Below, piece by piece: positions 1 to 64,000 of a stretch of DNA of 64,000 nt (the stretch's first letter is position 1; each line of letters starts with the position of its first letter). A program made the translations under genes and the position numbers. The DNA lies in assembly GCA_024277065.1 (NCBI GenBank), contig JAJRVY010000179.1, positions 7,645 to 71,644 on the forward strand, given 5' to 3'. The notes beneath the pieces were generated by a model. That model searched no databases. It worked only from the letters and a program-made list of their open reading frames with translations, and was not told where the DNA came from. Source of the stretch: Planctomycetota bacterium. Lineage in GTDB: Bacteria; Planctomycetota; JAJSAM01; JAJVHW01.

Positions 1-1
1 C

Positions 2-3000
2 TTCCTGCCGGTCAACGGCGACATGAGGTTCCCGCGTCGCAATGCGGAGACCGTCACGATCAACAACGGCCGTGTGTTCCTCATCGGTGGCCAGAACGCC
101 ACCGGCGGCGCCCTCGCCGAACTCGAGACCTACACCCCGCGCGGCGGCCTCAACCAACGGCCGTCGGCCCGCACGGACCTCGAGTCCAACCAGCAGTCGT
201 GGGCTTTCGGCGCACCGATCGTCTACCGCGTCACCGACCCCGAGCGGGATGACGTCCGCGTCATCGTGCAGTGGTCCGACAACGGTGGCACGACGTGGAA
301 TGCGGCGGCCGCGCAGGCCAGCACCATCGGCGGCGACGTCGCCGAGCCCACTGCGCCTGTCACCACCGGCATCTTCGACGACGAGGCACTCGCCATCTCG
401 CCGCGCTCGTTCCCGCAGTCCGACCACAACTACATCTGGGCGATGACGCGTGACATCCCGCGTCCGCCGCCGGGCGGCTCGTCCGGCCCGTACGTGTTCC
501 GCACCATCCCCCGCGGCGCGGTGCTCGGCTCGGCCGCCCAGTCGGTGCCGGTCACGGTGCTGTTCAACACGAAGGTCATCCCCACTCTCCTGCCCCTCGA
601 GAGCCGCGACGGAGTCGTCGGTGCCCGGCAGGGCGGCGACATCCACGTCTGGTTCCACCTGCGTGACATCGACGGTGAAGGTGCGCCGCCGAGCAACGGC
701 GACGCGGCCGAGGCACTCCTCGAGTACGCCGTCGATGCCAACGGCGACGGAATCATCAACGAGGGTGTCGAGTTCTGGAACGCCATGAGCCGTTCCGGCG
801 CCGGCAAGTTCCCCGACCGCCGCCAGGACAACCGCCTCACGGGCCTCCAGACGTACTCCGAGTCGTTCGACAACTCGGACCCGGACTTCGGTGACCGTGA
901 TCCCGCCAAGGGCTGGGCGATGTTCCCATGGGACAGCGTCTTCGACCTCGGCGCACCGCAGACCTCGCGCGGCGACGTGTTCATTCGCGTCCGCCCGTTC
1001 GACAACCTCACGGCGGCAGAGCCCGACGAGGGCTTCACGGCGCAGCTCTTCAACGAGCCGCTGCAGCCGGAGTCGATCCGACTCATCCGTGACCCCGAGG
1101 CGCTTTGGCTCGACGAGTTCCGGCCGGCCGGGGGCAACGCCGCCTCCGTCTCGGTCTACGAGCCGCTCGAACTGCACTTCAACGGCCTCGTCGATCCGGC
1201 GACCGTGAACGACGTGAACATCCAGATCCGGCGCGCCGGCGTGCCGATCCTCGGCGTGTTCACGACCGAGCAGGACGTGGAGGCGTTCACGACCCTCATC
1301 ACGTTCCACCCGCGTCCGAACAGCACGGACCGCGACGAACTCGTCTACAGCGAGCAGGACAACCCGACGGTGCTGTTCCCGTTCAACACGTACTCGATCT
1401 TCATCCCCGGCTACCACGCCGGAGGCGACGTGCCGCTGACCAGCCCCACGCTGCTGCCCGATCTGTCGGGCTTCGGCACGCCCCCGGACGAGACGTTCCG
1501 CCTCGTGCAGAACGTCGAGATCCTGACGTCGTTCACGACGAACGACGGCAACTACGACGACGGCTCTGCCGCCACGGTCGAACTCGTGTCGCCCGTCAGT
1601 GGCTCGACACTGGACACCGACGACTTCGCGAACGGGATCACGCTGTCCTACTCCAAAGGCGTGGACATCGACACGGTCGCGTCGCCGCACGTCACGGTCA
1701 CGATCGACAATGCTTCGGGCGGGCCGACGGCCGCGCGCGCAGCGGCGCCGGTCGTACCTGTGCGACGCACGATCACGAACACACAGGATCCCGTGACCGG
1801 CCTCGTCACGAGCACCGTGCAGCTCATCCCCATGCTGCATCTGCCGTCGGGCCGCACCGTGAAGGTGCAGACATTCAGTGGCCTGGTGGGCGCCAACGGG
1901 CGCCCCGTGGCCTCCTCGTCGCTGACGTACACGGTCGTCTCGTACGGCACGCGCAGCGTCACGACGACGGAGAGTTTCGCCGACACCGATTTCGAGGACG
2001 CCGGCGTCACGGATCGCGCGGCGTGGGGCACCGACCCCTGCGCGCCCGGAGCGCTCACCGGCCTGCAGGCGGCCGGCACGCCGCCGCAAGGTGGTGCCGA
2101 CCTGACCGTGAGCAACGGTCAGGTGACGACGATCACCAACGCGGTGAACGACTACGACGACATCACCGTCGAGAAGGGCGGCACGCTGCGCATCCGCGCG
2201 GCCGGCGCCGTGACCATCCGCGCCACGGGCAATATCACCATTGCCGGGGTCGTGGACTTCCGCGGTGAGAGTGGCTGGACCGGCACGAACGGCAACGCCA
2301 ACGGCACCAGCGGCTACATCACCGGCACGACCACGGGCACCGTCAAGGGCGGCGTCGGGTACAACGGTGGCGGCGCCGGCGGCAAGTCGGCGCTCACCAA
2401 TGCGACGTCCGGCCAGCGCGTGGCCGGCTCCAACGGAGCCGGGCCGTCGTTCGGACAGGGGGGCCTGGTCGCAGGACCCACCACACGGTACTTCTACGGC
2501 TCGGGTGGTGGTGCGGGCGCCGGTCACGGCGCAGCCGGACTGCCCGGCGGCCGGGCGGCGGCACAATCGTTCAGCCTGACCACGTCGAACAGCTTCGGTC
2601 AGCCCTCGACCCCGGGCGGCACCAACGGCGATCCCGAGATGATCTCCGGCCCGTCCGCCGGTTCGGGCGGTGGCGGTGGCGCCAGTGTCACGGCGTCTTC
2701 GAGTTGGCACAACCACGGTGGCGGCGGCGGCGCCGGTGGCGGGGCGGTCACCATCATCAGTGACGGAACGTTCGATCTGCGGCCCTCGGGCTACATCGAC
2801 GGCCGGGGTGGCGACGGCGGCGGCAGCGCGCACTATGCGGGCTCCGGCGGCGGTGGTTCCGGCGGCGGTCTCAAGATCCGTTCCGGCGCGCCCTCCAAGC
2901 TCGACGGTGTGATCGATCTGCGCGGTGGCAAGGGTGGCCCGGCCACGACCGCCTACTACTCCGACTTGTACAACCGCTACCAGACGACGCACGGCACGTC

Positions 3001-3013
3001 ACGGCACGGTTGA
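2..3013 (+). CDS. Giant secreted/surface repeat protein, 5' partial. The frame is open from the window edge. A Kelch-like motif at the N-terminal end is followed by Ig-like segments and long Gly-rich GGxGG repeats of the parallel beta-helix/adhesin type.
   Basis: 996-aa ORF continuing upstream of the window. Contains a Kelch-like motif (NNGRVFLIGGQNATGG) and Gly/Ser/Thr-rich repeats (GGGGAGG, GSGGGGSGGG). No stop occurs between position 2 and 3011. Confidence 0.6.
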   Translation, partial: FLPVNGDMRFPRRNAETVTINNGRVFLIGGQNATGGALAELETYTPRGGLNQRPSARTDLESNQQSWAFGAPIVYRVTDPERDDVRVIVQWSDNGGTTWNAAAAQASTIGGDVAEPTAPVTTGIFDDEALAISPRSFPQSDHNYIWAMTRDIPRPPPGGSSGPYVFRTIPRGAVLGSAAQSVPVTVLFNTKVIPTLLPLESRDGVVGARQGGDIHVWFHLRDIDGEGAPPSNGDAAEALLEYAVDANGDGIINEGVEFWNAMSRSGAGKFPDRRQDNRLTGLQTYSESFDNSDPDFGDRDPAKGWAMFPWDSVFDLGAPQTSRGDVFIRVRPFDNLTAAEPDEGFTAQLFNEPLQPESIRLIRDPEALWLDEFRPAGGNAASVSVYEPLELHFNGLVDPATVNDVNIQIRRAGVPILGVFTTEQDVEAFTTLITFHPRPNSTDRDELVYSEQDNPTVLFPFNTYSIFIPGYHAGGDVPLTSPTLLPDLSGFGTPPDETFRLVQNVEILTSFTTNDGNYDDGSAATVELVSPVSGSTLDTDDFANGITLSYSKGVDIDTVASPHVTVTIDNASGGPTAARAAAPVVPVRRTITNTQDPVTGLVTSTVQLIPMLHLPSGRTVKVQTFSGLVGANGRPVASSSLTYTVVSYGTRSVTTTESFADTDFEDAGVTDRAAWGTDPCAPGALTGLQAAGTPPQGGADLTVSNGQVTTITNAVNDYDDITVEKGGTLRIRAAGAVTIRATGNITIAGVVDFRGESGWTGTNGNANGTSGYITGTTTGTVKGGVGYNGGGAGGKSALTNATSGQRVAGSNGAGPSFGQGGLVAGPTTRYFYGSGGGAGAGHGAAGLPGGRAAAQSFSLTTSNSFGQPSTPGGTNGDPEMISGPSAGSGGGGGASVTASSSWHNHGGGGGAGGGAVTIISDGTFDLRPSGYIDGRGGDGGGSAHYAGSGGGGSGGGLKIRSGAPSKLDGVIDLRGGKGGPATTAYYSDLYNRYQTTHGTSRHG

Positions 3014-3061
3014 GACGGCGGCCCCGGCCGCCTCGTCGTCGAGTCGCCGAGCTTCGCGTCG

Positions 3062-4747
3062 ATGGCGGACGTGCGCGTCAAGGGACAGCTCATGGTCGAG
3101 AAGATCAGCACGCTGCCCACCACGACGCTGCCCGTCAGCACGACCCCCTCGCAGTTCCTGAACGGCGGCGAGGTTGATTACGGCACGGTCAGTGCTGTGC
3201 ACTACGCATCGCTGGTGGTCGGCGCCGGCAAGGTCGTGGATCTCAAGGGCACCAAGGCCCTGACGATCTACGCCGACACGATCGACGTCAAGGGCACTCT
3301 GCGGATCAACGGCCGCGAGCCGCCCTGGGGCTTCACGTCCGCCAGGACCGGTGGTGTGGACGGTTCGGCGCCGGTCGGCGACTACGGTTCCAGCAGCGCG
3401 TCTTCGCCGACGCCACCGACACAGTATGTCGGCGCCAAGGGCAACCTGGGTGGCGGCAACGGCGGCGATGGCCAGACGAACTCCGGTTCGTCGTCCAAGG
3501 GCAACGCCTATCGTTCGTTCGGCAAGGACGGCACGGGCCCGCAGGCGGGCACGAACGTCCACAAGACGACGTCGCCTGGTTGGAGTTCGGGTAGCACCTT
3601 CCACTACTCCGGTGACGCGGGCGGTGGCGGTGGCGGCAACGCCACCGAGGGCGACTCGGGCTGGGCGCCGTACGTCATCGGCGGCCGCTACAACTACGTC
3701 GGCTTCAAGGCCGGCGAGAACAACGGCCGCTCGCCGGCCAACGTCGCGAGCGACGTCGGCAACGGCGGCGGTCGCGTCGATCCCAGCAACATCACCGTGG
3801 CGACTCTCGGCAACGCCGTGGGGTCGGGCGGCGGTGGTGGCAACGACAGCATGTACTCGTACATTCGTGCGGGACTCTGGAACTGGAACTACTACGGCAT
3901 GAATGGCGCGGCCGGCTCGGCGGCCGGTGCGCTCGCACTGGTCGGCGACGACACGCTCACCGTGTCCGGCACCATCGAGGCCAAGGGCGGCTCGGGCAAC
4001 CTGCCCGGTGGTGCCTACATCAACTCCCGGACGTATGCCAACAGTGGTGGCGGCGCCGGTTCGGGCGGCACCGTGATGCTCGTCGGGGACACGGTCTCCA
4101 TCGCGGCCATCACGAACATCAACGACGCCACGAGTGGTGCCACGTTCGATCTGAACGGCGGCATCGGTGGCGGTCGCCGCCAGCAGTACCGCAACAGCTC
4201 GACGATCAGCCGCTATCCGACCTACAACTCCTTCGGCACGTTCGGCGGAGACGGTGGCTACGGTCGGCTCATCGTGCAGTACACGAACAGTCTGAACTCC
4301 GGTGCCACGCTCTTCAACCGAGGAGGCATGGAGCACGTCGGCTTCGACGACAACAACCGCGTCTACTCGGTGCTCGCCGGCACCGCCCGTGCTCGCTGCC
4401 TGGGCGGCAACGACGGCGGGAACTACCGCTCGACGTGGTACGACCTCGACTCGCTCTCGCCGGTGGTGAACGACGTCGCGCCGGGGACGGTGGGCGGCAA
4501 TACGACCTTCACCATCCAGGGTGAGGGCGCGCAGTCCGATCCACACGATCCGGGGCCCGGCGGGACCGGGGTGGCGGACGATGCCAATACGAGCGGCATG
4601 CAGTCGGCGGCCACGGGCTTCCTCAACGGTTGGCGCTTCTTCCGCTTCGGAGGGACGATCAGCCGTACGACCACGGATCCGACCAAGCCGCCGCCTGTGC
4701 TCGACGACGTGGCGTTCCCGTACGTCACGGACGACCTGGCGGACTAA
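3062..4747 (+). CDS. Gly/Asn/Ser-rich repeat surface protein. It is a paralogous continuation of the upstream giant protein, in the same frame and separated from it by a single TGA.
   Basis: 561-aa ORF with GGxG repeats and recurring GDGGYGRLIVQY-type motifs. The 48 nt between the upstream TGA and this ATG are open in-frame and encode DGGPGRLVVESPSF. Confidence 0.55.
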   Translation: MADVRVKGQLMVEKISTLPTTTLPVSTTPSQFLNGGEVDYGTVSAVHYASLVVGAGKVVDLKGTKALTIYADTIDVKGTLRINGREPPWGFTSARTGGVDGSAPVGDYGSSSASSPTPPTQYVGAKGNLGGGNGGDGQTNSGSSSKGNAYRSFGKDGTGPQAGTNVHKTTSPGWSSGSTFHYSGDAGGGGGGNATEGDSGWAPYVIGGRYNYVGFKAGENNGRSPANVASDVGNGGGRVDPSNITVATLGNAVGSGGGGGNDSMYSYIRAGLWNWNYYGMNGAAGSAAGALALVGDDTLTVSGTIEAKGGSGNLPGGAYINSRTYANSGGGAGSGGTVMLVGDTVSIAAITNINDATSGATFDLNGGIGGGRRQQYRNSSTISRYPTYNSFGTFGGDGGYGRLIVQYTNSLNSGATLFNRGGMEHVGFDDNNRVYSVLAGTARARCLGGNDGGNYRSTWYDLDSLSPVVNDVAPGTVGGNTTFTIQGEGAQSDPHDPGPGGTGVADDANTSGMQSAATGFLNGWRFFRFGGTISRTTTDPTKPPPVLDDVAFPYVTDDLAD

Positions 4748-4802
4748 CGTCCCAAGGAACTACCGGTCGGAGGGATGACCCTCACGGATCGATGACAACA
4801 CG

Positions 4803-4838
4803 AGAGGCCGCCCGGCAACGGGCGGCCTCTTCTTCGTT
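4803..4838 (+). terminator. Rho-independent terminator (GAGGCCGCCCG-GCAA-CGGGCGGCCTC followed by TTCTTCGTT) downstream of the Gly-rich protein gene.
   Basis: Perfect 11-bp GC stem plus T-rich tail, read directly from the sequence. Confidence 0.6.
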
Positions 4839-4934
4839 GAGCCCTGCGTTCTCGTATGAACCTCCGGCTCCTCCTCAGCGCCTGCCCGTCGGCGGGGGCG
4901 CCGCGCGGCGTCGTGTGCGTGATAGCCTGCGGGC

Positions 4935-5747
4935 GTGCGCCACCCACGTGTGCTGACGATTGCCGGTTCGGACCCGAGCGGTGGCGCGGGGCTTCAGGCG
5001 GATCTGAAGGTCTTCCACGCATTTCGCTGCTACGGCATGGCGGCGGTGACCGCGCTCACCGCGCAGAACACCGTCGGCGTCGAGGGCGTACACGGCGTCC
5101 CGGCGGAGTTCCTGGAGCGGCAGATCGCGGTCCTCGTGGACGACTGTCCGCCGCTCGCCACGAAGACCGGGATGCTGTTCTCCGCCGCCGCGGCCCATGT
5201 CGTGGCGCGCTGGGCCGAGCGAGGAGCCCTCGGCGTGCTGGTCGTGGATCCGGTGATGGTCGCAACGAGCGGCGATGCGTTGGTGGAGCCGGACGCCGTC
5301 GCCGCGATCCGCAGCCATCTCCTGCCGTGCGCCGCGGTGATCACGCCGAACCTCCCCGAGGCCGGTGTGCTCCTCGGGCGAGCCGTCACGGACGCGGATC
5401 ATGCGCGGGCCGCCGCGGAGGATCTGGCGCGGGAGTACGGCGCCGTGGCGGTCGTGAAGGGCGGCGACGCGGCGGGGACGGGACCGATCCAGGACGTGGT
5501 GGCGCACCCCGGCGAGGCGGCCGCGTCGAGGACGCACGTGCGTGTGCCGCTGCCGGCAACGCACGGAACGGGGTGTACGCTCTCCGCGGCCATTGCGGCC
5601 TGCCTGGCGCGCGGGCTCGATGAGGCGTGTGCCATCGACCTGGCCACCGACTTCGTCGTTGCCGGGTTGCAGTCGGCCTTCGCCGTGGGGCACGGCGCCC
5701 GGCCCGTCAATCACTTTGCCGCGTCCGGCGTGGACGGCGCCGCGTGA
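4935..5747 (+). CDS. thiD: Hydroxymethylpyrimidine/phosphomethylpyrimidine kinase
   Basis: Begins VLTIAGSDPSGGAGLQADLK and contains GTGCTLSAAIAA, characteristic of the ThiD/PdxK ribokinase-like family. GTG start. Confidence 0.9.
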   Translation: MRHPRVLTIAGSDPSGGAGLQADLKVFHAFRCYGMAAVTALTAQNTVGVEGVHGVPAEFLERQIAVLVDDCPPLATKTGMLFSAAAAHVVARWAERGALGVLVVDPVMVATSGDALVEPDAVAAIRSHLLPCAAVITPNLPEAGVLLGRAVTDADHARAAAEDLAREYGAVAVVKGGDAAGTGPIQDVVAHPGEAAASRTHVRVPLPATHGTGCTLSAAIAACLARGLDEACAIDLATDFVVAGLQSAFAVGHGARPVNHFAASGVDGAA

Positions 5748-6709
5748 CGTCCGTGCCCGGCGTGCTTAGCATCTCCATCGTCGGCACCGGGGCGGTGGCG
5801 CGCGCGATCGCGCGCGCGCACGCGGACGCCGGCGGGCGCGTCGTGGCCGTGCAGTCTCGCTTCTCGGAGCGCGCGGCGGCGCTGGCCGCGCGCGTGGGGG
5901 CGGCGCCCGCCGCCGCCGACGGCGATCTGCTTGCGGCCGACGTCGTCGTCGTGGCGGTGTCCGATCGCGCCGTGGCCGCTGTCGGCGCGCGGCTCGAACG
6001 CTCGCTGCCGTTGCTGCCCGCGCCGACGGACGAGACCGCCGACGCAGCAGCGTCGCCGTGCGCAGAGACCCCGCTGCCGCTCGTTCTGCACACGAGTGGG
6101 GCGCTCCCCGGGGCCGCTCTCGGTCGCGGCGGCCTGCGCACGGGCTCGCTGCACCCGCTCCAGACCTTCCCCGCGCCCGAGCGCGGCGGCCCCGGTGACA
6201 CCTGTGATCCCCGCGTGGTGGACGCGCGGCTGGCGGCGCGCGTGCCCGGTACGCACTGGTTCCACGAGGGCGCAGGGGAGGCCGCTGCGAGGGCGCTCGT
6301 CGATGCCTGGGGGGGGGAGTTCCACGCCCTCTCCCCCGGGGCCAAGGCGCTCTACCACGCGGCGGCCGCCATCGTCTCGAACCACACGGTGGCGCTGTTC
6401 GACGCGGCGACGCAGATCCTCGGGACGGCCGGGATCGCGCCGCAGGATGCGCGCGCTCCGCTCGCGGCGTTGCTCGCCGGAACGACGGAGAATCTCCGCG
6501 ACGTCGGCGCTCCCGCGGCGCTCACCGGCCCGGTGGCGCGTGGTGACGTGGAGACCGTGGAGCAGCACCTCGCTGCGCTGCGGTGTGCGGCGCCGCATCT
6601 CGTCGCATCCTACGCCCAGTTGGCGCTCCTGGCGCTCGATGCGGCGGTACGGCGCGGCGGCCTCGACGGCCCGACGGCCGTGCGCCTGCGGCGCGTTCTC
6701 TCCGGCTGA
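5744..6709 (+). CDS. Rossmann-fold NAD(P)-binding protein of the DUF2520 / predicted oxidoreductase type.
   Basis: SISIVGTGAVARAIARA dinucleotide-binding motif at the N-terminus. GTG start overlaps the thiD stop (GTGA). Confidence 0.55.
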   Translation: MTSVPGVLSISIVGTGAVARAIARAHADAGGRVVAVQSRFSERAAALAARVGAAPAAADGDLLAADVVVVAVSDRAVAAVGARLERSLPLLPAPTDETADAAASPCAETPLPLVLHTSGALPGAALGRGGLRTGSLHPLQTFPAPERGGPGDTCDPRVVDARLAARVPGTHWFHEGAGEAAARALVDAWGGEFHALSPGAKALYHAAAAIVSNHTVALFDAATQILGTAGIAPQDARAPLAALLAGTTENLRDVGAPAALTGPVARGDVETVEQHLAALRCAAPHLVASYAQLALLALDAAVRRGGLDGPTAVRLRRVLSG

Positions 6710-6772
6710 GCCGGGTTCCCTCCGCTGCGCCGGGCGCCCTCTGGCTGACGAGCGCCGGATACCTGCCCGGCG

Positions 6773-8227
6773 TCAGACCGTGACCTCTCCCGCCGCCGTG
6801 TCGAGCGCGTCGCCGTGCTGCGCGAGCACCGGGTTCATGTGGCCCGCCAGGAACTCATCCACCTGCTCGCGCGAGCGCCCGACGAAGCGCGCGGGATCGA
6901 GCATGCCGGGGATCTCGTCGCGAACGGCGGCGAACGCGCCGTCCGCGGCGAGCCGCTCGAGGAGATCGTTGGCGGCACCCTCTTCCTTGATGCGCCGGGC
7001 AGCGGCATGGGAGTGCCTGCGGATACTTTCGTGGAGCTGCTGGCGGTCACCGCCGGCGGAGACGGCGCGCATCAGGATCTCCTCGGTGGCCATGAACGGC
7101 AGCTCACGCGTCAGCTCGCGCCGCAGGGCCGCCGGGTACACCTGCAAGCCCCCGCCGACGTTCTCGAGCAGCACGAGCAGGGCGTCCGTCGCCAGGAACG
7201 CCTCGGGGATGGCGATGCGGTTGCCGGCGCTGTCGTCGAGCGTGCGCTCGAGCCACTGCTCGGCCGCCGTCACCGCTGCATACGAGGACAGGGACATCAC
7301 GAGGCGCGCCAGCGACGTCATGCGCTCGGAACGCATGGGGTTGCGCTTGTAGGCCATCGCGGAGGAGCCGATCTGGGACTCGCCGATGGGCTCCTCGACG
7401 CAGCCGAGTCCCATCAGCAGCCGCACGTCGTTCGCCATCTTCTGCGCCGACTGTGCGACCCCGGCCAGGAACGTGAGCGCGTCGGCGAACACCTTGCGCG
7501 ACACGGTCTGCCCCGTGACCGGGAACGTGGCGTCGAAGCCCATCGCCGCAGCCACGCGGCGGTCCATCTCCAGCACCTTTTCGTGGTCGCCGTCGAAGAG
7601 CGTCAGGAACGATGCCTGGGTGCCCGTCGTGCCCTTGGCACCGCGCAGCCGCAGCCGTCCACGCTGCCACTCGCACGTATCGAGGTCGAGCAAGAGGTCC
7701 TGCAGCCACAGGCAGACGCGGCGGCCGAACGTCGTCGGCTGCGCCGGCTGGAAGTGCGTGTACGCCAGGCACGGCACGTCGCGGTGCCGGGCCGCGAGGT
7801 CGCGCAGCCCGGCGATGGCGCGCACGAGCCGGTCACGGATGATGCCGTAGGCGTCGCGCAGCAGCACCAGGTCGGTGTTGTCCACGACGAACATGCTCGT
7901 TGCGCCTAGGTGGATGATCGGCGCCGCGGCGGGGCACTGCACGGCGAAGGCATGGACGTGGGCCATCACGTCATGGCGCACCAGACGCTCGCGCTCCTCG
8001 GCGACGGCGTAGTCGATGTCGCCGAGATTCGCCTCCATCGCGGCGACCTGCTCCGCCGAGATGCCGAGCCCGAGTTCGTGCTGGGCTCTCGCGAGCGCCA
8101 GCCAGAGCTGCCGCCACGTGCCGAACCGGCGCTCGTCGGCGAAGACACGCAGCATGTCGGCGCTGGCGTAGCGCGTGGCGAGCGGGTTCACGTAGATGTC
8201 GCGGCGACGAGTCGGTGGCGCGGGCAT
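6773..8227 (-). CDS. purB: Adenylosuccinate lyase
   Basis: Strong PurB / fumarate-lyase family similarity (GATSMFVVDNTD, SSAMAYKRNPMRSE signature). The ATG at 8227 is preceded by GGAGGA. Confidence 0.9.
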   Translation of the reverse strand: MPAPPTRRRDIYVNPLATRYASADMLRVFADERRFGTWRQLWLALARAQHELGLGISAEQVAAMEANLGDIDYAVAEERERLVRHDVMAHVHAFAVQCPAAAPIIHLGATSMFVVDNTDLVLLRDAYGIIRDRLVRAIAGLRDLAARHRDVPCLAYTHFQPAQPTTFGRRVCLWLQDLLLDLDTCEWQRGRLRLRGAKGTTGTQASFLTLFDGDHEKVLEMDRRVAAAMGFDATFPVTGQTVSRKVFADALTFLAGVAQSAQKMANDVRLLMGLGCVEEPIGESQIGSSAMAYKRNPMRSERMTSLARLVMSLSSYAAVTAAEQWLERTLDDSAGNRIAIPEAFLATDALLVLLENVGGGLQVYPAALRRELTRELPFMATEEILMRAVSAGGDRQQLHESIRRHSHAAARRIKEEGAANDLLERLAADGAFAAVRDEIPGMLDPARFVGRSREQVDEFLAGHMNPVLAQHGDALDTAAGEVTV

Positions 8228-8310
8228 CGGGAGTCCTCCGGAGAGGTGTCCATTGTCCGTGCTACCGCCGCTCGTGCCCAGAACGCCCGGGTGATCGCGG
8301 TGGCGCCGCG

Positions 8311-11300
8311 TCACTCGGTGTCGGGGATGGCGTCCAGTGCCCAGGCCACGAGCTCGGGAAGATCCTCCCAACGCTCGAACGCGGGTTCGGCGAGGGCCTG
8401 GGCCGCGGCCCGGTCGTCGCGCAGGATCGCCTCGTGGAGGAGATCCTGCGCCAGCACGTCGTCGCCGGCGCGTGCCAGCGCCCGCGCATACCAGTACGGA
8501 TACGAGGACCAGCGGTGCACGCGGCCGCGGCGGTGTGCGAGGTACTCTCCGCCGGCGTCGCGCACGCGCTTGCGATCGAGCCGCAGCGCCTCCGCGTACT
8601 GCGGCAGGCCGGCGGGGGGACCGTCGAGCCTCTCGTTGACCCAGCCGAGCCAGAGGTGCGCGCGCGCGTGGGCCTCGTCCACGGTCACCGTCTGGAGCAG
8701 CGCATCGCGCGCCGTCTCGTCGCCGAGCCCGATCTTCGCCCGGCCATAGCCCTCGAAGTACGCCAGCGCGCCGTTCTCGGGAGCGGGGGCTCGCAGACCG
8801 TCCAGCAGCGCCGTCGCGGCGACACGGTCGCCGGCAGCCGCCGCGGCCAGAGCTCGCAGGAGATCCCGCTTTCCGCGCTCCTCGAGGCGCCGCTCGGGCG
8901 ACCGCCAGCCCTCCTCGACGTCGGCGAGCGCGATCGCGGAATCGTGGGCTGCCGCCGCCTCGGCGAAGCGCCCCTCCGCCTCGAGCTGCGACGCCACGTA
9001 GCGCGACATCTCGACGTCGAGTGGCGAGAGCCGCGGCGCCGTGTGCAGAACGTGGCGCATCAGCGCCAGGGCGACGCCCGGGCGGCGCCGTTGCGGCAGG
9101 TTGTAGGCGCCGGGATCACGCAGGTAGCGCGCGATCCCGTCGATGTAGTCCTCGGCCAGTCGCACGTCGTCGCCGCTGCGCGCCAGGGGGGCCAGGCGCC
9201 TCTCGACCAGGTCGCGGCCGGTGGCCTCGTCGAAGTGCGACAATGCGCAGACGAGGGCGCGCGCCGAGCGCACGGGAGGCGCGCCGGCCGGCTTGAACGG
9301 ACCGTCGCCGGTCGTCGAGTAGGGCACGACGGCGCGCGCGATGTCCGGGTGCAGGAGGTGGCGCACGAGAGCCTCGCCGGCTGCGCGCGTGCCACATCGA
9401 CCGAGCGCGATCGCCGCACGGCGGTACACCTCGAGCGCCGGTGCACTGCTGAGCGACGCGCGGAGTGCGGGGCGCCGCCAGGCGTCGAGCATGGCGACCA
9501 GCGCGGGAACCGCAGGCGTGAAACGAAGCGCTCCGATCTGCTCGGCTGCCATGGCGAGCTTCTCCGCATCCTCGAGCTCGGAGAGGAGTTTCGTGAGCAG
9601 CGCACCGGCCTCGTCGCCGGCGGTCTCGGTCACCAGCCGCAGGGCCTCGCTCGTGAGTGCCTTGGAGCGCGATGCACGCGCCAGTTCGATCAACTCCGCG
9701 GGCGGCGGCGCCTTGCCGTCACGCGCGAGCAGCACCAGTGCGACCTCGCGCTCCTCGTCGTTCCAAGCGGCGCTGCGAAGACCTGCGGCGAGCTGCCGCG
9801 GCCGGATCTCGGCGTCCTCCGAGCGCAGCAGCATGAGGGCCGCCCAGCGGCGGCCGGATGACGCGAGCATCTCCTCGAACAGGGCGAGCGCCGCGGGTGA
9901 CCCCCCCAGAGTCGCGAGCGTCGCCAGGATCTCGCGACGCGTCGCCGGTGCATGCTCGCTCTCGAGGGCCGCCAGCAACGCGGCGTCGTCACTCGTGCGC
10001 ACGACGCGGCGCAGCAGGCGCGCGGCCGTCTCGCGGAGCACGTCGTCGTCGTCGCTTGCCAGCGTGCGCAGCAACTCGGGCCGTGCGCCCTCGCCCGCGC
10101 AGGCCTCGAGCGCCGCCAGGAGAGCGCGCCGCACGCGTCGGCGCCGCCGGCGCCGGTCGTCGGGCGACGACGGCGTGACGGCCGCGGTCTCCGGCGCGGC
10201 GGCGCGCTCCGCCCGCCTGTCGGAGCCGTTCTCGGTCTCGAGCGCCGTGCGGACGAGGTCGGCGTCGCTCTCGCGGCCCGCGCGCGCGATCAACTGCGCG
10301 GCCGCGGCTCGGACGTCGGCGTGGCCGTGGGAGAGGAGCCCGCGCGCGACGTCGGCGGCGGCCCCCGCGTCGCGCCGGGCGAGCGCCTCCAGCGCGTGCT
10401 CGCGCAGCCTGGCGGGCGTGGCCTCGCCCGCGGCTAGGCGCACCAGGACCGGTCCGGCGGGCAGGTCCGGGCGGCGCTTCAGGAGATCGACAGCAGCCCA
10501 ACGCGCCTCGCCGTCCCTGTGCGCGAGCGCGGCGTCGAGCCGCGCTGCGAGATCGTCGCCGCCGGAGGCCTCGATCGCGAGCAGCAGCGATCGTCGCACG
10601 CCGTCACCGGCGTGTCCGTCGAACGTCGCACGTAGTTCGTCGCGCAGGCGCGGCGCAAAGAGGAGCTGGATCTTGCGCAGCGCGAAGCGGCGTGTGGCCG
10701 GCGCCATCACGTCGGCCTGCGGCCCCACGGCGAGGTCCCGCAAGAGCTCGAAGGCCGCCTCGCGGCGGATCTCGAGCAGCGCCTCGACGATCAGCTCGAG
10801 CGGGCTGCCGTAGTGCTCGACCTTGCGCTGCGCGATGCGTCGGGCGACGTCGTCGGCGCTTCGCCGCAGCCACGGGACGGCCTCCGGCCCGAGGCGTCCG
10901 AGAGCCGCGCGGAGTGCCGCCGCGCCGGCGTCACCGAGCTGTCGCAGAACGGCATGCGCGACGAGGTCGTCGTCCAGCACCGTCGTCCCTCCCAGGTCGA
11001 GCAGCGCGGCGCCCGCGGCAGCCGCCATCTCGGCGTCGTCGCTCTCGAGCAGGCCGCAGCGCAGTGCCGGGAGCACGTCGTCCTCGCGATCGCGGTAGAG
11101 CCGCAGCGCCGCGAGTGCGAGAGAGCGGTCCACGGGGTCCGCTTCCGTGTCGTCGTAGATCGCGAGCAGGTGGGGCAAAGCCGCCGGCGCCCCGAGTGGC
11201 ACGATGGCGCGCAACGCGGCTCGCCGCGCGTCGGGGTCGGGGTCCTGGAGTTGCGCCACGAGCACGGGTTCCGCGCGCGCCCGCTGCAGCACACCGCGCA

Positions 11301-11808
11301 GCACGGCCCGGCGCAGCGCCGTGGCTGCGGCGGCGCGGACGCGCCAGACGGGTTCGTGGGCCGGGTCGCCGCGCGCGAGCAGGAGCGGCGCCACGGCGGC
11401 ATCGCCGATCTTCCCGATGCCGATGACGGCTGCCTCGCGCACGGCGAACGACGCGTCGCTCGCCGCGGGTCCGAGCAACGCGCCGGCCTGCGGGTCGTCC
11501 ATCTCGGCGACGGCCCCGATCAGGGCGGCGCGCGCATACCACGCGGCATCCACGAGTGCGGCGTCGATCTCCGGGAGCGCCGCCTTCCCGGCGCGCGCCA
11601 CGATCCGCGCGGCGTCCTGCGCCGCCGTGGGGCTCGCGGGATCGAGCAGCGCCGCGATCGCGCGCGTGACGGCGCCGTCCGCGACACGGACAGCGGGCCG
11701 CGCCGAGGCGGCGGCGGCGCAGAGGACGGCGCACGAGAGCAGGGCTGCGGTGACGAGGGAAGCCCGAGAACGTCTCACGACTTCATCGTAACTGCTACCC
11801 GCACGCAT
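8311..11808 (-). CDS. Large secreted HEAT-repeat (PBS-lyase-like) protein
   Basis: 1165-aa ORF with an N-terminal signal peptide (SLVTAALLSCAVLCAAAASA) and dozens of Ala/Leu/Arg-rich HEAT/PBS-lyase-type repeats. The start is uncertain: ATG at 11808 or GTG at 11778. Confidence 0.65.
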   Translation of the reverse strand: MRAGSSYDEVVRRSRASLVTAALLSCAVLCAAAASARPAVRVADGAVTRAIAALLDPASPTAAQDAARIVARAGKAALPEIDAALVDAAWYARAALIGAVAEMDDPQAGALLGPAASDASFAVREAAVIGIGKIGDAAVAPLLLARGDPAHEPVWRVRAAAATALRRAVLRGVLQRARAEPVLVAQLQDPDPDARRAALRAIVPLGAPAALPHLLAIYDDTEADPVDRSLALAALRLYRDREDDVLPALRCGLLESDDAEMAAAAGAALLDLGGTTVLDDDLVAHAVLRQLGDAGAAALRAALGRLGPEAVPWLRRSADDVARRIAQRKVEHYGSPLELIVEALLEIRREAAFELLRDLAVGPQADVMAPATRRFALRKIQLLFAPRLRDELRATFDGHAGDGVRRSLLLAIEASGGDDLAARLDAALAHRDGEARWAAVDLLKRRPDLPAGPVLVRLAAGEATPARLREHALEALARRDAGAAADVARGLLSHGHADVRAAAAQLIARAGRESDADLVRTALETENGSDRRAERAAAPETAAVTPSSPDDRRRRRRRVRRALLAALEACAGEGARPELLRTLASDDDDVLRETAARLLRRVVRTSDDAALLAALESEHAPATRREILATLATLGGSPAALALFEEMLASSGRRWAALMLLRSEDAEIRPRQLAAGLRSAAWNDEEREVALVLLARDGKAPPPAELIELARASRSKALTSEALRLVTETAGDEAGALLTKLLSELEDAEKLAMAAEQIGALRFTPAVPALVAMLDAWRRPALRASLSSAPALEVYRRAAIALGRCGTRAAGEALVRHLLHPDIARAVVPYSTTGDGPFKPAGAPPVRSARALVCALSHFDEATGRDLVERRLAPLARSGDDVRLAEDYIDGIARYLRDPGAYNLPQRRRPGVALALMRHVLHTAPRLSPLDVEMSRYVASQLEAEGRFAEAAAAHDSAIALADVEEGWRSPERRLEERGKRDLLRALAAAAAGDRVAATALLDGLRAPAPENGALAYFEGYGRAKIGLGDETARDALLQTVTVDEAHARAHLWLGWVNERLDGPPAGLPQYAEALRLDRKRVRDAGGEYLAHRRGRVHRWSSYPYWYARALARAGDDVLAQDLLHEAILRDDRAAAQALAEPAFERWEDLPELVAWALDAIPDTE

Positions 11809-12664
11809 GGGTTCTGGCGTGCTCGCGCAGCGCGAGCGGCAGCCGATCCAGCACGTCGCTCGCGATCATGCCCTGCTCCCCCAGTTCGCCGGCGGCGAGA
11901 TCCCCGGCGCGCCCGTGGAGGTGCGCCCCGAGGAGCGCCGCAGCTCGGGGCGCGAGGCCTTGCGCCAGCAGCGCGGCGATGAGCCCCGTCAGCACGTCGC
12001 CGCTGCCGCCGGTCGCGAGTCCGGGGTTGCCGGTGGCGTTGACGGCGACGCTCTGCCCGTCGCAGATCAACGTGCCAGCGCCCTTGAGCACGACCACGGC
12101 GCCCGTGGACGCGGCGAGGCGCTGCGCCGCCCCCTCGCGGTCCGCCGCGACGTCTGCCGTCGAGCACCCGAGCAGGCGCGCCGCTTCGCCGGGATGCGGT
12201 GTCAGGATGCGCGGCCCCGCCGCCGCCCCGAGCTCGTCGGCATGTCCCTCGAACGCGTTCAGTCCGTCGGCGTCGAGCACCAGTGGGCGCTCCGTGCGCA
12301 GCGCGATCTCGCGCGCGAACGCCGCGGTCACCGGCGCCCGCGCGAGCCCCGGCCCGAGCGCCACCGCGTCGCGCGTCGCGGCGAGGGCGAGCGCCTCATC
12401 GACCGCCACCGGCCCGAGCGCGCCGAGCTCGTCCGGGAGCGCGTGGCCCATCTCGCACAGCAGGTGGGCGCCGATCACGGTGCGCAGCGCCGAGGGGTAG
12501 CCCAGCGTGGCCAGGCCCGCGCCACCGCGCAGCGCGGCACGTACGCAGAGCACCGCTGCGCCGGGGAATGCGAGCGATCCCGCCAGGCACAGCACGTGGC
12601 CGAACGTGCCCTTGTGTCCGTCCCGTGGGCGCGGCGGGAGCGGCGGCAGGTCCGCTGCGTTCAT
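11795..12664 (-). CDS. nnrD: ADP-dependent (S)-NAD(P)H-hydrate dehydratase (YjeF C-terminal domain)
   Basis: GHKGTFGHVLCLAGS, LKGAGTLI and GNPGLATGGSGDVLTG motifs. The ATG at 12664 overlaps the upstream stop (ATGA). Confidence 0.8.
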   Translation of the reverse strand: MNAADLPPLPPRPRDGHKGTFGHVLCLAGSLAFPGAAVLCVRAALRGGAGLATLGYPSALRTVIGAHLLCEMGHALPDELGALGPVAVDEALALAATRDAVALGPGLARAPVTAAFAREIALRTERPLVLDADGLNAFEGHADELGAAAGPRILTPHPGEAARLLGCSTADVAADREGAAQRLAASTGAVVVLKGAGTLICDGQSVAVNATGNPGLATGGSGDVLTGLIAALLAQGLAPRAAALLGAHLHGRAGDLAAGELGEQGMIASDVLDRLPLALREHARTHACG

Positions 12665-13686
12665 CGCCAGGCGTCCAGGAGGATCTGGGGCACCTCGACC
12701 CGCACGCGGCCGACGTCGAGCCCGCGGTGGTTGCGCCGCACGGGGTCGTGGTGGGGGGCGAGACGCTCCCACACGGTGTCGTCCAGAACGCCGGCGCGGC
12801 GCAGCAGCGCCAGGCCCGCGCGGCGCGCGGCGTCCGCCGAGCCGTCCAGGCACTTGACGGCGAGCCCCGTGGACGTCGCCGCGACGCCGAGGCACCACAG
12901 GCCCTCGGCGCCGACCTTGCAGTGCACGCCGCCGCCGGTGGCGCGGATGACGTCGGTGTCCGACCGCGCGGTTCCCGCGATCATCTCCGGCGCGCTGCGG
13001 ACGGCATCGCGCAGGCGCAGGGCGGCGCCGCATGTCGCCCCGGAGAGACCCGCGCGCTCAGGCGCCACGACCGTCGCGGCGAGGCGCGCAGCGCCCGCGA
13101 GCGGCACCACGAACACCGGTGCGCTGCACCCATCGGTTCCCAGTGCGACATCGACGGCGGCGAGCCCCGCGTAGGCCGCGACATGTCCCCGGTTCAGGCG
13201 CTGCAGAGGATGATCCGGCGCGACGTAGTCCGCCGTCGGCCAACCCGCGGCGACACATGCGGCCAGCATGGCCGCGTGCTTCCCCGAGCAGTTGTTGTGC
13301 AGCGGCGTCGGCTCGCGTCCGGCGCGGACGAGAGCGGCGGCGCTGGGTTGGTGGACCGGCGCGTGCGCGCCGCAGAGGAGGTCCGACTCCGCGAGACCGA
13401 GCCGTTCGAGGAGCCCGCGCGCCACTGCGACGTGACGCGGCTCGCCGTTGTGCGACCCGCACGCGAGCGCGAGTTCTTCCGCAGTCATCGCGAAGCGGTC
13501 GGCGGCGCCCGTCACGATGCACGCCAGCGCTTGGACGGGCTTGGCCGCCGAACGCAGGAACACCGGTGCGCCGGTGGCGGTGCTCGCTGCGAGCTGCCGT
13601 CCGTCACGCCAGAGCGCGACGCGGACGCGGTGATCGGATTCCGGCAGCCCGGCTCTCTCGCGAATGACTCGAACCGCTCGCTCCAT
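12661..13686 (-). CDS. L-asparaginase II family protein (PF06089)
   Basis: Matches the conserved asparaginase II family (NNCSGKHAAMLAAC, GTDGCSAP). Its stop overlaps the nnrD start. Confidence 0.75.
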   Translation of the reverse strand: MERAVRVIRERAGLPESDHRVRVALWRDGRQLAASTATGAPVFLRSAAKPVQALACIVTGAADRFAMTAEELALACGSHNGEPRHVAVARGLLERLGLAESDLLCGAHAPVHQPSAAALVRAGREPTPLHNNCSGKHAAMLAACVAAGWPTADYVAPDHPLQRLNRGHVAAYAGLAAVDVALGTDGCSAPVFVVPLAGAARLAATVVAPERAGLSGATCGAALRLRDAVRSAPEMIAGTARSDTDVIRATGGGVHCKVGAEGLWCLGVAATSTGLAVKCLDGSADAARRAGLALLRRAGVLDDTVWERLAPHHDPVRRNHRGLDVGRVRVEVPQILLDAWR

Positions 13687-13763
13687 CCATAGATGATCGC
13701 GCGTCCGTCGCGGAACACGCGAGAACTCCGTCGTACCCCCGCTTCGGGAGGTAGAATTCCCCC

Positions 13764-14174
13764 ATGATCGAGGTGCAGCTTTCCCGAATCGTCATCCGCG
13801 AGACGAGTGATCAGCAGCGGATCTACCTGCGTGAGAAGGGGGGCACGCGGCAGTTCCCCATCGTGATCGGCATCCACGAGGCCGCGGCCATCGATCGCAA
13901 GGTGCGTGACCGCTCGCCGCCGCGGCCCATGACCCATGATCTCCTGGCGTCCGTCGTCGAGGCCCTGGAGGGACGCCTCGCGCGGGTCGTCATCTCGGAA
14001 CTGCGCCAGAACACGTTCATCGCCCGCCTAGAGCTGGTGCGCGGGTCCGGCGGAGAACCCGTCGAGGTCGATGCCCGCCCGAGCGACGCCGTCGCCCTCG
14101 CGGCTCATCTCGGCGCGCCGATCTTCGTCGAGAAGGCGGTCTTCGACGAGGTGCTCGCCTCGTCCAGCGATTGA
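13764..14174 (+). CDS. Bifunctional nuclease domain (BFN/DUF151) protein
   Basis: 136 aa. The ATG is preceded by GGGAGG. Sequence IVIGIHEAAAIDRKV...TFIARLEL is typical of the DUF151 family. Confidence 0.7.
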   Translation: MIEVQLSRIVIRETSDQQRIYLREKGGTRQFPIVIGIHEAAAIDRKVRDRSPPRPMTHDLLASVVEALEGRLARVVISELRQNTFIARLELVRGSGGEPVEVDARPSDAVALAAHLGAPIFVEKAVFDEVLASSSD

Positions 14175-14231
14175 GAAGCGCCGCGAATCCGCGCTCCGTG
14201 CCGCGGACACGTCAGTAGAAGACACGGCAGC

Positions 14232-14319
14232 GGAGGGGTGCCCGAGCGGTCGAAGGGAGCGGTTTTGAAAACCGCCGTAGGGCAACCTACCCGGGGTTCG
14301 AATCCCCGCCCCTCCGCCA
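14232..14319 (+). tRNA. tRNA-Ser, anticodon TGA (decodes UCA)
   Basis: Cloverleaf folded by hand. Acceptor GGAGGGG/CCCCTCC, anticodon loop TTTGAAA, long variable arm, T-loop TTCGAAT, encoded CCA. Confidence 0.9.
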
Positions 14320-14385
14320 CGGCGGAGCGCCGATCGTCACGGCGCCTGCCGGGCGACCGGGTGCGCATGCCGGATGCCGCGGTAG

Positions 14386-14409
14386 GGGGGCGGCCTACGT
14401 GCCGCCCCC
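14386..14409. terminator. GC-rich hairpin (GGGGGCGGC-CTACGT-GCCGCCCCC) between the tRNA-Ser gene and the convergent vWA gene. Possible bidirectional terminator without a U-tract.
   Basis: Perfect 9-bp stem seen in the sequence. No T-tract follows, so its function is uncertain. Confidence 0.3.
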
Positions 14410-14553
14410 GAACGTCCCCGGCGGCGGCGACGTTCTCCTGGGGGCCTCGCGGCCACCGGAGGCAACCCGCAGCGTCCCCGTAGGTTCGGTCATCGCCGCG
14501 GCATCGGCGTACAATGGCCGGCGCAGCCCGCCGAGGCCCCCTCCCTGCGGCGG

Positions 14554-17391
14554 CTACTTCTTCTCGGCGACGTGGACGAACTTGCCGTCGTTGCGCTCGG
14601 CCATGCCGCGCAGCAGGACAAGGTCCACGCCCTTGTTGCCGAAGCAGATGACGTGCGTGCGTACGCGCGTGTAGCGATTGAGCGCCGTGTACCACTCGAG
14701 CAGCGTGTCGGCGTCCGTCATCTCGCCGCGCGTCGGCATGCCGTCGGTGAGGAACGTCAGCGTGTCGGGCGTGCTGCGGAAGTTCGGGCTGGCATCGACG
14801 GTGTCGCCGAGGTCGAGAGCCGCTCGCAGCGCGCCGTAGTAGTTGGTCTCGCCCTTCGCGGGCAGCGCGCGCAGAAAGCCGAAGGCCTTCTTGATGTTGC
14901 CCGCGCTGGCTGCGATGGGGTTCTTCGACATGGTGCGGATCGTCGTGTTGAACGCGATCACGTTGAAGTGGCTGCGCGGGTCCAGCGTCTTGAGGGTCTG
15001 GGCGATCTCTTCCTTGCAGATGGTGATCTTGTTGGTGCCCGTGTACTTGCGCGAGAGCGACGTCACCATGCGCGGGTCCGGCGTGAAGTTGCTCTGCATG
15101 GAGAGTGAGTTGTCGAGCACGAAGCCGATGCGGCTGGAGTAGATCTCGATGCCGTAGTACTCCTGCTGCGCATAGCGGTCGTTGGGGTCCTTCTTCTTCT
15201 CCATGGGGCCGGTCTCGGTGGGCGCGTCGGGGCGCTTGGGCAGGCCGTTCGGACTGTTCGCCTTCTCGCGCTCCCACCACTTGCGCCAGTTCTCGGGCTT
15301 GCGGCCGAGGTCGTCGCGCGTGATGGCCTTCAGCGCGTCCTTGATGTCGCCGCGCACGCGGCCGGACTCGATCTCCATGCGCGTGATGAGGGGCTCGACG
15401 GCCTCCATGCTGCCGATCTTGCCGAGTGCCTGGCAGGCCGTGACGCGGAGCTGCCACTGCGGCGAAAGGAGATGCTTGACGATCAGCGGCACCGCCATGC
15501 CCGCCTCTTCGCCGAACATCGCCAGGGCGTCCATGGCCGCCACGCGCGCCTTCTCGGCCGGGTCGTTGACCATCGCGCGCAACTCGGACATCGCGCGAAT
15601 GTCCTGCATCCGGCCACAGGCGACCGCCGCCTCGGCGCGGGCGTACCAGTTGGAGTCCTCGAGCTGCTCACGCAGTTTGATGAGCGCGAACTCGAGCTGC
15701 TTGCGACCGCAGACGCGCGCCGTGTAGGCGCGCGACATCGCGTTCCTGTGATTGAGGCCGTACTGCCAGACGGTCTCGAGCACTTCCTGGTCGTCGATCT
15801 TCAGCAGCGTCACGACCGCCTGCTCACGGACGAGTTCGCTGTTCTTCTTGAAGAGGTCGATCACCACCTCGGCCGTCTCGCCGTCGGTGATCGTGCCGAG
15901 GCCGCGGATGAGCGCCGCGAGCTTCTGCGGGTCCGGTTCCGCGAGCAGTTTCTTGCGCTCGCGCTTGCCCGGGGCCTCGTTGCCCTCGAAGTCCTCCTCG
16001 GAGCGCGACGGGTCCATCGAGCGGCGCTTGCCCATCAGCCGCTCCGCGATCCGCTCGTGGAACACCTCGGGGGTCACGTTCAGGTGCTCCATGAACGCGT
16101 CGCGCGGCTCCTTCTGGCGGCGAATGTCCGCCAGCACCTTCACGAACGGTTCACGCCACTCCTCGAGCATGAGCTGGAAGTAGACCCACGCGCGCTTGTG
16201 GTCCACGAGTGTGAGCTGGCCGCCGGACGTCTTTCCGAACAGCTCCTCGATCGGCGCGAACTTCCTGCTCCGCGCGAGTTTCGTGCAGTCGGCCAGCCAG
16301 CTCTTGCCGCTGCCGCTGAGGGGTGTGCTCTCGTTGCCGCAGAACGTCACGTCGTCGCGGAAGCGTTCCTGCAGCTTGCAGAGCCAGTGCGCGGCGCCGA
16401 CGAACATCCATCGCGGCAGCGCGCGGTTGAGGCCGTCCACGACCGTCCAGCACGAGATGAAAATGTGCCCGAGCGCGTGGCGCATCGCCATGTGCTGCGT
16501 GTGGTCGCCGCTGAACTTCTGCTCCGACTGGCAGAAGCCGTTGAAGGCGAAACCGTCGGCCATCGAGTTGTCGTTGCTGCCGCCGTAGTTGATGTTCGTG
16601 CGTGCGGAGCCGAGGTAGGTGCCCTGGATCCTGGCCGCGTCGCGCTCCTTGGCCGGGATGTAGATGGCGGTCGGCTTGGTGATGCGGGGCGCGCTCCCGA
16701 AGTGCCGGACGAACTCGCGCCGCGCGTACTCGGCACGTTCGATCATGAGGTGCGCCCACTCGTGGGGACTCGCCATCCGGAAGCTGCCGCCGCCCTCGGT
16801 CCTGACCTTCATCGGGCCGACGTCGGTGACGAGGTAGAAGTTGCGGTTGTAGGCGACGATCACCTTCTTGGGCTTCTTGAAGAGGCGGCGCTCGCGCTCG
16901 AGGCGCGCCATCACCGTCTCCTCGGCTGGCCGCCCGAAGGCGTCCGTCGAGAGCGGGTTGTCGTCACCGTCCTGGCAGTCGGGACAGTTCTCGTGCCGCG
17001 GGTACTTGCAGCAGTCGTCGTTCTGCACGCACTCGCTGCACGTGATGCCCCACGCGACGGAGTGTCGCTTCAGGTAGCAGGCCATGCGGCTCGACGTGAA
17101 GCACAGCGGGTTCATGCCGTCCGGCACGGTCGTGCCGTCGTGCTGCGAGAACGTGCGGCAGCGATCACACCAGCACGGGTCGTTGGTCGGTGTCTTCGGG
17201 TTGCGCAGGTAGTGCTGGCACGCGCCGCCGCTCGTCATGCAGATGCAGTCGCGGCTGATCTCCTCGTCCGCGCCCATTGCGGACGTGCGCCCGATGAAGA
17301 CCGTCAGCGCGACGATCACGGTGACGAGCAGCGCGCGCGCGCGCCTGGCGGTCGGCATCCTGGGGAGCGGCGTCATGGGCACGAGGATCAT
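14554..17391 (-). CDS. Large secreted multidomain protein. Order of domains: signal peptide, an 18-Cys-rich module, a HExxH-containing domain (HEWAH), PBS-lyase HEAT repeats, and a C-terminal von Willebrand factor A domain (DNSLSM MIDAS motif).
   Basis: 945-aa ORF. It is K/N/Y/F/W-rich with visibly lower G+C than the R/A-rich neighbours. The vWA MIDAS motif and HEAT repeats are recognisable. Confidence 0.75.
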   Translation of the reverse strand: MILVPMTPLPRMPTARRARALLVTVIVALTVFIGRTSAMGADEEISRDCICMTSGGACQHYLRNPKTPTNDPCWCDRCRTFSQHDGTTVPDGMNPLCFTSSRMACYLKRHSVAWGITCSECVQNDDCCKYPRHENCPDCQDGDDNPLSTDAFGRPAEETVMARLERERRLFKKPKKVIVAYNRNFYLVTDVGPMKVRTEGGGSFRMASPHEWAHLMIERAEYARREFVRHFGSAPRITKPTAIYIPAKERDAARIQGTYLGSARTNINYGGSNDNSMADGFAFNGFCQSEQKFSGDHTQHMAMRHALGHIFISCWTVVDGLNRALPRWMFVGAAHWLCKLQERFRDDVTFCGNESTPLSGSGKSWLADCTKLARSRKFAPIEELFGKTSGGQLTLVDHKRAWVYFQLMLEEWREPFVKVLADIRRQKEPRDAFMEHLNVTPEVFHERIAERLMGKRRSMDPSRSEEDFEGNEAPGKRERKKLLAEPDPQKLAALIRGLGTITDGETAEVVIDLFKKNSELVREQAVVTLLKIDDQEVLETVWQYGLNHRNAMSRAYTARVCGRKQLEFALIKLREQLEDSNWYARAEAAVACGRMQDIRAMSELRAMVNDPAEKARVAAMDALAMFGEEAGMAVPLIVKHLLSPQWQLRVTACQALGKIGSMEAVEPLITRMEIESGRVRGDIKDALKAITRDDLGRKPENWRKWWEREKANSPNGLPKRPDAPTETGPMEKKKDPNDRYAQQEYYGIEIYSSRIGFVLDNSLSMQSNFTPDPRMVTSLSRKYTGTNKITICKEEIAQTLKTLDPRSHFNVIAFNTTIRTMSKNPIAASAGNIKKAFGFLRALPAKGETNYYGALRAALDLGDTVDASPNFRSTPDTLTFLTDGMPTRGEMTDADTLLEWYTALNRYTRVRTHVICFGNKGVDLVLLRGMAERNDGKFVHVAEKK

Positions 17392-17446
17392 CCTCTCCCC
17401 GGCGTGGCGGGGCAGCGACGACGTGGGTGATCGTCCGGTGGCAGCA

Positions 17447-17650
17447 TCACACGCCGTAACGGCGACGCGCGGAATCGAGGCGGCTGATCTGCGTGGACGA
17501 CGAACGCGTGTCGTGCTCCTTGCAGGTCAAGGTGCCGGGCTCGGTGGGCTTGCCGCACTGGCGGCCGGTGCGCTCGTCGTAGACCGGGCACGGGATCGCG
17601 TCGTCGCCGGCGTGCGCCCAGGGGTCTTCCTTGTCGTCTGTGCGGGCCAT
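17447..17650 (-). CDS. Possible small Cys-containing protein (about 67 aa; C-x10-C-x11-C-x2-H) upstream of the vWA gene.
   Basis: Short ORF beginning MARTDDKEDPW. No strong RBS. Low confidence. Confidence 0.25.
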   Translation of the reverse strand: MARTDDKEDPWAHAGDDAIPCPVYDERTGRQCGKPTEPGTLTCKEHDTRSSSTQISRLDSARRRYGV

Positions 17651-17721
17651 CCCACGAGCATACCATGCCGGCGGCGGGAGTGCCCCCGTGGGCGGCGGGT
17701 GCGGACGCGCGTGCGGGCATC

Positions 17722-17750
17722 TTGGCGTCGCCGGGCACTCTTGGTAGGTT
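17722..17750 (+). promoter_or_regulatory. Candidate sigma70-like promoter (TTGGCG - 17 nt - TAGGTT) about 50 nt upstream of tRNA-Ser(GCT).
   Basis: Hexamer match and spacing only. Confidence 0.3.
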
Positions 17751-17800
17751 GCGCGGCTCGCCGGGGAGAGGAGTGCCTCGAACCGGCCGGCCGACCGCGC

Positions 17801-17893
17801 GGAGAGATGGCTGAGTGGTCGAAAGCGCCTCATTGCTAATGAGGTGACGGGCCAAAAGCTCGTCCTCGGGTTCAAATCCCGATCTCTCCGCCA
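17801..17893 (+). tRNA. tRNA-Ser, anticodon GCT (decodes AGC/AGU)
   Basis: Acceptor GGAGAGA/TCTCTCC, anticodon loop TTGCTAA, long variable arm, T-loop TTCAAAT, encoded CCA. Confidence 0.9.
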
Positions 17894-17958
17894 TCGGCGG
17901 CCCGCTCGCGATCGCGACACGGTCGGGCGTCATCGACGCGTGTCGCCGGAGGTGTCCC

Positions 17959-18609
17959 ATGTCCAGAGCCCGCACGCTGGCCCTGCTCGCCGCCCTCGCA
18001 GGGGGCTCCTTGCTGACAGGTTGTCAGTCGGTGTACTACGACGCGATGGAGCTCGTGGGGCGCGAGAAGCGCGATCTCCTGCGCAGCGAACTGACCGGGA
18101 TGGTGGGAGATCAGGAGGACGCCGAAGAGGCGTTCACCGACGCCCTGACGCGCATCAAGGCGCTCACCGGCTTCGACGGCGGCGATCTCGAGCGCGAGTA
18201 CGACGCCCTCGCGGACGCCTACGACGATGCCGCCTCCGCCGCCGACGACATCGACGCGCGCATGGACGAGATCGAGACCGTGGCCGCCGACCTCTTCGCC
18301 GAGTGGGAAGAGGAGATCGGCGAGATCCAGTCGCCGTCGCTGAAGGCGGGCAGCCGCAAGAAGCTGCGCGAGACGCAGGCGCGCTACGGCCGGCTCCACG
18401 CGCGGCTGGTCGAGACGCGCGCCTCCATGGACCCTGCGCTGACGCTGCTCAAGGACCACACGCTGTTCCTCAAGCACAACCTCAACGCGGCTGCCGTGGG
18501 CGCTCTCGGCGACGAGATGAGCAACATCGAGGGTGAGATCGAGGTTCTGAAGCGCAGCATCCGGCAGTCGATCGAGGAGGCGCAGCGTTTCATCGAGGTG
18601 ATGTCGTAG
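17959..18609 (+). CDS. Lipoprotein (DUF2959-like) with lipobox LLTGC. Acidic and predicted coiled-coil.
   Basis: Signal peptide with lipobox cysteine. 216 aa, E/D/A-rich helical sequence. Confidence 0.6.
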   Translation: MSRARTLALLAALAGGSLLTGCQSVYYDAMELVGREKRDLLRSELTGMVGDQEDAEEAFTDALTRIKALTGFDGGDLEREYDALADAYDDAASAADDIDARMDEIETVAADLFAEWEEEIGEIQSPSLKAGSRKKLRETQARYGRLHARLVETRASMDPALTLLKDHTLFLKHNLNAAAVGALGDEMSNIEGEIEVLKRSIRQSIEEAQRFIEVMS

Positions 18610-18647
18610 GCGGCCTCTGGCGGCCCCGCGAGCGGCCGGCGATCGCG

Positions 18648-19709
18648 ATGCCGCGCGCGGTGGAGCGCTGCCTCGCGGCGTTCCTGAAGGAGCAGCACGG
18701 CAAGGCCACGCGCCCGCGCCTGGACGACGCCGTCGCGCAGCTCTCGGAGGCCTTCACGGCGGAGCGCGGACACCTGCCCGGCTCCTACCTCAACCTGCCG
18801 CCGGTGCGCAGCGCCTATCTGGCCCACTTCCACCCACAGCAGATCCTGCGCGGCATGGCCGGGATCGGCGAGGCGCTCCATCAGGCGCGCGCTCGCGCTC
18901 TTCGGCCGGGCACCGTGCCGCTGCGCGTGGCGGATCTGGGCGCCGGGCTCGGGGCCATGTCGCAGGCGCTCCTCTGCCACCTTGCCGACGAGGGGGACGA
19001 GCCGTGGCCAGAGCTGGCGCTCGTCGATCACCAGCGCTCGGCCGTCGCGGAGGCGCGGGCGCTCACGCTCGCCGTTGCGGAGGCGTTGCGCCCGGGGGCC
19101 GCCGCGCCGCGCGTGCGTTGCGCCGTCACGCGCATCGCGCCGTGGCGGCAGCGGGCCCGGCGCGCGGGCTGGCGCTTCGACGTGGTGCTCCTCGGCGCCG
19201 TCCTGAACGAGCAGCGGGACGACTGGGCGCCGCTCATGCACGGCGTCGCCGAGGTGCTGGCGCCGGGAGGCGTCGTCGTCGTGGTCGAGCCCGCCCTCGA
19301 CGAGACCGCCCGCCGCCTGATGGAGCTGCGCGAGGGCCTGCGCGAGGCCGTCACGACGCTCGCGCCCTGCACGCACGACGGCCCCTGTCCGCTGCTCGCG
19401 CGGCGCCGGGACTGGTGTTTCACGGTGCGCGCCGTGCGGCTGCCACGCGACGTGCGCCGCCGCGCCGAGTTGCTCGGGCACCAGTCGGCGGAGCTGCGCT
19501 ACGCGCTCTGGGCGTTCTGCCGGGGGCACGTCGGCGAGACCCGCACCGGGCCGCCGGCCCGTGTCGTCAGTGATCCGATGGGCCGCGAGCAGGTCTTGTG
19601 CGCCGCAGAGGGCGAATTGCGCGTGCGGCCACTGGCCGGAGCGCGCCGCGGCGACCTTGCCGTGCCGTTCAGCGAGCTGGGCGGAAGCCGCGGAAGCGCC
19701 CGTTCTTGA
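18648..19709 (+). CDS. SAM-dependent methyltransferase of the ribosomal small-subunit Rsm22-like family
   Basis: LPPVRSAYLAHFHPQQI...VADLGAGLGA methyltransferase motif I, and a C-terminal Cys cluster typical of the Rsm22 family. Confidence 0.65.
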   Translation: MPRAVERCLAAFLKEQHGKATRPRLDDAVAQLSEAFTAERGHLPGSYLNLPPVRSAYLAHFHPQQILRGMAGIGEALHQARARALRPGTVPLRVADLGAGLGAMSQALLCHLADEGDEPWPELALVDHQRSAVAEARALTLAVAEALRPGAAAPRVRCAVTRIAPWRQRARRAGWRFDVVLLGAVLNEQRDDWAPLMHGVAEVLAPGGVVVVVEPALDETARRLMELREGLREAVTTLAPCTHDGPCPLLARRRDWCFTVRAVRLPRDVRRRAELLGHQSAELRYALWAFCRGHVGETRTGPPARVVSDPMGREQVLCAAEGELRVRPLAGARRGDLAVPFSELGGSRGSARS

Positions 19710-21786
19710 TCGTCGCGCGCAGCGTCGGCGGCGCCGCCGCAGCGGGGCCGACGAGGTCCGCGATCCACGTCCCACGTAGCAGTCCGTCCAGGATCAGACG
19801 CTTGGCGTCGGCGCGCCGCGTCGTCTCGAGTGGGAGTCCCAAGCGTTCGAGCGGCGCGTCGTCCGGCGTGGACACCAGTCGCAGGCGCAGTTCGCCGCCG
19901 CGGTAGCCCTTCGGGATCGCGATGACCACGCGTGTCAGTGCGTCCCGCCAGCGCGGCGTGACGATCTGCGTCGGCCCGGCCGTCGCCGGCCACGTGACGG
20001 CCGCCGCGGCCGGCCCGTCGGCGGTGGTCACGCCCACCCAGGCGCGTCGGTGGCCGCCGCGCCGCCAGGCCCCCGGTGCGGCCACGTGCAGCCAGGCGCC
20101 GTCGTAGGTCACCCGCCGCTGGCTCGCGAACGGCTCCGACTCCGCGCCGAGCAGGTGATCGCCGGTGTCCATGAGCACCGTGAACGAGAGCGCCGACGCC
20201 TGTGTGCCCGGTGTCTCCCCCAGCCGCAGCAGAGCCGTGGGCCGCTCGCGGAGTGCCACGTCGCCGAGCGCCAGCGCGCCCGCGGCGTCCGGGTGCTGCA
20301 GCGGCAGCATCGTGGGTTCCAGCAGCCCCGCGGGCGGCATGATGGCGAGCAGCGGCAGAGCCCTCCGCCCGTCGCGCGGAGGGCGCATGAGCTCGAACCG
20401 TCCATCGACGTCCGTGACCGCGGCGAGCCCCGCCCAGCCGACGGTGGCCGCGGCGACCGGGGCGCCGTCGCGCCGTATGATGCGGCCGGTGAGCGCGCGG
20501 AGAGCGGACTCGGCGTCCACGGCGGGCGCGCCGGTGGCGTCGGCGCTCGCCAGCTGGATCTCGACGCGCCGCCGCTCGTCCGCCGCGAGCGCCACGAGCA
20601 GCCGATCGGCGCGGCTGCTCTCGTCCACGCGGAGGCCGGGTGCCTCGACCAGGATGCGTTGCGGCGTGCCCGGCGGCACGCCATCGAGGACGAATGACCC
20701 GTTGTCCTCGGTGCGTGTGCCGACGTCTCCGGGCACGACGCGCACGCGTGCGCCGGCGACAGCGACCCGCCCGGGCCCGAGCACGCTCCCGACCAGCGTC
20801 GCGGTCGGCACCGCGTCCAGCGCAACTTGCACTGCGCCGCGCGCTCCGGCTCGCGCGCGCCGTCTCGCCGGGGCGTGGCCCGCGGCGCGAACGACGAGTT
20901 CGACGTCGCCCCGGGGCAGGTCCGAGACGACGAAGCGGCCACGCGCGTCGGAGCGCACGACCCCCAGCAGCGTGCCGTCCTCGGGGACGACCACCTCGAT
21001 CACCGCCCCCGCGAGCTCGCGGCCGGACGCGCCGACGATCACGCCCGCGATGCGCGACACCGGCCAGAGCGAGACCACGGCGGGATCGTCGTAGCCGTCG
21101 CGTACGCGCGCGGGCACGGCCCCCCGCAGCGCGCCGTCCGCCGACCGCGCGGTGATGCGCAGGCCCACGCCCGGCGGCAGCGGCCCCAGACTCACGAGCC
21201 CGGCGCCGCCGGTGGTTCCCTGCACCGGCTCGAGGCCGGGGCCGTGGACGGCGACGACGGCGCCGCGCACCGGCTGGTCGTCCGCGTCGCGGGCGGCGAC
21301 CTCCAGCGCGCCGCCGCGGAAGACGCGGCGTGCGAGATCGACGTCGCCGCGCCCCGGGAGCAGGAGCACTTCCTCGGCGGGCACGGGCGCGCAGGTCTGG
21401 CCGCCGACGCGCAGGTCGAAGCGACCCTGCTCGGGGACGGACAGCAGGACGACGCCGTTCTCGTCGGTCGTCCCGCGGACGATCTCGCGTGGACCCTCGA
21501 GGACGCGCACGAGCACGTCCTTGGCGGCAGTCTGCCGCGGCATCGCGGTCAGGGTCAGCGTGACGCGCGGCGCCCGCAGCAGCGCGATGTCCTTGCGCAG
21601 GATCTCGCCGCGCCCCAGCCGGACGTCGCAGCAGAGACCGGAGAGGTGGCCTTCGTGCAGAATCTGCAGCACGAGCGGCAGCGTCTCCGGGACGCCGTCG
21701 ATCTGGTAGCGCCCGGCATGATCGCTCACGCCCGCGGCGATCTTCTCGCCCGTCGGATGCAGGAGACGGATACGGACGCCGCGCAC
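19669..21786 (-). CDS. Protein made of repeated carboxypeptidase-regulatory-like (CarboxypepD_reg/transthyretin-like) domains
   Basis: At least five repeats of the G-x-V-x-D-x-x-G-x-P-[VL] ... G-x-F-x-[LV] type. The called GTG start has no signal peptide, and the frame stays open upstream to a TAG at 21952-21954 (see findings). Confidence 0.6.
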   Translation of the reverse strand: MRGVRIRLLHPTGEKIAAGVSDHAGRYQIDGVPETLPLVLQILHEGHLSGLCCDVRLGRGEILRKDIALLRAPRVTLTLTAMPRQTAAKDVLVRVLEGPREIVRGTTDENGVVLLSVPEQGRFDLRVGGQTCAPVPAEEVLLLPGRGDVDLARRVFRGGALEVAARDADDQPVRGAVVAVHGPGLEPVQGTTGGAGLVSLGPLPPGVGLRITARSADGALRGAVPARVRDGYDDPAVVSLWPVSRIAGVIVGASGRELAGAVIEVVVPEDGTLLGVVRSDARGRFVVSDLPRGDVELVVRAAGHAPARRRARAGARGAVQVALDAVPTATLVGSVLGPGRVAVAGARVRVVPGDVGTRTEDNGSFVLDGVPPGTPQRILVEAPGLRVDESSRADRLLVALAADERRRVEIQLASADATGAPAVDAESALRALTGRIIRRDGAPVAAATVGWAGLAAVTDVDGRFELMRPPRDGRRALPLLAIMPPAGLLEPTMLPLQHPDAAGALALGDVALRERPTALLRLGETPGTQASALSFTVLMDTGDHLLGAESEPFASQRRVTYDGAWLHVAAPGAWRRGGHRRAWVGVTTADGPAAAAVTWPATAGPTQIVTPRWRDALTRVVIAIPKGYRGGELRLRLVSTPDDAPLERLGLPLETTRRADAKRLILDGLLRGTWIADLVGPAAAAPPTLRATIKNGRFRGFRPAR

Positions 21787-22186
21787 GGGGTCCCCGCTGA
21801 CGGCGTCGGTGATGGTGCCGACGACGAAGCCCGAGCCCCGCGCCCACGGCAGACGTTCGGCCGGCGGCGGTGGCGGTCGGACGGCGTCCTGCGGCTCGCT
21901 CGAGCCCTCGCGAGGGCGCCGTTCCTGCCGCGCGCGCGTGCGCTCGCGCGCCTAGCGCGCCACGCGCGGCGGCGTCGCGCCGGGCTCGCGGGCGGCGTCG
22001 TCCGGGGCCCCGAGTCCGACGAAGGCGGCGACGATCGCGAGCGCCAGTGCGATGACGACCGCCGTTGTTGCAGCAGCGTGCCTGACCCTCAACGTGTGAC
22101 GACCTCCGTGCTCGTCGGACGCCTCGGCGCGGCGTCCCTTCCGCACCCTCTCAGCGCTGCGCTGACGTTCGGGTACGATCCGGCGC

Positions 22187-23545
22187 ATGAGCACCCCCCA
22201 ATTGCAGCAGCGCCCTGCCGTGGTCCTCGACGCGGATCGCGCGCTCGCCCGCGCTGAGGACCTCTGCCGCTTCATCGATTGCGGCCCCATGCCACAACTC
22301 GCCGCCGTCGAGTGCGCGCGCCGGCTGACCGGCGCAGGGTATCAGGAGTTGCGCGAGGAGTACGCCTGGAGACTCGCGCCCGGCGGCTGCTACTACGTCA
22401 TGCGCGCCGGGACGACCGTCATCGCGTTCCGCGCCGGGTCGCAGGCGCCGGCCGAGGCGGGCATCCGTGCCGTGGGCGCGCATCTCGACTCGCCGAACCT
22501 GCGTGTGAAGCCGCACGGCATGAACGTCGCGGAGGGCTATCGACGGCTGGCGGTCGAGGTGTACGGGGGAGCGCTGCTGGCAACGTGGACCGACCGCGAC
22601 CTCGGCCTGGCCGGGCGCCTCGTCGTGCAGGACGGCGACGGCCTGCGCACGGAACTGATCCGCATCGACCGGCCCGTGGCGCGCATCCCGAACCTCGCGA
22701 TCCACCTGAATCGCAAGGTCAACGACGACGGTCTGCGGCTCGACAAGCAGCGCCACCTGCCCCCGGTGCTCGGTCTCGCCGGTGGGACGCTCGCCGCGGA
22801 TGACGTGCGGCGCGTCGTGGCGGCGGCGGCCGGCGTTGCGGCGGAGAGCGTCGTGGACTTCGACCTCGGGCTGTTCGACGTGACGCCGTCCACGCTGGGC
22901 GGACTGGACGGAGAGTTCGTGTTCGCACCACGCTTGGACAACCTGGGCTCGTCGCACGCGGGCCTCGTGGCGCTGGTGGAGTCGGCGGCGGGCCCCGTTC
23001 CGGCGCACACGTCGCTCATCGCTCTCTACGACCACGAGGAGTGCGGCAGCGCGAGCGCGCAGGGGGCGGGCGGCCCGTTCCTGCTCGACGTGCTGCGGCG
23101 CATCGCGACGACCCACGAGGCGGCGTCGGGCGGCCCGCCGTCCGAGGAGGAGGCGCGCGTACTCGCGCGGTCGTTCCTGATCAGTGCCGACATGGCGCAT
23201 GCGGTGCACCCCAACTACGGCGAGATGCACGAACCGGAGCACAAGCCGCGCCTGAACCACGGGCCCGTGATCAAGCGCAACGAGAACCAGCGCTACGCGA
23301 CCGACGGCGTGACCGGCGCCCGCTTCACCGCGCTCTGCCGTGCCGCCGGGTTCGAGCCGCAGGTCTTCGTGACGCGCACGGATCTGCCCTGCGGCTCCAC
23401 GATCGGACCGATCACGGCGGCGCGCGCGGGCGTCGCGACGGTCGATGTCGGCAACCCGATGCTGTCGATGCACTCGATCCGCGAGATGGCCGGCACGTTC
23501 GACCAGGATCTCATGATCGAGGCTCTGCTCAGGCACCTGCGGTGA
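22187..23545 (+). CDS. apeB: M18 family aminopeptidase (aspartyl aminopeptidase-like)
   Basis: Strong M18 similarity, including GAHLDSPNL and HSIRE. Confidence 0.85.
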   Translation: MSTPQLQQRPAVVLDADRALARAEDLCRFIDCGPMPQLAAVECARRLTGAGYQELREEYAWRLAPGGCYYVMRAGTTVIAFRAGSQAPAEAGIRAVGAHLDSPNLRVKPHGMNVAEGYRRLAVEVYGGALLATWTDRDLGLAGRLVVQDGDGLRTELIRIDRPVARIPNLAIHLNRKVNDDGLRLDKQRHLPPVLGLAGGTLAADDVRRVVAAAAGVAAESVVDFDLGLFDVTPSTLGGLDGEFVFAPRLDNLGSSHAGLVALVESAAGPVPAHTSLIALYDHEECGSASAQGAGGPFLLDVLRRIATTHEAASGGPPSEEEARVLARSFLISADMAHAVHPNYGEMHEPEHKPRLNHGPVIKRNENQRYATDGVTGARFTALCRAAGFEPQVFVTRTDLPCGSTIGPITAARAGVATVDVGNPMLSMHSIREMAGTFDQDLMIEALLRHLR

Positions 23546-24582
23546 CGCCTGCCGGCGGTACGGCCGGTCGCCGTCGGTGGCGGGTCCTCGCCGCTCTCTG
23601 CGGCGTGCTCGTCGCGCTCGGCGCCGGTGAGATCGTGCTGCGTCTCACCGATTTCGGCCACTACGCGCCGCGCGAGGACCACTACGAGCTCGTCAAGCTC
23701 GACGGCGATCCCACGAGGTTGTACTGGGGCCTCGATCCGCAGCGCGTCTCGTGGCAGGCGTGGGACGGCGATCCCTACGGCACGCTGCCGCCCGGCGCCG
23801 TGCTGCGCTACGACGACGTCAACGCCGAGGGACTGCGCGGCCCCCTGCCGCCGGACGACGGCACGCCGCGCGTGCTGTTCGTGGGCGACTCCTTCACGTT
23901 CGGCGAGGGCGTCCGCGACGGCGACACGTTCGTCGCGGCTGTCGGGCGCGCCGTCGCGACGGACGCCGGTCCCGTGGCCGTTCTGAACGCCGGGGTCCCG
24001 GGCTACGGCACGTTCGAGGAGGCGCTGCGCCTGCCGGCGCTCCTCGAACGCTTCCGTCCGCGCGTCGTCGTCGTCGTCGTCACCCCCAACGACGCGATTC
24101 ACGTGAGCGCCTCGCGCGAGCAGGGTGACGATCTCCTGCGCTACGGCGACCGCGACGACGACGGCCTGCGTCTCGCCGCTCTGCTCCGCCGGGTGGCTGG
24201 TTCCGCGGCGCGTGAGCGCGAGACCGAGCGCTGGTACCTCTCGTACTACACCGGCGAGCAGAGCGCTGCCTGGCGGCGCATGCGGGTGGGGCTGCGCGAG
24301 ATGCACGCGATGGCGTCGCGCGCCGGCGCCTCGTTCGCCGTCGTCTACTTCCCGCTGCTGCATCGTCTCGAGGACGGACCGCTCGACCCGATTCGCGACC
24401 TCGTGCGCGACGCCTGCGCTGCTGACGACGTGCCGTTCCTGGACCTCGGAGAGGCCTTCGTGGGGCTCGCGGGCCGCGATCTGTGGGTGCATCCCGCGGA
24501 TCACCATCCGAACGCGCGTGCCCACGCGGCAGCGGCCCGCGCGATGACGCCCTTCGTGCGCCATCTCATGCCGCGGCGCTGA
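23542..24582 (+). CDS. SGNH/GDSL-family hydrolase with an N-terminal membrane anchor
   Basis: FVGDSFTFGEGV GDS(L) block. The GTG start overlaps the apeB stop (GTGA). Confidence 0.6.
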   Translation: MTPAGGTAGRRRWRVLAALCGVLVALGAGEIVLRLTDFGHYAPREDHYELVKLDGDPTRLYWGLDPQRVSWQAWDGDPYGTLPPGAVLRYDDVNAEGLRGPLPPDDGTPRVLFVGDSFTFGEGVRDGDTFVAAVGRAVATDAGPVAVLNAGVPGYGTFEEALRLPALLERFRPRVVVVVVTPNDAIHVSASREQGDDLLRYGDRDDDGLRLAALLRRVAGSAARERETERWYLSYYTGEQSAAWRRMRVGLREMHAMASRAGASFAVVYFPLLHRLEDGPLDPIRDLVRDACAADDVPFLDLGEAFVGLAGRDLWVHPADHHPNARAHAAAARAMTPFVRHLMPRR

Positions 24583-24623
24583 CGGCGCTGGTGCTGTGCC
24601 CCGGGGTGCGTACACTCGACACG

Positions 24624-26405
24624 ATGCTCGCCGCCCTTCTCATCGCGTCTCGGCGCAACGTCGTCACGGTGGCGTTGGCGACGGCTCTCGTGACCGCACT
24701 CGCGCTCCCGGCGCACGCCAAGACGACGGAACTGGCCGACGACTCCGGCGTGCTGCGTATCGCGGCGGAGGGGACGTGGCGCGAGCAGAAGGGCGCGACG
24801 ACGATCGCGGCGCACGGCTTCCTCGGCGGCACGAAGCGCGCGGAGCTGTTCGCCGTTCTCTACACCGACCTGACGACGGCCGACGCGGCGGCCCGCCGCT
24901 GGAAGGAATGGCGTACGAAGAACGGCGGCGAGCCCGTTTTCGCGGACGCGGAGGACGCGGAGGACGCGACACGCTGGACCGCTCACAGCGTCGCCGCAGG
25001 CACCGTGGAGTACGTCCGCGCTCTCGCCGGAGCCGGCAAGGCGGCCGTGGTCTGGGTGCGTGTGAACGGCGCGCCGGGCGTCGCCGCGGGCGATGCGAAG
25101 ACGCTGCTCGACGCCGCGGGGCTCGCGCCGCCGGAGCCCGAGACGCCGAAGACCGAGACGCCGGCGGGTGCGGGGGCCACGGATGCGGGCGGCGCGAGCG
25201 AGGACGGGAGCGGCGACGCGGGCACGGATTCCGGCGGCGCCCTGACGAAGGACCCCGACTTCCGGATCGCGATCCGGCTCCCCGAGGGCTTCACGGTGCG
25301 CAAGGACGTGCAGCCCGCCGCGCCGCGCGTGATCTCGGCCATCGGCCCCGTGGGGACCGACGCCGAGGCCTTCCTCGACGTGTACGTCTTCGACGAGTTC
25401 CTGCGCGCGGATGCGTGCGGGAAGTGGTGGCGCGAGGCCGAGCAGATGGGGTGGCACCAGGGCGTCCACGTCGCGGGCGACGCGACGTCGTTCAAGGTCG
25501 AGGTGCGTGACGAGACGTGGACGCGGCACGTGCGCGTCGTACGCACGGACGCGGGCGTCGTGGGCCTCAAGCTCGACGTCGCCTCGCAGGCCGAGGACGC
25601 GGCGCTGGCGACAATGGACGCGCTGCTCGCATCGTTGCAGGTGCTGAAGGCGCGTCCGGACGTACCCACGCCGCCGCCGGGTATGAAGGTCACGACGAGC
25701 GAGAAGTCGATCGTGCAGGCCGAGGAACTCGAGGGCGGGCCGGAGCCGTTCCAGTTCGAGGCCGACGTCGTCGAGGAGCACGTCACGGCCATCACGGGCA
25801 TCCCCGCGCCGACGGGCGCCAAGGCTGTCGTGCGCGTCTACGCGGACGCCGTCGCCCTCGCGAGCGCGCTGCGGCCGCTCGGGATCAGCGACGACCGTGA
25901 GGCCGAGTGGTGGGTCCGCGAGGGCGCCGTCCTGACGCACGGCGGCGCGCTGTCCACGCCCGCCGGCAAGGCGGCGCTGCGTCTCGAGCTGACGCGCGCC
26001 GCGCTCCAGCGCAGACTCGGGTTCCGGGCGCCGTTCTGGATCGAGCACGGCGTCGGGCAGGTGGTGGCCTCGGCGGCCTACAACAAGGGACGCATCGACC
26101 AGTCACACCCGCTGCTCGTGCGGGCAGTGCACGACGCCGCACCGAGCGGCGTCGAGTTGCAGACCGTCCGCTGGTGGACCCACGCCGAGAGCGCCACGCA
26201 TCCCGAGCGCGAGGCCGTCGCCTGGAGCTACGTGCACTTCTTCCTTCATGGCGGCGCCGCCGGACGCAAGTGGGTGGAGATGTTCCGCGCGTACATGAAG
26301 GCGCTGCAGTCGAGCGGCGATCCGGTCGCGGCGGCGGCCGCATTCGACTTCTCGCGCGAGACGGAGCTGGCCGAGGACTGGCAGCTCTGGGCGCGCAAGC
26401 TCTGA
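24624..26405 (+). CDS. Secreted hypothetical protein
   Basis: Signal peptide MLAALLIASRRNVVTVALATALVTALALPAHA. 593 aa with no confident family match. Confidence 0.5.
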   Translation: MLAALLIASRRNVVTVALATALVTALALPAHAKTTELADDSGVLRIAAEGTWREQKGATTIAAHGFLGGTKRAELFAVLYTDLTTADAAARRWKEWRTKNGGEPVFADAEDAEDATRWTAHSVAAGTVEYVRALAGAGKAAVVWVRVNGAPGVAAGDAKTLLDAAGLAPPEPETPKTETPAGAGATDAGGASEDGSGDAGTDSGGALTKDPDFRIAIRLPEGFTVRKDVQPAAPRVISAIGPVGTDAEAFLDVYVFDEFLRADACGKWWREAEQMGWHQGVHVAGDATSFKVEVRDETWTRHVRVVRTDAGVVGLKLDVASQAEDAALATMDALLASLQVLKARPDVPTPPPGMKVTTSEKSIVQAEELEGGPEPFQFEADVVEEHVTAITGIPAPTGAKAVVRVYADAVALASALRPLGISDDREAEWWVREGAVLTHGGALSTPAGKAALRLELTRAALQRRLGFRAPFWIEHGVGQVVASAAYNKGRIDQSHPLLVRAVHDAAPSGVELQTVRWWTHAESATHPEREAVAWSYVHFFLHGGAAGRKWVEMFRAYMKALQSSGDPVAAAAAFDFSRETELAEDWQLWARKL

Positions 26406-26495
26406 CGCGCGGGCGACGGGGCGGGCCGTTGCCGTCGCCCGGCCCCGTTCGGGGCCCGCGGCCCACGCGTGACGAGGAGTGGTAGAGTTCAGGGC

Positions 26496-28925
26496 ATGCC
26501 GCGCCGCCGCCACCTCATGCCCGTCGTGCTAGCGTTCGCGGTGCTCCTCGGCAGCGTCGCGGCGCTGCTGCGGAGCGGCCCGGACGCCCGGCAGGAGAGG
26601 GCCGCGGCGCGGGCGGCGGGCGATGCGGACGCGGTGCCCCGCCGCGCCGTCGCCCGGGCGCGCTCGACGGTGTTGCCCGCGGCGGCTCGGGGGGCGCCCG
26701 CGCCCGCGCCGCCCGCGCCCGCGCCGACAGCGGTCGTCGCCTTGTCTGCGGCGCCGCGTGTCGTGCCCGGTCGCACCGTGCTGCTGACGCACCTTCCGGC
26801 GCGGAGCGGCGACCCCGCGGGCATCGCGCGCGCTCTGCTCGCGGAGCACCGTGACGAACTGGGGCTCACGGCGATGCCCGGCGAGCTGGTCCTCGAGCGC
26901 GAGATCGACAGCCTCTCCGGGCATCACGTCCGCTACGTGCAGAGCGTCGGCGGCGTGCCCGTGTTCGGCAGCCGCGTCTCGGCGCACGTCGCACCCGACG
27001 GGCGTCCGTTGCTGCTGCGCGCCGATGTGTATCCGTTGGCGGGGATCGACGCCGCGCGCGCGCAGGTGCCCGTCATCTCGTCGCCCGCGGCGGCCGCGCG
27101 GGCCGTGCTCCTGCTCGCTGCAGACGACACGTCGGCGGCTGTACCGGGCGCAGCACCGCCTGCGCGCGTGTCCAGTGCGCCGGAACTCGTGATCCTGCCG
27201 CGCGGGCGCCGCGGCGTGCTCGCCTGGCACGTCGGAGTGCGCTCGGCCGCCGAGACGCTGCGCGTGTTCGTGGACGCCGCGGACGGCGCGGTCCTGCGGG
27301 CGGACGACGTGCGCATCGCCGCCGACGGTCGTGGCCTCGTCTTCCGGCCCAACCCCGTCCACGCCACCGGCAACGGCTCCCTCCGTGACCAGGGGGACCG
27401 TGATCAGGCCGCACTGACGAACGCCCTGGAACTCGTCACGCTGCCTCGTCTCGACGGCAGCGGCTATCTCGTGGGGACGTGGGCCCACCTGCGGGACTCG
27501 CCGGTCTCGACTTTCCGGGCCGACCTCGACTGGACGTGGGTCAAGCGCTCCCATCACGCGTTCGAGCAGGTGATGGCGTACTACCACGTCGATCGCGTGC
27601 AGAACCGGCTGCGCTCCCTGGGCCTCACGAACGTCAACGCCGAGTCCCAGCGTGTGAACGCCCACGCCGGCACGCGCGACCAGTCCATCTACGATGTCTT
27701 CGACGACCGCCTGGAGTTCGGCGACGGGGGCGTGGACGACGCCGAGGACGCCGACATCATCGTCCACGAGTACGGACACGCGGTGCAGTTCGACCAGGTG
27801 GGGTCGTTCGGGCTCACCGGCGAGGGCGGCGCGATGGGGGAGGGCTTCGGCGACTTCCTCGCAGTCGTGTTCCACGAGTCGGCGCGGCCCGCCTGGGATC
27901 CCCTGTTCGCCTCGTGGGACGCGACCGCCTTCGTCGATCGCAGCCCGCCCTTCCTGCGCCGCGTGGACCGCGACAAGGTGTTCCCCGGGGACTACGTCGA
28001 TCAGGTCCACGACGACGGCGAGATCTGGTCGCGGTTGCTGATGGACCTGCGCTATCTGATCGGCGCGGACGACGCCCTACGCGTCGTCATCGAGTCGCAC
28101 TTCTACCTCACGCCGAACGCCCGTTTCCGCCACGGTTGCGACGCGCTCCTTGTCGCCAACCTGGCGCTGCGCGAGGGCCGCGACGATGCCTCGATCCGGG
28201 CGCTCATGGTCGCGCGGGGGCTGCCGTTCACCGTGCCGAGCGTGCCGCTGCCCCCGGAGGAGGACTCCGAGGACAACGACAGCGCCGCTACCGCCGCGCC
28301 CCTCGCCGCGGGACGCTACGAGCGCTTCCTCCTGGCCGACGAAGACTGGTTCCGCATCACCGTGCCGCCCTTCAGCCGCGTCGTCGTGCGCGCCGATCAC
28401 GACCCCGCGGCGTTCGACATGGACCTCGAGGCGTACACGCCCGGTGGCGCGCGCGCGGCCGTCTCGGCGCAGCCCGGTGGGATCGAGGTGATCGCACTGT
28501 CGGCCGGCCCGGAGGGCGGCATCGCGCTCGTGCGCTGTTTCCACGCGGACCCTGCGGCGATCGTGCCGGGGGCCTACGATCTGACCGTCACGGAGACCGA
28601 CCTGGAGTTCCTGGGGCCCGTGCAGACCGTCGTGCGCCGCATGGAACCCGGAGCCACGTGGGCCTTCCGCATCGCCGTCGCGCCGGCCAAGGTGGACGAC
28701 GGCGCGCGACTGAAACTGCGCACGAAGAAGCTGCGCCGCGGCGCCAAGACCGACCTGCGCCTGTTCACACCCGATCGCGTCGAGATCGTTGCTGCCGCCA
28801 CCGCCCGCAGGCGCCGCGGTGGCCGGGCCGTCGTGGACGTGGATGCCAGCGGGGACTGGATTGCGGTCGTGACGGCCCGCGAGGGGCAGGCGGGCCGCAC
28901 GAAACTGCGCGTCAAGCTGAAGTGA
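26496..28925 (+). CDS. Secreted zinc metalloprotease. It has an N-terminal FTP-type propeptide, an M36 (fungalysin)-like catalytic domain (HEYGH ... EGFGDF), and a C-terminal bacterial pre-peptidase (PPC) domain.
   Basis: HExxH zinc-binding motif, a downstream E-G-F-G-D motif, and a PPC-like C-terminus. Signal/TM region near the N-terminus. Confidence 0.7.
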   Translation: MPRRRHLMPVVLAFAVLLGSVAALLRSGPDARQERAAARAAGDADAVPRRAVARARSTVLPAAARGAPAPAPPAPAPTAVVALSAAPRVVPGRTVLLTHLPARSGDPAGIARALLAEHRDELGLTAMPGELVLEREIDSLSGHHVRYVQSVGGVPVFGSRVSAHVAPDGRPLLLRADVYPLAGIDAARAQVPVISSPAAAARAVLLLAADDTSAAVPGAAPPARVSSAPELVILPRGRRGVLAWHVGVRSAAETLRVFVDAADGAVLRADDVRIAADGRGLVFRPNPVHATGNGSLRDQGDRDQAALTNALELVTLPRLDGSGYLVGTWAHLRDSPVSTFRADLDWTWVKRSHHAFEQVMAYYHVDRVQNRLRSLGLTNVNAESQRVNAHAGTRDQSIYDVFDDRLEFGDGGVDDAEDADIIVHEYGHAVQFDQVGSFGLTGEGGAMGEGFGDFLAVVFHESARPAWDPLFASWDATAFVDRSPPFLRRVDRDKVFPGDYVDQVHDDGEIWSRLLMDLRYLIGADDALRVVIESHFYLTPNARFRHGCDALLVANLALREGRDDASIRALMVARGLPFTVPSVPLPPEEDSEDNDSAATAAPLAAGRYERFLLADEDWFRITVPPFSRVVVRADHDPAAFDMDLEAYTPGGARAAVSAQPGGIEVIALSAGPEGGIALVRCFHADPAAIVPGAYDLTVTETDLEFLGPVQTVVRRMEPGATWAFRIAVAPAKVDDGARLKLRTKKLRRGAKTDLRLFTPDRVEIVAAATARRRRGGRAVVDVDASGDWIAVVTAREGQAGRTKLRVKLK

Positions 28926-29478
28926 TGCGGGCGCCCGACCAGCGCCCTTCGCCGAGGCCCTCGATCCGCCAACCCTCGACCTGCCAGCCCTCGAGGGCCA
29001 GGAGCGCGCGCTTGGCCGGGAGTCCGCCCCCGAACCCGCCCAGCCGCCGACCGGCGGCCACGACGCGGTGTCAGGGCACGACGAGGGGGATCGGATTGTC
29101 GCCGACGGCGCGGCCGACGGCGCGCGCCGCCCGCGGCCGCCCGGCACGTCGCGCCAACTCGCCGTACGTGACCAACTCGCCGCGGCGGACGGCGCCGAGC
29201 GCCTCCAACACCTCGGCCGCGAAGCCCGAGACGAGCGACAGGTCGAGCGCCAGTTCGAAGTCGCGGCGGCGGCCGGCGAACCAGTCGCGGAGCTGCGCGG
29301 CGGCGGGGCCTCCTGCGCTGCGTCGCGCCGTGGCCGTGTGCCGCGCGCAGAGCCGGGCGAGCGGCGTGTCGAAGTCCGAGGCCGGGAACGCCAGGAGCGC
29401 GAGCCCGGCCGCGGACGTCGCGCCGCGCAGCGTCCCCACGGGCGACCGGACGTCGAAGACGGAGATCGTGGCCGTCAT
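28912..29478 (-). CDS. ogt: Methylated-DNA--protein-cysteine methyltransferase (Ogt/MGMT) with an in-frame TGA at the catalytic-Cys codon (29071-29073). Candidate selenocysteine recoding, or alternatively a nonsense pseudogene.
   Basis: The N-terminal ribonuclease-like domain and the helix-turn-helix TYGELA...RAVG..NPIPLVVP are present. The residue where C of the PCHRV motif should be is encoded by TGA. The frame continues as HRVVAAGRRLGGFGGGLPAKRALLALEG, a conserved MGMT C-terminus, to a stop at 28912-28914. The ATG overlaps the upstream gene stop (ATGA). Confidence 0.7.
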
Positions 29479-30722
29479 CGTTCGATCCTGCGGTGGCGGT
29501 AGGGCTCCTGGAGCATGAGGACACCGAGCGCCGTGGCGAACACGCGCCCGCCCGTCAGCCGCTCGTACTCGCCGACCGGGTCCCATGAGCCGGCGGCGCA
29601 GCCGTCGTCGCGCTGGTGGCCGACGAGCGCGCCCTTCAGCTTGCCCCACCACGCCGTCCACGTGCTGCCCCCTGCCTGGTGCGTGGCGATGGTGCCGTAC
29701 CACCACTGGTACATGGACAGGTGGCCGAGCTGCACCTCGATCTCGCGGCCACGGACCTTCGCCTTGCGGAACGAGATCTTCCACACGGGCCGTTTCCTGG
29801 CGAGCAGTGCCAGCGAGCGCTTGTGCGCGGCGCCGTCGAGACCGACCCCGAGGAGCGCGCGCATCGCCGCCGCGAGGTGCGCGTTCGTCGTCGTGGGCGT
29901 GTAGCCGTACCTGCGACCGTCCACCAGGTACGCCACGCGGCCCTTGGCATCGACCTCGAGCGTGTCCATCCACGTCCCGACGCCCGCGCCGAGGTCGTCC
30001 GGCACGTCGCCGCCCGCATCGCGCGCGGCGATGAGGGCCTGCACGCAGAGCGCGGAGTACGGCATGTCCGAGCCCGGCCGCCAGGGCGCGGCGTAGCCCC
30101 AGGCGCCGTCCTTCTGCCGCTTGCCGAGCAGCGCCGCGACACCGCGATCGACGTCGTCGCGGTAGCGCCCCGCGCGCTCCATGGCCTCGGCCTCGGCGAA
30201 ACAGAGGGTCGCGAGGGGAAGCGCCCACGTGCCGCTCGCGCTGCGCAGGCGCTCCAGGCTGCGCTCGACCAGATCGGCGTATGGATCGTCCGGCGTGCCC
30301 GGCAGATGGCCGTCACCGAGGAACGCCAGCGTCGCGAGGGCGGAGATCGCGTCGTCGAAGGGGCATGGCACGGGCTCGCCGTGCTGCCCCTTGCCGACGC
30401 CGTCGCAGGGCTCGCGGTCCTGCTCGACCGAAACCGCACACCGCGCGGCGAAGTCGTCGGCGTCCCAGCCCCCGCCCTCGGCGGCATGGCGCGCGAGCCA
30501 GTCGAGCCCCTCGCGCATCGACTTCTCGGTCAGCGTGTTGGCGCCGTTCCTGCGCGCCGCTCTGACCCGCTCCTCTCCGCGGCGCGGGCCGATCAGGCGC
30601 GGTTCGGGCAGCCGCGTCGCAGGCTCGGAGCCGGCCGCCGCGGCGGGCTCGTCGGCATCCTGCGCGGCCGCTGCGATGGCGGCGAGGGCGAGCAGGGCGG
30701 CGGCGCGGGGGACGAGACGCAT
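29475..30722 (-). CDS. Secreted protein with prenyltransferase/squalene-oxidase-like (terpenoid cyclase / A2M-type alpha-alpha toroid) repeats
   Basis: Signal peptide. Repeats of the G-W / QW-like type: GGWDADDF, DGAWGY, WWYGTIATHQAGGSTW. Confidence 0.55.
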   Translation of the reverse strand: MRLVPRAAALLALAAIAAAAQDADEPAAAAGSEPATRLPEPRLIGPRRGEERVRAARRNGANTLTEKSMREGLDWLARHAAEGGGWDADDFAARCAVSVEQDREPCDGVGKGQHGEPVPCPFDDAISALATLAFLGDGHLPGTPDDPYADLVERSLERLRSASGTWALPLATLCFAEAEAMERAGRYRDDVDRGVAALLGKRQKDGAWGYAAPWRPGSDMPYSALCVQALIAARDAGGDVPDDLGAGVGTWMDTLEVDAKGRVAYLVDGRRYGYTPTTTNAHLAAAMRALLGVGLDGAAHKRSLALLARKRPVWKISFRKAKVRGREIEVQLGHLSMYQWWYGTIATHQAGGSTWTAWWGKLKGALVGHQRDDGCAAGSWDPVGEYERLTGGRVFATALGVLMLQEPYRHRRIER

Positions 30723-30793
30723 GGAGAGATGCTACTCCGCTCGGACGAAGCGGGCGCCCCGGACGTTCCACCACCGGAGTCGTGCGTCGGATG

Positions 30794-31645
30794 TCAGGCG
30801 TCGCGCGCGGGAGTGAACACATGGCACGTGCTGCGGAACGGCAGATCGCGGGCGTATTTCCGCGCCACGTGGTCGGCGCTGCGCAGGAAGTCCGCGCGGA
30901 ACGCGTCGCCGCGGCGGCCCGCGATCTTGTGGCTCTGCCCGGACTCCTCGATGAGCGTGCCGCCGGGCGTGAAGAGCTTGTGCACGATGGGCGCGTCGAT
31001 GACGTAGCTGCGCCGTCCGCTCTTGCGGGCGGCGAGACAGATCTCCGCGCCGTAGCAGTGGAAGCCGGGATGCTCGGGGTCGAACGAGAGACCGCTCGAC
31101 GCGCGGAAGCCGAGCCACAGCTCGTCGAGGATCTGCACCTCCAGCGGCAGGCCCTCGCGCGGCGGGGCGTGGTAGCGATGGGGGTCGCTCCAGTGCCCGA
31201 CGTTCGGCGGCTCGCCGCCGTCGGGGCGTTCCGGCGCGCGACCGGCGGCGCCGATCACGCCCCACTGCGGATCGCGTCCCGCGAGGTCCGCCAGCGCCGC
31301 GAACAGCCGCTGCTCCCAGTCCGGGGGGAACAGCACGTCCTGGTGGACGTGGAAGCGCAGGTCGTGCGCGGCGCGCCGCGCGGCCTCGACGTAGAGACGC
31401 GAGATCGAGGAGTAGGCCCGGTTGCCGCGATTCTCGACGAACAGCCACTGGTGCCCGCCATGGCGGTAGCAATCGCTCACGAGCACGTGCCGCCGCAGCT
31501 CGCGCGGGTCGTCCACGGCCACGATGAACGTGATCGGTTCGGCGTTCGGGATCGCGGCGAAGGGGCGGTGGCTCTGGATGGGCGGCAGCCGGCGGCGCCT
31601 CGCGATGCCGCGTGCGAACTTGGCGTAGCGACGCGGGAAGCGCAC
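30794..31645 (-). CDS. Putative glycosyltransferase (GT2-like)
   Basis: ITFIVAVDDP (DxD-like) and HCYGAEICLAARKSGRRSYVIDAPIVH resemble GT2-family blocks. Moderate confidence. Confidence 0.45.
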   Translation of the reverse strand: MRFPRRYAKFARGIARRRRLPPIQSHRPFAAIPNAEPITFIVAVDDPRELRRHVLVSDCYRHGGHQWLFVENRGNRAYSSISRLYVEAARRAAHDLRFHVHQDVLFPPDWEQRLFAALADLAGRDPQWGVIGAAGRAPERPDGGEPPNVGHWSDPHRYHAPPREGLPLEVQILDELWLGFRASSGLSFDPEHPGFHCYGAEICLAARKSGRRSYVIDAPIVHKLFTPGGTLIEESGQSHKIAGRRGDAFRADFLRSADHVARKYARDLPFRSTCHVFTPARDA

Positions 31646-31864
31646 CAGAGCTGCTTCGTCCGAATCCGCGCGCAGCGTGCGCCAGACCTGCAGGGCGGCG
31701 CCCTCGTCGCGGCGCGGGCGGCGGGTCGGTCCCTGCGCGCCGGTCGCGCGGTTGACACGCTCCTCCGGATCGAGCTCGAGGTCGTACTCCTCGCTCCAGC
31801 TCAGGACGCCGATCGTGGACTCGATGCACTTGCGCGGCCAGCGGATCGAGCAGCGGCTCGCGAG

Positions 31865-32968
31865 TTAGTGGCGCGTACGGTCGTAGCGCCGCAGCCGTTC
31901 GCCGACCTCGCCGGGCGGCAGGTACAGGTAGCCGAGGTCCTCGGCGTACACCGCGCGGCGCTCGGGCGGGTCGCGCAGGTCGGCGCCCGCGAGGTTGCCG
32001 GTCGCGGCGCCGCCCAGCCGCAGCATCGTGGGGGCGATGTCGATCACGGAGCACGGCGCGCTGATCGTCGTGCCCGGGGCCGGCGCGTTCGCGGTGCCCG
32101 GCGGGAAGAGGATCAGCAGTGGCACGCGCAGGAGATCGTCGTGCAGCCGGCCGCAGTGGTGGACGCGCTCGGCGTCCCCGTCGAAGCCCTCGCCGTGGTC
32201 GCTCACGATGACGACGACGGTCCGCCCGAGGTCCACGCCGGACAGCGTCTCGCGCAGCCTGCGATCGAACTCCGCGACGCAGCCGTCGTACTTGGCCAGC
32301 AGCCCGTCGCGGAGGTCGGCGCCGGAGAGGCCGTCCGGAGGCTCTCTCCAGATCCACGGCCCGTCGCGGAAGCGTCGCAGCGGCGCCGGGAGCGGGCGCC
32401 CGAGGAAGGGCTCCACGTCCACGCACCACGGCCGGTCCTCGTCGTAGTCGTGCACGAGGTTCGTGTGCAGCATCGCGAACCAGGGCCGGGCGTCGTCCGC
32501 GCGGCCGGTCAGCCACTCGGAGAAGGCGCGGAAGGGTCCGTCCTTGTCCTGCTTGTGGAACCAGCGGTACGTCTCGAAGCCCTCTTGCCAGCCGAAGTGC
32601 TTCCAGACCTCGGTACGACGCTCGAAGCCGGCGGCGTCGAGTTCCTCGCGGGAGATGTCGTCGGGCACGAGGTTGCCGTTGTTGCCGATCCCGAGCGTGG
32701 CGAAGCCGTCGCCGAGCAGCGCCGGGATCTTCGCCGCGCGGAACCTCTCGTCGTGGTGGATCAGCCCGTGCCCCGTGGGCATGAGGCCGGTGACGATCGA
32801 CGCGCACGCGGGCAGGGTCCAGCCGCACGTCGTGAAGCAGCGCGTGTACGTCACACCGCGCCGGGCGAGCTGGTCCAGGAAGGGTGTCCGCGCCCGCTCC
32901 AGGCCGGTGAACCCGAGGCGATCCGCGCGCAGGGCATCGACGATCACCAGGAGGAGGTTCGGCGGCAT
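31865..32968 (-). CDS. Sulfatase-family (alkaline-phosphatase superfamily) hydrolase/transferase
   Basis: Begins LLLVIVDALRADRLG and contains VIVSDHGEGFD blocks typical of PF00884. No canonical C-x-P-x-R, so it could equally be the LTA-synthase / phosphotransferase type. Confidence 0.7.
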   Translation of the reverse strand: MPPNLLLVIVDALRADRLGFTGLERARTPFLDQLARRGVTYTRCFTTCGWTLPACASIVTGLMPTGHGLIHHDERFRAAKIPALLGDGFATLGIGNNGNLVPDDISREELDAAGFERRTEVWKHFGWQEGFETYRWFHKQDKDGPFRAFSEWLTGRADDARPWFAMLHTNLVHDYDEDRPWCVDVEPFLGRPLPAPLRRFRDGPWIWREPPDGLSGADLRDGLLAKYDGCVAEFDRRLRETLSGVDLGRTVVVIVSDHGEGFDGDAERVHHCGRLHDDLLRVPLLILFPPGTANAPAPGTTISAPCSVIDIAPTMLRLGGAATGNLAGADLRDPPERRAVYAEDLGYLYLPPGEVGERLRRYDRTRH

Positions 32969-33211
32969 CGCTCACAAGGGGAACCGCGGGCACCGGTCGC
33001 GGCCAGGATTCCGCGCCGCCGGGTCGCCCCGCGCGCCGCCGTCACGTCCCTCTGCGAGACCTCAACGAGAACCGCCCCGCGGTGGGCGACCGCGGGGCGA
33101 GATGTTGCCGAGGGAGCTGCGCATGGGAAGGGAAGGGAGGGGGAGGCGTCAGCTTTACGCGAGGTTCGCAACCCCGGCACCCTCTCCAACCGACTTCGAG
33201 CCGCTGCAATT

Positions 33212-33249
33212 CCCTCCGAGAATCCGGGGGCCCTCCGAGAATCCGGGGG
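33212..33249. repeat. Perfect tandem direct repeat, 2 x 19 bp (CCCTCCGAGAATCCGGGGG), immediately 3' of the basic-protein gene. A GGGAA-rich purine tract lies at 33124-33146.
   Basis: Read directly from the sequence. Confidence 0.6.
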
Positions 33250-33261
33250 ACAGCGCTGCGA

Positions 33262-33576
33262 TCAGCGCTCGTCCTTCGGCGTGAGGCCACGGCCCGCGAG
33301 CATCTTGCGCACGCGTGCCTTCTTCTGCTCGGGCGTCATCGTCGCCCAGGGGTTCTTGCGCGGCTTCGAACTCTTCTTGCGCGTTTTCTTCGGTGCGGCG
33401 GCCTTGACCACCGCCGGCTTGCGGCCACGGCGGGCGGGGGCGCTGCCATCGACGAGGCTGCGGACGTCGGCGAGTGCGTTCTCGCGACCTTCCTTGCGCG
33501 CCGCGGCGACCAGTTTCTCGAGTCGGTCGGTCAGGTCCTTCAATAGCGCGTCCGTGTTGTTCGCGACTCTCGGCAT
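33262..33576 (-). CDS. Small basic (Lys/Arg-rich C-terminus) hypothetical protein, possibly nucleic-acid binding
   Basis: ATG at 33576 preceded by GAGGGAA. 104 aa with a KKTRKKSSKPRKNP tail. Confidence 0.45.
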   Translation of the reverse strand: MPRVANNTDALLKDLTDRLEKLVAAARKEGRENALADVRSLVDGSAPARRGRKPAVVKAAAPKKTRKKSSKPRKNPWATMTPEQKKARVRKMLAGRGLTPKDER

Positions 33577-34234
33577 GGGGTTCCCTCGTTTCGTGGGTGT
33601 TTGATGGACAGGTCCGAGTCGAAACTGCCGACTCAATCGCAGGCATTCAATCCGAAACGGCGCGCGTCCACGACGACATTCTCCGCGGGCACGCGCGCTC
33701 GTCGCTCGGCGCGCTGCGCTCCGCCCGTCGCGCGGCGTGTTCGGAGCCCGGGCTGCACGCCGCGGCGCAGACGACGGCGCGTGACCGTGGCGTGCGACGG
33801 AGGATGGAGCCCCGAGCCCTCGCGTTCACCGTGTGCAACGTGCCCGTCGCGCCGGGGCGTCGCGTCCAGGGATCTGGACAGGCGATGCTGCGCGAATACC
33901 TCGGCATTCCAGGAAAAGCATCGTTCGCGAATCGCCATAGTTCCGTGAAGGACGCGCTCCTGCGTCCGGATCTCACTGCCGTGCGCGACGATCGTCCTCC
34001 GTCATCCGACTGCTCCGAGTGGGCCTCCTGGCTGCCGGACAGGCTCCACGGGAGCCTCGGATCGGCGCCGGACCGCGCCGTTGACACCCACCTGCTCACC
34101 TGCGACGCGTGCCTGGCGAGGTTCATCGCCTGCGTGCTCGGCGCGTGCTCGCCGTCGCAGCAGCCCGTTCCGGCATAGCACTTGCCTCGTGCCTCTTCGC
34201 GTGGCCGCTGCAAGGCCCGCCGGAGGCGACGCGT

Positions 34235-34896
34235 TGACCAGCAGGCATGAGGCGAGGCACGACGACCACTCGGGGCGCAAGCCCCTGGAGTCCCATCGTC
34301 GGCGTTCGGGCGCGCCGCGGGGCGGTGCGCCCGAGGACACGTCGCACGAGGCGCTGATCGCTGACCTCGCCGACGACGAGGCGACGTCCGCCTTCCTCGC
34401 GAAGATCTGTTTCATCGCCCGCGCCCGCTACGGGATCCTGCCGCAGGACGCCGAGGACATCTTCCACGAGGCCGTTGCGACGTACCTGTCCGTTCATACC
34501 AGGTACTCTCCTTCGGACAATCACTACGGGCTGCTCGTCGGGATCTTTCACAAGAAGGCGCTCGAGCATCTCGGAGCGCGCGACCGCGACGGTCGTCTGG
34601 CGCGTCGATTCGTCACGCGAATGCGGTCCGAGCGGCCCGTTGCGGCACGCGGCGAGGATCCGCTCGGGACGACGTCCGAGATCGTGATCCGCGAGGAGGA
34701 CGCGAAGCTCATCCGCGACGCGATCGACTCCTTGCACGAGGACGCCCGCGAGATGCTCCTCGCGCTCGCCGAGGGCAAGCTGACGCGATTGCAGATGATC
34801 GAGGCGCTGGGCGTCAACCGCAATACGTTCGACACGCGGCTGCGCGCGCTGCGGCTGAAGCTGCGCCGCAAGTTGCTGCGCTCCGGCGTACTCTGA
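34235..34896 (+). CDS. ECF-type RNA polymerase sigma factor (sigma-70 region 2 and region 4)
   Basis: Region 2 (FLAKICFIARARYGILPQDAEDIFHEAVATYL) and region 4 HTH (LLALAEGKLTRLQMIEALGVNRNTFDTRLRALRLKLRRKL). The start is uncertain: TTG at 34235 or ATG at 34081. Confidence 0.7.
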
Positions 34897-35103
34897 GGCC
34901 GTACAGCCCGCGCTGCCGGCGTAGGACTTGGCGTTCGTTCCGTACCTCGATTACTTTCGCCTCGGAATAGTGGGCCGACCTTCGCGGTTGTGGCCCGCGG
35001 CGCGGGTGCGGACGGCCGCCGTCCCTCGTCCTCCCGCATGGTGCGGGGAAGTGTGTGTCGGCTGTCCGGCCCCGCGGGGCCGAAATCAGAGGGAGTGATT
35101 TCG

Positions 35104-35418
35104 ATGGAGAAGACGAAGGTCTTCGGCGCCCTGCGCGCCACGACGCTGGTCGCGCTCGCGGCAGGCGGCCTGATGTTCGCGACCACCGGCTGTCAGAGCG
35201 GCGACGGCGATTCCGCCGCCGAGAAGTCGTGTGGCGACATGGGCGCCGAGAAGTCGTGCGGCGACATGGGCGGCGAAAAGTCCTGTGGTGACATGGGCGC
35301 GGAGAAGGCCGCCGGCGAGAAGTCGTGCGGCGACATGAACGGCGAGAAGTCGTGCGGCGACATGAAGGGCGGCAAGGCCGACGGCGAGAAGTCCTGCGGC
35401 GAGAAGAGCTGCGGCTGA
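35104..35418 (+). CDS. Lipoprotein made of tandem (A/G)EKSCGDM(G/N/K)G repeats. Cys/Met/Asp-rich, so putatively metal-binding.
   Basis: Signal peptide with lipobox ATTGC. The ATG is preceded by GGGAG. Seven or eight near-identical 9-aa repeats. Confidence 0.6.
   Translation: MEKTKVFGALRATTLVALAAGGLMFATTGCQSGDGDSAAEKSCGDMGAEKSCGDMGGEKSCGDMGAEKAAGEKSCGDMNGEKSCGDMKGGKADGEKSCGEKSCG
35221..35415 (+). repeat. 27-bp tandem DNA repeats (GAGAAGTCGTGCGGCGACATGGGCGGC and variants) encoding the EKSCGDMG units
   Basis: Seen directly in the sequence. Confidence 0.8.
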
Positions 35419-35494
35419 TCCCGAGATGCGGACGACCGCCGGAGGGCACCCGATCCGCGGGTTGCGTCCGGTCATCGACCGCTGAGACGGATAC

Positions 35495-35535
35495 GAGGGG
35501 GCGGCGTCCGCGAGGGCGCCGCCCCTCTTCGATTC
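35495..35535. terminator. Bidirectional rho-independent terminator (GAGGGGGCGGCG...CGCCGCCCCTC followed by TTCGATTCCTTCG) between the lipoprotein and bfd-like genes
   Basis: GC stem of about 11 bp followed by a T-rich tract. Confidence 0.5.
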
Positions 35536-35566
35536 CTTCGATTGCGCTGCGCGTTGCCGCCGGGCG

Positions 35567-35857
35567 TCAGCCGCGCGGGTCGGGATCGCCCGTGGCCAGC
35601 TTGCGCCGGTACTCCTCGCGCCGCCGCTTGAACTCCTCGGCGCTCATGGCGGGCTCCGGTTCCCGTCCCGCCATCACGTCCTCGTGGATCTTCTCGAGGA
35701 ATGGGATGCACCAACCGCATCCGGTGCCGGCGGAGAGGCATTCCGAGATCAGCGAGACGACGCGCGGTCGTTCCCGCCGCACGTAGCGGACGACCTTGCC
35801 GCGGCGGACGTGGAAACAGATGCAGACGTGGGGATCGTCGTCTTCGGCGGCGTGCAT
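35567..35857 (-). CDS. BFD-like [2Fe-2S]-binding domain protein (bacterioferritin-associated ferredoxin-like)
   Basis: C-x-C ... C-x2-C cysteine pattern (VCICFHV ... GTGCGWC) in a 96-aa protein. Confidence 0.65.
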   Translation of the reverse strand: MHAAEDDDPHVCICFHVRRGKVVRYVRRERPRVVSLISECLSAGTGCGWCIPFLEKIHEDVMAGREPEPAMSAEEFKRRREEYRRKLATGDPDPRG

Positions 35858-35983
35858 GGGGCCATCGTCCCGCACGGCCCGCCGCTGCCCCAGGACGATC
35901 GCCGGGAATGCGCCGCGCGGGAGCGCTGTTGGTGGAGGCGACGCGGCCCCGGCGCCGCCGGCGATGCGACGTACGCAGGAGCA

Positions 35984-36640
35984 ATGAAGATGCAGAACAC
36001 GACGAAGACCGCGATCCTCGCCCTCGGCCTCGCTGCCGGCGCACTGCTCGGCACGGCCGCAGCGCAGGAGTCCGGCACCCTCTTCCACGTCGGGACCGAC
36101 GCCAAGCACACGAACGTCGCGTTCGTCTCGGAGGCCGAGATCGAGACGATCCACGGCATCACGCACGAGATGAGCGGCACGTTCTTCGTCGATTTCGACG
36201 AGCTCGAGGGACGCACGAAGCTGACGATCCCCGTCTCGGGGCTGCGCACGGGCATCGATTCCCGTGACGGTCACCTGCGCAGTGACGCCTGGCTCGACGC
36301 CGAGAAGTTCCCGAGCATCACGCTCGCCAGCAGCGACATCACGCTGACGGCCAAGAACGCCGAGCGGGGCATCTACGCTGCGAAGGTGAAGGGCGAGCTG
36401 ACGATCCACGGCGTCACGAAGGCGCGCACCTTCGACGCCACGGTGATCAAGCTGCCGGCGAGCATCTCGAAGAAGCTCGGCGCCGGCGATTGGGTGAAGA
36501 TCACGTCGAAGTTCGAGGTCAAGCTGTCAGACCACGACGTGTCCATCCCGAACCCCGAGATGGTCGGTCCGAAGGTGAACGACACCTGGAACGTCTCGAT
36601 CAGCCTGTTCGGCACGACCGAGGCGCCACGCCGCCGCTGA
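35984..36640 (+). CDS. YceI-like periplasmic (polyisoprenoid-binding) protein
   Basis: Signal peptide. The YceI family spans the whole length (GTFFVDF..., DSRDGHLRS..., TIHGVTK). AGGAG RBS. Confidence 0.8.
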   Translation: MKMQNTTKTAILALGLAAGALLGTAAAQESGTLFHVGTDAKHTNVAFVSEAEIETIHGITHEMSGTFFVDFDELEGRTKLTIPVSGLRTGIDSRDGHLRSDAWLDAEKFPSITLASSDITLTAKNAERGIYAAKVKGELTIHGVTKARTFDATVIKLPASISKKLGAGDWVKITSKFEVKLSDHDVSIPNPEMVGPKVNDTWNVSISLFGTTEAPRRR

Positions 36641-36672
36641 GGCCCCGGCTGTCACGGATACGGTGGAGCCAC

Positions 36673-37122
36673 ATGAAGGAGATCATCCCCGTGCTGCTCG
36701 CCGCCGCGCTGCTCGCCGTCCTGGCCTATCCGGGGGCTCTCGCGATCGACGCCGTCTACGGGGCCGACGTCTACCTGCTGTCGTCGGTCAACGACGACGG
36801 CACCATCCAGATGAACCGCGAGCTCTACGCCTACACGTCGGAGGGGCTCTCCGGCGACGAGCAGCTCGCCGCCGTCATCGAGATCTACGGTTCGAGCCCG
36901 AAGCCGGAGATCGAGCGCGTGCTGCTCTGGGGCGACGCCGCGGTCATCCGACCCGCCGAACTCCCGGGCGTGGCGTTCCTGCCCGCGGGCTCGGCCGGCG
37001 GGGAGTACCCTGCCCAGACGCAGTCGCTGCTCTACGTCACGAAGTCGGTGTCGCTCGCCGCGCTCGCAGCAGCGCTCGTCCTGTTCATGCTGCTCCGTCT
37101 CGTCGTCCGCAGGCAGGACTGA
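36673..37122 (+). CDS. Hypothetical protein with an N-terminal signal peptide and a C-terminal TM anchor
   Basis: 149 aa. MKEIIPVLLAAALLAVLAYPGALA at the N-terminus. C-terminal hydrophobic helix followed by RRQD. Confidence 0.45.
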   Translation: MKEIIPVLLAAALLAVLAYPGALAIDAVYGADVYLLSSVNDDGTIQMNRELYAYTSEGLSGDEQLAAVIEIYGSSPKPEIERVLLWGDAAVIRPAELPGVAFLPAGSAGGEYPAQTQSLLYVTKSVSLAALAAALVLFMLLRLVVRRQD

Positions 37123-37156
37123 CGCACCGCGTCCGGCCGGGCCGCCTCCGATCCTG

Positions 37157-38995
37157 CTATTCGTCGTCGTCGGGGAAGAACTCGCGGAGTCGATCCCTGG
37201 CCGTGCCGCTGTCGTCGATCAGGAGCGCCACCTCGCGGTGGTCGCGGGCCTTTTTCGCAAGGCCGGTCTCGGCGGCCAGCACGGCGAGGAAGACGTTGCC
37301 CCCGACCTTGCTCTGGGACACGACCTGGCGCGACATGAACGTGAAGAGCTGGTCCGCGGACACCTGCTTCCACGGGATGCGGCGCGGCAGGCTGCCTGCC
37401 GCCGTCGCCACGCCCTCGCGATCCGCCTCCACGATGACCTCGTCGTGGCCCGCGTCGCTCTTCAGGTGCGTCGCCGGCAACCCGCGGTCCGCGACGCCCT
37501 CGTTCAGCCGCTGCAGGAACTCGTCCGCGAGCAGCGCGATGCGGCGCTTCTCCGCCCGCCACTCGTGGATCGTCTCACCGGGCGCGTTCGGCAGCGTGTC
37601 GGCGATGCGCAGCGCTTCCGCGAAGTCGTAGACCCCCAGCGCCGCCGTGAATTCCTTGCGCTGCTTCGCGGCGGCCTTCTCGCGATCCTCACGCGCCTTG
37701 CGATCGGCGACGAGTTGGATCTCCTGTTCGGCCCGCTCCTTCGCCGCCTGCGCGTTGCGCGCCGCCTTGTCCGCCCACTCGCTGCCGGCGTGGGCGTCGG
37801 CGACTCCCTGCCAGCGCCGCGCGATCTCGGACCACGCGCCCTGGTTGTCGCCGGCCCAGTCCTTCATGGCGTCGAACGCCTCCTTCGCCATGTCCTTCGG
37901 AGGTGGCGGGGGCGGCGTCACCGGGTTTGCGCCGTTCGTGGCGCCGGCCGTGTTCGCCGCTGCATCGATGCTCTGCGCAACCTCGTCGTCGCCTCCGCGC
38001 AGCAGCAGCAGCGCCCCGAACGCGAGAACGACGACGGCGACGATGCCGCCGACGACGACGGCCGTGGGGGGCGCTCCCGACCTGCGCCGCGGGGCCCGGC
38101 CGGCGCGCGTGTGGCGCGTGCCGTGACCGCCCTTGCGACGCGTGCCGGGCTTGCCCGCGCCCCGCGCCAGCAGCGGCGTCAGCGCCGTCACGGCCTCGGC
38201 GGCGGTCGGTCGGTAGCCCTTCGATGCCACCAGCAGGCGCTTGAGCAGATCGTCGTAGCCGCCGCCGAGCGCGGTGTTAACCTTGCTCGCGGGCGCGAAC
38301 TCTCCCTTGACGTGGGCCGCCAGGATGCGGCGCACGGTCTTGCCCTGGAACGGCAGCACACCCGTGAGCATCTGGTAGAGACAGACTCCGAGCGCGTAGA
38401 CGTCGCTCTTCTCGTCGATGCGCTTGCCTTGACAGGCCTCCGGCGACATGTAGAGCGGTGTGCCCGCGCGGCTGGCGAGGTCCTTGGGGCCGGCGAGCCC
38501 GAAGTCCACGACCTTGACCTCGTCGCTGCCCTGCTCGAGCAGGATGTTGGCGGGCTTGACGTCGCGGTGCACCACGCCCTCGGCGTGGGCCGCCGCGAGC
38601 GCCTCGGCCGTCTGCAGCGCTATCCGCAGCGCCTTGCGCACGGGCAGCGTGCCGCCGCTGTCGAGACGATCCTGGAGCGTCTCGCCACCGACGAACTCAA
38701 TGATGATGCAGAACTGGCCCTGGTCCTCGATGACGTCGTCCACCTTGACGATGTGGGGGTGGTCGATCTGCGCGATCGCCTGGGCCTCGGCCACGAAACG
38801 CTCGCGGATCTCGGTCAGCTCGGCGAGGTCGCCGGAGAGGATCTTGATGGCGACCTCGCGGCCGAGCCTGACGTGCTGTGCGCGGCACACCCATGACGTG
38901 CGGCCGCGTCCGACCGCGCCACCGACGATGCAGCCGGCGAGGGTCGTGCCGTGGAACGGATGCGCCTTCGGATCGGAGATCTTGGGGTCGGGCAT
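37157..38995 (-). CDS. Serine/threonine protein kinase with a single TM helix and an extracytoplasmic domain
   Basis: Hanks kinase subdomains (VAIK, HRDVKPANILL, DFGLA, SPE) followed by a TM helix (VVVGGIVAVVVLAFGALLLL) and a Pro-rich linker. Confidence 0.85.
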   Translation of the reverse strand: MPDPKISDPKAHPFHGTTLAGCIVGGAVGRGRTSWVCRAQHVRLGREVAIKILSGDLAELTEIRERFVAEAQAIAQIDHPHIVKVDDVIEDQGQFCIIIEFVGGETLQDRLDSGGTLPVRKALRIALQTAEALAAAHAEGVVHRDVKPANILLEQGSDEVKVVDFGLAGPKDLASRAGTPLYMSPEACQGKRIDEKSDVYALGVCLYQMLTGVLPFQGKTVRRILAAHVKGEFAPASKVNTALGGGYDDLLKRLLVASKGYRPTAAEAVTALTPLLARGAGKPGTRRKGGHGTRHTRAGRAPRRRSGAPPTAVVVGGIVAVVVLAFGALLLLRGGDDEVAQSIDAAANTAGATNGANPVTPPPPPPKDMAKEAFDAMKDWAGDNQGAWSEIARRWQGVADAHAGSEWADKAARNAQAAKERAEQEIQLVADRKAREDREKAAAKQRKEFTAALGVYDFAEALRIADTLPNAPGETIHEWRAEKRRIALLADEFLQRLNEGVADRGLPATHLKSDAGHDEVIVEADREGVATAAGSLPRRIPWKQVSADQLFTFMSRQVVSQSKVGGNVFLAVLAAETGLAKKARDHREVALLIDDSGTARDRLREFFPDDDE

Positions 38996-39190
38996 CGGGG
39001 CGGCTCCGAGACGTTGACGAAGTGGCAGGTCAGTCGCGAGCGATTCCTGCCGAAATCGTAGGACGGAGTGGCGGACCGGGTTGTCGGGTCGCCCACGCGA
39101 TCAACTTGGTCCGGCCGCTGTCAGGGCAGAGGCTACACTGGGCAACGCGCGGCACGGCATTCGCCGCAGGCCGCCACCGGAGGTGTCTTC

Positions 39191-41800
<2,610 letters not shown>

Positions 41801-41939
41801 TCCCGGAACCCGCGGCCGGCGACGACGACGGGGTTGCGACGACGGGGCTGCGGGAACGGGGCGTTGATCCTTTTGCCCCGCGGTCCGTTAGGGTCGGCTA
41901 GAGCGATCCGTCCCGTGTGGATGGCGCTCCCAGGATGAC

Positions 41940-42986
41940 ATGAACCCTCCCGATTCCTCTCCCCGCGGCTCGATCCTCCCCGCGTGGATCGCCGGAGCCC
42001 TCGTCGTCGTCGTCGCCCTGCAGGTGCTCGCCGCCTGGCAGACGCGCGCCGCGCTGGACAGCCTCGACGCCACGGCGGCACGGCTCGAGAAGGCCGCCAT
42101 CGAAACCGAGCAGGTGGCGCGCCAGGTCAAGATGCTGGACGATCGCGTGCGCCGCATCGAGGTCGTCGCCGACGAGTGGGACTTCCTGATCGATGATGTC
42201 GAGAAGATCAACGGACAGGTTTCCGACCTCATCCGCGCCCTCGAGGGGCGCGATGGCCTGGACATCGGCGGCGTGCCGCAGCCGCCGGACCTCGATTGGA
42301 CGGAGCCCGAGCTGCGCGAGGCTGCGCGGCAGGCTGCGGCCACGGTGGGCATCACGCTGACCGACGACGAGATCCGCATCCCGGCGCGCATCGTCCTGCG
42401 CGAGGGCATCCTCGAGTACTTCGCGGTCCTCAAGGGCGGCAAGGAGCACGAGTCGCTGATCTCCCTCGTGGGTAACGCCGGCGAGGGGGAGCGCCGTCCG
42501 AAGGAGTTCGGCGCGAAGCTGAACAACGCGATCCAGGCCCTCGGCTTCCGTCGCGGGACGCCCATCCGCTTCACGGCCGCCGGGACGCGGCCGGCCGAGG
42601 GCGAGACCATGTACCTGTTCGTCGAGTGGCAGGAGGCCGGCAAGCCGGTCCTCGTCCGCGCCGAGGACCTGGTCTGGGACCGCATCCGCGACCGGGCGAT
42701 GCCCCACGACGCGTGGGTCTACGTCGGATCGAGCTGGGTGGAGGGCGACGCTCCCGGCGAGTTGGTCTTCGCCGCCGACCTGACGGCCGAAGCGATTGCC
42801 ACGTACTCCGCCGTGAACACCATCATCGACACGCGCGCGCCGGGCGCGCAGGACGACACGGTCTTCCTGGTCGCGTCGCCGCGCCTGCCCGAGGGCGTCA
42901 GCGACTGCACGCTGATCATCCGTCGAGAGGACCGCGAACCGACGCGGACGTTCCCGGATCCGCGCGCCGCGGACCAGGATGAGTGA
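41940..42986 (+). CDS. Membrane-anchored hypothetical protein (N-terminal TM, coiled-coil, C-terminal globular domain)
   Basis: 348-aa ORF with no confident family match. Confidence 0.45.
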   Translation: MNPPDSSPRGSILPAWIAGALVVVVALQVLAAWQTRAALDSLDATAARLEKAAIETEQVARQVKMLDDRVRRIEVVADEWDFLIDDVEKINGQVSDLIRALEGRDGLDIGGVPQPPDLDWTEPELREAARQAAATVGITLTDDEIRIPARIVLREGILEYFAVLKGGKEHESLISLVGNAGEGERRPKEFGAKLNNAIQALGFRRGTPIRFTAAGTRPAEGETMYLFVEWQEAGKPVLVRAEDLVWDRIRDRAMPHDAWVYVGSSWVEGDAPGELVFAADLTAEAIATYSAVNTIIDTRAPGAQDDTVFLVASPRLPEGVSDCTLIIRREDREPTRTFPDPRAADQDE

Positions 42987-43971
42987 CCTCGCCGCCGCCG
43001 GCCGCGTCGTCGCTCGTGCGCGCCTGCGCCTCGCCGTGCGGCGCGGTCTCGAGCTCGCGGCGGGTGGCGCCCTCGGCGGCGCTCTCGTCGCGATCGTCGC
43101 CGTGTGCGCGCTGCGGCTGAGCGGCGGCGGCGCCGTGCCCGCGCCGTGGATGCTCGTGCCGGTCGCCGGCGCCGTGCTGGGCCTCGGCGCCGGTTTCCTG
43201 CGGCCGCCCGCCGCCGCGCGCGCCGCGCTGGCCGTCGATCGCGCCGCGGGCACCGACGAGGCGTTCGTCTCGGCGCTCACCGCCGCCGACGCGGATCGCT
43301 CGTTCCGCGAACTCGCGGCGACCTGCGCCCTGCGTGGGCTGGGCACGCGTCCGCTCGCGCGTCTGTTGCCGTTCGGGATGCCGCGGCGCGCCGCGCCCGC
43401 CGCCGTCGCCCTGGCGCTGGTCGTGGCGCTCGCCGTACTCGGCCGGGACGCGCCGGGAACCGGGGCGGTGTCCGACCCGCCGCCTGCGTCCGCCGCGGTC
43501 ACGCTCACCGGCGCGAAGGGCGGCGCGGGGGCCGGGCCGTCCCGCGGGGCGGCCCGGGCCGCCTCCCGTGTGCCTGCTCCGTTGCCGGGCGTCGGCCCCG
43601 CCGCGGGGCCGTCGCCGGCCGTGCCGGCCGGCGGCCCGCCGCTGACCGACGCCGACGTGCGGCGCCTGGCCCGTGATCTCGCCGCTCGCGGCGTCGCCGC
43701 GGGTGCCGCCGCGCTCGAGGCGCTGCGGCGGGGCGACCGCGCCGCCGCCGAGGCTCTGCTGCGGGGCGCTCTCGCCGCGGAGAGCGTGGCGTCGCCGGTG
43801 GCCGCGGCGGGAGTCACAGCATCCGCCGGCAGGCGGCTCGCCGGGCGCGGTGCCCCCGGAGCGTGGTCGGTCGGCACGTGGCCGCTGCGGTACGATCGAG
43901 AGGTTCGCGCCTGGCTGCGTCGGCAAGCGGTGACGGACGGGGGCGGAGACGCCAGGACGGAGGCACGGTGA
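42979..43971 (+). CDS. Ala/Arg-rich hypothetical membrane protein
   Basis: Overlaps the upstream gene by 8 nt and the ino1 start by GTGA. Two predicted TM segments. Low complexity. Confidence 0.4.
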   Translation: MSDLAAAGRVVARARLRLAVRRGLELAAGGALGGALVAIVAVCALRLSGGGAVPAPWMLVPVAGAVLGLGAGFLRPPAAARAALAVDRAAGTDEAFVSALTAADADRSFRELAATCALRGLGTRPLARLLPFGMPRRAAPAAVALALVVALAVLGRDAPGTGAVSDPPPASAAVTLTGAKGGAGAGPSRGAARAASRVPAPLPGVGPAAGPSPAVPAGGPPLTDADVRRLARDLAARGVAAGAAALEALRRGDRAAAEALLRGALAAESVASPVAAAGVTASAGRRLAGRGAPGAWSVGTWPLRYDREVRAWLRRQAVTDGGGDARTEAR

Positions 43972-45218
43972 GGTCAGAGTTCGCAACGCCGGCGCCCGAT
44001 GATCATGTGCGTGAGCACATGGGTGAGCACACGGGTGAGCGCAAGACCGGTGAGCGCACGATCGCTGAGCGCAGGATCGGCGTCTGGATCGCCGGCGCCT
44101 ACGGCAATGTCGGCACGTGCGCCGTGGCCGGAGCCGCCGCAGTTGCCCGGGGCCTCATGCCCGCCGTCGGCCTCGTCACCGAGGCGCGCGACATCTGCGA
44201 CCTCGAACTCATCTCGCTCGGGGGCCTGGTGTTCGGCGGCCACGACGTCCGCGACGGCTCGATCGTGCGCACGGCGCGGGAGTTCGGAGAGCGCAACGGG
44301 CTCTTGACCCCGGCGCTGCGTCTCGCCGTCGCCGACGATCTCGAGCGCGCCGACCGCGAGATCCGACCCGGCCTGCTCGTCAACGCCGGCGACGAGGTGC
44401 GCGCGATGGCTGCCGAGGGCTTCGTCGTCACGGGGTCGCCGCGGGAGCTGCTCGCCCGTGTGCAGGCCGACCTGCGCGCGTTCCAGGCCCGCTGGGAACT
44501 CGACGACGTGATCGTCGTCAACCTGATCTCGACCGAGCCCGACGCCGGCGCCGCGCCCGCCCTGTCGTCGCACGAGGCGTTCTGCGCAGCCCTGGACGGC
44601 GGGGGCGATCACGACGAGCACGGCATCCCGGCCTCGGTGCTGTACGCCTACGCGGCTCTCGACGCCGGGTTCCCGTTCGTGGACTTCACGCCGGCCGTCG
44701 CGTGCTCCGTGGCCCCGATCCACGAGATCGCGCGACTTCGCGGCGTGCCGTTCATGGGGCGCGACGGCAAGACCGGCGAGACGCTGGTCAAGACCGTCCT
44801 CGCGCCGATGTTCGTGGCGCGTCACTTCCGCGTCCTCTCCTGGGAGGGCGCCAACCTGCTCGGCAACCGCGACGGCGCCGTGCTGCAGGGCTCCGGGGCG
44901 CTCGCCTCGAAGGTGCGCGACAAGGACGCGGCGCTGCGCCGCATCCTGCGCGACGACGACATGCACTCGAGCGTGCGCATCGACTACGTACCCTCCCTCG
45001 ACGACTGGAAACAGGCGTACGACTTCATCCACTTCGAGGGCTTCCTCGGGGCGCGGATGCAGATGCACTTCCTCTGGCAGGGCTGCGACTCGGCGCTCGC
45101 CGCGCCGCTCGTGCTGGACCTCGTGCGGCTCGTGGATCTCGCGCGCCGCCGCGGGGAGGTCGGCACGCTGCCGCATCTCGCGTGCTTCTTCAAGTCGCCC
45201 GTCGGCGTCGCCGAGTAG
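43968..45218 (+). CDS. ino1: myo-Inositol-1-phosphate synthase (inositol-3-phosphate synthase)
   Basis: Strong MIPS family similarity (GVWIAGAYGNVGT NAD-binding; SWEGANLLGNRDG; HLACFFKSP). GTG start preceded by GGAGG. Confidence 0.85.
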   Translation: MRSEFATPAPDDHVREHMGEHTGERKTGERTIAERRIGVWIAGAYGNVGTCAVAGAAAVARGLMPAVGLVTEARDICDLELISLGGLVFGGHDVRDGSIVRTAREFGERNGLLTPALRLAVADDLERADREIRPGLLVNAGDEVRAMAAEGFVVTGSPRELLARVQADLRAFQARWELDDVIVVNLISTEPDAGAAPALSSHEAFCAALDGGGDHDEHGIPASVLYAYAALDAGFPFVDFTPAVACSVAPIHEIARLRGVPFMGRDGKTGETLVKTVLAPMFVARHFRVLSWEGANLLGNRDGAVLQGSGALASKVRDKDAALRRILRDDDMHSSVRIDYVPSLDDWKQAYDFIHFEGFLGARMQMHFLWQGCDSALAAPLVLDLVRLVDLARRRGEVGTLPHLACFFKSPVGVAE

Positions 45219-45390
45219 GCGTTCGCCGCGCAGGTCGATCTGCTGCACCGCTACGCCGAGACGGTCCGCGCCGAGCGCGCGTCGTGCGCGAGCGACGCGG
45301 CGGCGGCGCGCAGCCGGCGACCCCGCCCGGCGTCGCGCACCTGAACACCTGAACGGCGCCGCGGGGGCCGATGGTAGGCTCGCACCGCCG

Positions 45391-46614
45391 ATGCGCATTC
45401 TCTACCTGTCCTGCCACCCACACCTGCGCACGGCCTCGAACGCGGGGTACTCGACGCACATCCGCGAGACGATCGCGGCGCTGCGCGGCCGTGGCCACGA
45501 CGTCGTGCCCTGGATCGCCGGCGACCGCGGGGCGGCGCCGGGCGCGCGCGTGGCCGAGCGCCCCCCCGCGGTCTCGTGGGCGCGGCGCGTCGTGCCCGGC
45601 TTCGCCTGGCAGGGGTTGCGGGACGCCGCTCTCGTGCGGCAGGACGTGATGCTCGACCCCGAGTTGCGCGGTGTGATCCGCCGCGTCAGCCCGGACGTCA
45701 TGTACGAGCGGGCGGCCTACCTGTCGGGGGCGGGCGTGCGTTGCGCGGAGCGCTCCGGGACGCCGCTCGTCCTGGAGGTGAACGCGCCGTACGTCGAGGA
45801 GCGCCGCAACCTGCACGGCGCGGGGATGATGGAGGCCGCGGGACGGCGCTGGGAGCGGCGCGTCGTGCGTGGGGCGGCGCTGGTCGTGGCCGTCTCGTCC
45901 GTTCTGGCCGACCGTCTCGCGGAGTCCGCCGGCGTGCGTCGGGACCGCGTGCGCGTGCAGCCCAACGGCGTGGACCTGGCGCGCTTCCATGCCGCGGCGC
46001 CGTCGGCGCGCGCGGAACTCGGGGTGCCGCCCGGCGCGTTCGTCGTCTGCTTCGTTGGTTCGTTCATCCGTTGGCACAGGCTCGACGTGCTGATCGAGGC
46101 CGTGGCCCGGCTGGCGCAACAGGGAATCCCCGTTCACGGCCTGCTGGTGGGGGACGGCGAGGTCCGCGACGAACTCGTGAGGCGGGCGGCCGAACTCGGC
46201 GTCGCGGATCGCGTCACGTTCACGGGCACCGTGCCGTTCGAGCGCGTCCCCGGCCTCGTGCAGGCGGCGGACGTCTGCGTCATTCCGGGGCACGCCTGGT
46301 ACTGCTCGCCGATCAAGCTGTTCGAGTACGGCGGCGTCGGCAAGGCCGTCGTCAGCCTGGACTCGGCGCCGGTTCGTGAGGTTGTGCGCGAGGACGCGGA
46401 GTGCGTATTCTTCGACGGCAGCGCCGACGATCTCGCCGCCGCGCTGCGCCGGCTGCATGCCGCGCCGGCGCAGCGCGCGGCGATGGGGCGGGCGCTGCAC
46501 GCCGCCGTGGCCGAGCGATTCACGTGGGACGCAGCCGCGTCGCGCATCTCCGGCTGGATGACCGACGTCGTCGGTGGAGCCTGCGCGCTGACCTGCCCCC
46601 CCGTGGACTCGTGA
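45391..46614 (+). CDS. GT4-family glycosyltransferase (MshA/PimA-like)
   Basis: GT-B fold signatures (LEVNAPY, FVGSFIRWH, EYGGVGKAVVS, E-x7-E region). Lies adjacent to ino1. Confidence 0.75.
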   Translation: MRILYLSCHPHLRTASNAGYSTHIRETIAALRGRGHDVVPWIAGDRGAAPGARVAERPPAVSWARRVVPGFAWQGLRDAALVRQDVMLDPELRGVIRRVSPDVMYERAAYLSGAGVRCAERSGTPLVLEVNAPYVEERRNLHGAGMMEAAGRRWERRVVRGAALVVAVSSVLADRLAESAGVRRDRVRVQPNGVDLARFHAAAPSARAELGVPPGAFVVCFVGSFIRWHRLDVLIEAVARLAQQGIPVHGLLVGDGEVRDELVRRAAELGVADRVTFTGTVPFERVPGLVQAADVCVIPGHAWYCSPIKLFEYGGVGKAVVSLDSAPVREVVREDAECVFFDGSADDLAAALRRLHAAPAQRAAMGRALHAAVAERFTWDAAASRISGWMTDVVGGACALTCPPVDS

Positions 46615-46692
46615 TCGCTCAGGACAGTCGCCCCGCCTCTGTAGCCTGCGCTACGCGCCGCTCGGCGCAGACTCGAACTCCGGAGTGACCGC

Positions 46693-48177
46693 ATGTGTGG
46701 CGTGATCGGTGTCGTTGGCGAGGGCCCGGTGATCAGCGAGATCGCCGACGGCCTGCTGTTCATCCAGCATCGCGGGCAGGACGCCGCCGGGGCGGCGACG
46801 TACGACAGCAAGACGTTCCGTTCCATGAAGGGCATGGGCCTCGTGCGCGAGGTGTTCGCCCGCGAGGACCTGGCGCGATTCGTGGGGCACATGGGCATCG
46901 GCCACGTGCGCTACCCGACGATCGGCGGCGGCGGCGTCGAGGACGCGCAGCCGTTCCAGGTGAACAGCCCCTACGGCATCGTCATGGCGCACAACGGCAA
47001 TCTCACCAACTTCCGCCCGCTGCGCGAGGAACTCGAGGGGCGATGCCGCCGCCACGTGGGTTCGTCGTGTGACGTCGAGGTCATCCTCAACGTGTTCGCG
47101 GACGAACTGGCGCGCGGCGTCGGCGACGGCGACTGTGGCGATCCCCGCGACGCGATCTTCGCCGCCGTCGGCGCGACGTTCCGGCGCTGCCGCGGGTCGT
47201 ACTCCGTTGTCGCCATCGTCGCCGGCGTCGGGCTGCTCGTGTTCCGCGACCCCTACGGCATCAAGCCGCTCGTCTACGGCCGGCGCCGTGACGGCGACTG
47301 CTGGCGCTACATGTTCGCGTCGGAGTCCTGCGCGCTCGTGTCCCTCGGCTACGAGGTCGTGCGCGACGTCTGCCCCGGCGAGGCCATGCTCGTGCGCCAC
47401 GGCGAGCAGCCCGAGGCGCGGCAGGTGGCAGAGGCGCGCCCCAACCTCTGCATCTTCGAGCTGATCTACTTCGCGCGGCCCGACTCGATGATCGACGGGA
47501 TCAGCGTCTACAAGGCGCGTCTGCGGCTGGGCGAGGCGCTCGCGAAGCGCTGGGGGCAGCGACTGTCCGAGAGCGGCGGCGAAGGCGACGTCGATACGGT
47601 GATCCCGGTGCCCGACTCCTCGCGGCCCGCGGCGCAGCAGATGGCGTTCCGCATCGGCAAGCCGTTCCGCGAGGGGCTGCTCAAGAACCGCTACATCGGC
47701 CGCACGTTCATCATGCCCGGCAACGAGAACCGCCGCCGCGGCATCCGTTTCAAGCTGTCGCCGGTGCGGCTCGAGATCGAGGGCAAGCGCGTGCTGCTCG
47801 TCGATGATTCCATCGTGCGCGGCAACACCGCTGAACAGATCATCGCCATGGTCCGCGAGACGGGCGCGTCCGAGGTCCACATGGCCTCATCCTGCCCGCC
47901 GCTGCGCTTTCCGTGCGTCTACGGCATCGACATGAGCACCAAGAGCGAGTTCGTGGCCGCGGGCCGCGACGAGGATCAGATCCGCGCCTCCATCGGCGCC
48001 GACTCGCTGCTCTACCAGCGCATGGAGGACATGGTGGAGTCGGTCCGCCCGCCCGACGACGCCGAGCCGCGCTCGTTCTGCAAGGCCTGCATGGACGGCC
48101 ACTACCCGACGGGCGACGTCACCCCCGAGGTGCTCGATCGCATCGAGAGCGAGCGCCTGGCGGCAGCGTCGCGTTGA
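46693..48177 (+). CDS. purF: Amidophosphoribosyltransferase
   Basis: N-terminal MCGVIGV catalytic Cys, a PRTase motif (LLVDDSIVRGNT) and a C-terminal Cys cluster. Confidence 0.9.
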   Translation: MCGVIGVVGEGPVISEIADGLLFIQHRGQDAAGAATYDSKTFRSMKGMGLVREVFAREDLARFVGHMGIGHVRYPTIGGGGVEDAQPFQVNSPYGIVMAHNGNLTNFRPLREELEGRCRRHVGSSCDVEVILNVFADELARGVGDGDCGDPRDAIFAAVGATFRRCRGSYSVVAIVAGVGLLVFRDPYGIKPLVYGRRRDGDCWRYMFASESCALVSLGYEVVRDVCPGEAMLVRHGEQPEARQVAEARPNLCIFELIYFARPDSMIDGISVYKARLRLGEALAKRWGQRLSESGGEGDVDTVIPVPDSSRPAAQQMAFRIGKPFREGLLKNRYIGRTFIMPGNENRRRGIRFKLSPVRLEIEGKRVLLVDDSIVRGNTAEQIIAMVRETGASEVHMASSCPPLRFPCVYGIDMSTKSEFVAAGRDEDQIRASIGADSLLYQRMEDMVESVRPPDDAEPRSFCKACMDGHYPTGDVTPEVLDRIESERLAAASR

Positions 48178-48237
48178 TCGCGCGTCGGCCTGATCGAGCG
48201 CACGGCCGCGCACCCGGACGCCGCGCGGAACGCGCGC

Positions 48238-48981
48238 TCAGCCGTCCCACGGCAGATCAACGATCACGCCTCCGGCGCCCGTGGCCGCGTAGGCGTCGCG
48301 CCGCTCGGGAGCGACGCCCTCCACCCACACGAACGCTCCGCGCCGCCGCAGCAGGGGCACGAGACGGTCGCGCACCTCGTCCGGCGACGTGAGCGACGCG
48401 CGCACCACCAGATCGTCGGCGTCGGCGGCCGCCCGAGCGAGGTTCGGCAGGCGCCGCGCAAGGGCGCCGCGCCAGCCGCCGCCCTCACGCGGCAGCGAGC
48501 GCGCCGAGGGCAGTTCCCGCGCCGCCTCGCGCAGGCGCTTGCCGAGCTTGGCCGTGGCCACCACGACGAGGTAGCGCGCCCGCAGTGCCGCGACGCCGTC
48601 GCCGCCCATGATGCCGAGCGCCGCCGAGAGCGTGTGCGTGACGAGCGTGTCGTGGATGCGCAGGACCAGCCCGAGCCCGCGCCGGTTCGCGACGAGCATC
48701 GTCTCCTCGAGCGTGACGACGTGGCCGTCCACGGCGTGTGCCTTCCGTGCCTCGCTCAGCGTGAGTTCCTCGACGGGCCGCGCCTCGCCGCGCACCAGAG
48801 CGTGGTCGTGGGCGTGCACGACGGCCCAGCCGTCGGCCGTCGAGCGTGCGTGGACGACGACGCGGTCGAAGCCGGCATCCGCCGCGGCGCCGACCAGCGC
48901 GCGCCCGGACGGCGTGCCGCCGGGGCCGCAGGCCGCGATGTCGTACTCCGCGACGTGGACGGCGCGCTGCGGCGCGGTCAT
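48238..48981 (-). CDS. Glycerophosphodiester phosphodiesterase-like (GDPD family) protein
   Basis: VVHAHDHALVRGE...LTLSEARK resembles GDPD blocks. Moderate confidence. Confidence 0.45.
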   Translation of the reverse strand: MTAPQRAVHVAEYDIAACGPGGTPSGRALVGAAADAGFDRVVVHARSTADGWAVVHAHDHALVRGEARPVEELTLSEARKAHAVDGHVVTLEETMLVANRRGLGLVLRIHDTLVTHTLSAALGIMGGDGVAALRARYLVVVATAKLGKRLREAARELPSARSLPREGGGWRGALARRLPNLARAAADADDLVVRASLTSPDEVRDRLVPLLRRRGAFVWVEGVAPERRDAYAATGAGGVIVDLPWDG

Positions 48982-49823
48982 CGCGTCCTCCGCCCGGTGT
49001 GGGCGTCCACCTCGGCCAGGAACGGCTCGATGGCCGCGAGGCAGGGGCCGGGGTGCGAGACGAACGGCACGTGGCCGGCCGTGTCGAGGACGATCACGCG
49101 TGACGAGGGCAGCCGGGCCAGCGTCCGCGCCGCCCGCGGCGGCACGGCGCCGTCACGCCCGCCGTGGATGACGAGCGCCGGCTGCCGGATCTCCGCGAGC
49201 CGCGCGCGCACGTCGCCGTCGCGGCGCAGCGCGCCCACGAGACGCGTGCCGAAGGCCTTGGTGCGATGGGCCATCTGGCCGCGGAGGGCGTCGTTGACCG
49301 GGCTGCCGCCGGGAGGGTCGGACGACGACGGGATCAGGACACGCGGCAGAATGCGGTGGTACCAGCGGCGGGGCATGGCGTCGTGGAACACGGCGGCGCA
49401 GCGCGCCCAGCGACCCACGTCGCTCCAGGCGGCGAACGTGCCGAGGAGCAGCAGGCCCGCCACGCGCCCCGGATGCCGCAGCGCCGCGTGCAGCGCCAGC
49501 ATCCCGCCGAGCGATGCGCCGCCGAGGACGACCTTGCCGTCGCACCCGGCGCGAGCGGCGGCTTCCATCGCGAGGTCCGCGACGGCGCCGAGATCGCGGC
49601 CGCCCGGGAGCCGGTTCGGCGGGTTCCACAGCACCACGCGTCGCGCGTCGGCCAGGGGCGCGAGGAACGAGAACGAGCGCCCGTCGAGCCCGAACCCCGG
49701 GAGCAGGAACAGCGGTGTCGCCGCGCCGTGGGCGCCCTCGGGCTCGTACACGCTGACCGTCGTCTCCGCGACCGGGTCGCGTCCCGCGGGCAGGGTAAGG
49801 AGGCGCAGGCCGTCGCCGAGCAT
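48978..49823 (-). CDS. Alpha/beta-fold hydrolase
   Basis: GASLGG nucleophile elbow. Begins MLGDGL. Its stop overlaps the downstream gene start (ATGA). Confidence 0.7.
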   Translation of the reverse strand: MLGDGLRLLTLPAGRDPVAETTVSVYEPEGAHGAATPLFLLPGFGLDGRSFSFLAPLADARRVVLWNPPNRLPGGRDLGAVADLAMEAAARAGCDGKVVLGGASLGGMLALHAALRHPGRVAGLLLLGTFAAWSDVGRWARCAAVFHDAMPRRWYHRILPRVLIPSSSDPPGGSPVNDALRGQMAHRTKAFGTRLVGALRRDGDVRARLAEIRQPALVIHGGRDGAVPPRAARTLARLPSSRVIVLDTAGHVPFVSHPGPCLAAIEPFLAEVDAHTGRRTR

Positions 49824-49874
49824 CGCCGGGAGGATACGGCGCGGAGGCGGCGGCTCCTCGGTATCGTCCGCCCT

Positions 49875-53921
<4,047 letters not shown>

Positions 53922-53972
53922 CCACGCTCCGCGACCGGCGAACCCGTCCGGCGGATCGCGCCCGCCACACCG

Positions 53973-54006
53973 TCTCGAGCCTGTTAGTTGCGCTCGAGCC
54001 TGTTAG
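53973..54006. repeat. Two copies of CTCGAGCCTGTTAG in direct orientation, offset by 19 nt, between the convergent lipoprotein and thiE genes
   Basis: Read directly from the sequence. Confidence 0.5.
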
Positions 54007-54119
54007 GGCCCGCGCAGGAATGCCTTCCGGGATTCGGTCGGCTGCGGCGGCGTAGGACTGTGTTGCATCTCCTCCCCGACTCGGCTCCGCAATGAGTCGC
54101 GTCGTCGATGCGCCTTGTC

Positions 54120-54845
54120 CTACACCGCCTCGCTCGCCCTCGGTCCCAGGAACTCATTTCTGCGCGAACCCTGAGTTGCGGCCGTCCCGCGGAGGGTGCG
54201 GGCGGTGGCCGTGGGATCGGGGGCGCCGAGCACGGCGGCGCAGACCGCGATGCGTGTGAAGCCTGCCGCGGCCACGGCTCGCGCGCGATCGACGTCGATG
54301 CCGCCGATGGCGAAGGCCGGCACGCCGGCGGCCTCCGCCCGTGCGGCGAGGGGCGCCAGCCCGGCGGGGGAGCCGACGGGCACGGCGCGGCCCTTCGTAG
54401 CCGTGGCGTACACGCTGCCGACGCCGACGTAGTCCGCCCCGGCGGCGAGCGTGCGGTCCAGTTCCGCCGCGTCGTGTGTGGAGACGCCGACGAGCGCGTG
54501 CGGTCCGAGCGCTCGGCGCGCCGAGGCGACGCTCGCGTCGCCTTGCCCGACGTGTACGCCGTCGCAGTCCACACCCGCGGCGACGTCCAAACGGTCGTTG
54601 ACGATGAACAGTGCTCCGTGCGCGCGGCAGAGGGCGCCGACGACCGCCGCCCGCTCGAGGAGCGCCGCGGCGCAGAGCGACTTCTCGCGGAGTTGCACGA
54701 CGTCCACGCCGCCCGCGAGTGCGTGCTCCGTCGCCGCCAGCCAGTCGCCGCGCGCCGCCGCCGCGGTCACGAGCAGATAGAGGTGCGCGTCGCGCAATCG
54801 CGCTCTGCGTCGTCGTCGCTCCGTCGTGAAGGTCGCGTCGCACAT
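54120..54845 (-). CDS. thiE: Thiamine-phosphate synthase
   Basis: TMP-TENI family blocks (VVQLREK, FIVNDRLDVA, GVHVGQGD, IGGI). Confidence 0.8.
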   Translation of the reverse strand: MCDATFTTERRRRRARLRDAHLYLLVTAAAARGDWLAATEHALAGGVDVVQLREKSLCAAALLERAAVVGALCRAHGALFIVNDRLDVAAGVDCDGVHVGQGDASVASARRALGPHALVGVSTHDAAELDRTLAAGADYVGVGSVYATATKGRAVPVGSPAGLAPLAARAEAAGVPAFAIGGIDVDRARAVAAAGFTRIAVCAAVLGAPDPTATARTLRGTAATQGSRRNEFLGPRASEAV

Positions 54846-54932
54846 GCGACGTCATCGTACATGGCGGCCTCCGCGCCCGGCCGCGCCGGCCGGGCGTGCT
54901 ATCCTGGTCTGCGGATCGCGGACACGACGATC

Positions 54933-55838
54933 ATGCATCCCCGACGCCACGCCCTCGCCACGCTCCTGCTCGCTGCCGCCGCCGCGGCCGCCGCGGCGGA
55001 CGACGTGCATCTCACGAACGGCAACACGCTCGAGGGTCACGCGCGCCGCGTCGGCAACGAGGTCGTCGTCGTGACGGCGGCCGGAGAACTGCGGCTGCCG
55101 GCCTCCGAAGTGCGCGAGATCGTGCCCGGCAAGACCCGCCGTGATCGCTACGTCGAGCGCCTCCGCGCCCTCGAGAAGAGCGCGCGTGCCACCGACGCCG
55201 ACGCCTACGTCGAGCTGGGGGACTGGTGCGCCGCGCAGCGCCTCCGCGCCGAGGCCGGCCGGGCGTTCCGGCGCGCGCTCGAGCTGGACGCCGACCATCG
55301 CGCGGCTCACGTACGCCTCGGCCACGTGCGTCATGAGGGGCGCTGGCTGACCGAGGCGCAGTACTACGAGGCACGCGGCTTCGTCCGGGACGGCGGCGCG
55401 TGGGTGCACCGCGACGAGCTCGCACGACGCCGGGCGAGGGTGGCGCGAGAGAAGGCGCTGCGCACGCACCGCGACACGATCCGGTCCTGCGTGCGGCGCA
55501 TGCAGTCGCAGAGGCGCAAGGAACGCCAGCTCGCCAAGGTCGAACTGCAGGAGTACGCCGAGAGCATCGGCGACCTGCGCCTGGCCTCGTTCGCCTCCGA
55601 CGTCGCCGACGGCTACAACGCGCAGTGGCGCGTCATCCGGCAGCAGCTCGCGCGCGGCACGGCCCTGACCGAGATCCGCGCCACGCAGGCCACGCTGAAG
55701 CGTCCGATCCCGGTCTTCACGACGAGCCTGGGCGCCAACTCGACCCCCGTGCGCATCCAGCTCCCCGAGCTGGCCATCACGTCGATCCGCACGACGGTCC
55801 TGGTGCCGCTGGACATCGAACTCGACGAAGACGACTGA
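54933..55838 (+). CDS. Secreted hypothetical protein
   Basis: Signal peptide (ALATLLLAAAAAAAAA). 301 aa with no confident family match. Confidence 0.45.
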   Translation: MHPRRHALATLLLAAAAAAAAADDVHLTNGNTLEGHARRVGNEVVVVTAAGELRLPASEVREIVPGKTRRDRYVERLRALEKSARATDADAYVELGDWCAAQRLRAEAGRAFRRALELDADHRAAHVRLGHVRHEGRWLTEAQYYEARGFVRDGGAWVHRDELARRRARVAREKALRTHRDTIRSCVRRMQSQRRKERQLAKVELQEYAESIGDLRLASFASDVADGYNAQWRVIRQQLARGTALTEIRATQATLKRPIPVFTTSLGANSTPVRIQLPELAITSIRTTVLVPLDIELDEDD

Positions 55839-55918
55839 CGGCGGGGCGCACGCCCCGCCGCGACGGCGCGAGACAGCGGCGACATCCGGCGCTGCGGCCG
55901 TAGCCTCTGCGGCCGTCG

Positions 55919-57340
55919 ATGTTGTTCAACACGCCCGAGTTCGCCGTCTTCCTCGCAGTGGTGTTCTGCGTCTACCACTGTCTGCGAACGCGTGCGCAGA
56001 ACGTGCTCCTGCTCGTCGCGAGCTACGTGTTCTACGGATGGTGGGACTGGCGCTTCTGCTCGCTGCTCGCGCTCTCGACGATCGTGGACTTCGTCGTCGC
56101 GCGGTCCATCGAGGGCAGCAGCGACGCGCGGCGCCGGCGGCGGCTGCTGCTCGTCAGCCTCTCCGCCAACCTCGGGATGCTCGGCATCTTCAAGTACCTC
56201 GACTTCTTCACGGGCAGCGCCGTCCACCTGCTCGAGGCGCTCGGCTTCCACCCCGACCTGCCGACGCTCGGCATCGTGCTGCCGGTCGGCATCAGCTTCT
56301 ACACCTTCCAGACGATGGCCTACACGATCGACGTCTACCGGCGTCGCATGCGCGCCACGCGCGATCCGATCGCCTTCGGCGTCTACGTGGCCTACTTCCC
56401 GCAGCTCGTGGCGGGGCCCATCGAGCGCGCGCAGCGGCTGCTCCCGCAGATCACGCGGCGGCGTCGCGTGGACGCCGCCGCGTTGTCGTCCGGGGTGCTG
56501 CTCTTCACGATCGGACTCGTGCGCAAGGTCGTCATCGCGGACGGCGTCGCGCCGATCGTCGATGAGGTCTTCGCCGACCCCGGCGCGCACACGGCATCAC
56601 GCGTGGCGCTCGGTGTGTTCTTCTTCGGGCTCCAGATCTACGGCGACTTCGCCGGCTACTCCGACATGGCCCGCGGCGTGAGCCGGCTGCTCGGCATCGA
56701 ACTGGTCGAGAACTTTCAGCACCCCTACGTCGCGACCAACATCACGGACTTCTGGAGACGCTGGCACGTCTCGCTCTCGCAGTGGCTGCGGGACTACCTC
56801 TACATTCCGCTCGGCGGCAACCGCGGTTCGCCGCTCGCCACGTATCGCAATCTGTTCCTCACGATGTTCCTCGGCGGGCTGTGGCACGGCGCCTCCTGGA
56901 CGTTCGTCGTCTGGGGCTCGGCGCACGGGCTCGCGCTGGCGCTCCACAAGCTCGTCGTGGGGCGCGGCCGCGCGCGCTCGGCCGACCTGGCGCAGGGCGC
57001 CGCGGGACGCGCCGTGCGGCTCTGCAACTGGGCGTTCACCATGGCCTTCGTGTGGCTGGCCTGGGTGTTCTTCCGCGCGCCCGACTTCGACGGTGCGCGC
57101 ACCGTGCTCGCCGCGTGCGTGAACGGTGCACCCGGGGGCTCGGCGCTCGAGCTCTCGCACGCGGCCTTCTACGTCGCCGTACTCGCTCTGATCGACGTAC
57201 CCCAGATCCTCGGGCGCGATCACTGCGCCGTGCTGCGCTGGCCCGCCGTTGCACGGGGCGCGCTCTACACTCTCTGGCTGATCCTCATTGTCGGTGCCTG
57301 GTCCTCCGATGCCTCACCCTTCATCTACTTCCAGTTCTGA
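55919..57340 (+). CDS. MBOAT-family membrane-bound O-acyltransferase (AlgI/DltB-like)
   Basis: Multi-TM protein with MBOAT signature blocks (FWRRWHVSLSQWLRDYLYIPLGGNRG). Confidence 0.85.
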   Translation: MLFNTPEFAVFLAVVFCVYHCLRTRAQNVLLLVASYVFYGWWDWRFCSLLALSTIVDFVVARSIEGSSDARRRRRLLLVSLSANLGMLGIFKYLDFFTGSAVHLLEALGFHPDLPTLGIVLPVGISFYTFQTMAYTIDVYRRRMRATRDPIAFGVYVAYFPQLVAGPIERAQRLLPQITRRRRVDAAALSSGVLLFTIGLVRKVVIADGVAPIVDEVFADPGAHTASRVALGVFFFGLQIYGDFAGYSDMARGVSRLLGIELVENFQHPYVATNITDFWRRWHVSLSQWLRDYLYIPLGGNRGSPLATYRNLFLTMFLGGLWHGASWTFVVWGSAHGLALALHKLVVGRGRARSADLAQGAAGRAVRLCNWAFTMAFVWLAWVFFRAPDFDGARTVLAACVNGAPGGSALELSHAAFYVAVLALIDVPQILGRDHCAVLRWPAVARGALYTLWLILIVGAWSSDASPFIYFQF

Positions 57341-58403
57341 GCGGCGCTCCCTCTCCCTCGCCGGCTCCCTGACCGGACTGCGTCCCTGGGGCGTGCTCTG
57401 GATGGTCGCCTTCCTCCTCGCCGGCGAGCTGTTCGTGGCGCGCTCGGAGTGGTTCTGGACCTGGCCCGAGAGGTCGCGCAGCGGGGCGTTCCGCGTGCTC
57501 GAGCGCCGCGTGATGGCGCGGCGCCCGAACCCCGTGGTGGCTATCGTCGGCAGCAGCCGGTTGCGCGACGCGCTGGCGCCCGCGGCTCTCGAGGACGAGT
57601 TGGGACTGCCGCGCGGTGCGGTCGCAAACCTGTCTCTGACGTCCGGTAGCCCGCTCGATGAGCGCGCGCTCTTGCAGCGCAATGGCGTGTGGTTCTCGCG
57701 CGCGTCCGTACTCGTCGTCGGCGTGGAGGACTGGTACTTCGTGAACGCCTACGCACCGCACGAGCGGGAACGGCGCTTCGCGACGTGGCCGGAGCAGGAG
57801 GCCGGCTGGGCCGGACGCGGCGATCTGCCGCGCGCTCTCCTCGAGCACTGCGTGTGGTCGTTCGGCGCCGCGCGGCGGCTGGGCGATCTCGTGCGCGCGG
57901 GGCCGCGACCGCTGGTGCGCCCCTTGCGGCTGGACGGCGACGACCGCCTGACGTGGCGGCGCGCCAAGGTCGCCGAGGGGCCACCGTCCGTGCCCGTGGG
58001 CGCCGCCGTGCGGCGTTACTACGGCGCTGTCGGCGACCACGCTGCCGGCGAGGTCCGTGGACCGAGTTTCCGCGAGGCGGCGCTGCGGGACGTGGTGCGT
58101 GCTGGGCGCGCTGCCGGACTGCGCGTCGTCTTCGTGCAGGTGCCGTGGCGTGAGGAGTACGTGGACGGGGTGGAGGGTGGCCACGCCGCGGCGTGGCGGA
58201 CGTACCACGATCGCCTGGCGGCCCTCGCCGGCCGCCTGGACGTGCCGCTCATCGCGGCGGACCGCGGGTCCGAGAGCGGTCTGCGGAGGACGGACTTCGT
58301 CGATTACGGCCACATGACCGAGGCCGCCGGCGCACGCTACGCGGCCTGGCTCGCGGCGCGCCTGCGTGCGATCGGCGTCGTCGCCGGGCGCGATGGGCGC
58401 TGA
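57309..58403 (+). CDS. MBOAT partner protein (AlgJ/AlgX/DltD-like acyl-transfer accessory; SGNH-like)
   Basis: Lies immediately downstream of, and overlapping, the MBOAT gene. N-terminal TM. Family assignment rests on gene context plus weak similarity. Confidence 0.45.
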   Translation: MPHPSSTSSSERRSLSLAGSLTGLRPWGVLWMVAFLLAGELFVARSEWFWTWPERSRSGAFRVLERRVMARRPNPVVAIVGSSRLRDALAPAALEDELGLPRGAVANLSLTSGSPLDERALLQRNGVWFSRASVLVVGVEDWYFVNAYAPHERERRFATWPEQEAGWAGRGDLPRALLEHCVWSFGAARRLGDLVRAGPRPLVRPLRLDGDDRLTWRRAKVAEGPPSVPVGAAVRRYYGAVGDHAAGEVRGPSFREAALRDVVRAGRAAGLRVVFVQVPWREEYVDGVEGGHAAAWRTYHDRLAALAGRLDVPLIAADRGSESGLRRTDFVDYGHMTEAAGARYAAWLAARLRAIGVVAGRDGR

Positions 58404-58739
58404 GGAGCGGCGGCTGCGCGGCGGCCACGCATCTCGTGCGTGGCTGTCAGCCTGACAGCGCGGCGCCCGCCGATGCCCGAGACTGCCATTCTGGCACCTG
58501 CGGGTCTACTCGCCTGCGTTGCCGTAAGTCGTTTTGCTCTTGGGTCTTAGGGCCTGGGCGCGAGGCCGCCCCGCGTTGGTATCGCCATTGCTCCGCTGTG
58601 CCCACACCACCGCGTGGATCGATCCGCGTCGTGGGGTGGAGGGAGTTGCGACTCCCCCCGCCGAGGGAAGCCCGAGGGCGGCAACAACAGGTAAGTTGCG
58701 CGGCGCGGACGAGCCGCGGCGCGAGGAGACCCAGCATCA

Positions 58740-59050
58740 TGGCGAAGCCCAGCAAGAAGACCACCATCCGGCCCATCAACGACAAGGTGCTCGTGAAGCG
58801 CCTCGAGGCCGAGAGCAAGACGGCGGGCGGCATCGTCCTTCCGGACAACGCCAAGGAGAAGCCCAAGGAGGGCACGGTCGTCGCCGTCGGCAACGGCCGG
58901 CTCCTGAAGAGCGGTGAGCGCGCCGCGTTCCAGGTCGCGGCCGGCGACCGCGTCATCTTCAGCTCCTACGCCGGCACCGAGATCAAGGTGCAGGGCGAGG
59001 AGTTCCTGATCCTGGCCGAGGACGACGTCCTCGCCATCATCGCGGGCTAG
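58740..59050 (+). CDS. groES: Co-chaperonin GroES
   Basis: [35 protein letters not shown]. Confidence 0.92.
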
Positions 59051-59102
59051 TGGTCGCCCCGACCCTCCCTCCACAGAGACTCCAGAAGGAAGGCAGGCAA
59101 CG

Positions 59103-60794
59103 ATGAGTGCGAAGAAGATCGCCTACGACCAGGAAGCGCGCGAGAACACGCGCCGCGGCGTCAAGGCCCTGGCCCGCGCCGTGAAGGTCACCCTCGGTCC
59201 CCGCGGCCGCAACGTCCTGATCGAGGAGAGCTTCGGCGCCCCGCAGGTCACCAAGGACGGTGCCACGGTGGCGAAGGAGGTCGATCTCAAGGATCGCTAC
59301 GAGAACATCGGTGCGATCATGGTCCGCGAGGTCGCGACCAAGACGGCCGACGTCGCCGGCGACGGCACGACGACGGCCGTCGTGCTGGCCGAGGCGATCT
59401 TCGAAGAGGGGCTCAAGAACGTCGCCGCCGGCGCCTCGCCCCTCGGGATCAAGAAAGGCATCGAGCTGGCCGTCGATCGCGTGACTGAGCAGCTCGGCAA
59501 GGCGTCGATCAAGGTCCGCGCCGACGCCGAGGAGCAGATCGCGCAGATCGCCGCCGTCGCCGCCAACAACGACCTCGACATCGGTCGCAAGATCGCCGAG
59601 GCGATCACCAAGGTCGGCAGCAACGGTGTGGTCACGATCGAGGAAGGGCGCGGCATCGCGACCGACGTCGAGTGGAAGGAGGGCATGCAGTTCGACAAGG
59701 GCTGGCTCTCGCCGCACTTCGTCAACAAGCCGGAGGGCATGGAGTGCGTGCTCGAGAACGCGTTCGTGCTCGTCCACGAGAAGAAGATCTCCTCGATCAA
59801 GGACATGCTCCCCTTGCTCGAGAAGCTGGCCAAGGCTGGCAAGCCGCTGCTGATCCTCGCCGAGGACGTCGAGGGCGAGGCCCTCGCGACGCTCGTCGTC
59901 AACCGTCTGCGCGGTACGCTCGACGTGTGCGCCGTCAAGGCGCCCGGCTTCGGGGACCGCCGCAAGGCCATGATGCAGGACATCGCCGTCCTGACGGGCG
60001 GCACGGCCCTCTTCGAGGATCTCGGCGTCAAGCTCGAGAACGTCGAGGTGAAGGATCTCGGGACCGCCAAGAAAGTCATCATCACCAAGGACGACACGAC
60101 GATCGTCGAGGGTGGCGGGACGAGGAAGGACATCGCCGCGCGGGGCGAGCAGATCCGGCGCGAGCTCGAGGACACCAAGAGCGACTACGACCGTGAGAAG
60201 CTCCAGGAGCGCCTCGCGAAGCTCGCCGGCGGCGTCGCTCAGATCAACGTCGGGGCGGCGACCGAGGTCGAGATGAAGGAGAAGAAGATGCGCGTCGAGG
60301 ACGCGCGCGACGCCACGTTCGCCGCGCTGGAGGAGGGCATCCTCGCCGGCGGCGGCACGGCGCTCCTGCGGGCGCGGTCCGCGCTCTCCGGCATGGAGAA
60401 CGACGAGGAGTACGCCGACGAGGTCAAGGTCGGCATCGCCATCGTCCGCCGCGCCCTCGAGGCACCGATCCGCCAGATCGCGGAGAATGCGGGCGTGGAC
60501 GGTTCGATCGTCGTGGACAGGGTCTGCGCCGGGAAGAAGACCTTCGGCTTCAATGCGGCCACCGAGACCTACGGCGACCTCGTGGAGATGGGCGTCATCG
60601 ATCCTCGCAAGGTCGTGCGCGTGGCGCTCCAGAACGCCGCGTGGGTCGCCCCCTTGCTGCTGACCACCGAGGCCGTCATCACCGAGATCCCCGAGAAGAA
60701 GCCCGCGATGCCCGCCGGTGGTGGCGGCGACATGGGCGGCATGGGCGGCGGCATGGGCGGAATGGGCGGCATGGGCGGAATGGGCGGCTTCTGA
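59103..60794 (+). CDS. groEL: Chaperonin GroEL
   Basis: Full-length Hsp60 with a C-terminal GGM repeat tail. Confidence 0.95.
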
Positions 60795-60854
60795 GAGGCG
60801 ACGTCCGTCCGAGGTACTGCGGGCGTTGCGCCCGGGCTCCTCCTCAAACCAGGT

Positions 60855-60892
60855 AGGTCCAAGACATCGGGGCGCCGTGCGGCGCCCCGATG
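60855..60892 (+). terminator. Rho-independent terminator of groESL (CATCGGGGCGCC-GTGC-GGCGCCCCGATG followed by TTCGTGTTGT)
   Basis: Perfect 12-bp stem plus T-rich tail. Confidence 0.6.
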
Positions 60893-60904
60893 TTCGTGTT
60901 GTAG

Positions 60905-61930
60905 GTGGACCGTCCATCGTGTACGTATCGGAGAGTCGGGGCCCCGTGCATGCGGCGTTCCGCGCCCGTTACGATCGAATGCATTCCGGGAGGCGCTGTG
61001 CCGGACGGAGTCCCGACCTCCGATTCACATGCCCCGTGCGTTGCCTGCGCGGGGCCGACTCGCGAACTCGGCACGCGGGGTGACTATCTCTACGTGTCCT
61101 GCCGTCGTTGCGGCACGGCGCAGCTCGATCCGATGCCCACGGCGGACGAGCTGGCTCATGCGTACGAGCATGACTACGCGACGTCGGGGCACTACGACGG
61201 CTCTCCGACGGCGGTCGCGCGGCTCGCGGCGCCCCTCTACCGCGCCGTGGGTGACCTCGTCCAGACGACGCCCCGGCCGGCCGGGACGGTGCTGGACGTT
61301 GGTTGCGGATGGGGCGGTTTCCTGTCGGTGCTCCGTGATGCGGGAGTGCCCGCCGAGGGCGTCGATTTCCCCTCCGCCACACTCGCCCACTGCATCTCCC
61401 TCGGCCACACGGTGCGCGAGATCACGCGTCTCGGAGAGGCGCTCGAACGTCGCTATGCGGCGCTGACGCTGATCACGGTCTTCGAGCACCTGGCGGACCA
61501 TCGCGCGACGCTGCGCGAGCTCGCGGGCTGGCTCGTTCCCGGCGGGATCATGGTGATCCTGACGCCCACGTCGTCCGTGTTCTCGCGGGTCGCGGCGGCC
61601 GTTCGGACGGTGCGCGGCGGGCGCGAGATCCCCGCCGTCAACACGACGTTCTGCCCACCCTGGCACACTGTCATCCCCTCCGTGGCCGGCGCACGCCTCA
61701 TGATCGCAGACGCCGGACTCGAGGTGTGCGACGTCCGTCCGTCCCCCTGCACCGTCGGCACCGGCGTCGTGCGCGTCGCTCAAGTCGGCGCCGAGCTGGT
61801 CGCACGCGCGGGGTTCGCGGTCCTCGGCGAGCGCTGGCCCCTGGTGTTGAACCACATCATCGTCTGTCGTGTCCCGGAGCCGGTCGAGGGTGCGGGGAGG
61901 GTGGGGGACTCTGCCAGGATGCACACGTGA
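60905..61930 (+). CDS. Class I SAM-dependent methyltransferase with an N-terminal zinc-ribbon (C-x2-C ... C-x2-C)
   Basis: VLDVGCGWGGF motif I and CVACAG...CRRCG zinc ribbon. The start codon is uncertain, with several in-frame Met. Confidence 0.6.
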   Translation: MDRPSCTYRRVGAPCMRRSAPVTIECIPGGAVPDGVPTSDSHAPCVACAGPTRELGTRGDYLYVSCRRCGTAQLDPMPTADELAHAYEHDYATSGHYDGSPTAVARLAAPLYRAVGDLVQTTPRPAGTVLDVGCGWGGFLSVLRDAGVPAEGVDFPSATLAHCISLGHTVREITRLGEALERRYAALTLITVFEHLADHRATLRELAGWLVPGGIMVILTPTSSVFSRVAAAVRTVRGGREIPAVNTTFCPPWHTVIPSVAGARLMIADAGLEVCDVRPSPCTVGTGVVRVAQVGAELVARAGFAVLGERWPLVLNHIIVCRVPEPVEGAGRVGDSARMHT

Positions 61931-63000
61931 CGGACGCCCGCGACGGGATCGGCGCGCCGACGCTCGTCTGTGGCTTCCCGAAGTCGGGGACGACGCTCGT
62001 GGCGGCGCTGCTGGACGGGCACCCGGATCTGCTGTGCTTCCCGGAGGAGACCTGGGCGCTCAAGGTGGCCTCGCGCTTCCCTCACGCGGACTGGCTCGAT
62101 CACATCCTCGCCTCGGAAGGCGTGCGGCGGCTCGGGCAGGGCGTCGCCGACGGCCCCGACGGGCCGCGGGACTTCACGGGCTTTGACTTCGCGCGTTTCG
62201 AGAGCGAGGCCGCTCGGCGTTGGGCGGCATCCGACGGCTCGCCGCGCTCTCTGATGGAGAGCGTGGTCGGCGCGTTCGGGTGTGCGCTCGGCCGTGGGGG
62301 CGTCGTGCGCTGGGTGGAGAAGAGCCCCGAGCATGAGTTGCAGCTCGCGCGTCACGCTGCCGACTGGCCGGATCTGCGCGTCGTTCACGTCGTGCGCGAT
62401 CCGCGCGCCGTGCTGTGCTCCTTCCGTCGCAAGCGCGCGCGTCACGAGCAGAGGATCTACGTGGACGGGCTCGCCGCGCGCTGGAGGGCGGGGATCGCCG
62501 CCGTGGTCGCGCACGAGGAGCGGAATCCTGGCGCGGTCACGATCGTGCGCTACGAGGACGTCGTGCGGGAACACCGCGCGACGTTGACGCGCATCCTCGA
62601 CGCGCTCGGCTGCGCCTGGGACGCCGCCGTCGAGACGCCGACGCTGCTCGGCCGCCCGTGGCGGGGCAACTCGATGTACGCCGCGCAGATCGAGGGCATC
62701 TCCGCGGCGTCGGTCGAGCGCTGGCAGGGCGAGATCGACGCGGACGAGCGCGCCGTGATCGAGGCTTGCCTCCACGACGAACTGGCCGCGCTCGGGTACT
62801 GCGATGACGACGGCGGCCCGCGGCGTGGCGCCCGGTCGAGCGCCGTACGCGTCGTGCTGCGACATCGCGCCGGTCCGGGCGCGCGCCTGCGGTCCCTGCT
62901 GCGCCTGCGGGGGCTTCGTCGCGCGAAGCCGGCGCCGGTCGCGAGCGAAGCCTTTCGGCGGGCGTCGTCCTCAGTCGCGCAGCATCCACTCATGCGTTGA
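61927..63000 (+). CDS. Sulfotransferase-family protein (PAPS-binding P-loop GFPKSGTT)
   Basis: 5'-PSB motif PKSGTT and a 3'-PB-like region (RDPRAV). GTG start overlaps the methyltransferase stop (GTGA). Confidence 0.65.
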   Translation: MTDARDGIGAPTLVCGFPKSGTTLVAALLDGHPDLLCFPEETWALKVASRFPHADWLDHILASEGVRRLGQGVADGPDGPRDFTGFDFARFESEAARRWAASDGSPRSLMESVVGAFGCALGRGGVVRWVEKSPEHELQLARHAADWPDLRVVHVVRDPRAVLCSFRRKRARHEQRIYVDGLAARWRAGIAAVVAHEERNPGAVTIVRYEDVVREHRATLTRILDALGCAWDAAVETPTLLGRPWRGNSMYAAQIEGISAASVERWQGEIDADERAVIEACLHDELAALGYCDDDGGPRRGARSSAVRVVLRHRAGPGARLRSLLRLRGLRRAKPAPVASEAFRRASSSVAQHPLMR

Positions 63001-63834
63001 GCCGTCGAGGGCGGCGGCTACGTCGTCGTAGTTCTCGAGCAGCGCCTCGACGGAGTGCGGGTGCAGGCGTCGCGTGTGCGGGCGGGCGGGCGTCGGCGCG
63101 ATGCCGAGGAACGTGCAGACGCGCTCGTAGCCACGCTGTGGGCCGGCGTCGGCGATGTCCTCCTCGAACGTGAGATCGAGCACCCGCCTGCCCGCGAGCA
63201 GCGACGCGAGCTGCGCGTAGCTCCGCTCGATCTGGTCGAGGCAGGTGACGAGACTCTGCGGCTCGGCGCGCCTCGCAAAGCGGATGGCATCCACGCGCAG
63301 CCGAACGCGCTCCGGGGCTGCTTGCGCGCCACCTGACGGGGCGTGGCGCCGGCCGCTGCGCGTCCCCGCCTCGGCCGAGATCATGCGCCGCAGCGCGTTT
63401 CTGCGGCGCAGCACGATGTGGTGTGTGACCCCCGCACGCTCGATCTCGGCGACGCACTCCTCCAGCGGGCGCGCGACGATGGCGACGTGCTGCTGCGCGA
63501 GGAACTTCATCTCGAAGCCGTACCAGCGCCGCCCGGCGCACCACATGCGGCGTCGTAGGAAGCCCTCCGAGTCCCACGGCTCGAAGCGTCGCTCGCCCTG
63601 CGTGAAGTGGTGGAAGTAGATCTCGCGGTCCCATCTGACCGCGCGGTGCTGATTCAGCATCTCGCCCAGGACCGAACTCCCGCAGCGTCCGATGTGATAC
63701 AGGCACACGGCGCCGGGGCGCAGCGGCGAGAGGGGCCATCCGAGAAACTGGTCCACGCCGCGCGCGACGCCGCGCAGCCGGTTCGTCCAGCGGTGGGGGA
63801 GTCGTGAGCCGACGGCGTGGCGGAGCGAGCCCAT
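62971..63834 (-). CDS. Stf0-like sulfotransferase
   Basis: N-terminal YHIGRCGSSVLGEML P-loop, typical of the Stf0 / PF09037 family. Confidence 0.55.
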   Translation of the reverse strand: MGSLRHAVGSRLPHRWTNRLRGVARGVDQFLGWPLSPLRPGAVCLYHIGRCGSSVLGEMLNQHRAVRWDREIYFHHFTQGERRFEPWDSEGFLRRRMWCAGRRWYGFEMKFLAQQHVAIVARPLEECVAEIERAGVTHHIVLRRRNALRRMISAEAGTRSGRRHAPSGGAQAAPERVRLRVDAIRFARRAEPQSLVTCLDQIERSYAQLASLLAGRRVLDLTFEEDIADAGPQRGYERVCTFLGIAPTPARPHTRRLHPHSVEALLENYDDVAAALDGSTHEWMLRD

Positions 63835-63930
63835 CGCGACGGAGTATGACGGCGCACCGCGCCGCTGCGCATCCTTCTCCGGGGCACCCGCGCGGCGCGC
63901 AGTACACTCCCGCCTTCCCGGCCGAGGAGG

Positions 63931-64000
63931 ATGGAGGCCCGCACCGACGTGACCGAGAGCGACGCACCAGGACGGCGGCCGACCGGCCGAGCCGTGGCCG
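63931..64000 (+). CDS. Possible 5' end of a gene running off the window
   Basis: ATG preceded by GAGGAGG. Only 23 codons are visible. Confidence 0.25.
   Translation, partial: MEARTDVTESDAPGRRPTGRAVA

Follow-up and report, generated by a model that had tools for sequence, protein, structure and literature searches.

The gene described here lies in a window of 64,000 nucleotides from a Planctomycetota bacterium, the window being the whole stretch of DNA that was analysed. It occupies the minus strand, encodes a protein of 945 aa and is bracketed by two tRNA-Ser genes. The features of the locus are the following:

8311-11808, minus strand: second HEAT-repeat protein, 1165 aa, with a signal-like N-terminus
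14232..14319, plus strand: tRNA-Ser(tga), downstream flank of the 945-aa gene (ARAGORN; Rfam tRNA 54 bits, E 5e-11)
14554..17391 (stop codon included), minus strand: ORF of 945 aa, putatively exported Cys-rich / zincin-like / HEAT / VWA protein (ORF call, translation)
14557..15144, minus strand: VWA domain with intact MIDAS, aa 750-945 (DNSLS at nt 15100-15114; Pfam)
15256..15966, minus strand: HEAT-repeat solenoid of PBS-lyase type, aa 476-712 (Pfam, AF2 model)
15997..16944, minus strand: gluzincin-fold domain, M9-collagenase-like and DUF1570/Peptidase_MA-related, aa 150-465 (profile and fold matches)
16381..16410, minus strand: WMFVGAAHWL, the "glutamate helix", aa 328-337, with V331 for the third zinc ligand (profile alignment)
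16465..16479, minus strand: HALGH, aa 305-309, at the place of the canonical zincin HExxH; Ala for the catalytic Glu (profile alignment)
16750..16764, minus strand: HEWAH, aa 210-214, start of a long helix preceding the canonical active-site helix (sequence; models)
16957..17259, minus strand: Cys/His-rich module, aa 45-145, 14 Cys (Cys count; conservation)
17278..17391, minus strand: signal-peptide-like N-terminus, aa 1-38 (read from the sequence)
17447..17650 (stop codon included), minus strand: ORF encoding a 67-aa Cys3-His protein, 58 nt upstream of the 945-aa gene and on the same strand
17801..17893, plus strand: tRNA-Ser(gct), upstream flank of the 945-aa gene (ARAGORN; Rfam 61.4 bits)

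The boundaries of the 945-aa ORF given in a preliminary description of this DNA were borne out, as were the two tRNA-Ser genes, both of which were recovered by ARAGORN and Rfam, and the second HEAT-repeat protein with its signal-like N-terminus. The 67-aa ORF (MARTDD...CPVYDERTGRQCGKPTEPGTLTCKEH...RRRYGV) matched nothing in a Pfam and NCBIfam scan and has only 18 homologues among 5.8 billion proteins; the two homologues checked for context (L083 and L084) both lie within the same synteny. No conserved operon partner that would hint at the substrate of the 945-aa protein was found.

The gene had been described as clearly lower in G+C than its surroundings. With a value of 0.665, it is indeed the lowest of the 29 ORFs of the window (window mean 0.72), but five others come close to it (0.672-0.678) and its GC3 of 0.947 is the second highest of the 29. 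The deficit is confined to codon positions 1 and 2 (GC1 0.60, GC2 0.45). The codon-adaptation index (0.799, leave-one-out on the window ORFs) also ranks second of 29. Furthermore, the atypical amino-acid composition that had been noticed is real: F+Y+N+K+I+M amount to 23.9% of the protein, the highest value of the 29 ORFs, and R+A+G+P to 29.5%, the lowest. Therefore, the low G+C of the gene results from the amino-acid composition of its product, and GC3 and codon adaptation carry no foreign signature.

In each of the five closest relatives recovered, an orthologue occupies this locus, with 85% (L001), 75% (L007), 74% (L006), 70% (L008) and 64% (L002/L009) identity to the 945-aa protein. The tRNA-Ser(tga) gene and the 67-aa ORF adjoin the gene in all of them, and tRNA-Ser(gct) does so in four, the L006 contig ending upstream. 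tRNA-Ser(tga) is kept, with stem substitutions, in L001 and L006-L009; tRNA-Ser(gct) holds the same position in L001, L002, L007, L008, L009, L011 and L022, and the 67-aa ORF is kept upstream of the orthologue in the five relatives as well as in L011 and L022. Two conserved blocks flank the gene, DUF2959-Rsm22 at one end and BFN-asparaginase II-NAD(P)HX dehydratase at the other. Beyond these housekeeping genes, wherever the locus reaches that far (L001, L002 and L007), lies an 1150-aa HEAT protein. Partial synteny is retained at 51-56% identity (L011, L019, L022 and the P0043/P0058 contig).

These data bear on the proposal that the gene came in by horizontal transfer, as cargo of a genomic island inserted at a tRNA-Ser gene. 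As in tRNA-linked islands, the gene adjoins tRNA genes; its G+C is the lowest in the window and tRNA-adjacent insertions do exist in relatives. For instance, in L002 an IS66 transposase block lies beyond tRNA-Ser(gct), and a TPR gene is accompanied by an inverted tRNA-Ser(tga); one further contig has a Rep_trans/HTH_17 block. However, none of these insertions falls between the two tRNAs, and the 945-aa gene itself is never missing. Unlike such islands, the locus shows no foreign composition and no patchy distribution: GC3 and codon usage are host-typical and among the highest of the window, and synteny is kept in relatives that range from 85% to about 51% identity. Moreover, as already stated in the preliminary description, neither an integrase (among the scanned neighbours, which are housekeeping genes) nor att-like direct repeats derived from the tRNA 3' end (in 13600-18700) were found. 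Ordinary composition and orthologues at the same locus had been named beforehand as the observations that would tell against an island; both were made, and the island reading therefore fails and is now extremely improbable. The gene is almost certainly a native, vertically inherited member of a conserved family from an uncultured, high-GC Planctomycetota lineage. Hence, a pair of tRNA genes with a dip in G+C does not amount to an island, and GC3, codon usage and synteny decide the matter fast here.

The family comprises 103 homologues, almost all full-length, that share 34-85% identity with the 945-aa protein; the organism names, where the source supplies them, are all Planctomycetes/Planctomycetota. 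All 77 genome loci come from MAGs assigned to Planctomycetota or a subgroup, except four labelled "uncultured bacterium" only. There are up to three paralogues per genome, and several MAGs carry three copies. The existing annotation of the family is "HEAT repeat protein" only, and no experimentally studied member was found in the literature searched.

The full-length AF2 model of the protein has a pLDDT of 85.1 and a pTM of 0.75. By eye, aa 1-38 read as RRAR, then LLVTVIVALTVFIG, then TSA, with a hydrophobic core of 15 residues following the basic stretch, in agreement with the signal peptide initially reported; the AF2 model has a helix at 15-32 with low pLDDT. A crude script detected a comparable hydrophobic stretch in 90 of the 96 full-length homologues. 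Judging from this N-terminus, the protein is likely exported, to the periplasm or the cell surface, and the stretch may be an uncleaved anchor instead of a cleaved signal. The Cys-rich N-terminal module of the preliminary description is present, but it contains 14 Cys (aa 45-145) and not 18, the whole protein having 24. It is modelled at pLDDT 88-98. Its core (C49, C58, H60, C73, C75, C78, H84, H110, C118 and C121) is kept in at least 88% of the members, and one paralogue clade largely lacks C51, C97, C105, C127, C128, C136 and C139 as a set.

The C-terminal half matches what had been proposed. The PBS-lyase HEAT repeats are recognised by Pfam (HEAT_2 85.3 bits, HEAT 31.2, HEAT_PBS 27.0) and modelled as about eight helical pairs at aa 476-712 (pLDDT about 92-97), with PDB profile matches to alphaRep and other HEAT proteins. 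The VWA domain scores above the cut-offs of VWA_3 (29.9 bits) and VWA_2 (28.1 bits) and has all the MIDAS residues (D760-x-S762-x-S764, T849 and D883), which are kept in 41-42 of 42 homologues. It is closest to the VWA of inter-alpha-trypsin-inhibitor heavy chains (ITIH), which belongs with the VIT-VWA proteins, and partially matches TIGR03788 (sortase target). However, the 945-aa protein has neither a VIT domain nor a sortase signal, and its TIGR03788 score is 52 bits against a cut-off of 552.

The N-terminal region, part of what had been suggested to be possibly novel, indeed has no annotation in Pfam and NCBIfam. Nevertheless, aa 150-465 show the beta-sheet, active-site helix and Glu helix of the thermolysin-like zincin fold, with M9 and M1 enzymes as top fold matches. 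Clear homologues of this domain are stand-alone secreted proteins of about 390 aa of the planctomycetal DUF1570 (PF07607) / Peptidase_MA_2 (PF13485) kind (hmmsearch E 1e-27 to 1e-13; hhalign probability 100). They have in common with the 945-aa protein a CxxC-rich leader, in which CSEC...CC...CPDC aligns with the same motif of the module, a H-x-x-x-H-LY-x-R-x-E helix, a H-[NH]-x-x-H motif, W-x-D-E-G-x-A-H, the equivalents of C351 and E354 and, in the five sequences read, a signal-like N-terminus. The 945-aa protein differs from them by a longer Cys module and by its fusion to HEAT and VWA. Only distant stand-alone relatives reach scores around the Pfam gathering thresholds (DUF1570 22.8 against 22; MA_2 32.2 against 32.4); the window protein and 42 family members match neither family, even at E <= 1-10. 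The literature searched contained no characterised member of DUF1570 or Peptidase_MA_2.

Through these relatives, a weak direct profile link (E 0.0045) leads to the peptidase domain of M9 collagenases (Grimontia hollisae 7wss; Clostridium ColG, ColH and ColT). It aligns both the HExxH helix (HnxxH with HEYVH) and the W-x-x-E-G-x-A Glu helix (WldEG with WWSEG). Both proteins are exported, as predicted for ours, and combined with helical-repeat modules. However, identity is only 11-12%, TM is about 0.35-0.44 and Pfam Peptidase_M9 does not match the 945-aa protein. The latter has A306 and V331 in place of the catalytic and ligand Glu, adds the Cys-rich module and, one helix earlier, a further HExxH that is invariant, and carries HEAT and VWA instead of PKD and collagen-binding domains. 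Compared with M1 aminopeptidases and TAF2, it lacks the N-terminal beta domain and the GxMEN motif and has another domain order; no multi-domain structural match to them was obtained.

The alignments locate the canonical site. HALGH pairs with "vvHnvaHlL" in the stand-alone relatives (hhalign A3/A4, probability 100), which in turn aligns to "LEHEYVHYL" of collagenase (A4 profile against 7wss), and the counterparts of WMFVGAAHWL are "WldeGlAhw" in the relatives and "WWSEGVAEYV" in collagenase. H305 is kept in 96 of 97 members and H309 in 93. Position 306 is M in 48, R in 12, Q in 11, L in 7, E in 6, S in 5, H in 3 and A in 2; at most one of 60 stand-alone relatives has Glu there. Position 331 is E in 76 members, V in 18, A in two and C in one, V being the state of the window protein and its orthologues, and H335 is kept in 86. 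Read from these alignments, the canonical site of the 945-aa protein is degenerate: the His pair H305/H309 is retained on the active-site helix without the catalytic Glu (A306), and V331 replaces the third ligand. We consider it very likely that aa 150-465 adopt a zincin fold whose canonical site has degenerated.

HEWAH had been presented as the HExxH motif. The motif is real and its H210, E211 and H214 are invariant (97/97), but it is not the canonical zincin motif, which maps to H305-A-L-G-H309. Models place it on helix 209-231. Of the 60 stand-alone relatives, 47 retain H210, 55 retain H214 and only 18 retain E211. D296 and E354 are also invariant in the 97 members. Such conservation of H210, E211, H214, D296 and E354, and of H305 but for one member, despite 34-85% identity, speaks against a pure pseudo-enzyme: it is above what is expected for a purely structural one and agrees with a catalytic or metal centre that has been kept or re-wired.

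Our preferred explanation, which we hold to be reasonably probable, is a native exported protein that joins a degenerate zincin domain, a HEAT solenoid and a VWA/MIDAS domain and has a metal-dependent binding or scaffold role. The protein would retain metal binding at the MIDAS and probably also at the conserved His clusters. In the periplasm or on the surface of the cell, the VWA/MIDAS domain and the HEAT solenoid would bind a partner, either a protein or a polymer, and an extended peptide would sit in the zincin cleft. The main role would thus be metal-dependent binding or scaffolding and not that of a classical HExxH+E protease. There is a precedent: TAF2 is a pseudo-enzyme relative of M1 aminopeptidases in which the fold persists as a non-catalytic scaffold. 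For a binding role that is non-proteolytic, rather than a re-wired hydrolase, we see about an even chance.

The strongest alternative, although rather unlikely, is that the protein is exported and active, as a peptidase or another hydrolase, with a re-wired site. Metal would be bound at H305/H309, H335 would replace the lost Glu331, the general base would come from elsewhere (E211 of HEWAH, E354 or D296), and the HEAT and VWA domains would serve as exosites that recruit the substrate, as happens in collagenases and M1 aminopeptidases. A catalytic domain joined to helical-repeat domains is likewise known from M9 and M1 enzymes, and the conservation of H210, E211, H214, D296, E354, H305 and H309 suits this scheme. 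Furthermore, all members without E331 have H335 (D335 in one) and 10 of the 11 members without H335 have E331. However, this pattern does not reach statistical significance: chance alone would give about 2.4 double-negatives, and one was seen. In addition, 91 of 97 members lack a catalytic Glu at 306, and E211 varies among the stand-alone relatives. From the order of secondary structures, the HEWAH helix would correspond to thermolysin helix 65-88, far from the zinc. A relocated catalytic centre, in which the canonical Glu base and Glu ligand have decayed and a new metal site, mono- or binuclear, is built from HEWAH, H305/H309/H335, D296 and E354, appears improbable; if true, the family would be an as yet uncharacterised class of exported metallohydrolases, possibly specific to Planctomycetota, using HEAT and VWA exosites.

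A classical zinc metalloprotease with HEWAH as its catalytic HExxH is very improbable, despite the perfectly conserved motif and the zincin fold, since the HEYVH and Glu helix of collagenase align to 305-309 and 328-337 and not to 210-214, the Pfam matches of the relatives to Peptidase_MA_2 and DUF1570 fall on the second motif, with the HALGH equivalent inside the matched stretch, and about 55 domain residues precede HEWAH, a topology that would differ from that of ColG and thermolysin, where about 125-140 precede HExxH. HEWAH was rejected as the catalytic motif on the profile alignments to M9 collagenase.

No long-standing question hinges on the 945-aa protein. Nevertheless, a family of more than 100 members, so far found only in MAGs of Planctomycetota, hides an unannotated collagenase-like zincin domain. 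With its lost catalytic residues and its invariant alternative HExxH, it offers a test case for how zincin folds become pseudo-enzymes or re-wire their metal sites. The 945-aa protein can also be viewed as a candidate binding protein of the cell envelope, which is unusual in Planctomycetota.

Our analysis shows that the large gene, encoding a 945-aa Cys-rich protein with zincin-like, HEAT and VWA domains, is a native gene. Its locus comprises the following features:

14232-14319, + strand: tRNA-Ser(tga), found by ARAGORN (Rfam 54 bits)
14554-17391, - strand: the large gene (ORF call, 945 aa)
17447-17650, - strand: 67-aa ORF on the same strand as the large gene, lying 58 nt upstream of it
17801-17893, + strand: tRNA-Ser(gct), found by ARAGORN (Rfam 61.4 bits)

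ARAGORN detects exactly two tRNAs within the 64 kb and, together with Rfam, confirms that tRNA-Ser genes bracket the large gene. The preliminary description had raised the possibility that the gene between them is a horizontally acquired module, while noting that integrase and direct repeats are absent. Indeed, no integrase occurs among the neighbours scanned and the repeat search returned no att-like repeats. The neighbours are housekeeping genes, encoding adenylosuccinate lyase, a 1165-aa HEAT protein, NAD(P)HX dehydratase, asparaginase II, a BFN-domain protein, DUF2959, an Rsm22-like methyltransferase and an M18 aminopeptidase. Scanning 14100-18000 for promoters and terminators revealed none.

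In related genomes, orthologues with 64-85% identity occupy the same interval. The closest homologues (loci L001, 85%; L007, 75%; L006, 74%; L008, 70%; L002/L009, 64%) all adjoin tRNA-Ser(tga) and the small ORF, and their flanking genes agree with those of the window over the full reach of each locus; tRNA-Ser(gct) is present in all but L006, whose contig stops short of that position. Furthermore, L011 (56%) and L022 (52%) retain tRNA-Ser(gct) and the small upstream ORF, and L019 (53%) retains tRNA-Ser(tga), BFN and asparaginase II. On JGI contig 3300047160, two tandem paralogues (P0043, 6332-9181, and P0058, 9285-12164; 51%) lie at the ancestral locus, and BFN, asparaginase II and the dehydratase come after them, beyond a Rep_trans/HTH_17 block. 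L002 carries, at 3678-5111 and 13144-15855, an IS66 transposase block, located between DUF2959 and tRNA-Ser(gct), and an 840-aa TPR gene with an inverted tRNA-Ser(tga). In all three cases, the mobile or extra DNA lies just outside the tRNA-Ser pair and not in the interval of the gene. The tRNA-Ser genes do act as insertion hotspots, but what they receive is not the HEAT/VWA gene. In L083 (6001-9441), a long-read contig with 3x coverage, the orthologue seems fragmented, leaving small ORFs plus a HEAT/VWA remnant of 350 aa, probably reflecting assembly frameshifts rather than a pseudogene.

The low G+C content that had first drawn attention to the gene is real in part: at 0.665 (window, 0.72), it is the lowest of the 29 confident ORFs, but five further ORFs lie at 0.672-0.678. 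The deficit is confined to codon positions 1 and 2 (GC1 0.60, GC2 0.45), GC3 (0.947) is the second highest within the window, and the leave-one-out codon-adaptation index (0.799), calculated with the other 28 ORFs as reference, ranks second of 29, both being typical of a native gene. The amino-acid bias seen earlier is also found, F+Y+N+K+I+M being the highest (23.9%) and R+A+G+P the lowest (29.5%) among window ORFs. Since synonymous codon usage is native and the residues are biased, the low G+C is an amino-acid effect. Therefore, with native codon usage and orthologues at the same locus, the hypothesis of an island acquired at the tRNA-Ser genes is unlikely and was rejected. Elsewhere in the window, 43001-44000 shows a local G+C spike (0.813) and a strong AT skew (-0.35), coinciding with long ORFs that occupy both strands and overlap (about 42916-43986).

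Concerning the protein itself, the HEAT repeats (Pfam HEAT_2, 85 bits) and the vWA domain with an intact MIDAS proposed earlier were both recovered, the latter just over threshold (VWA_3 29.9, VWA_2 28.1). The MIDAS residues D760, S762, S764, T849 and D883 are all present and are kept in 41-42 of 42 homologues. By contrast with the 18-cysteine module initially described, we counted 14 cysteines in aa 45-145, the whole protein having 24. The core of this module (C49, C58, H60, C73, C75, C78, H84, H110, C118, C121) is conserved at 88% or more for each residue, and C351 is kept in 94 of 97 members, whereas C51, C97, C105, C127, C128, C136 and C139 are mostly lost jointly in a single paralogue clade. 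A reading of CSEC...CPDC as a C4 zinc ribbon is only tentative because C136 and C139 are gone from this whole clade while C118 and C121 stay. The N-terminus reads RRAR, then LLVTVIVALTVFIG, then TSA, and AlphaFold2 predicts residues 15-32 as an isolated helix. It looks like a Sec signal, and the protein is probably exported.

Searches of the N-terminal 436 aa and its sub-fragments against Pfam and NCBIfam (E up to 10) gave no match, Pfam detected only HEAT and VWA families across 42 aligned members, and the profile of the family's N-terminal region, searched against PDB sequences, gave nothing significant (top match, TFB4 zinc ribbon, E 0.7). AlphaFold2, run on aa 40-475 with a 97-sequence alignment, yielded a model with a pLDDT of 93.6 and a pTM of 0.92. 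The figures listed for known structures, which carry no label, are as follows:

Grimontia collagenase 7wss: 14.9
ColT: 12.3
M30 lugdulysin: 12.1
ColG: 11.6
M1 aminopeptidases: about 10
thermolysin: 8.1

Independently, Foldseek ranks M9 peptidase domains at the top (E 4e-4, prob 1.0). Moreover, the N-terminal profile, used in an exhaustive HMM search, collected 521 representatives, many of them stand-alone proteins of about 390 aa, with signal-like N-termini in the five read. Some of these lie near Pfam cut-offs (DUF1570, 22.8 vs 22 bits; Peptidase_MA_2, 32.2 vs 32.4) over the stretch 'HNTAHLL...WLDEGFAHF'. A 52-protein profile of the stand-alone relatives matches collagenase 7wss by sequence (E 0.0045), aligning 'vvHnvaHlL' with 'LEHEYVHYL' and 'WldeGlAhw' with 'WWSEGVAEYV', and hhalign of the family profile against this profile (prob 100, E 3e-47) pairs 'MRHALGHIFIS' and 'WMFVGAAHWL' of the window protein with the same two stand-alone motifs. 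These alignments therefore place the canonical zincin site at H305-A306-x-x-H309 plus V331: the His pair is retained, but neither the catalytic Glu nor the third ligand is present. Among 97 members, position 306 is M (48), R (12), Q (11), L (7), E (6), S (5), H (3) or A (2) and position 331 is E (76), V (18), A (2) or C (1); in the stand-alone relatives, position 306 is mostly N or H, with Glu in at most one of 60. The domain very probably adopts a zincin fold with a degenerate canonical site. Members without E331 all carry H335, except one with D335. This either-or pattern, considered as a sign of retained metal binding, is real but indistinguishable from chance and is no more than suggestive because only about 2.4 double-negatives are expected.

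The chief rival to a binding role is a re-wired hydrolase using E211, E354 or D296 as general base; the extreme conservation of these residues keeps it in play, yet we consider it rather doubtful. H210, E211, H214, D296 and E354 are invariant in 97 of 97 members, and H305 is kept in 96 of 97. Most stand-alone relatives also have H210 and H214, but E211 occurs in only 18 of 60. A classical protease with HEWAH as active site is unlikely: the motif highlighted in the preliminary description is present (aa 210-214), but the canonical site maps elsewhere, and HEWAH begins a long helix (209-231) preceding the active-site helix, which by secondary-structure order would correspond to the long N-domain helix before the active-site helix of thermolysin-like enzymes.

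Other features of the window deserve mention. The 67-aa ORF holds the same position at all orthologous loci found, counts just 18 homologues among 5.8 billion proteins, shows a C-x10-C-x11-C-x2-H motif with a basic tail and lacks any Pfam or NCBIfam match or signal peptide; its product could be a small regulator or partner that binds zinc and is specific to the lineage. It is bracketed by a 19-nt inverted repeat (17391-17409 / 17754-17772, 89% complementary, GCCGGGGAGAGGA core), one arm overlapping the large gene's ribosome-binding region and the other just upstream of tRNA-Ser(gct), which may be due to chance. In the small ORF at 35104-35418 (+ strand), a lipobox-like signal (…LMFATTGC) precedes a tandem array of about eight 'EKSCGDM' repeats (35205-35415); the ORF may encode a Cys/Met/Asp-rich repeat lipoprotein binding soft metals. 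The second secreted HEAT protein reported earlier (1165 aa, 8311-11808, - strand) does have a signal-like N-terminus and shows no relation to the 945-aa protein by BLAST; it is also syntenic in L001, L002 and L007 (49-73% identity), and the greater part of it falls in no assigned family.

Searching 5.8 billion proteins yielded 103 homologues of the window protein, nearly all full-length (34-85% identity; coverage 94-99%, save a few truncated entries), with generic annotations (HEAT-repeat, VWA or hypothetical). Every organism name supplied by the source is Planctomycetes or Planctomycetota, and the neighbour-joining tree groups the window protein with P0001-P0005. Relatives are encoded in 174 stretches from 185,579 species-level genomes; the 77 loci listed all come from MAGs, assigned to Planctomycetota or a subgroup except four labelled 'uncultured bacterium'. 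These data show a conserved family confined to Planctomycetota MAGs among the genomes sampled. Several MAGs harbor three paralogues each: CBDFJG (L009, L015, L028), CALKVK (L007, L016, L045) and JAJFFG (L008, L017, L026). Together with the tandem P0043/P0058 pair, these dispersed copies point to repeated duplication of the family in Planctomycetota. Literature searches on Planctomycetes HEAT/VWA metallopeptidases, DUF1570 and Peptidase_MA_2 returned nothing relevant. The protein would act mainly by binding, VWA/MIDAS and HEAT being protein-interaction modules and the zincin cleft a putative peptide-binding groove, with metal bound at the MIDAS and probably also at the His clusters. The family is uncharacterised, and its N-terminal domain, to which HEAT and VWA domains are fused, represents a newly recognised branch of the M9/DUF1570/MA_2 zincins that is catalytically degenerate.

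Follow-up and report, generated by a model that had tools for sequence, protein, structure and literature searches.

Two probable envelope-glycan tailoring modules on either side of groESL in a Planctomycetota genome

Introduction

Do the envelope-type enzymes encoded around groESL in this uncultured Planctomycetota bacterium serve one pathway, or have separate systems come to lie side by side? The window, by which we mean the whole 64-kb stretch of DNA that was analysed, carries an MBOAT O-acyltransferase and a partner gene upstream of groESL and, downstream of it, a methyltransferase and two sulfotransferases, ST1 and ST2 (Table 1). The original prediction had them all contribute to one product, a glycan or glycolipid bearing sulfate, methyl and acyl groups. 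What was observed are the gene calls, the folds and motifs of the products, and patterns of synteny and domain fusion; the donor molecules, the action in the cytoplasm, the glycan acceptor and the further course of the island are inferred. Our explanation is that two independent envelope-glycan tailoring modules probably flank a housekeeping groESL.

Table 1. Features of the locus, in window coordinates
Feature	Coordinates	Strand	Length	Evidence and remarks
MBOAT O-acyltransferase	55919..57340	+	473 aa	PF03062 E 3e-29; WHG histidine; C-terminal FIYFQF
Membrane-anchored SGNH-fold partner	57309..58403	+	364 aa	Overlaps MBOAT 3′ end by 32 nt
groES and groEL	58739..60794	+		groES 58739-59050, groEL 59103-60794; ORFs and translation
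Class I SAM methyltransferase	60998..61930	+		N-terminal CxxC-x17-CxxC zinc-ribbon-like motif; Methyltransf_23 E 1.2e-15
ST1, PAPS-type sulfotransferase	61927..63000	+	357 aa	Sulfotransfer_3 E 9.5e-27; Sulfotransfer_1 E 1e-8
ST2, divergent NodH/Stf0-like sulfotransferase	62971..63834	-	287 aa	Fold and NodH-like profile; convergent with ST1
ORF 5′ end	63931..64000	+		Divergent from ST2, runs off window; ATG after GGAGG, frame open to window end
Sulfatase-fold gene	31865-32971		368 aa	Pfam Sulfatase E 4e-29; N-terminus MPPNLLLVIVD

Results

Gene calls and junctions

All five envelope-type genes of the MBOAT-to-ST2 stretch are real, and the outer coordinates originally given, 55919 and 63834, both match. 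GC at third codon positions is 0.83-0.92 for the frames called and 0.54 for those that compete with them. ST1 and ST2 are convergent, with 3′ ends that overlap by 30 nt, and a pairwise comparison (E 0.85) finds them without similarity; they therefore belong to different families, as had been predicted for this adjoining pair. At the GTGA junction, ST1 begins with a GTG (61927-61929) that overlaps the TGA with which the methyltransferase ends (61928-61930). This overlap, too, had been described correctly, but the special coupling read into it does not follow: the genome has many 4-nt start/stop overlaps, so this one alone is weak evidence for such coupling. The notion of a fusion-like coupling was rejected because such overlaps are common both in this genome and in its relatives. 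The methyltransferase itself probably starts at GTG 60998, after GGGAGG, and not at 60905, though the start is uncertain; the alternatives are ATG 60950 and GTG 60905, and the coding signal in GC3 sets in near 61050.

From one perspective, these genes could be neighbours by accident, with no shared or envelope role, and some of them might be relics, now in decay, of a variable island. Gene content between and beyond groEL differs in every genome compared, promoter and terminator scans of the cluster gave background levels only with no structure detected, and the frequent occurrence of 4-nt overlaps points the same way. Such an accident is nevertheless improbable, since all the ORFs are intact with a strong codon-position GC bias, the catalytic motifs are conserved, and both the ST1/ST2 convergence and the MBOAT/SGNH overlap are retained at 45-82% protein identity. 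No Rfam family was found between 53 and 64 kb.

The acyltransferase pair

The MBOAT translation contains GGLWHGASW, with the conserved histidine of the domain, and the protein ends in ...SPFIYFQF-stop. This ending fits FxYxxF, the C-terminal acyl-Tyr shuttle motif of PatA-type MBOATs (PMC12148441). Similarity to DltB is evident in PDB chains (E 6e-26), and the DltB-like model TIGR04091 scores 165 bits, under its 375-bit cut-off. Neither DltA, DltC nor DltX is encoded beside the MBOAT gene, whose neighbours are an unannotated protein and groES, which argues that the pair is of the acyl-CoA type. A further difference from the Dlt (D-alanylation) system is that the MBOAT carries FxYxxF on its own chain, which is the arrangement of non-Dlt systems.

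The original prediction paired this enzyme with an acyltransferase partner, and fold matches, DltD, PatB and OatA among them, bear this out by identifying the partner as an SGNH protein. Its start is most likely ATG 57309 rather than TTG 57288. A Ser-His-Asp triad is present: G-S-S, Asp331 and His334 (numbered on the translation of window:57312-58403) are invariant. The predicted model has an N-terminal helix and, at residues ~140-240, a helical insertion of ~100 residues with lower pLDDT. About 10 homologues came from a word-indexed search, and the SGNH model was built on only 10 sequences. The order MBOAT-then-partner is kept at every homologue locus, with overlaps of 29-32 nt in L005-L007 and L010; by tblastn, the pair was found only in L005-L010. 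An N-terminal SSTSSSE in the partner was considered as a functional motif and rejected, being an alternative-frame reading of the MBOAT FIYFQF-stop.

In its catalytic-type histidine (WHG) and terminal FxYxxF, the MBOAT resembles those of PatA/PatB, AlgI/AlgJ-AlgX, WssH/WssI and DltB/DltD, and the overlapping downstream gene for a membrane-anchored SGNH protein with Ser, Asp and His is a further likeness to PatA/PatB and other such pairs. Unlike PatB, AlgJ and DltD, however, the partner matches no sequence model in Pfam, NCBIfam or the PDB and carries the helical insertion; the likeness seen is one of fold. The pair probably acts as a relay of the PatA/PatB type, the system of peptidoglycan O-acetylation. 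On the cytoplasmic side, the MBOAT would accept an acyl group from acyl-CoA, most probably an acetyl, and load it onto the tyrosine of its C-terminal hexapeptide; the SGNH protein would receive the group on the serine of its triad and then esterify an extracytoplasmic polysaccharide, either peptidoglycan or an exopolysaccharide.

The methyltransferase and sulfotransferases

In the methyltransferase, C-V-A-C...C-R-R-C is read just upstream of the Methyltransf_23 domain, and weak PDB matches (E about 2e-3 to 9e-3) are to sugar O- and N-methyltransferases. ST1 is a clear Sulfotransfer_3 member (95.1 bits, cut-off 27), sharing PKSGTT and RDPxxxxxS with NoeE, RaxST/TPST and the CurM/OLS domains; its 5′-PSB loop FPKSGTT and 3′-PB VRDPRAVLCS align to TPST2. 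It differs from NoeE and TPST in a basic C-terminal tail of ~55 residues. Against the equivalog model of NoeE, the enzyme of Nod-factor fucose sulfation, it scores 38 bits (cut-off 500), and no nod genes were found within the window.

ST2 is the more divergent. It adopts the sulfotransferase fold and matches a NodH-like profile, with PSB Arg and PB Ser both conserved. The PSB loop reads H-I-G-R-C-G-S-S (Arg-x-Gly type) and the PB motif RRNALRRMIS; E71, E108, K110 and H164 are invariant, and a basic N-terminal helix of ~40 residues and a C-terminal HEWML motif are conserved. Yet Sulfotransfer_3 (PF13469) gives 24.1 bits, under the cut-off of 27, and PF09037 (Stf0) gives no match, with only 2 of 19 family members matching it (best E 6e-8). 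The Stf0-like label originally attached to ST2 thus stands for the fold and the two residues and falls for the profile. Identity to NodH (“LPS sulfotransferase NodH”, COG4424-type) and to Stf0 is 13-16%, and the setting differs from both, consisting of glycan islands and glycosyltransferase or Wzt fusions, not Nod-factor or sulfolipid-1 genes. Mycobacterial Stf0 is a trehalose 2-sulfotransferase (PDB 1tex) that initiates the synthesis of sulfolipid-1. The context of ST2 is one of glycan genes, and none of the pks2/papA/mmpL8 type was seen there.

For a time, ST2 looked like a tiny orphan family. That idea was rejected, as the 19 matches were a word-indexing artefact and a full HMMER search found thousands of cluster representatives (about 630 at E<=1e-30). 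Several groups of bacteria, the PVC bacteria among them, are moreover reported to have sulfotransferase genes and to produce sulfated exopolymers (PMC9723792, PMC7356697, PMC11625862). Both points speak against the initial premise that sulfated metabolites are rare in bacteria. Among the best 150 representatives, all eight proteins longer than 400 aa have the ST2 domain at or after (P0102) other domains, namely GT2 (six proteins), a GT1/GT28-like transferase (one) and Wzt plus Wzt_C (one). Distant homologues stand alone among housekeeping genes.

What do these enzymes sulfate? Among solved structures, ST1 is closest to TPST2 and TPST1 (E 2e-10, ~25% identity over parts of the protein), and the top Foldseek match of ST2 is TPST2, so the substrate of ST1, and possibly that of ST2, might be tyrosine residues in a secreted peptide or protein, as it is for RaxST and TPST. 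We regard this as most improbable: no gene for a RaxX-like peptide, a peptidase-ABC exporter or type I secretion lies nearby, the orthologues neighbour PIG-L, glycosyltransferase and DegT genes, the ST2 family is fused to glycosyltransferases and Wzt, and Sulfotransfer_3 also holds the sugar sulfotransferases NodH and NoeE (PMC11625862). Tailoring of a small secondary metabolite or lipid by the methyltransferase and sulfotransferases, in the manner of the CurM/OLS domains or StaL and Teg14 (the latter two being glycopeptide sulfotransferases), is highly improbable as well. It would account for the structure and sequence matches to the olefin-synthase sulfotransferase 4gox, CurM, StaL and Teg14, and one ST2 homologue (P0010, 43% identity) does lie near P450, ATP-grasp, FkbO-like, KS and AMP-ligase genes; against it, no PKS, NRPS or terpene genes occur in or near the cluster, and the close orthologues (55-67% identity) are all in glycan-gene contexts. 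On the sequences, the best reading is thus a glycan or envelope target, and here the original prediction gains from the GT2, GT1 and Wzt fusions and from the ST1 orthologues beside PIG-L, GT2, PMT_2 and DegT genes.

Relatives and a probable glycan island

Three Planctomycetota contigs (L001, L002 and L017) were compared as syntenic relatives, their groEL being 83-85% identical to that of the window. After groEL, ST2 is kept in 3/3 and ST1 in two, L001 and L017, both with the convergent pair. By tblastn, ST1/ST2 were found only in L001, L002, L011 and L017, with ST2 also in L018. ST1 orthologues are 66% identical in L011, 63% in L017 and 46% in L001, and share their operons with a PIG-L deacetylase and further sulfotransferases, GT2/PMT_2/DegT genes lying alongside. 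The operon partner varies: in the window it is the methyltransferase, in L017 the orthologue is 4-nt-coupled to a PIG-L gene and another sulfotransferase, and in L011 it is 4-nt-coupled to a gene that is not a methyltransferase. The fragment upstream of the L011 orthologue has no Pfam match; by analogy with the L017 arrangement alone, it is suggested to be PIG-L.

Beyond ST2, L001 and L017 run on into PMT_2, GT2, DegT, formyl- or acetyl-transferase and WbqC genes, and L002 into NeuB/NeuC-like genes. In L001 and L017, the position divergent from ST2 is taken by an ArnT-like PMT_2 glycosyltransferase, the window gene there being a 5′ end only. No acceptor, glycosyltransferase or exporter (wzm/wzt included) for either module was found inside the 64-kb window. 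Since two relatives continue into GT2/ArnT-like/DegT genes, the island probably extends past the window end. In the favoured two-module explanation, the methyltransferase, ST1 and ST2 would probably form the edge, on the groEL side, of a hypervariable glycan island. These three proteins, none with a signal peptide, would act in the cytoplasm. With SAM as the donor for O-methylation and PAPS for sulfation, they would modify sugars of a glycan that is still linked to a nucleotide or lipid and not yet exported. The island would continue with GT2, an ArnT-like GT-C (PMT_2), DegT, a formyl-/acetyl-transferase, PIG-L and further sulfotransferases, judging from the relatives.

Could all five genes nonetheless form one pathway, whose single product would be an envelope glycan or glycolipid that carries sulfate, methyl and O-acyl groups? 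They do lie within 8 kb, and envelope-glycan action is plausible for both modules. Moreover, the 10-kb contig L005 joins an MBOAT-SGNH pair to a Sulfotransfer_3+GT1 pair 5 kb away, an ABC exporter and a PEP-CTERM protein, and for this reason some functional link between acylation and sulfation may exist. The relatives argue otherwise. L001, L002 and L017 keep ST2, and two of them ST1, with neither the MBOAT pair nor the methyltransferase, which is paired with ST1 only in the window; conversely, the L010 MBOAT pair sits among signalling genes with no sulfotransferase. Hence a single pathway is not supported; the original prediction of one joint product gives way at this point, and we consider it unlikely. 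Between the two groups, moreover, stands groESL with its own upstream region, a gap of 335 bp before groES (start 58739) that leaves room for groESL's own promoter; no CIRCE operator was found there. In the two-module explanation, groESL are housekeeping genes that separate the modules and lie outside the glycan function.

Discussion

The cluster genes are recognisable enzyme types, and their role is most likely the decoration of cell-surface sugars. Among the closest known systems are O-antigen and capsule loci that depend on an ABC transporter and carry uncharacterised sulfotransferase and ArnT-like genes. In the wb cluster of Aeromonas salmonicida, the order is Wzt - sulfotransferase-domain protein - WbbB ... 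GT2 - ArnT-domain protein (PMC4483657), and the co-occurrence of a sulfotransferase with GT2 and an ArnT-like GT-C recurs in L001 and L017. No sulfate was found in the Aeromonas O-antigen. The likeness extends to a distant locus, L012, where Sulfotransfer_3 and Methyltransf_23 genes lie beside Wzm/Wzt(+Wzt_C)/GT2, and to the Wzt-fused ST2 member; the window differs in having no exporter within its 64 kb.

A more specific product is conceivable and, in our view, quite unlikely: ST1 and ST2, with the ArnT-like GT-C/GT2/DegT island of the relatives, would make a sulfated (here also methylated) lipid-linked sugar that is flipped and attached periplasmically to lipid A/core, peptidoglycan or protein. 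If true, this would be a sulfated envelope glycoconjugate undescribed in Planctomycetota. Within this reading, the fusion of Wzt to ST2 in the wider family hints at a sulfate that caps the chain end and could be recognised by the exporter, by analogy with WbdD systems, in which the caps are methyl or phosphomethyl groups. As for the enzymes themselves, the ST2-type family falls largely below Pfam thresholds, and surveys that count PF13469 or PF00685 will undercount sulfation potential; similarly, neither Pfam nor NCBIfam has a profile for the SGNH subfamily of the MBOAT partner. Both points leave the understanding of these enzyme classes as it was.

Planctomycetota are known mainly for degrading sulfated algal polysaccharides via many sulfatases. 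Two sulfotransferases fixed inside a variable glycan island suggest that this lineage also makes sulfated surface glycans; if so, effects on surface charge, on phage and grazing resistance, and on sulfur and carbon cycling would follow. PAPS genes (cysC/N/D, cysQ) were not found by Pfam in the window ORFs scanned or the remaining gaps. The sulfatase-family gene at 31865-32971, initially counted as part of the system, was rejected as a member on motif, signal peptide and separation. Formylglycine (type I) sulfatases have a C/S-x-P-x-R active site and are usually secreted; this product reads T-L-P-A-C there, lacks a signal peptide and, by its sequence, fits better as a putative Thr-nucleophile enzyme of the alkaline-phosphatase superfamily. 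The 24 kb between it and the cluster hold ClpB, a kinase, ino1, purF, queA and ligA. LigA and the next gene overlap by 4 nt (53001-53004), as the methyltransferase and ST1 also do.

Gene organization around groESL

Because the GC content of the window is about 72%, it carries numerous spurious ORFs, and the true frames were picked by codon-position GC. The gene coordinates in the original prediction proved correct for this cluster, and the GTGA stop/start overlap described there between the methyltransferase and the first sulfotransferase, ST1, is present in the sequence. ST1 and the second sulfotransferase, ST2, share a 30-nt overlap at their 3′ ends, and no pairwise similarity between them is detectable. 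On balance, these genes probably make up two modules: an MBOAT with its SGNH-fold partner, for acyl transfer (module A), and the methyltransferase with ST1 and ST2, for glycan methylation and sulfation (module B). Each component is a known kind of enzyme; the new points are two sulfotransferases whose place in a Planctomycetota glycan island is fixed, an SGNH partner subfamily that has no profile of any kind, and a large family of NodH/Stf0-like sulfotransferases missed at Pfam thresholds.

Genes between 50.9 and 64.0 kb of the window
Gene	Position	Strand	Remark
ligA	50965-53004		
unannotated gene	53001-53921		
thiE	54120-54845	minus	
unannotated gene	~54990-55838		
MBOAT	55919-57340		
MBOAT partner	57309-58403		
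groES	58739-59050		
groEL	59103-60794		
methyltransferase	~60998-61930		
ST1 sulfotransferase	61927-63000		
ST2 sulfotransferase	62971-63834	minus	convergent with ST1
partial ORF leaving the window	63931-64000	plus	first 70 nt; ATG directly after GGAGG

A variable glycan island after groEL

Three related Planctomycetota contigs, L001/L004 (316 kb), L002/L003 (MAG Dive100_bin1.14) and L017 (a "PLA2" MAG), have in common the order ligA, hypothetical gene, thiE, hypothetical gene, groES, groEL, and in all three a group of glycan genes that varies from contig to contig comes after groEL. An ST2 orthologue (55-67% identity) is present in each relative, and an ST1 orthologue convergent to ST2 in two of them, L001 and L017. 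Past ST2, these two contigs encode a divergent PMT_2 protein (ArnT-like GT-C), a GT2, a DegT aminotransferase, a formyl- or acetyl-transferase, WbqC, further PMT_2/GT genes and further sulfotransferases; L002 has NeuB/NeuC-like genes there. Thus, from the synteny of the relatives, the post-groEL region is a hypervariable glycan island with ST2, usually together with ST1, as its fixed edge. The island is cut by the window end at 64000, and since the gene divergent from ST2 in the relatives is an ArnT-like PMT_2, it probably continues beyond. A sulfated periplasmic glycoconjugate made by an ArnT-like route, or sulfate used across the wider ST2 family to cap chains for export or termination, is a decidedly unlikely outcome in our estimation.

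Module A: the MBOAT and its SGNH partner

The MBOAT matches PF03062 in Pfam (E 3e-29) and DltB structures (E 6e-26), scores far under the DltB equivalog cut-off, and ends in FIYFQF, which fits the FxYxxF hexapeptide. In PatA the tyrosine of this hexapeptide is auto-acetylated and the acetyl group is then passed to the SGNH protein PatB (PMC12148441). The MBOAT and its partner therefore show those defining features of acyl-CoA-type MBOAT-SGNH O-acyltransferases that motifs and fold can reveal. The motifs and the fold are present in module A; by analogy with PatAB, the histidine site of the MBOAT would load the FIYFQF tyrosine from an acyl-CoA, probably acetyl-CoA, and the acyl group would be taken by the SGNH serine and then moved to an extracytoplasmic polysaccharide. 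An N-terminal SSTSSSE in the partner (window 57309-57345), kept in 9 of 10 aligned homologues, was rejected as a motif of the partner itself: it is an alternative frame of the FIYFQF-stop of the MBOAT, and it is conserved because the same stretch encodes that end.

The original prediction placed all of these genes in one pathway for a sulfated, methylated and acylated glycan or glycolipid. Elsewhere, the MBOAT pair lies 5 kb from a Sulfotransfer_3 and GT1 pair (locus L005), precedes groES in the same order as in the window (L008), or stands alone among signaling genes (L010), and it is absent from the three syntenic relatives L001, L002 and L017. The pair is a mobile module of two genes in its own right, inserted ahead of groES, and a single pathway is unlikely.

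Module B: the methyltransferase and the sulfotransferases

The methyltransferase is a class I enzyme (Methyltransf_23, E 1.2e-15) with a CxxC-x17-CxxC motif upstream of the domain; sugar O- and N-methyltransferases are among its weak matches of solved structure. Like the MBOAT pair, it is absent from L001, L002 and L017. ST1 clearly belongs to Sulfotransfer_3 (95 bits) and carries the PAPS-binding motifs PKSGTT and RDPxxxxxS. Its upstream partners differ among orthologues: in L011 (66% identity) the GTGA overlap is with a gene other than a methyltransferase, in L017 (63%) ST1 closes an operon whose genes overlap by 4 nt, after a sulfotransferase gene and PIG-L, and in L001 (46%) it is solitary. 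Hence the methyltransferase-ST1 coupling is one variant of several. Overlaps of 4 nt are frequent in the source genome, for example between ligA and the following gene. That the genes of the cluster are functionally unrelated is quite improbable.

ST2 reaches none of the Pfam cut-offs (24 bits against Sulfotransfer_3), and it gave no match to the Stf0 profile of Pfam or, in a single-sequence search, to the PDB. In the family alignment, the invariant features are H-x-G-R-[CS]-G-S, an Arg-x-Gly PSB loop of the type described for Stf0 and NodH (PMC11625862); E71, E108 and K110; L-x-R-x-N-x-L(R)...S153, the PB helix with its terminal Ser; H164; E224-x-D226 inside a YEDDI-like motif; and W283-M284 of a C-terminal HEWML-like motif. 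An initial search returned 19 matches, and the idea that the family is rare was dropped when HMMER, run exhaustively, retrieved 8,551 cluster representatives with E<=1e-3, 629 of which reach E<=1e-30. Among the top 150 representatives, all 8 proteins longer than 400 aa are fusions that place the ST2 domain behind its partner: GT2 in 6, a GT1/GT28-like transferase in 1, and in 1 (P0049, 680 aa) Wzt plus Wzt_C, an ABC-exporter ATPase with a carbohydrate-binding domain. P0049 suggests that some bacteria couple sulfation to the export of glycans, and the fusions are the strongest evidence that the ST2 family would sulfate glycans during assembly. A distant 30% GC metagenome contig (L012:1-7834) encodes in a row a Wza-like SLBB protein, Wzz, Wzm, a methyltransferase, Wzt+Wzt_C, Sulfotransfer_3, GT2 and Methyltransf_23, a complete-looking ABC-transporter polysaccharide locus with methyl and sulfate tailoring genes beside a cap-reading exporter.

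Two other substrates were weighed. Tyrosylprotein sulfotransferases are the best solved relatives of ST1, whose NoeE match is weak; peptide tyrosine sulfation is highly improbable. A 43%-identical ST2 homologue sits between a cytochrome P450/ATP-grasp pair and msrA (L018:1-13064), with FkbO-like, AMP-ligase and ketosynthase genes further along, so that small-molecule tailoring may be the role of some members of the family; for the genes of the window, such a role is very unlikely. From the fusions and the synteny we infer instead that module B would work on the cytoplasmic side of the membrane, methylating and sulfating a sugar or oligosaccharide linked to a nucleotide or polyprenyl carrier, and that genes further along the island would encode the machinery that then exports or transfers the modified glycan. 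No signal peptide is present in the methyltransferase, ST1 or ST2 when their sequences are read directly. No PAPS-synthesis genes were seen among the window ORFs scanned, a result that speaks neither for nor against activity. The argument that bacterial sulfation is rare does not hold, as the literature describes sulfotransferases and sulfated exopolymers for a number of bacterial groups, PVC relatives included (PMC9723792, PMC7356697, PMC11625862). An Aeromonas O-antigen locus, too, already contains uncharacterized sulfotransferase and ArnT-like genes (PMC4483657).

Other genes in the window

The product of 31865-32971, earlier counted as a sulfatase of the system, has the alkaline-phosphatase/sulfatase fold but shows T-L-P-A-C at the position of the C/S-x-P-x-R that formylglycine sulfatases require, and it lacks a signal peptide; about 23 kb of unrelated genes lie between it and the cluster. 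With zero intergenic bases it abuts a gene whose product faintly matches Glyco_tranf_2_5 (30794-32971, minus, for the two), and the pair appears to combine a cytoplasmic Thr-nucleophile alkaline-phosphatase-superfamily enzyme with a glycosyltransferase-like protein. On the plus strand, a myo-inositol-1-phosphate synthase gene (43677-45218) is directly followed by a GT4 glycosyltransferase (45298-46614); the two (43677-46614) may together make an inositol glycoside or a glycolipid, or else a compatible solute. The QueA frame (49104-50921, plus) runs 605 codons from stop to stop, with the Queuosine_synth domain covering residues 261-604 only; the long stretch N-terminal to the domain overlaps a minus-strand ORF (48238-49152) and probably does not encode protein. 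The minus strand also encodes two very large proteins with HEAT repeats, one of about 1,185 aa (8311-11865) and one of about 990 aa (14554-17526) with a VWA domain at its C-terminus.
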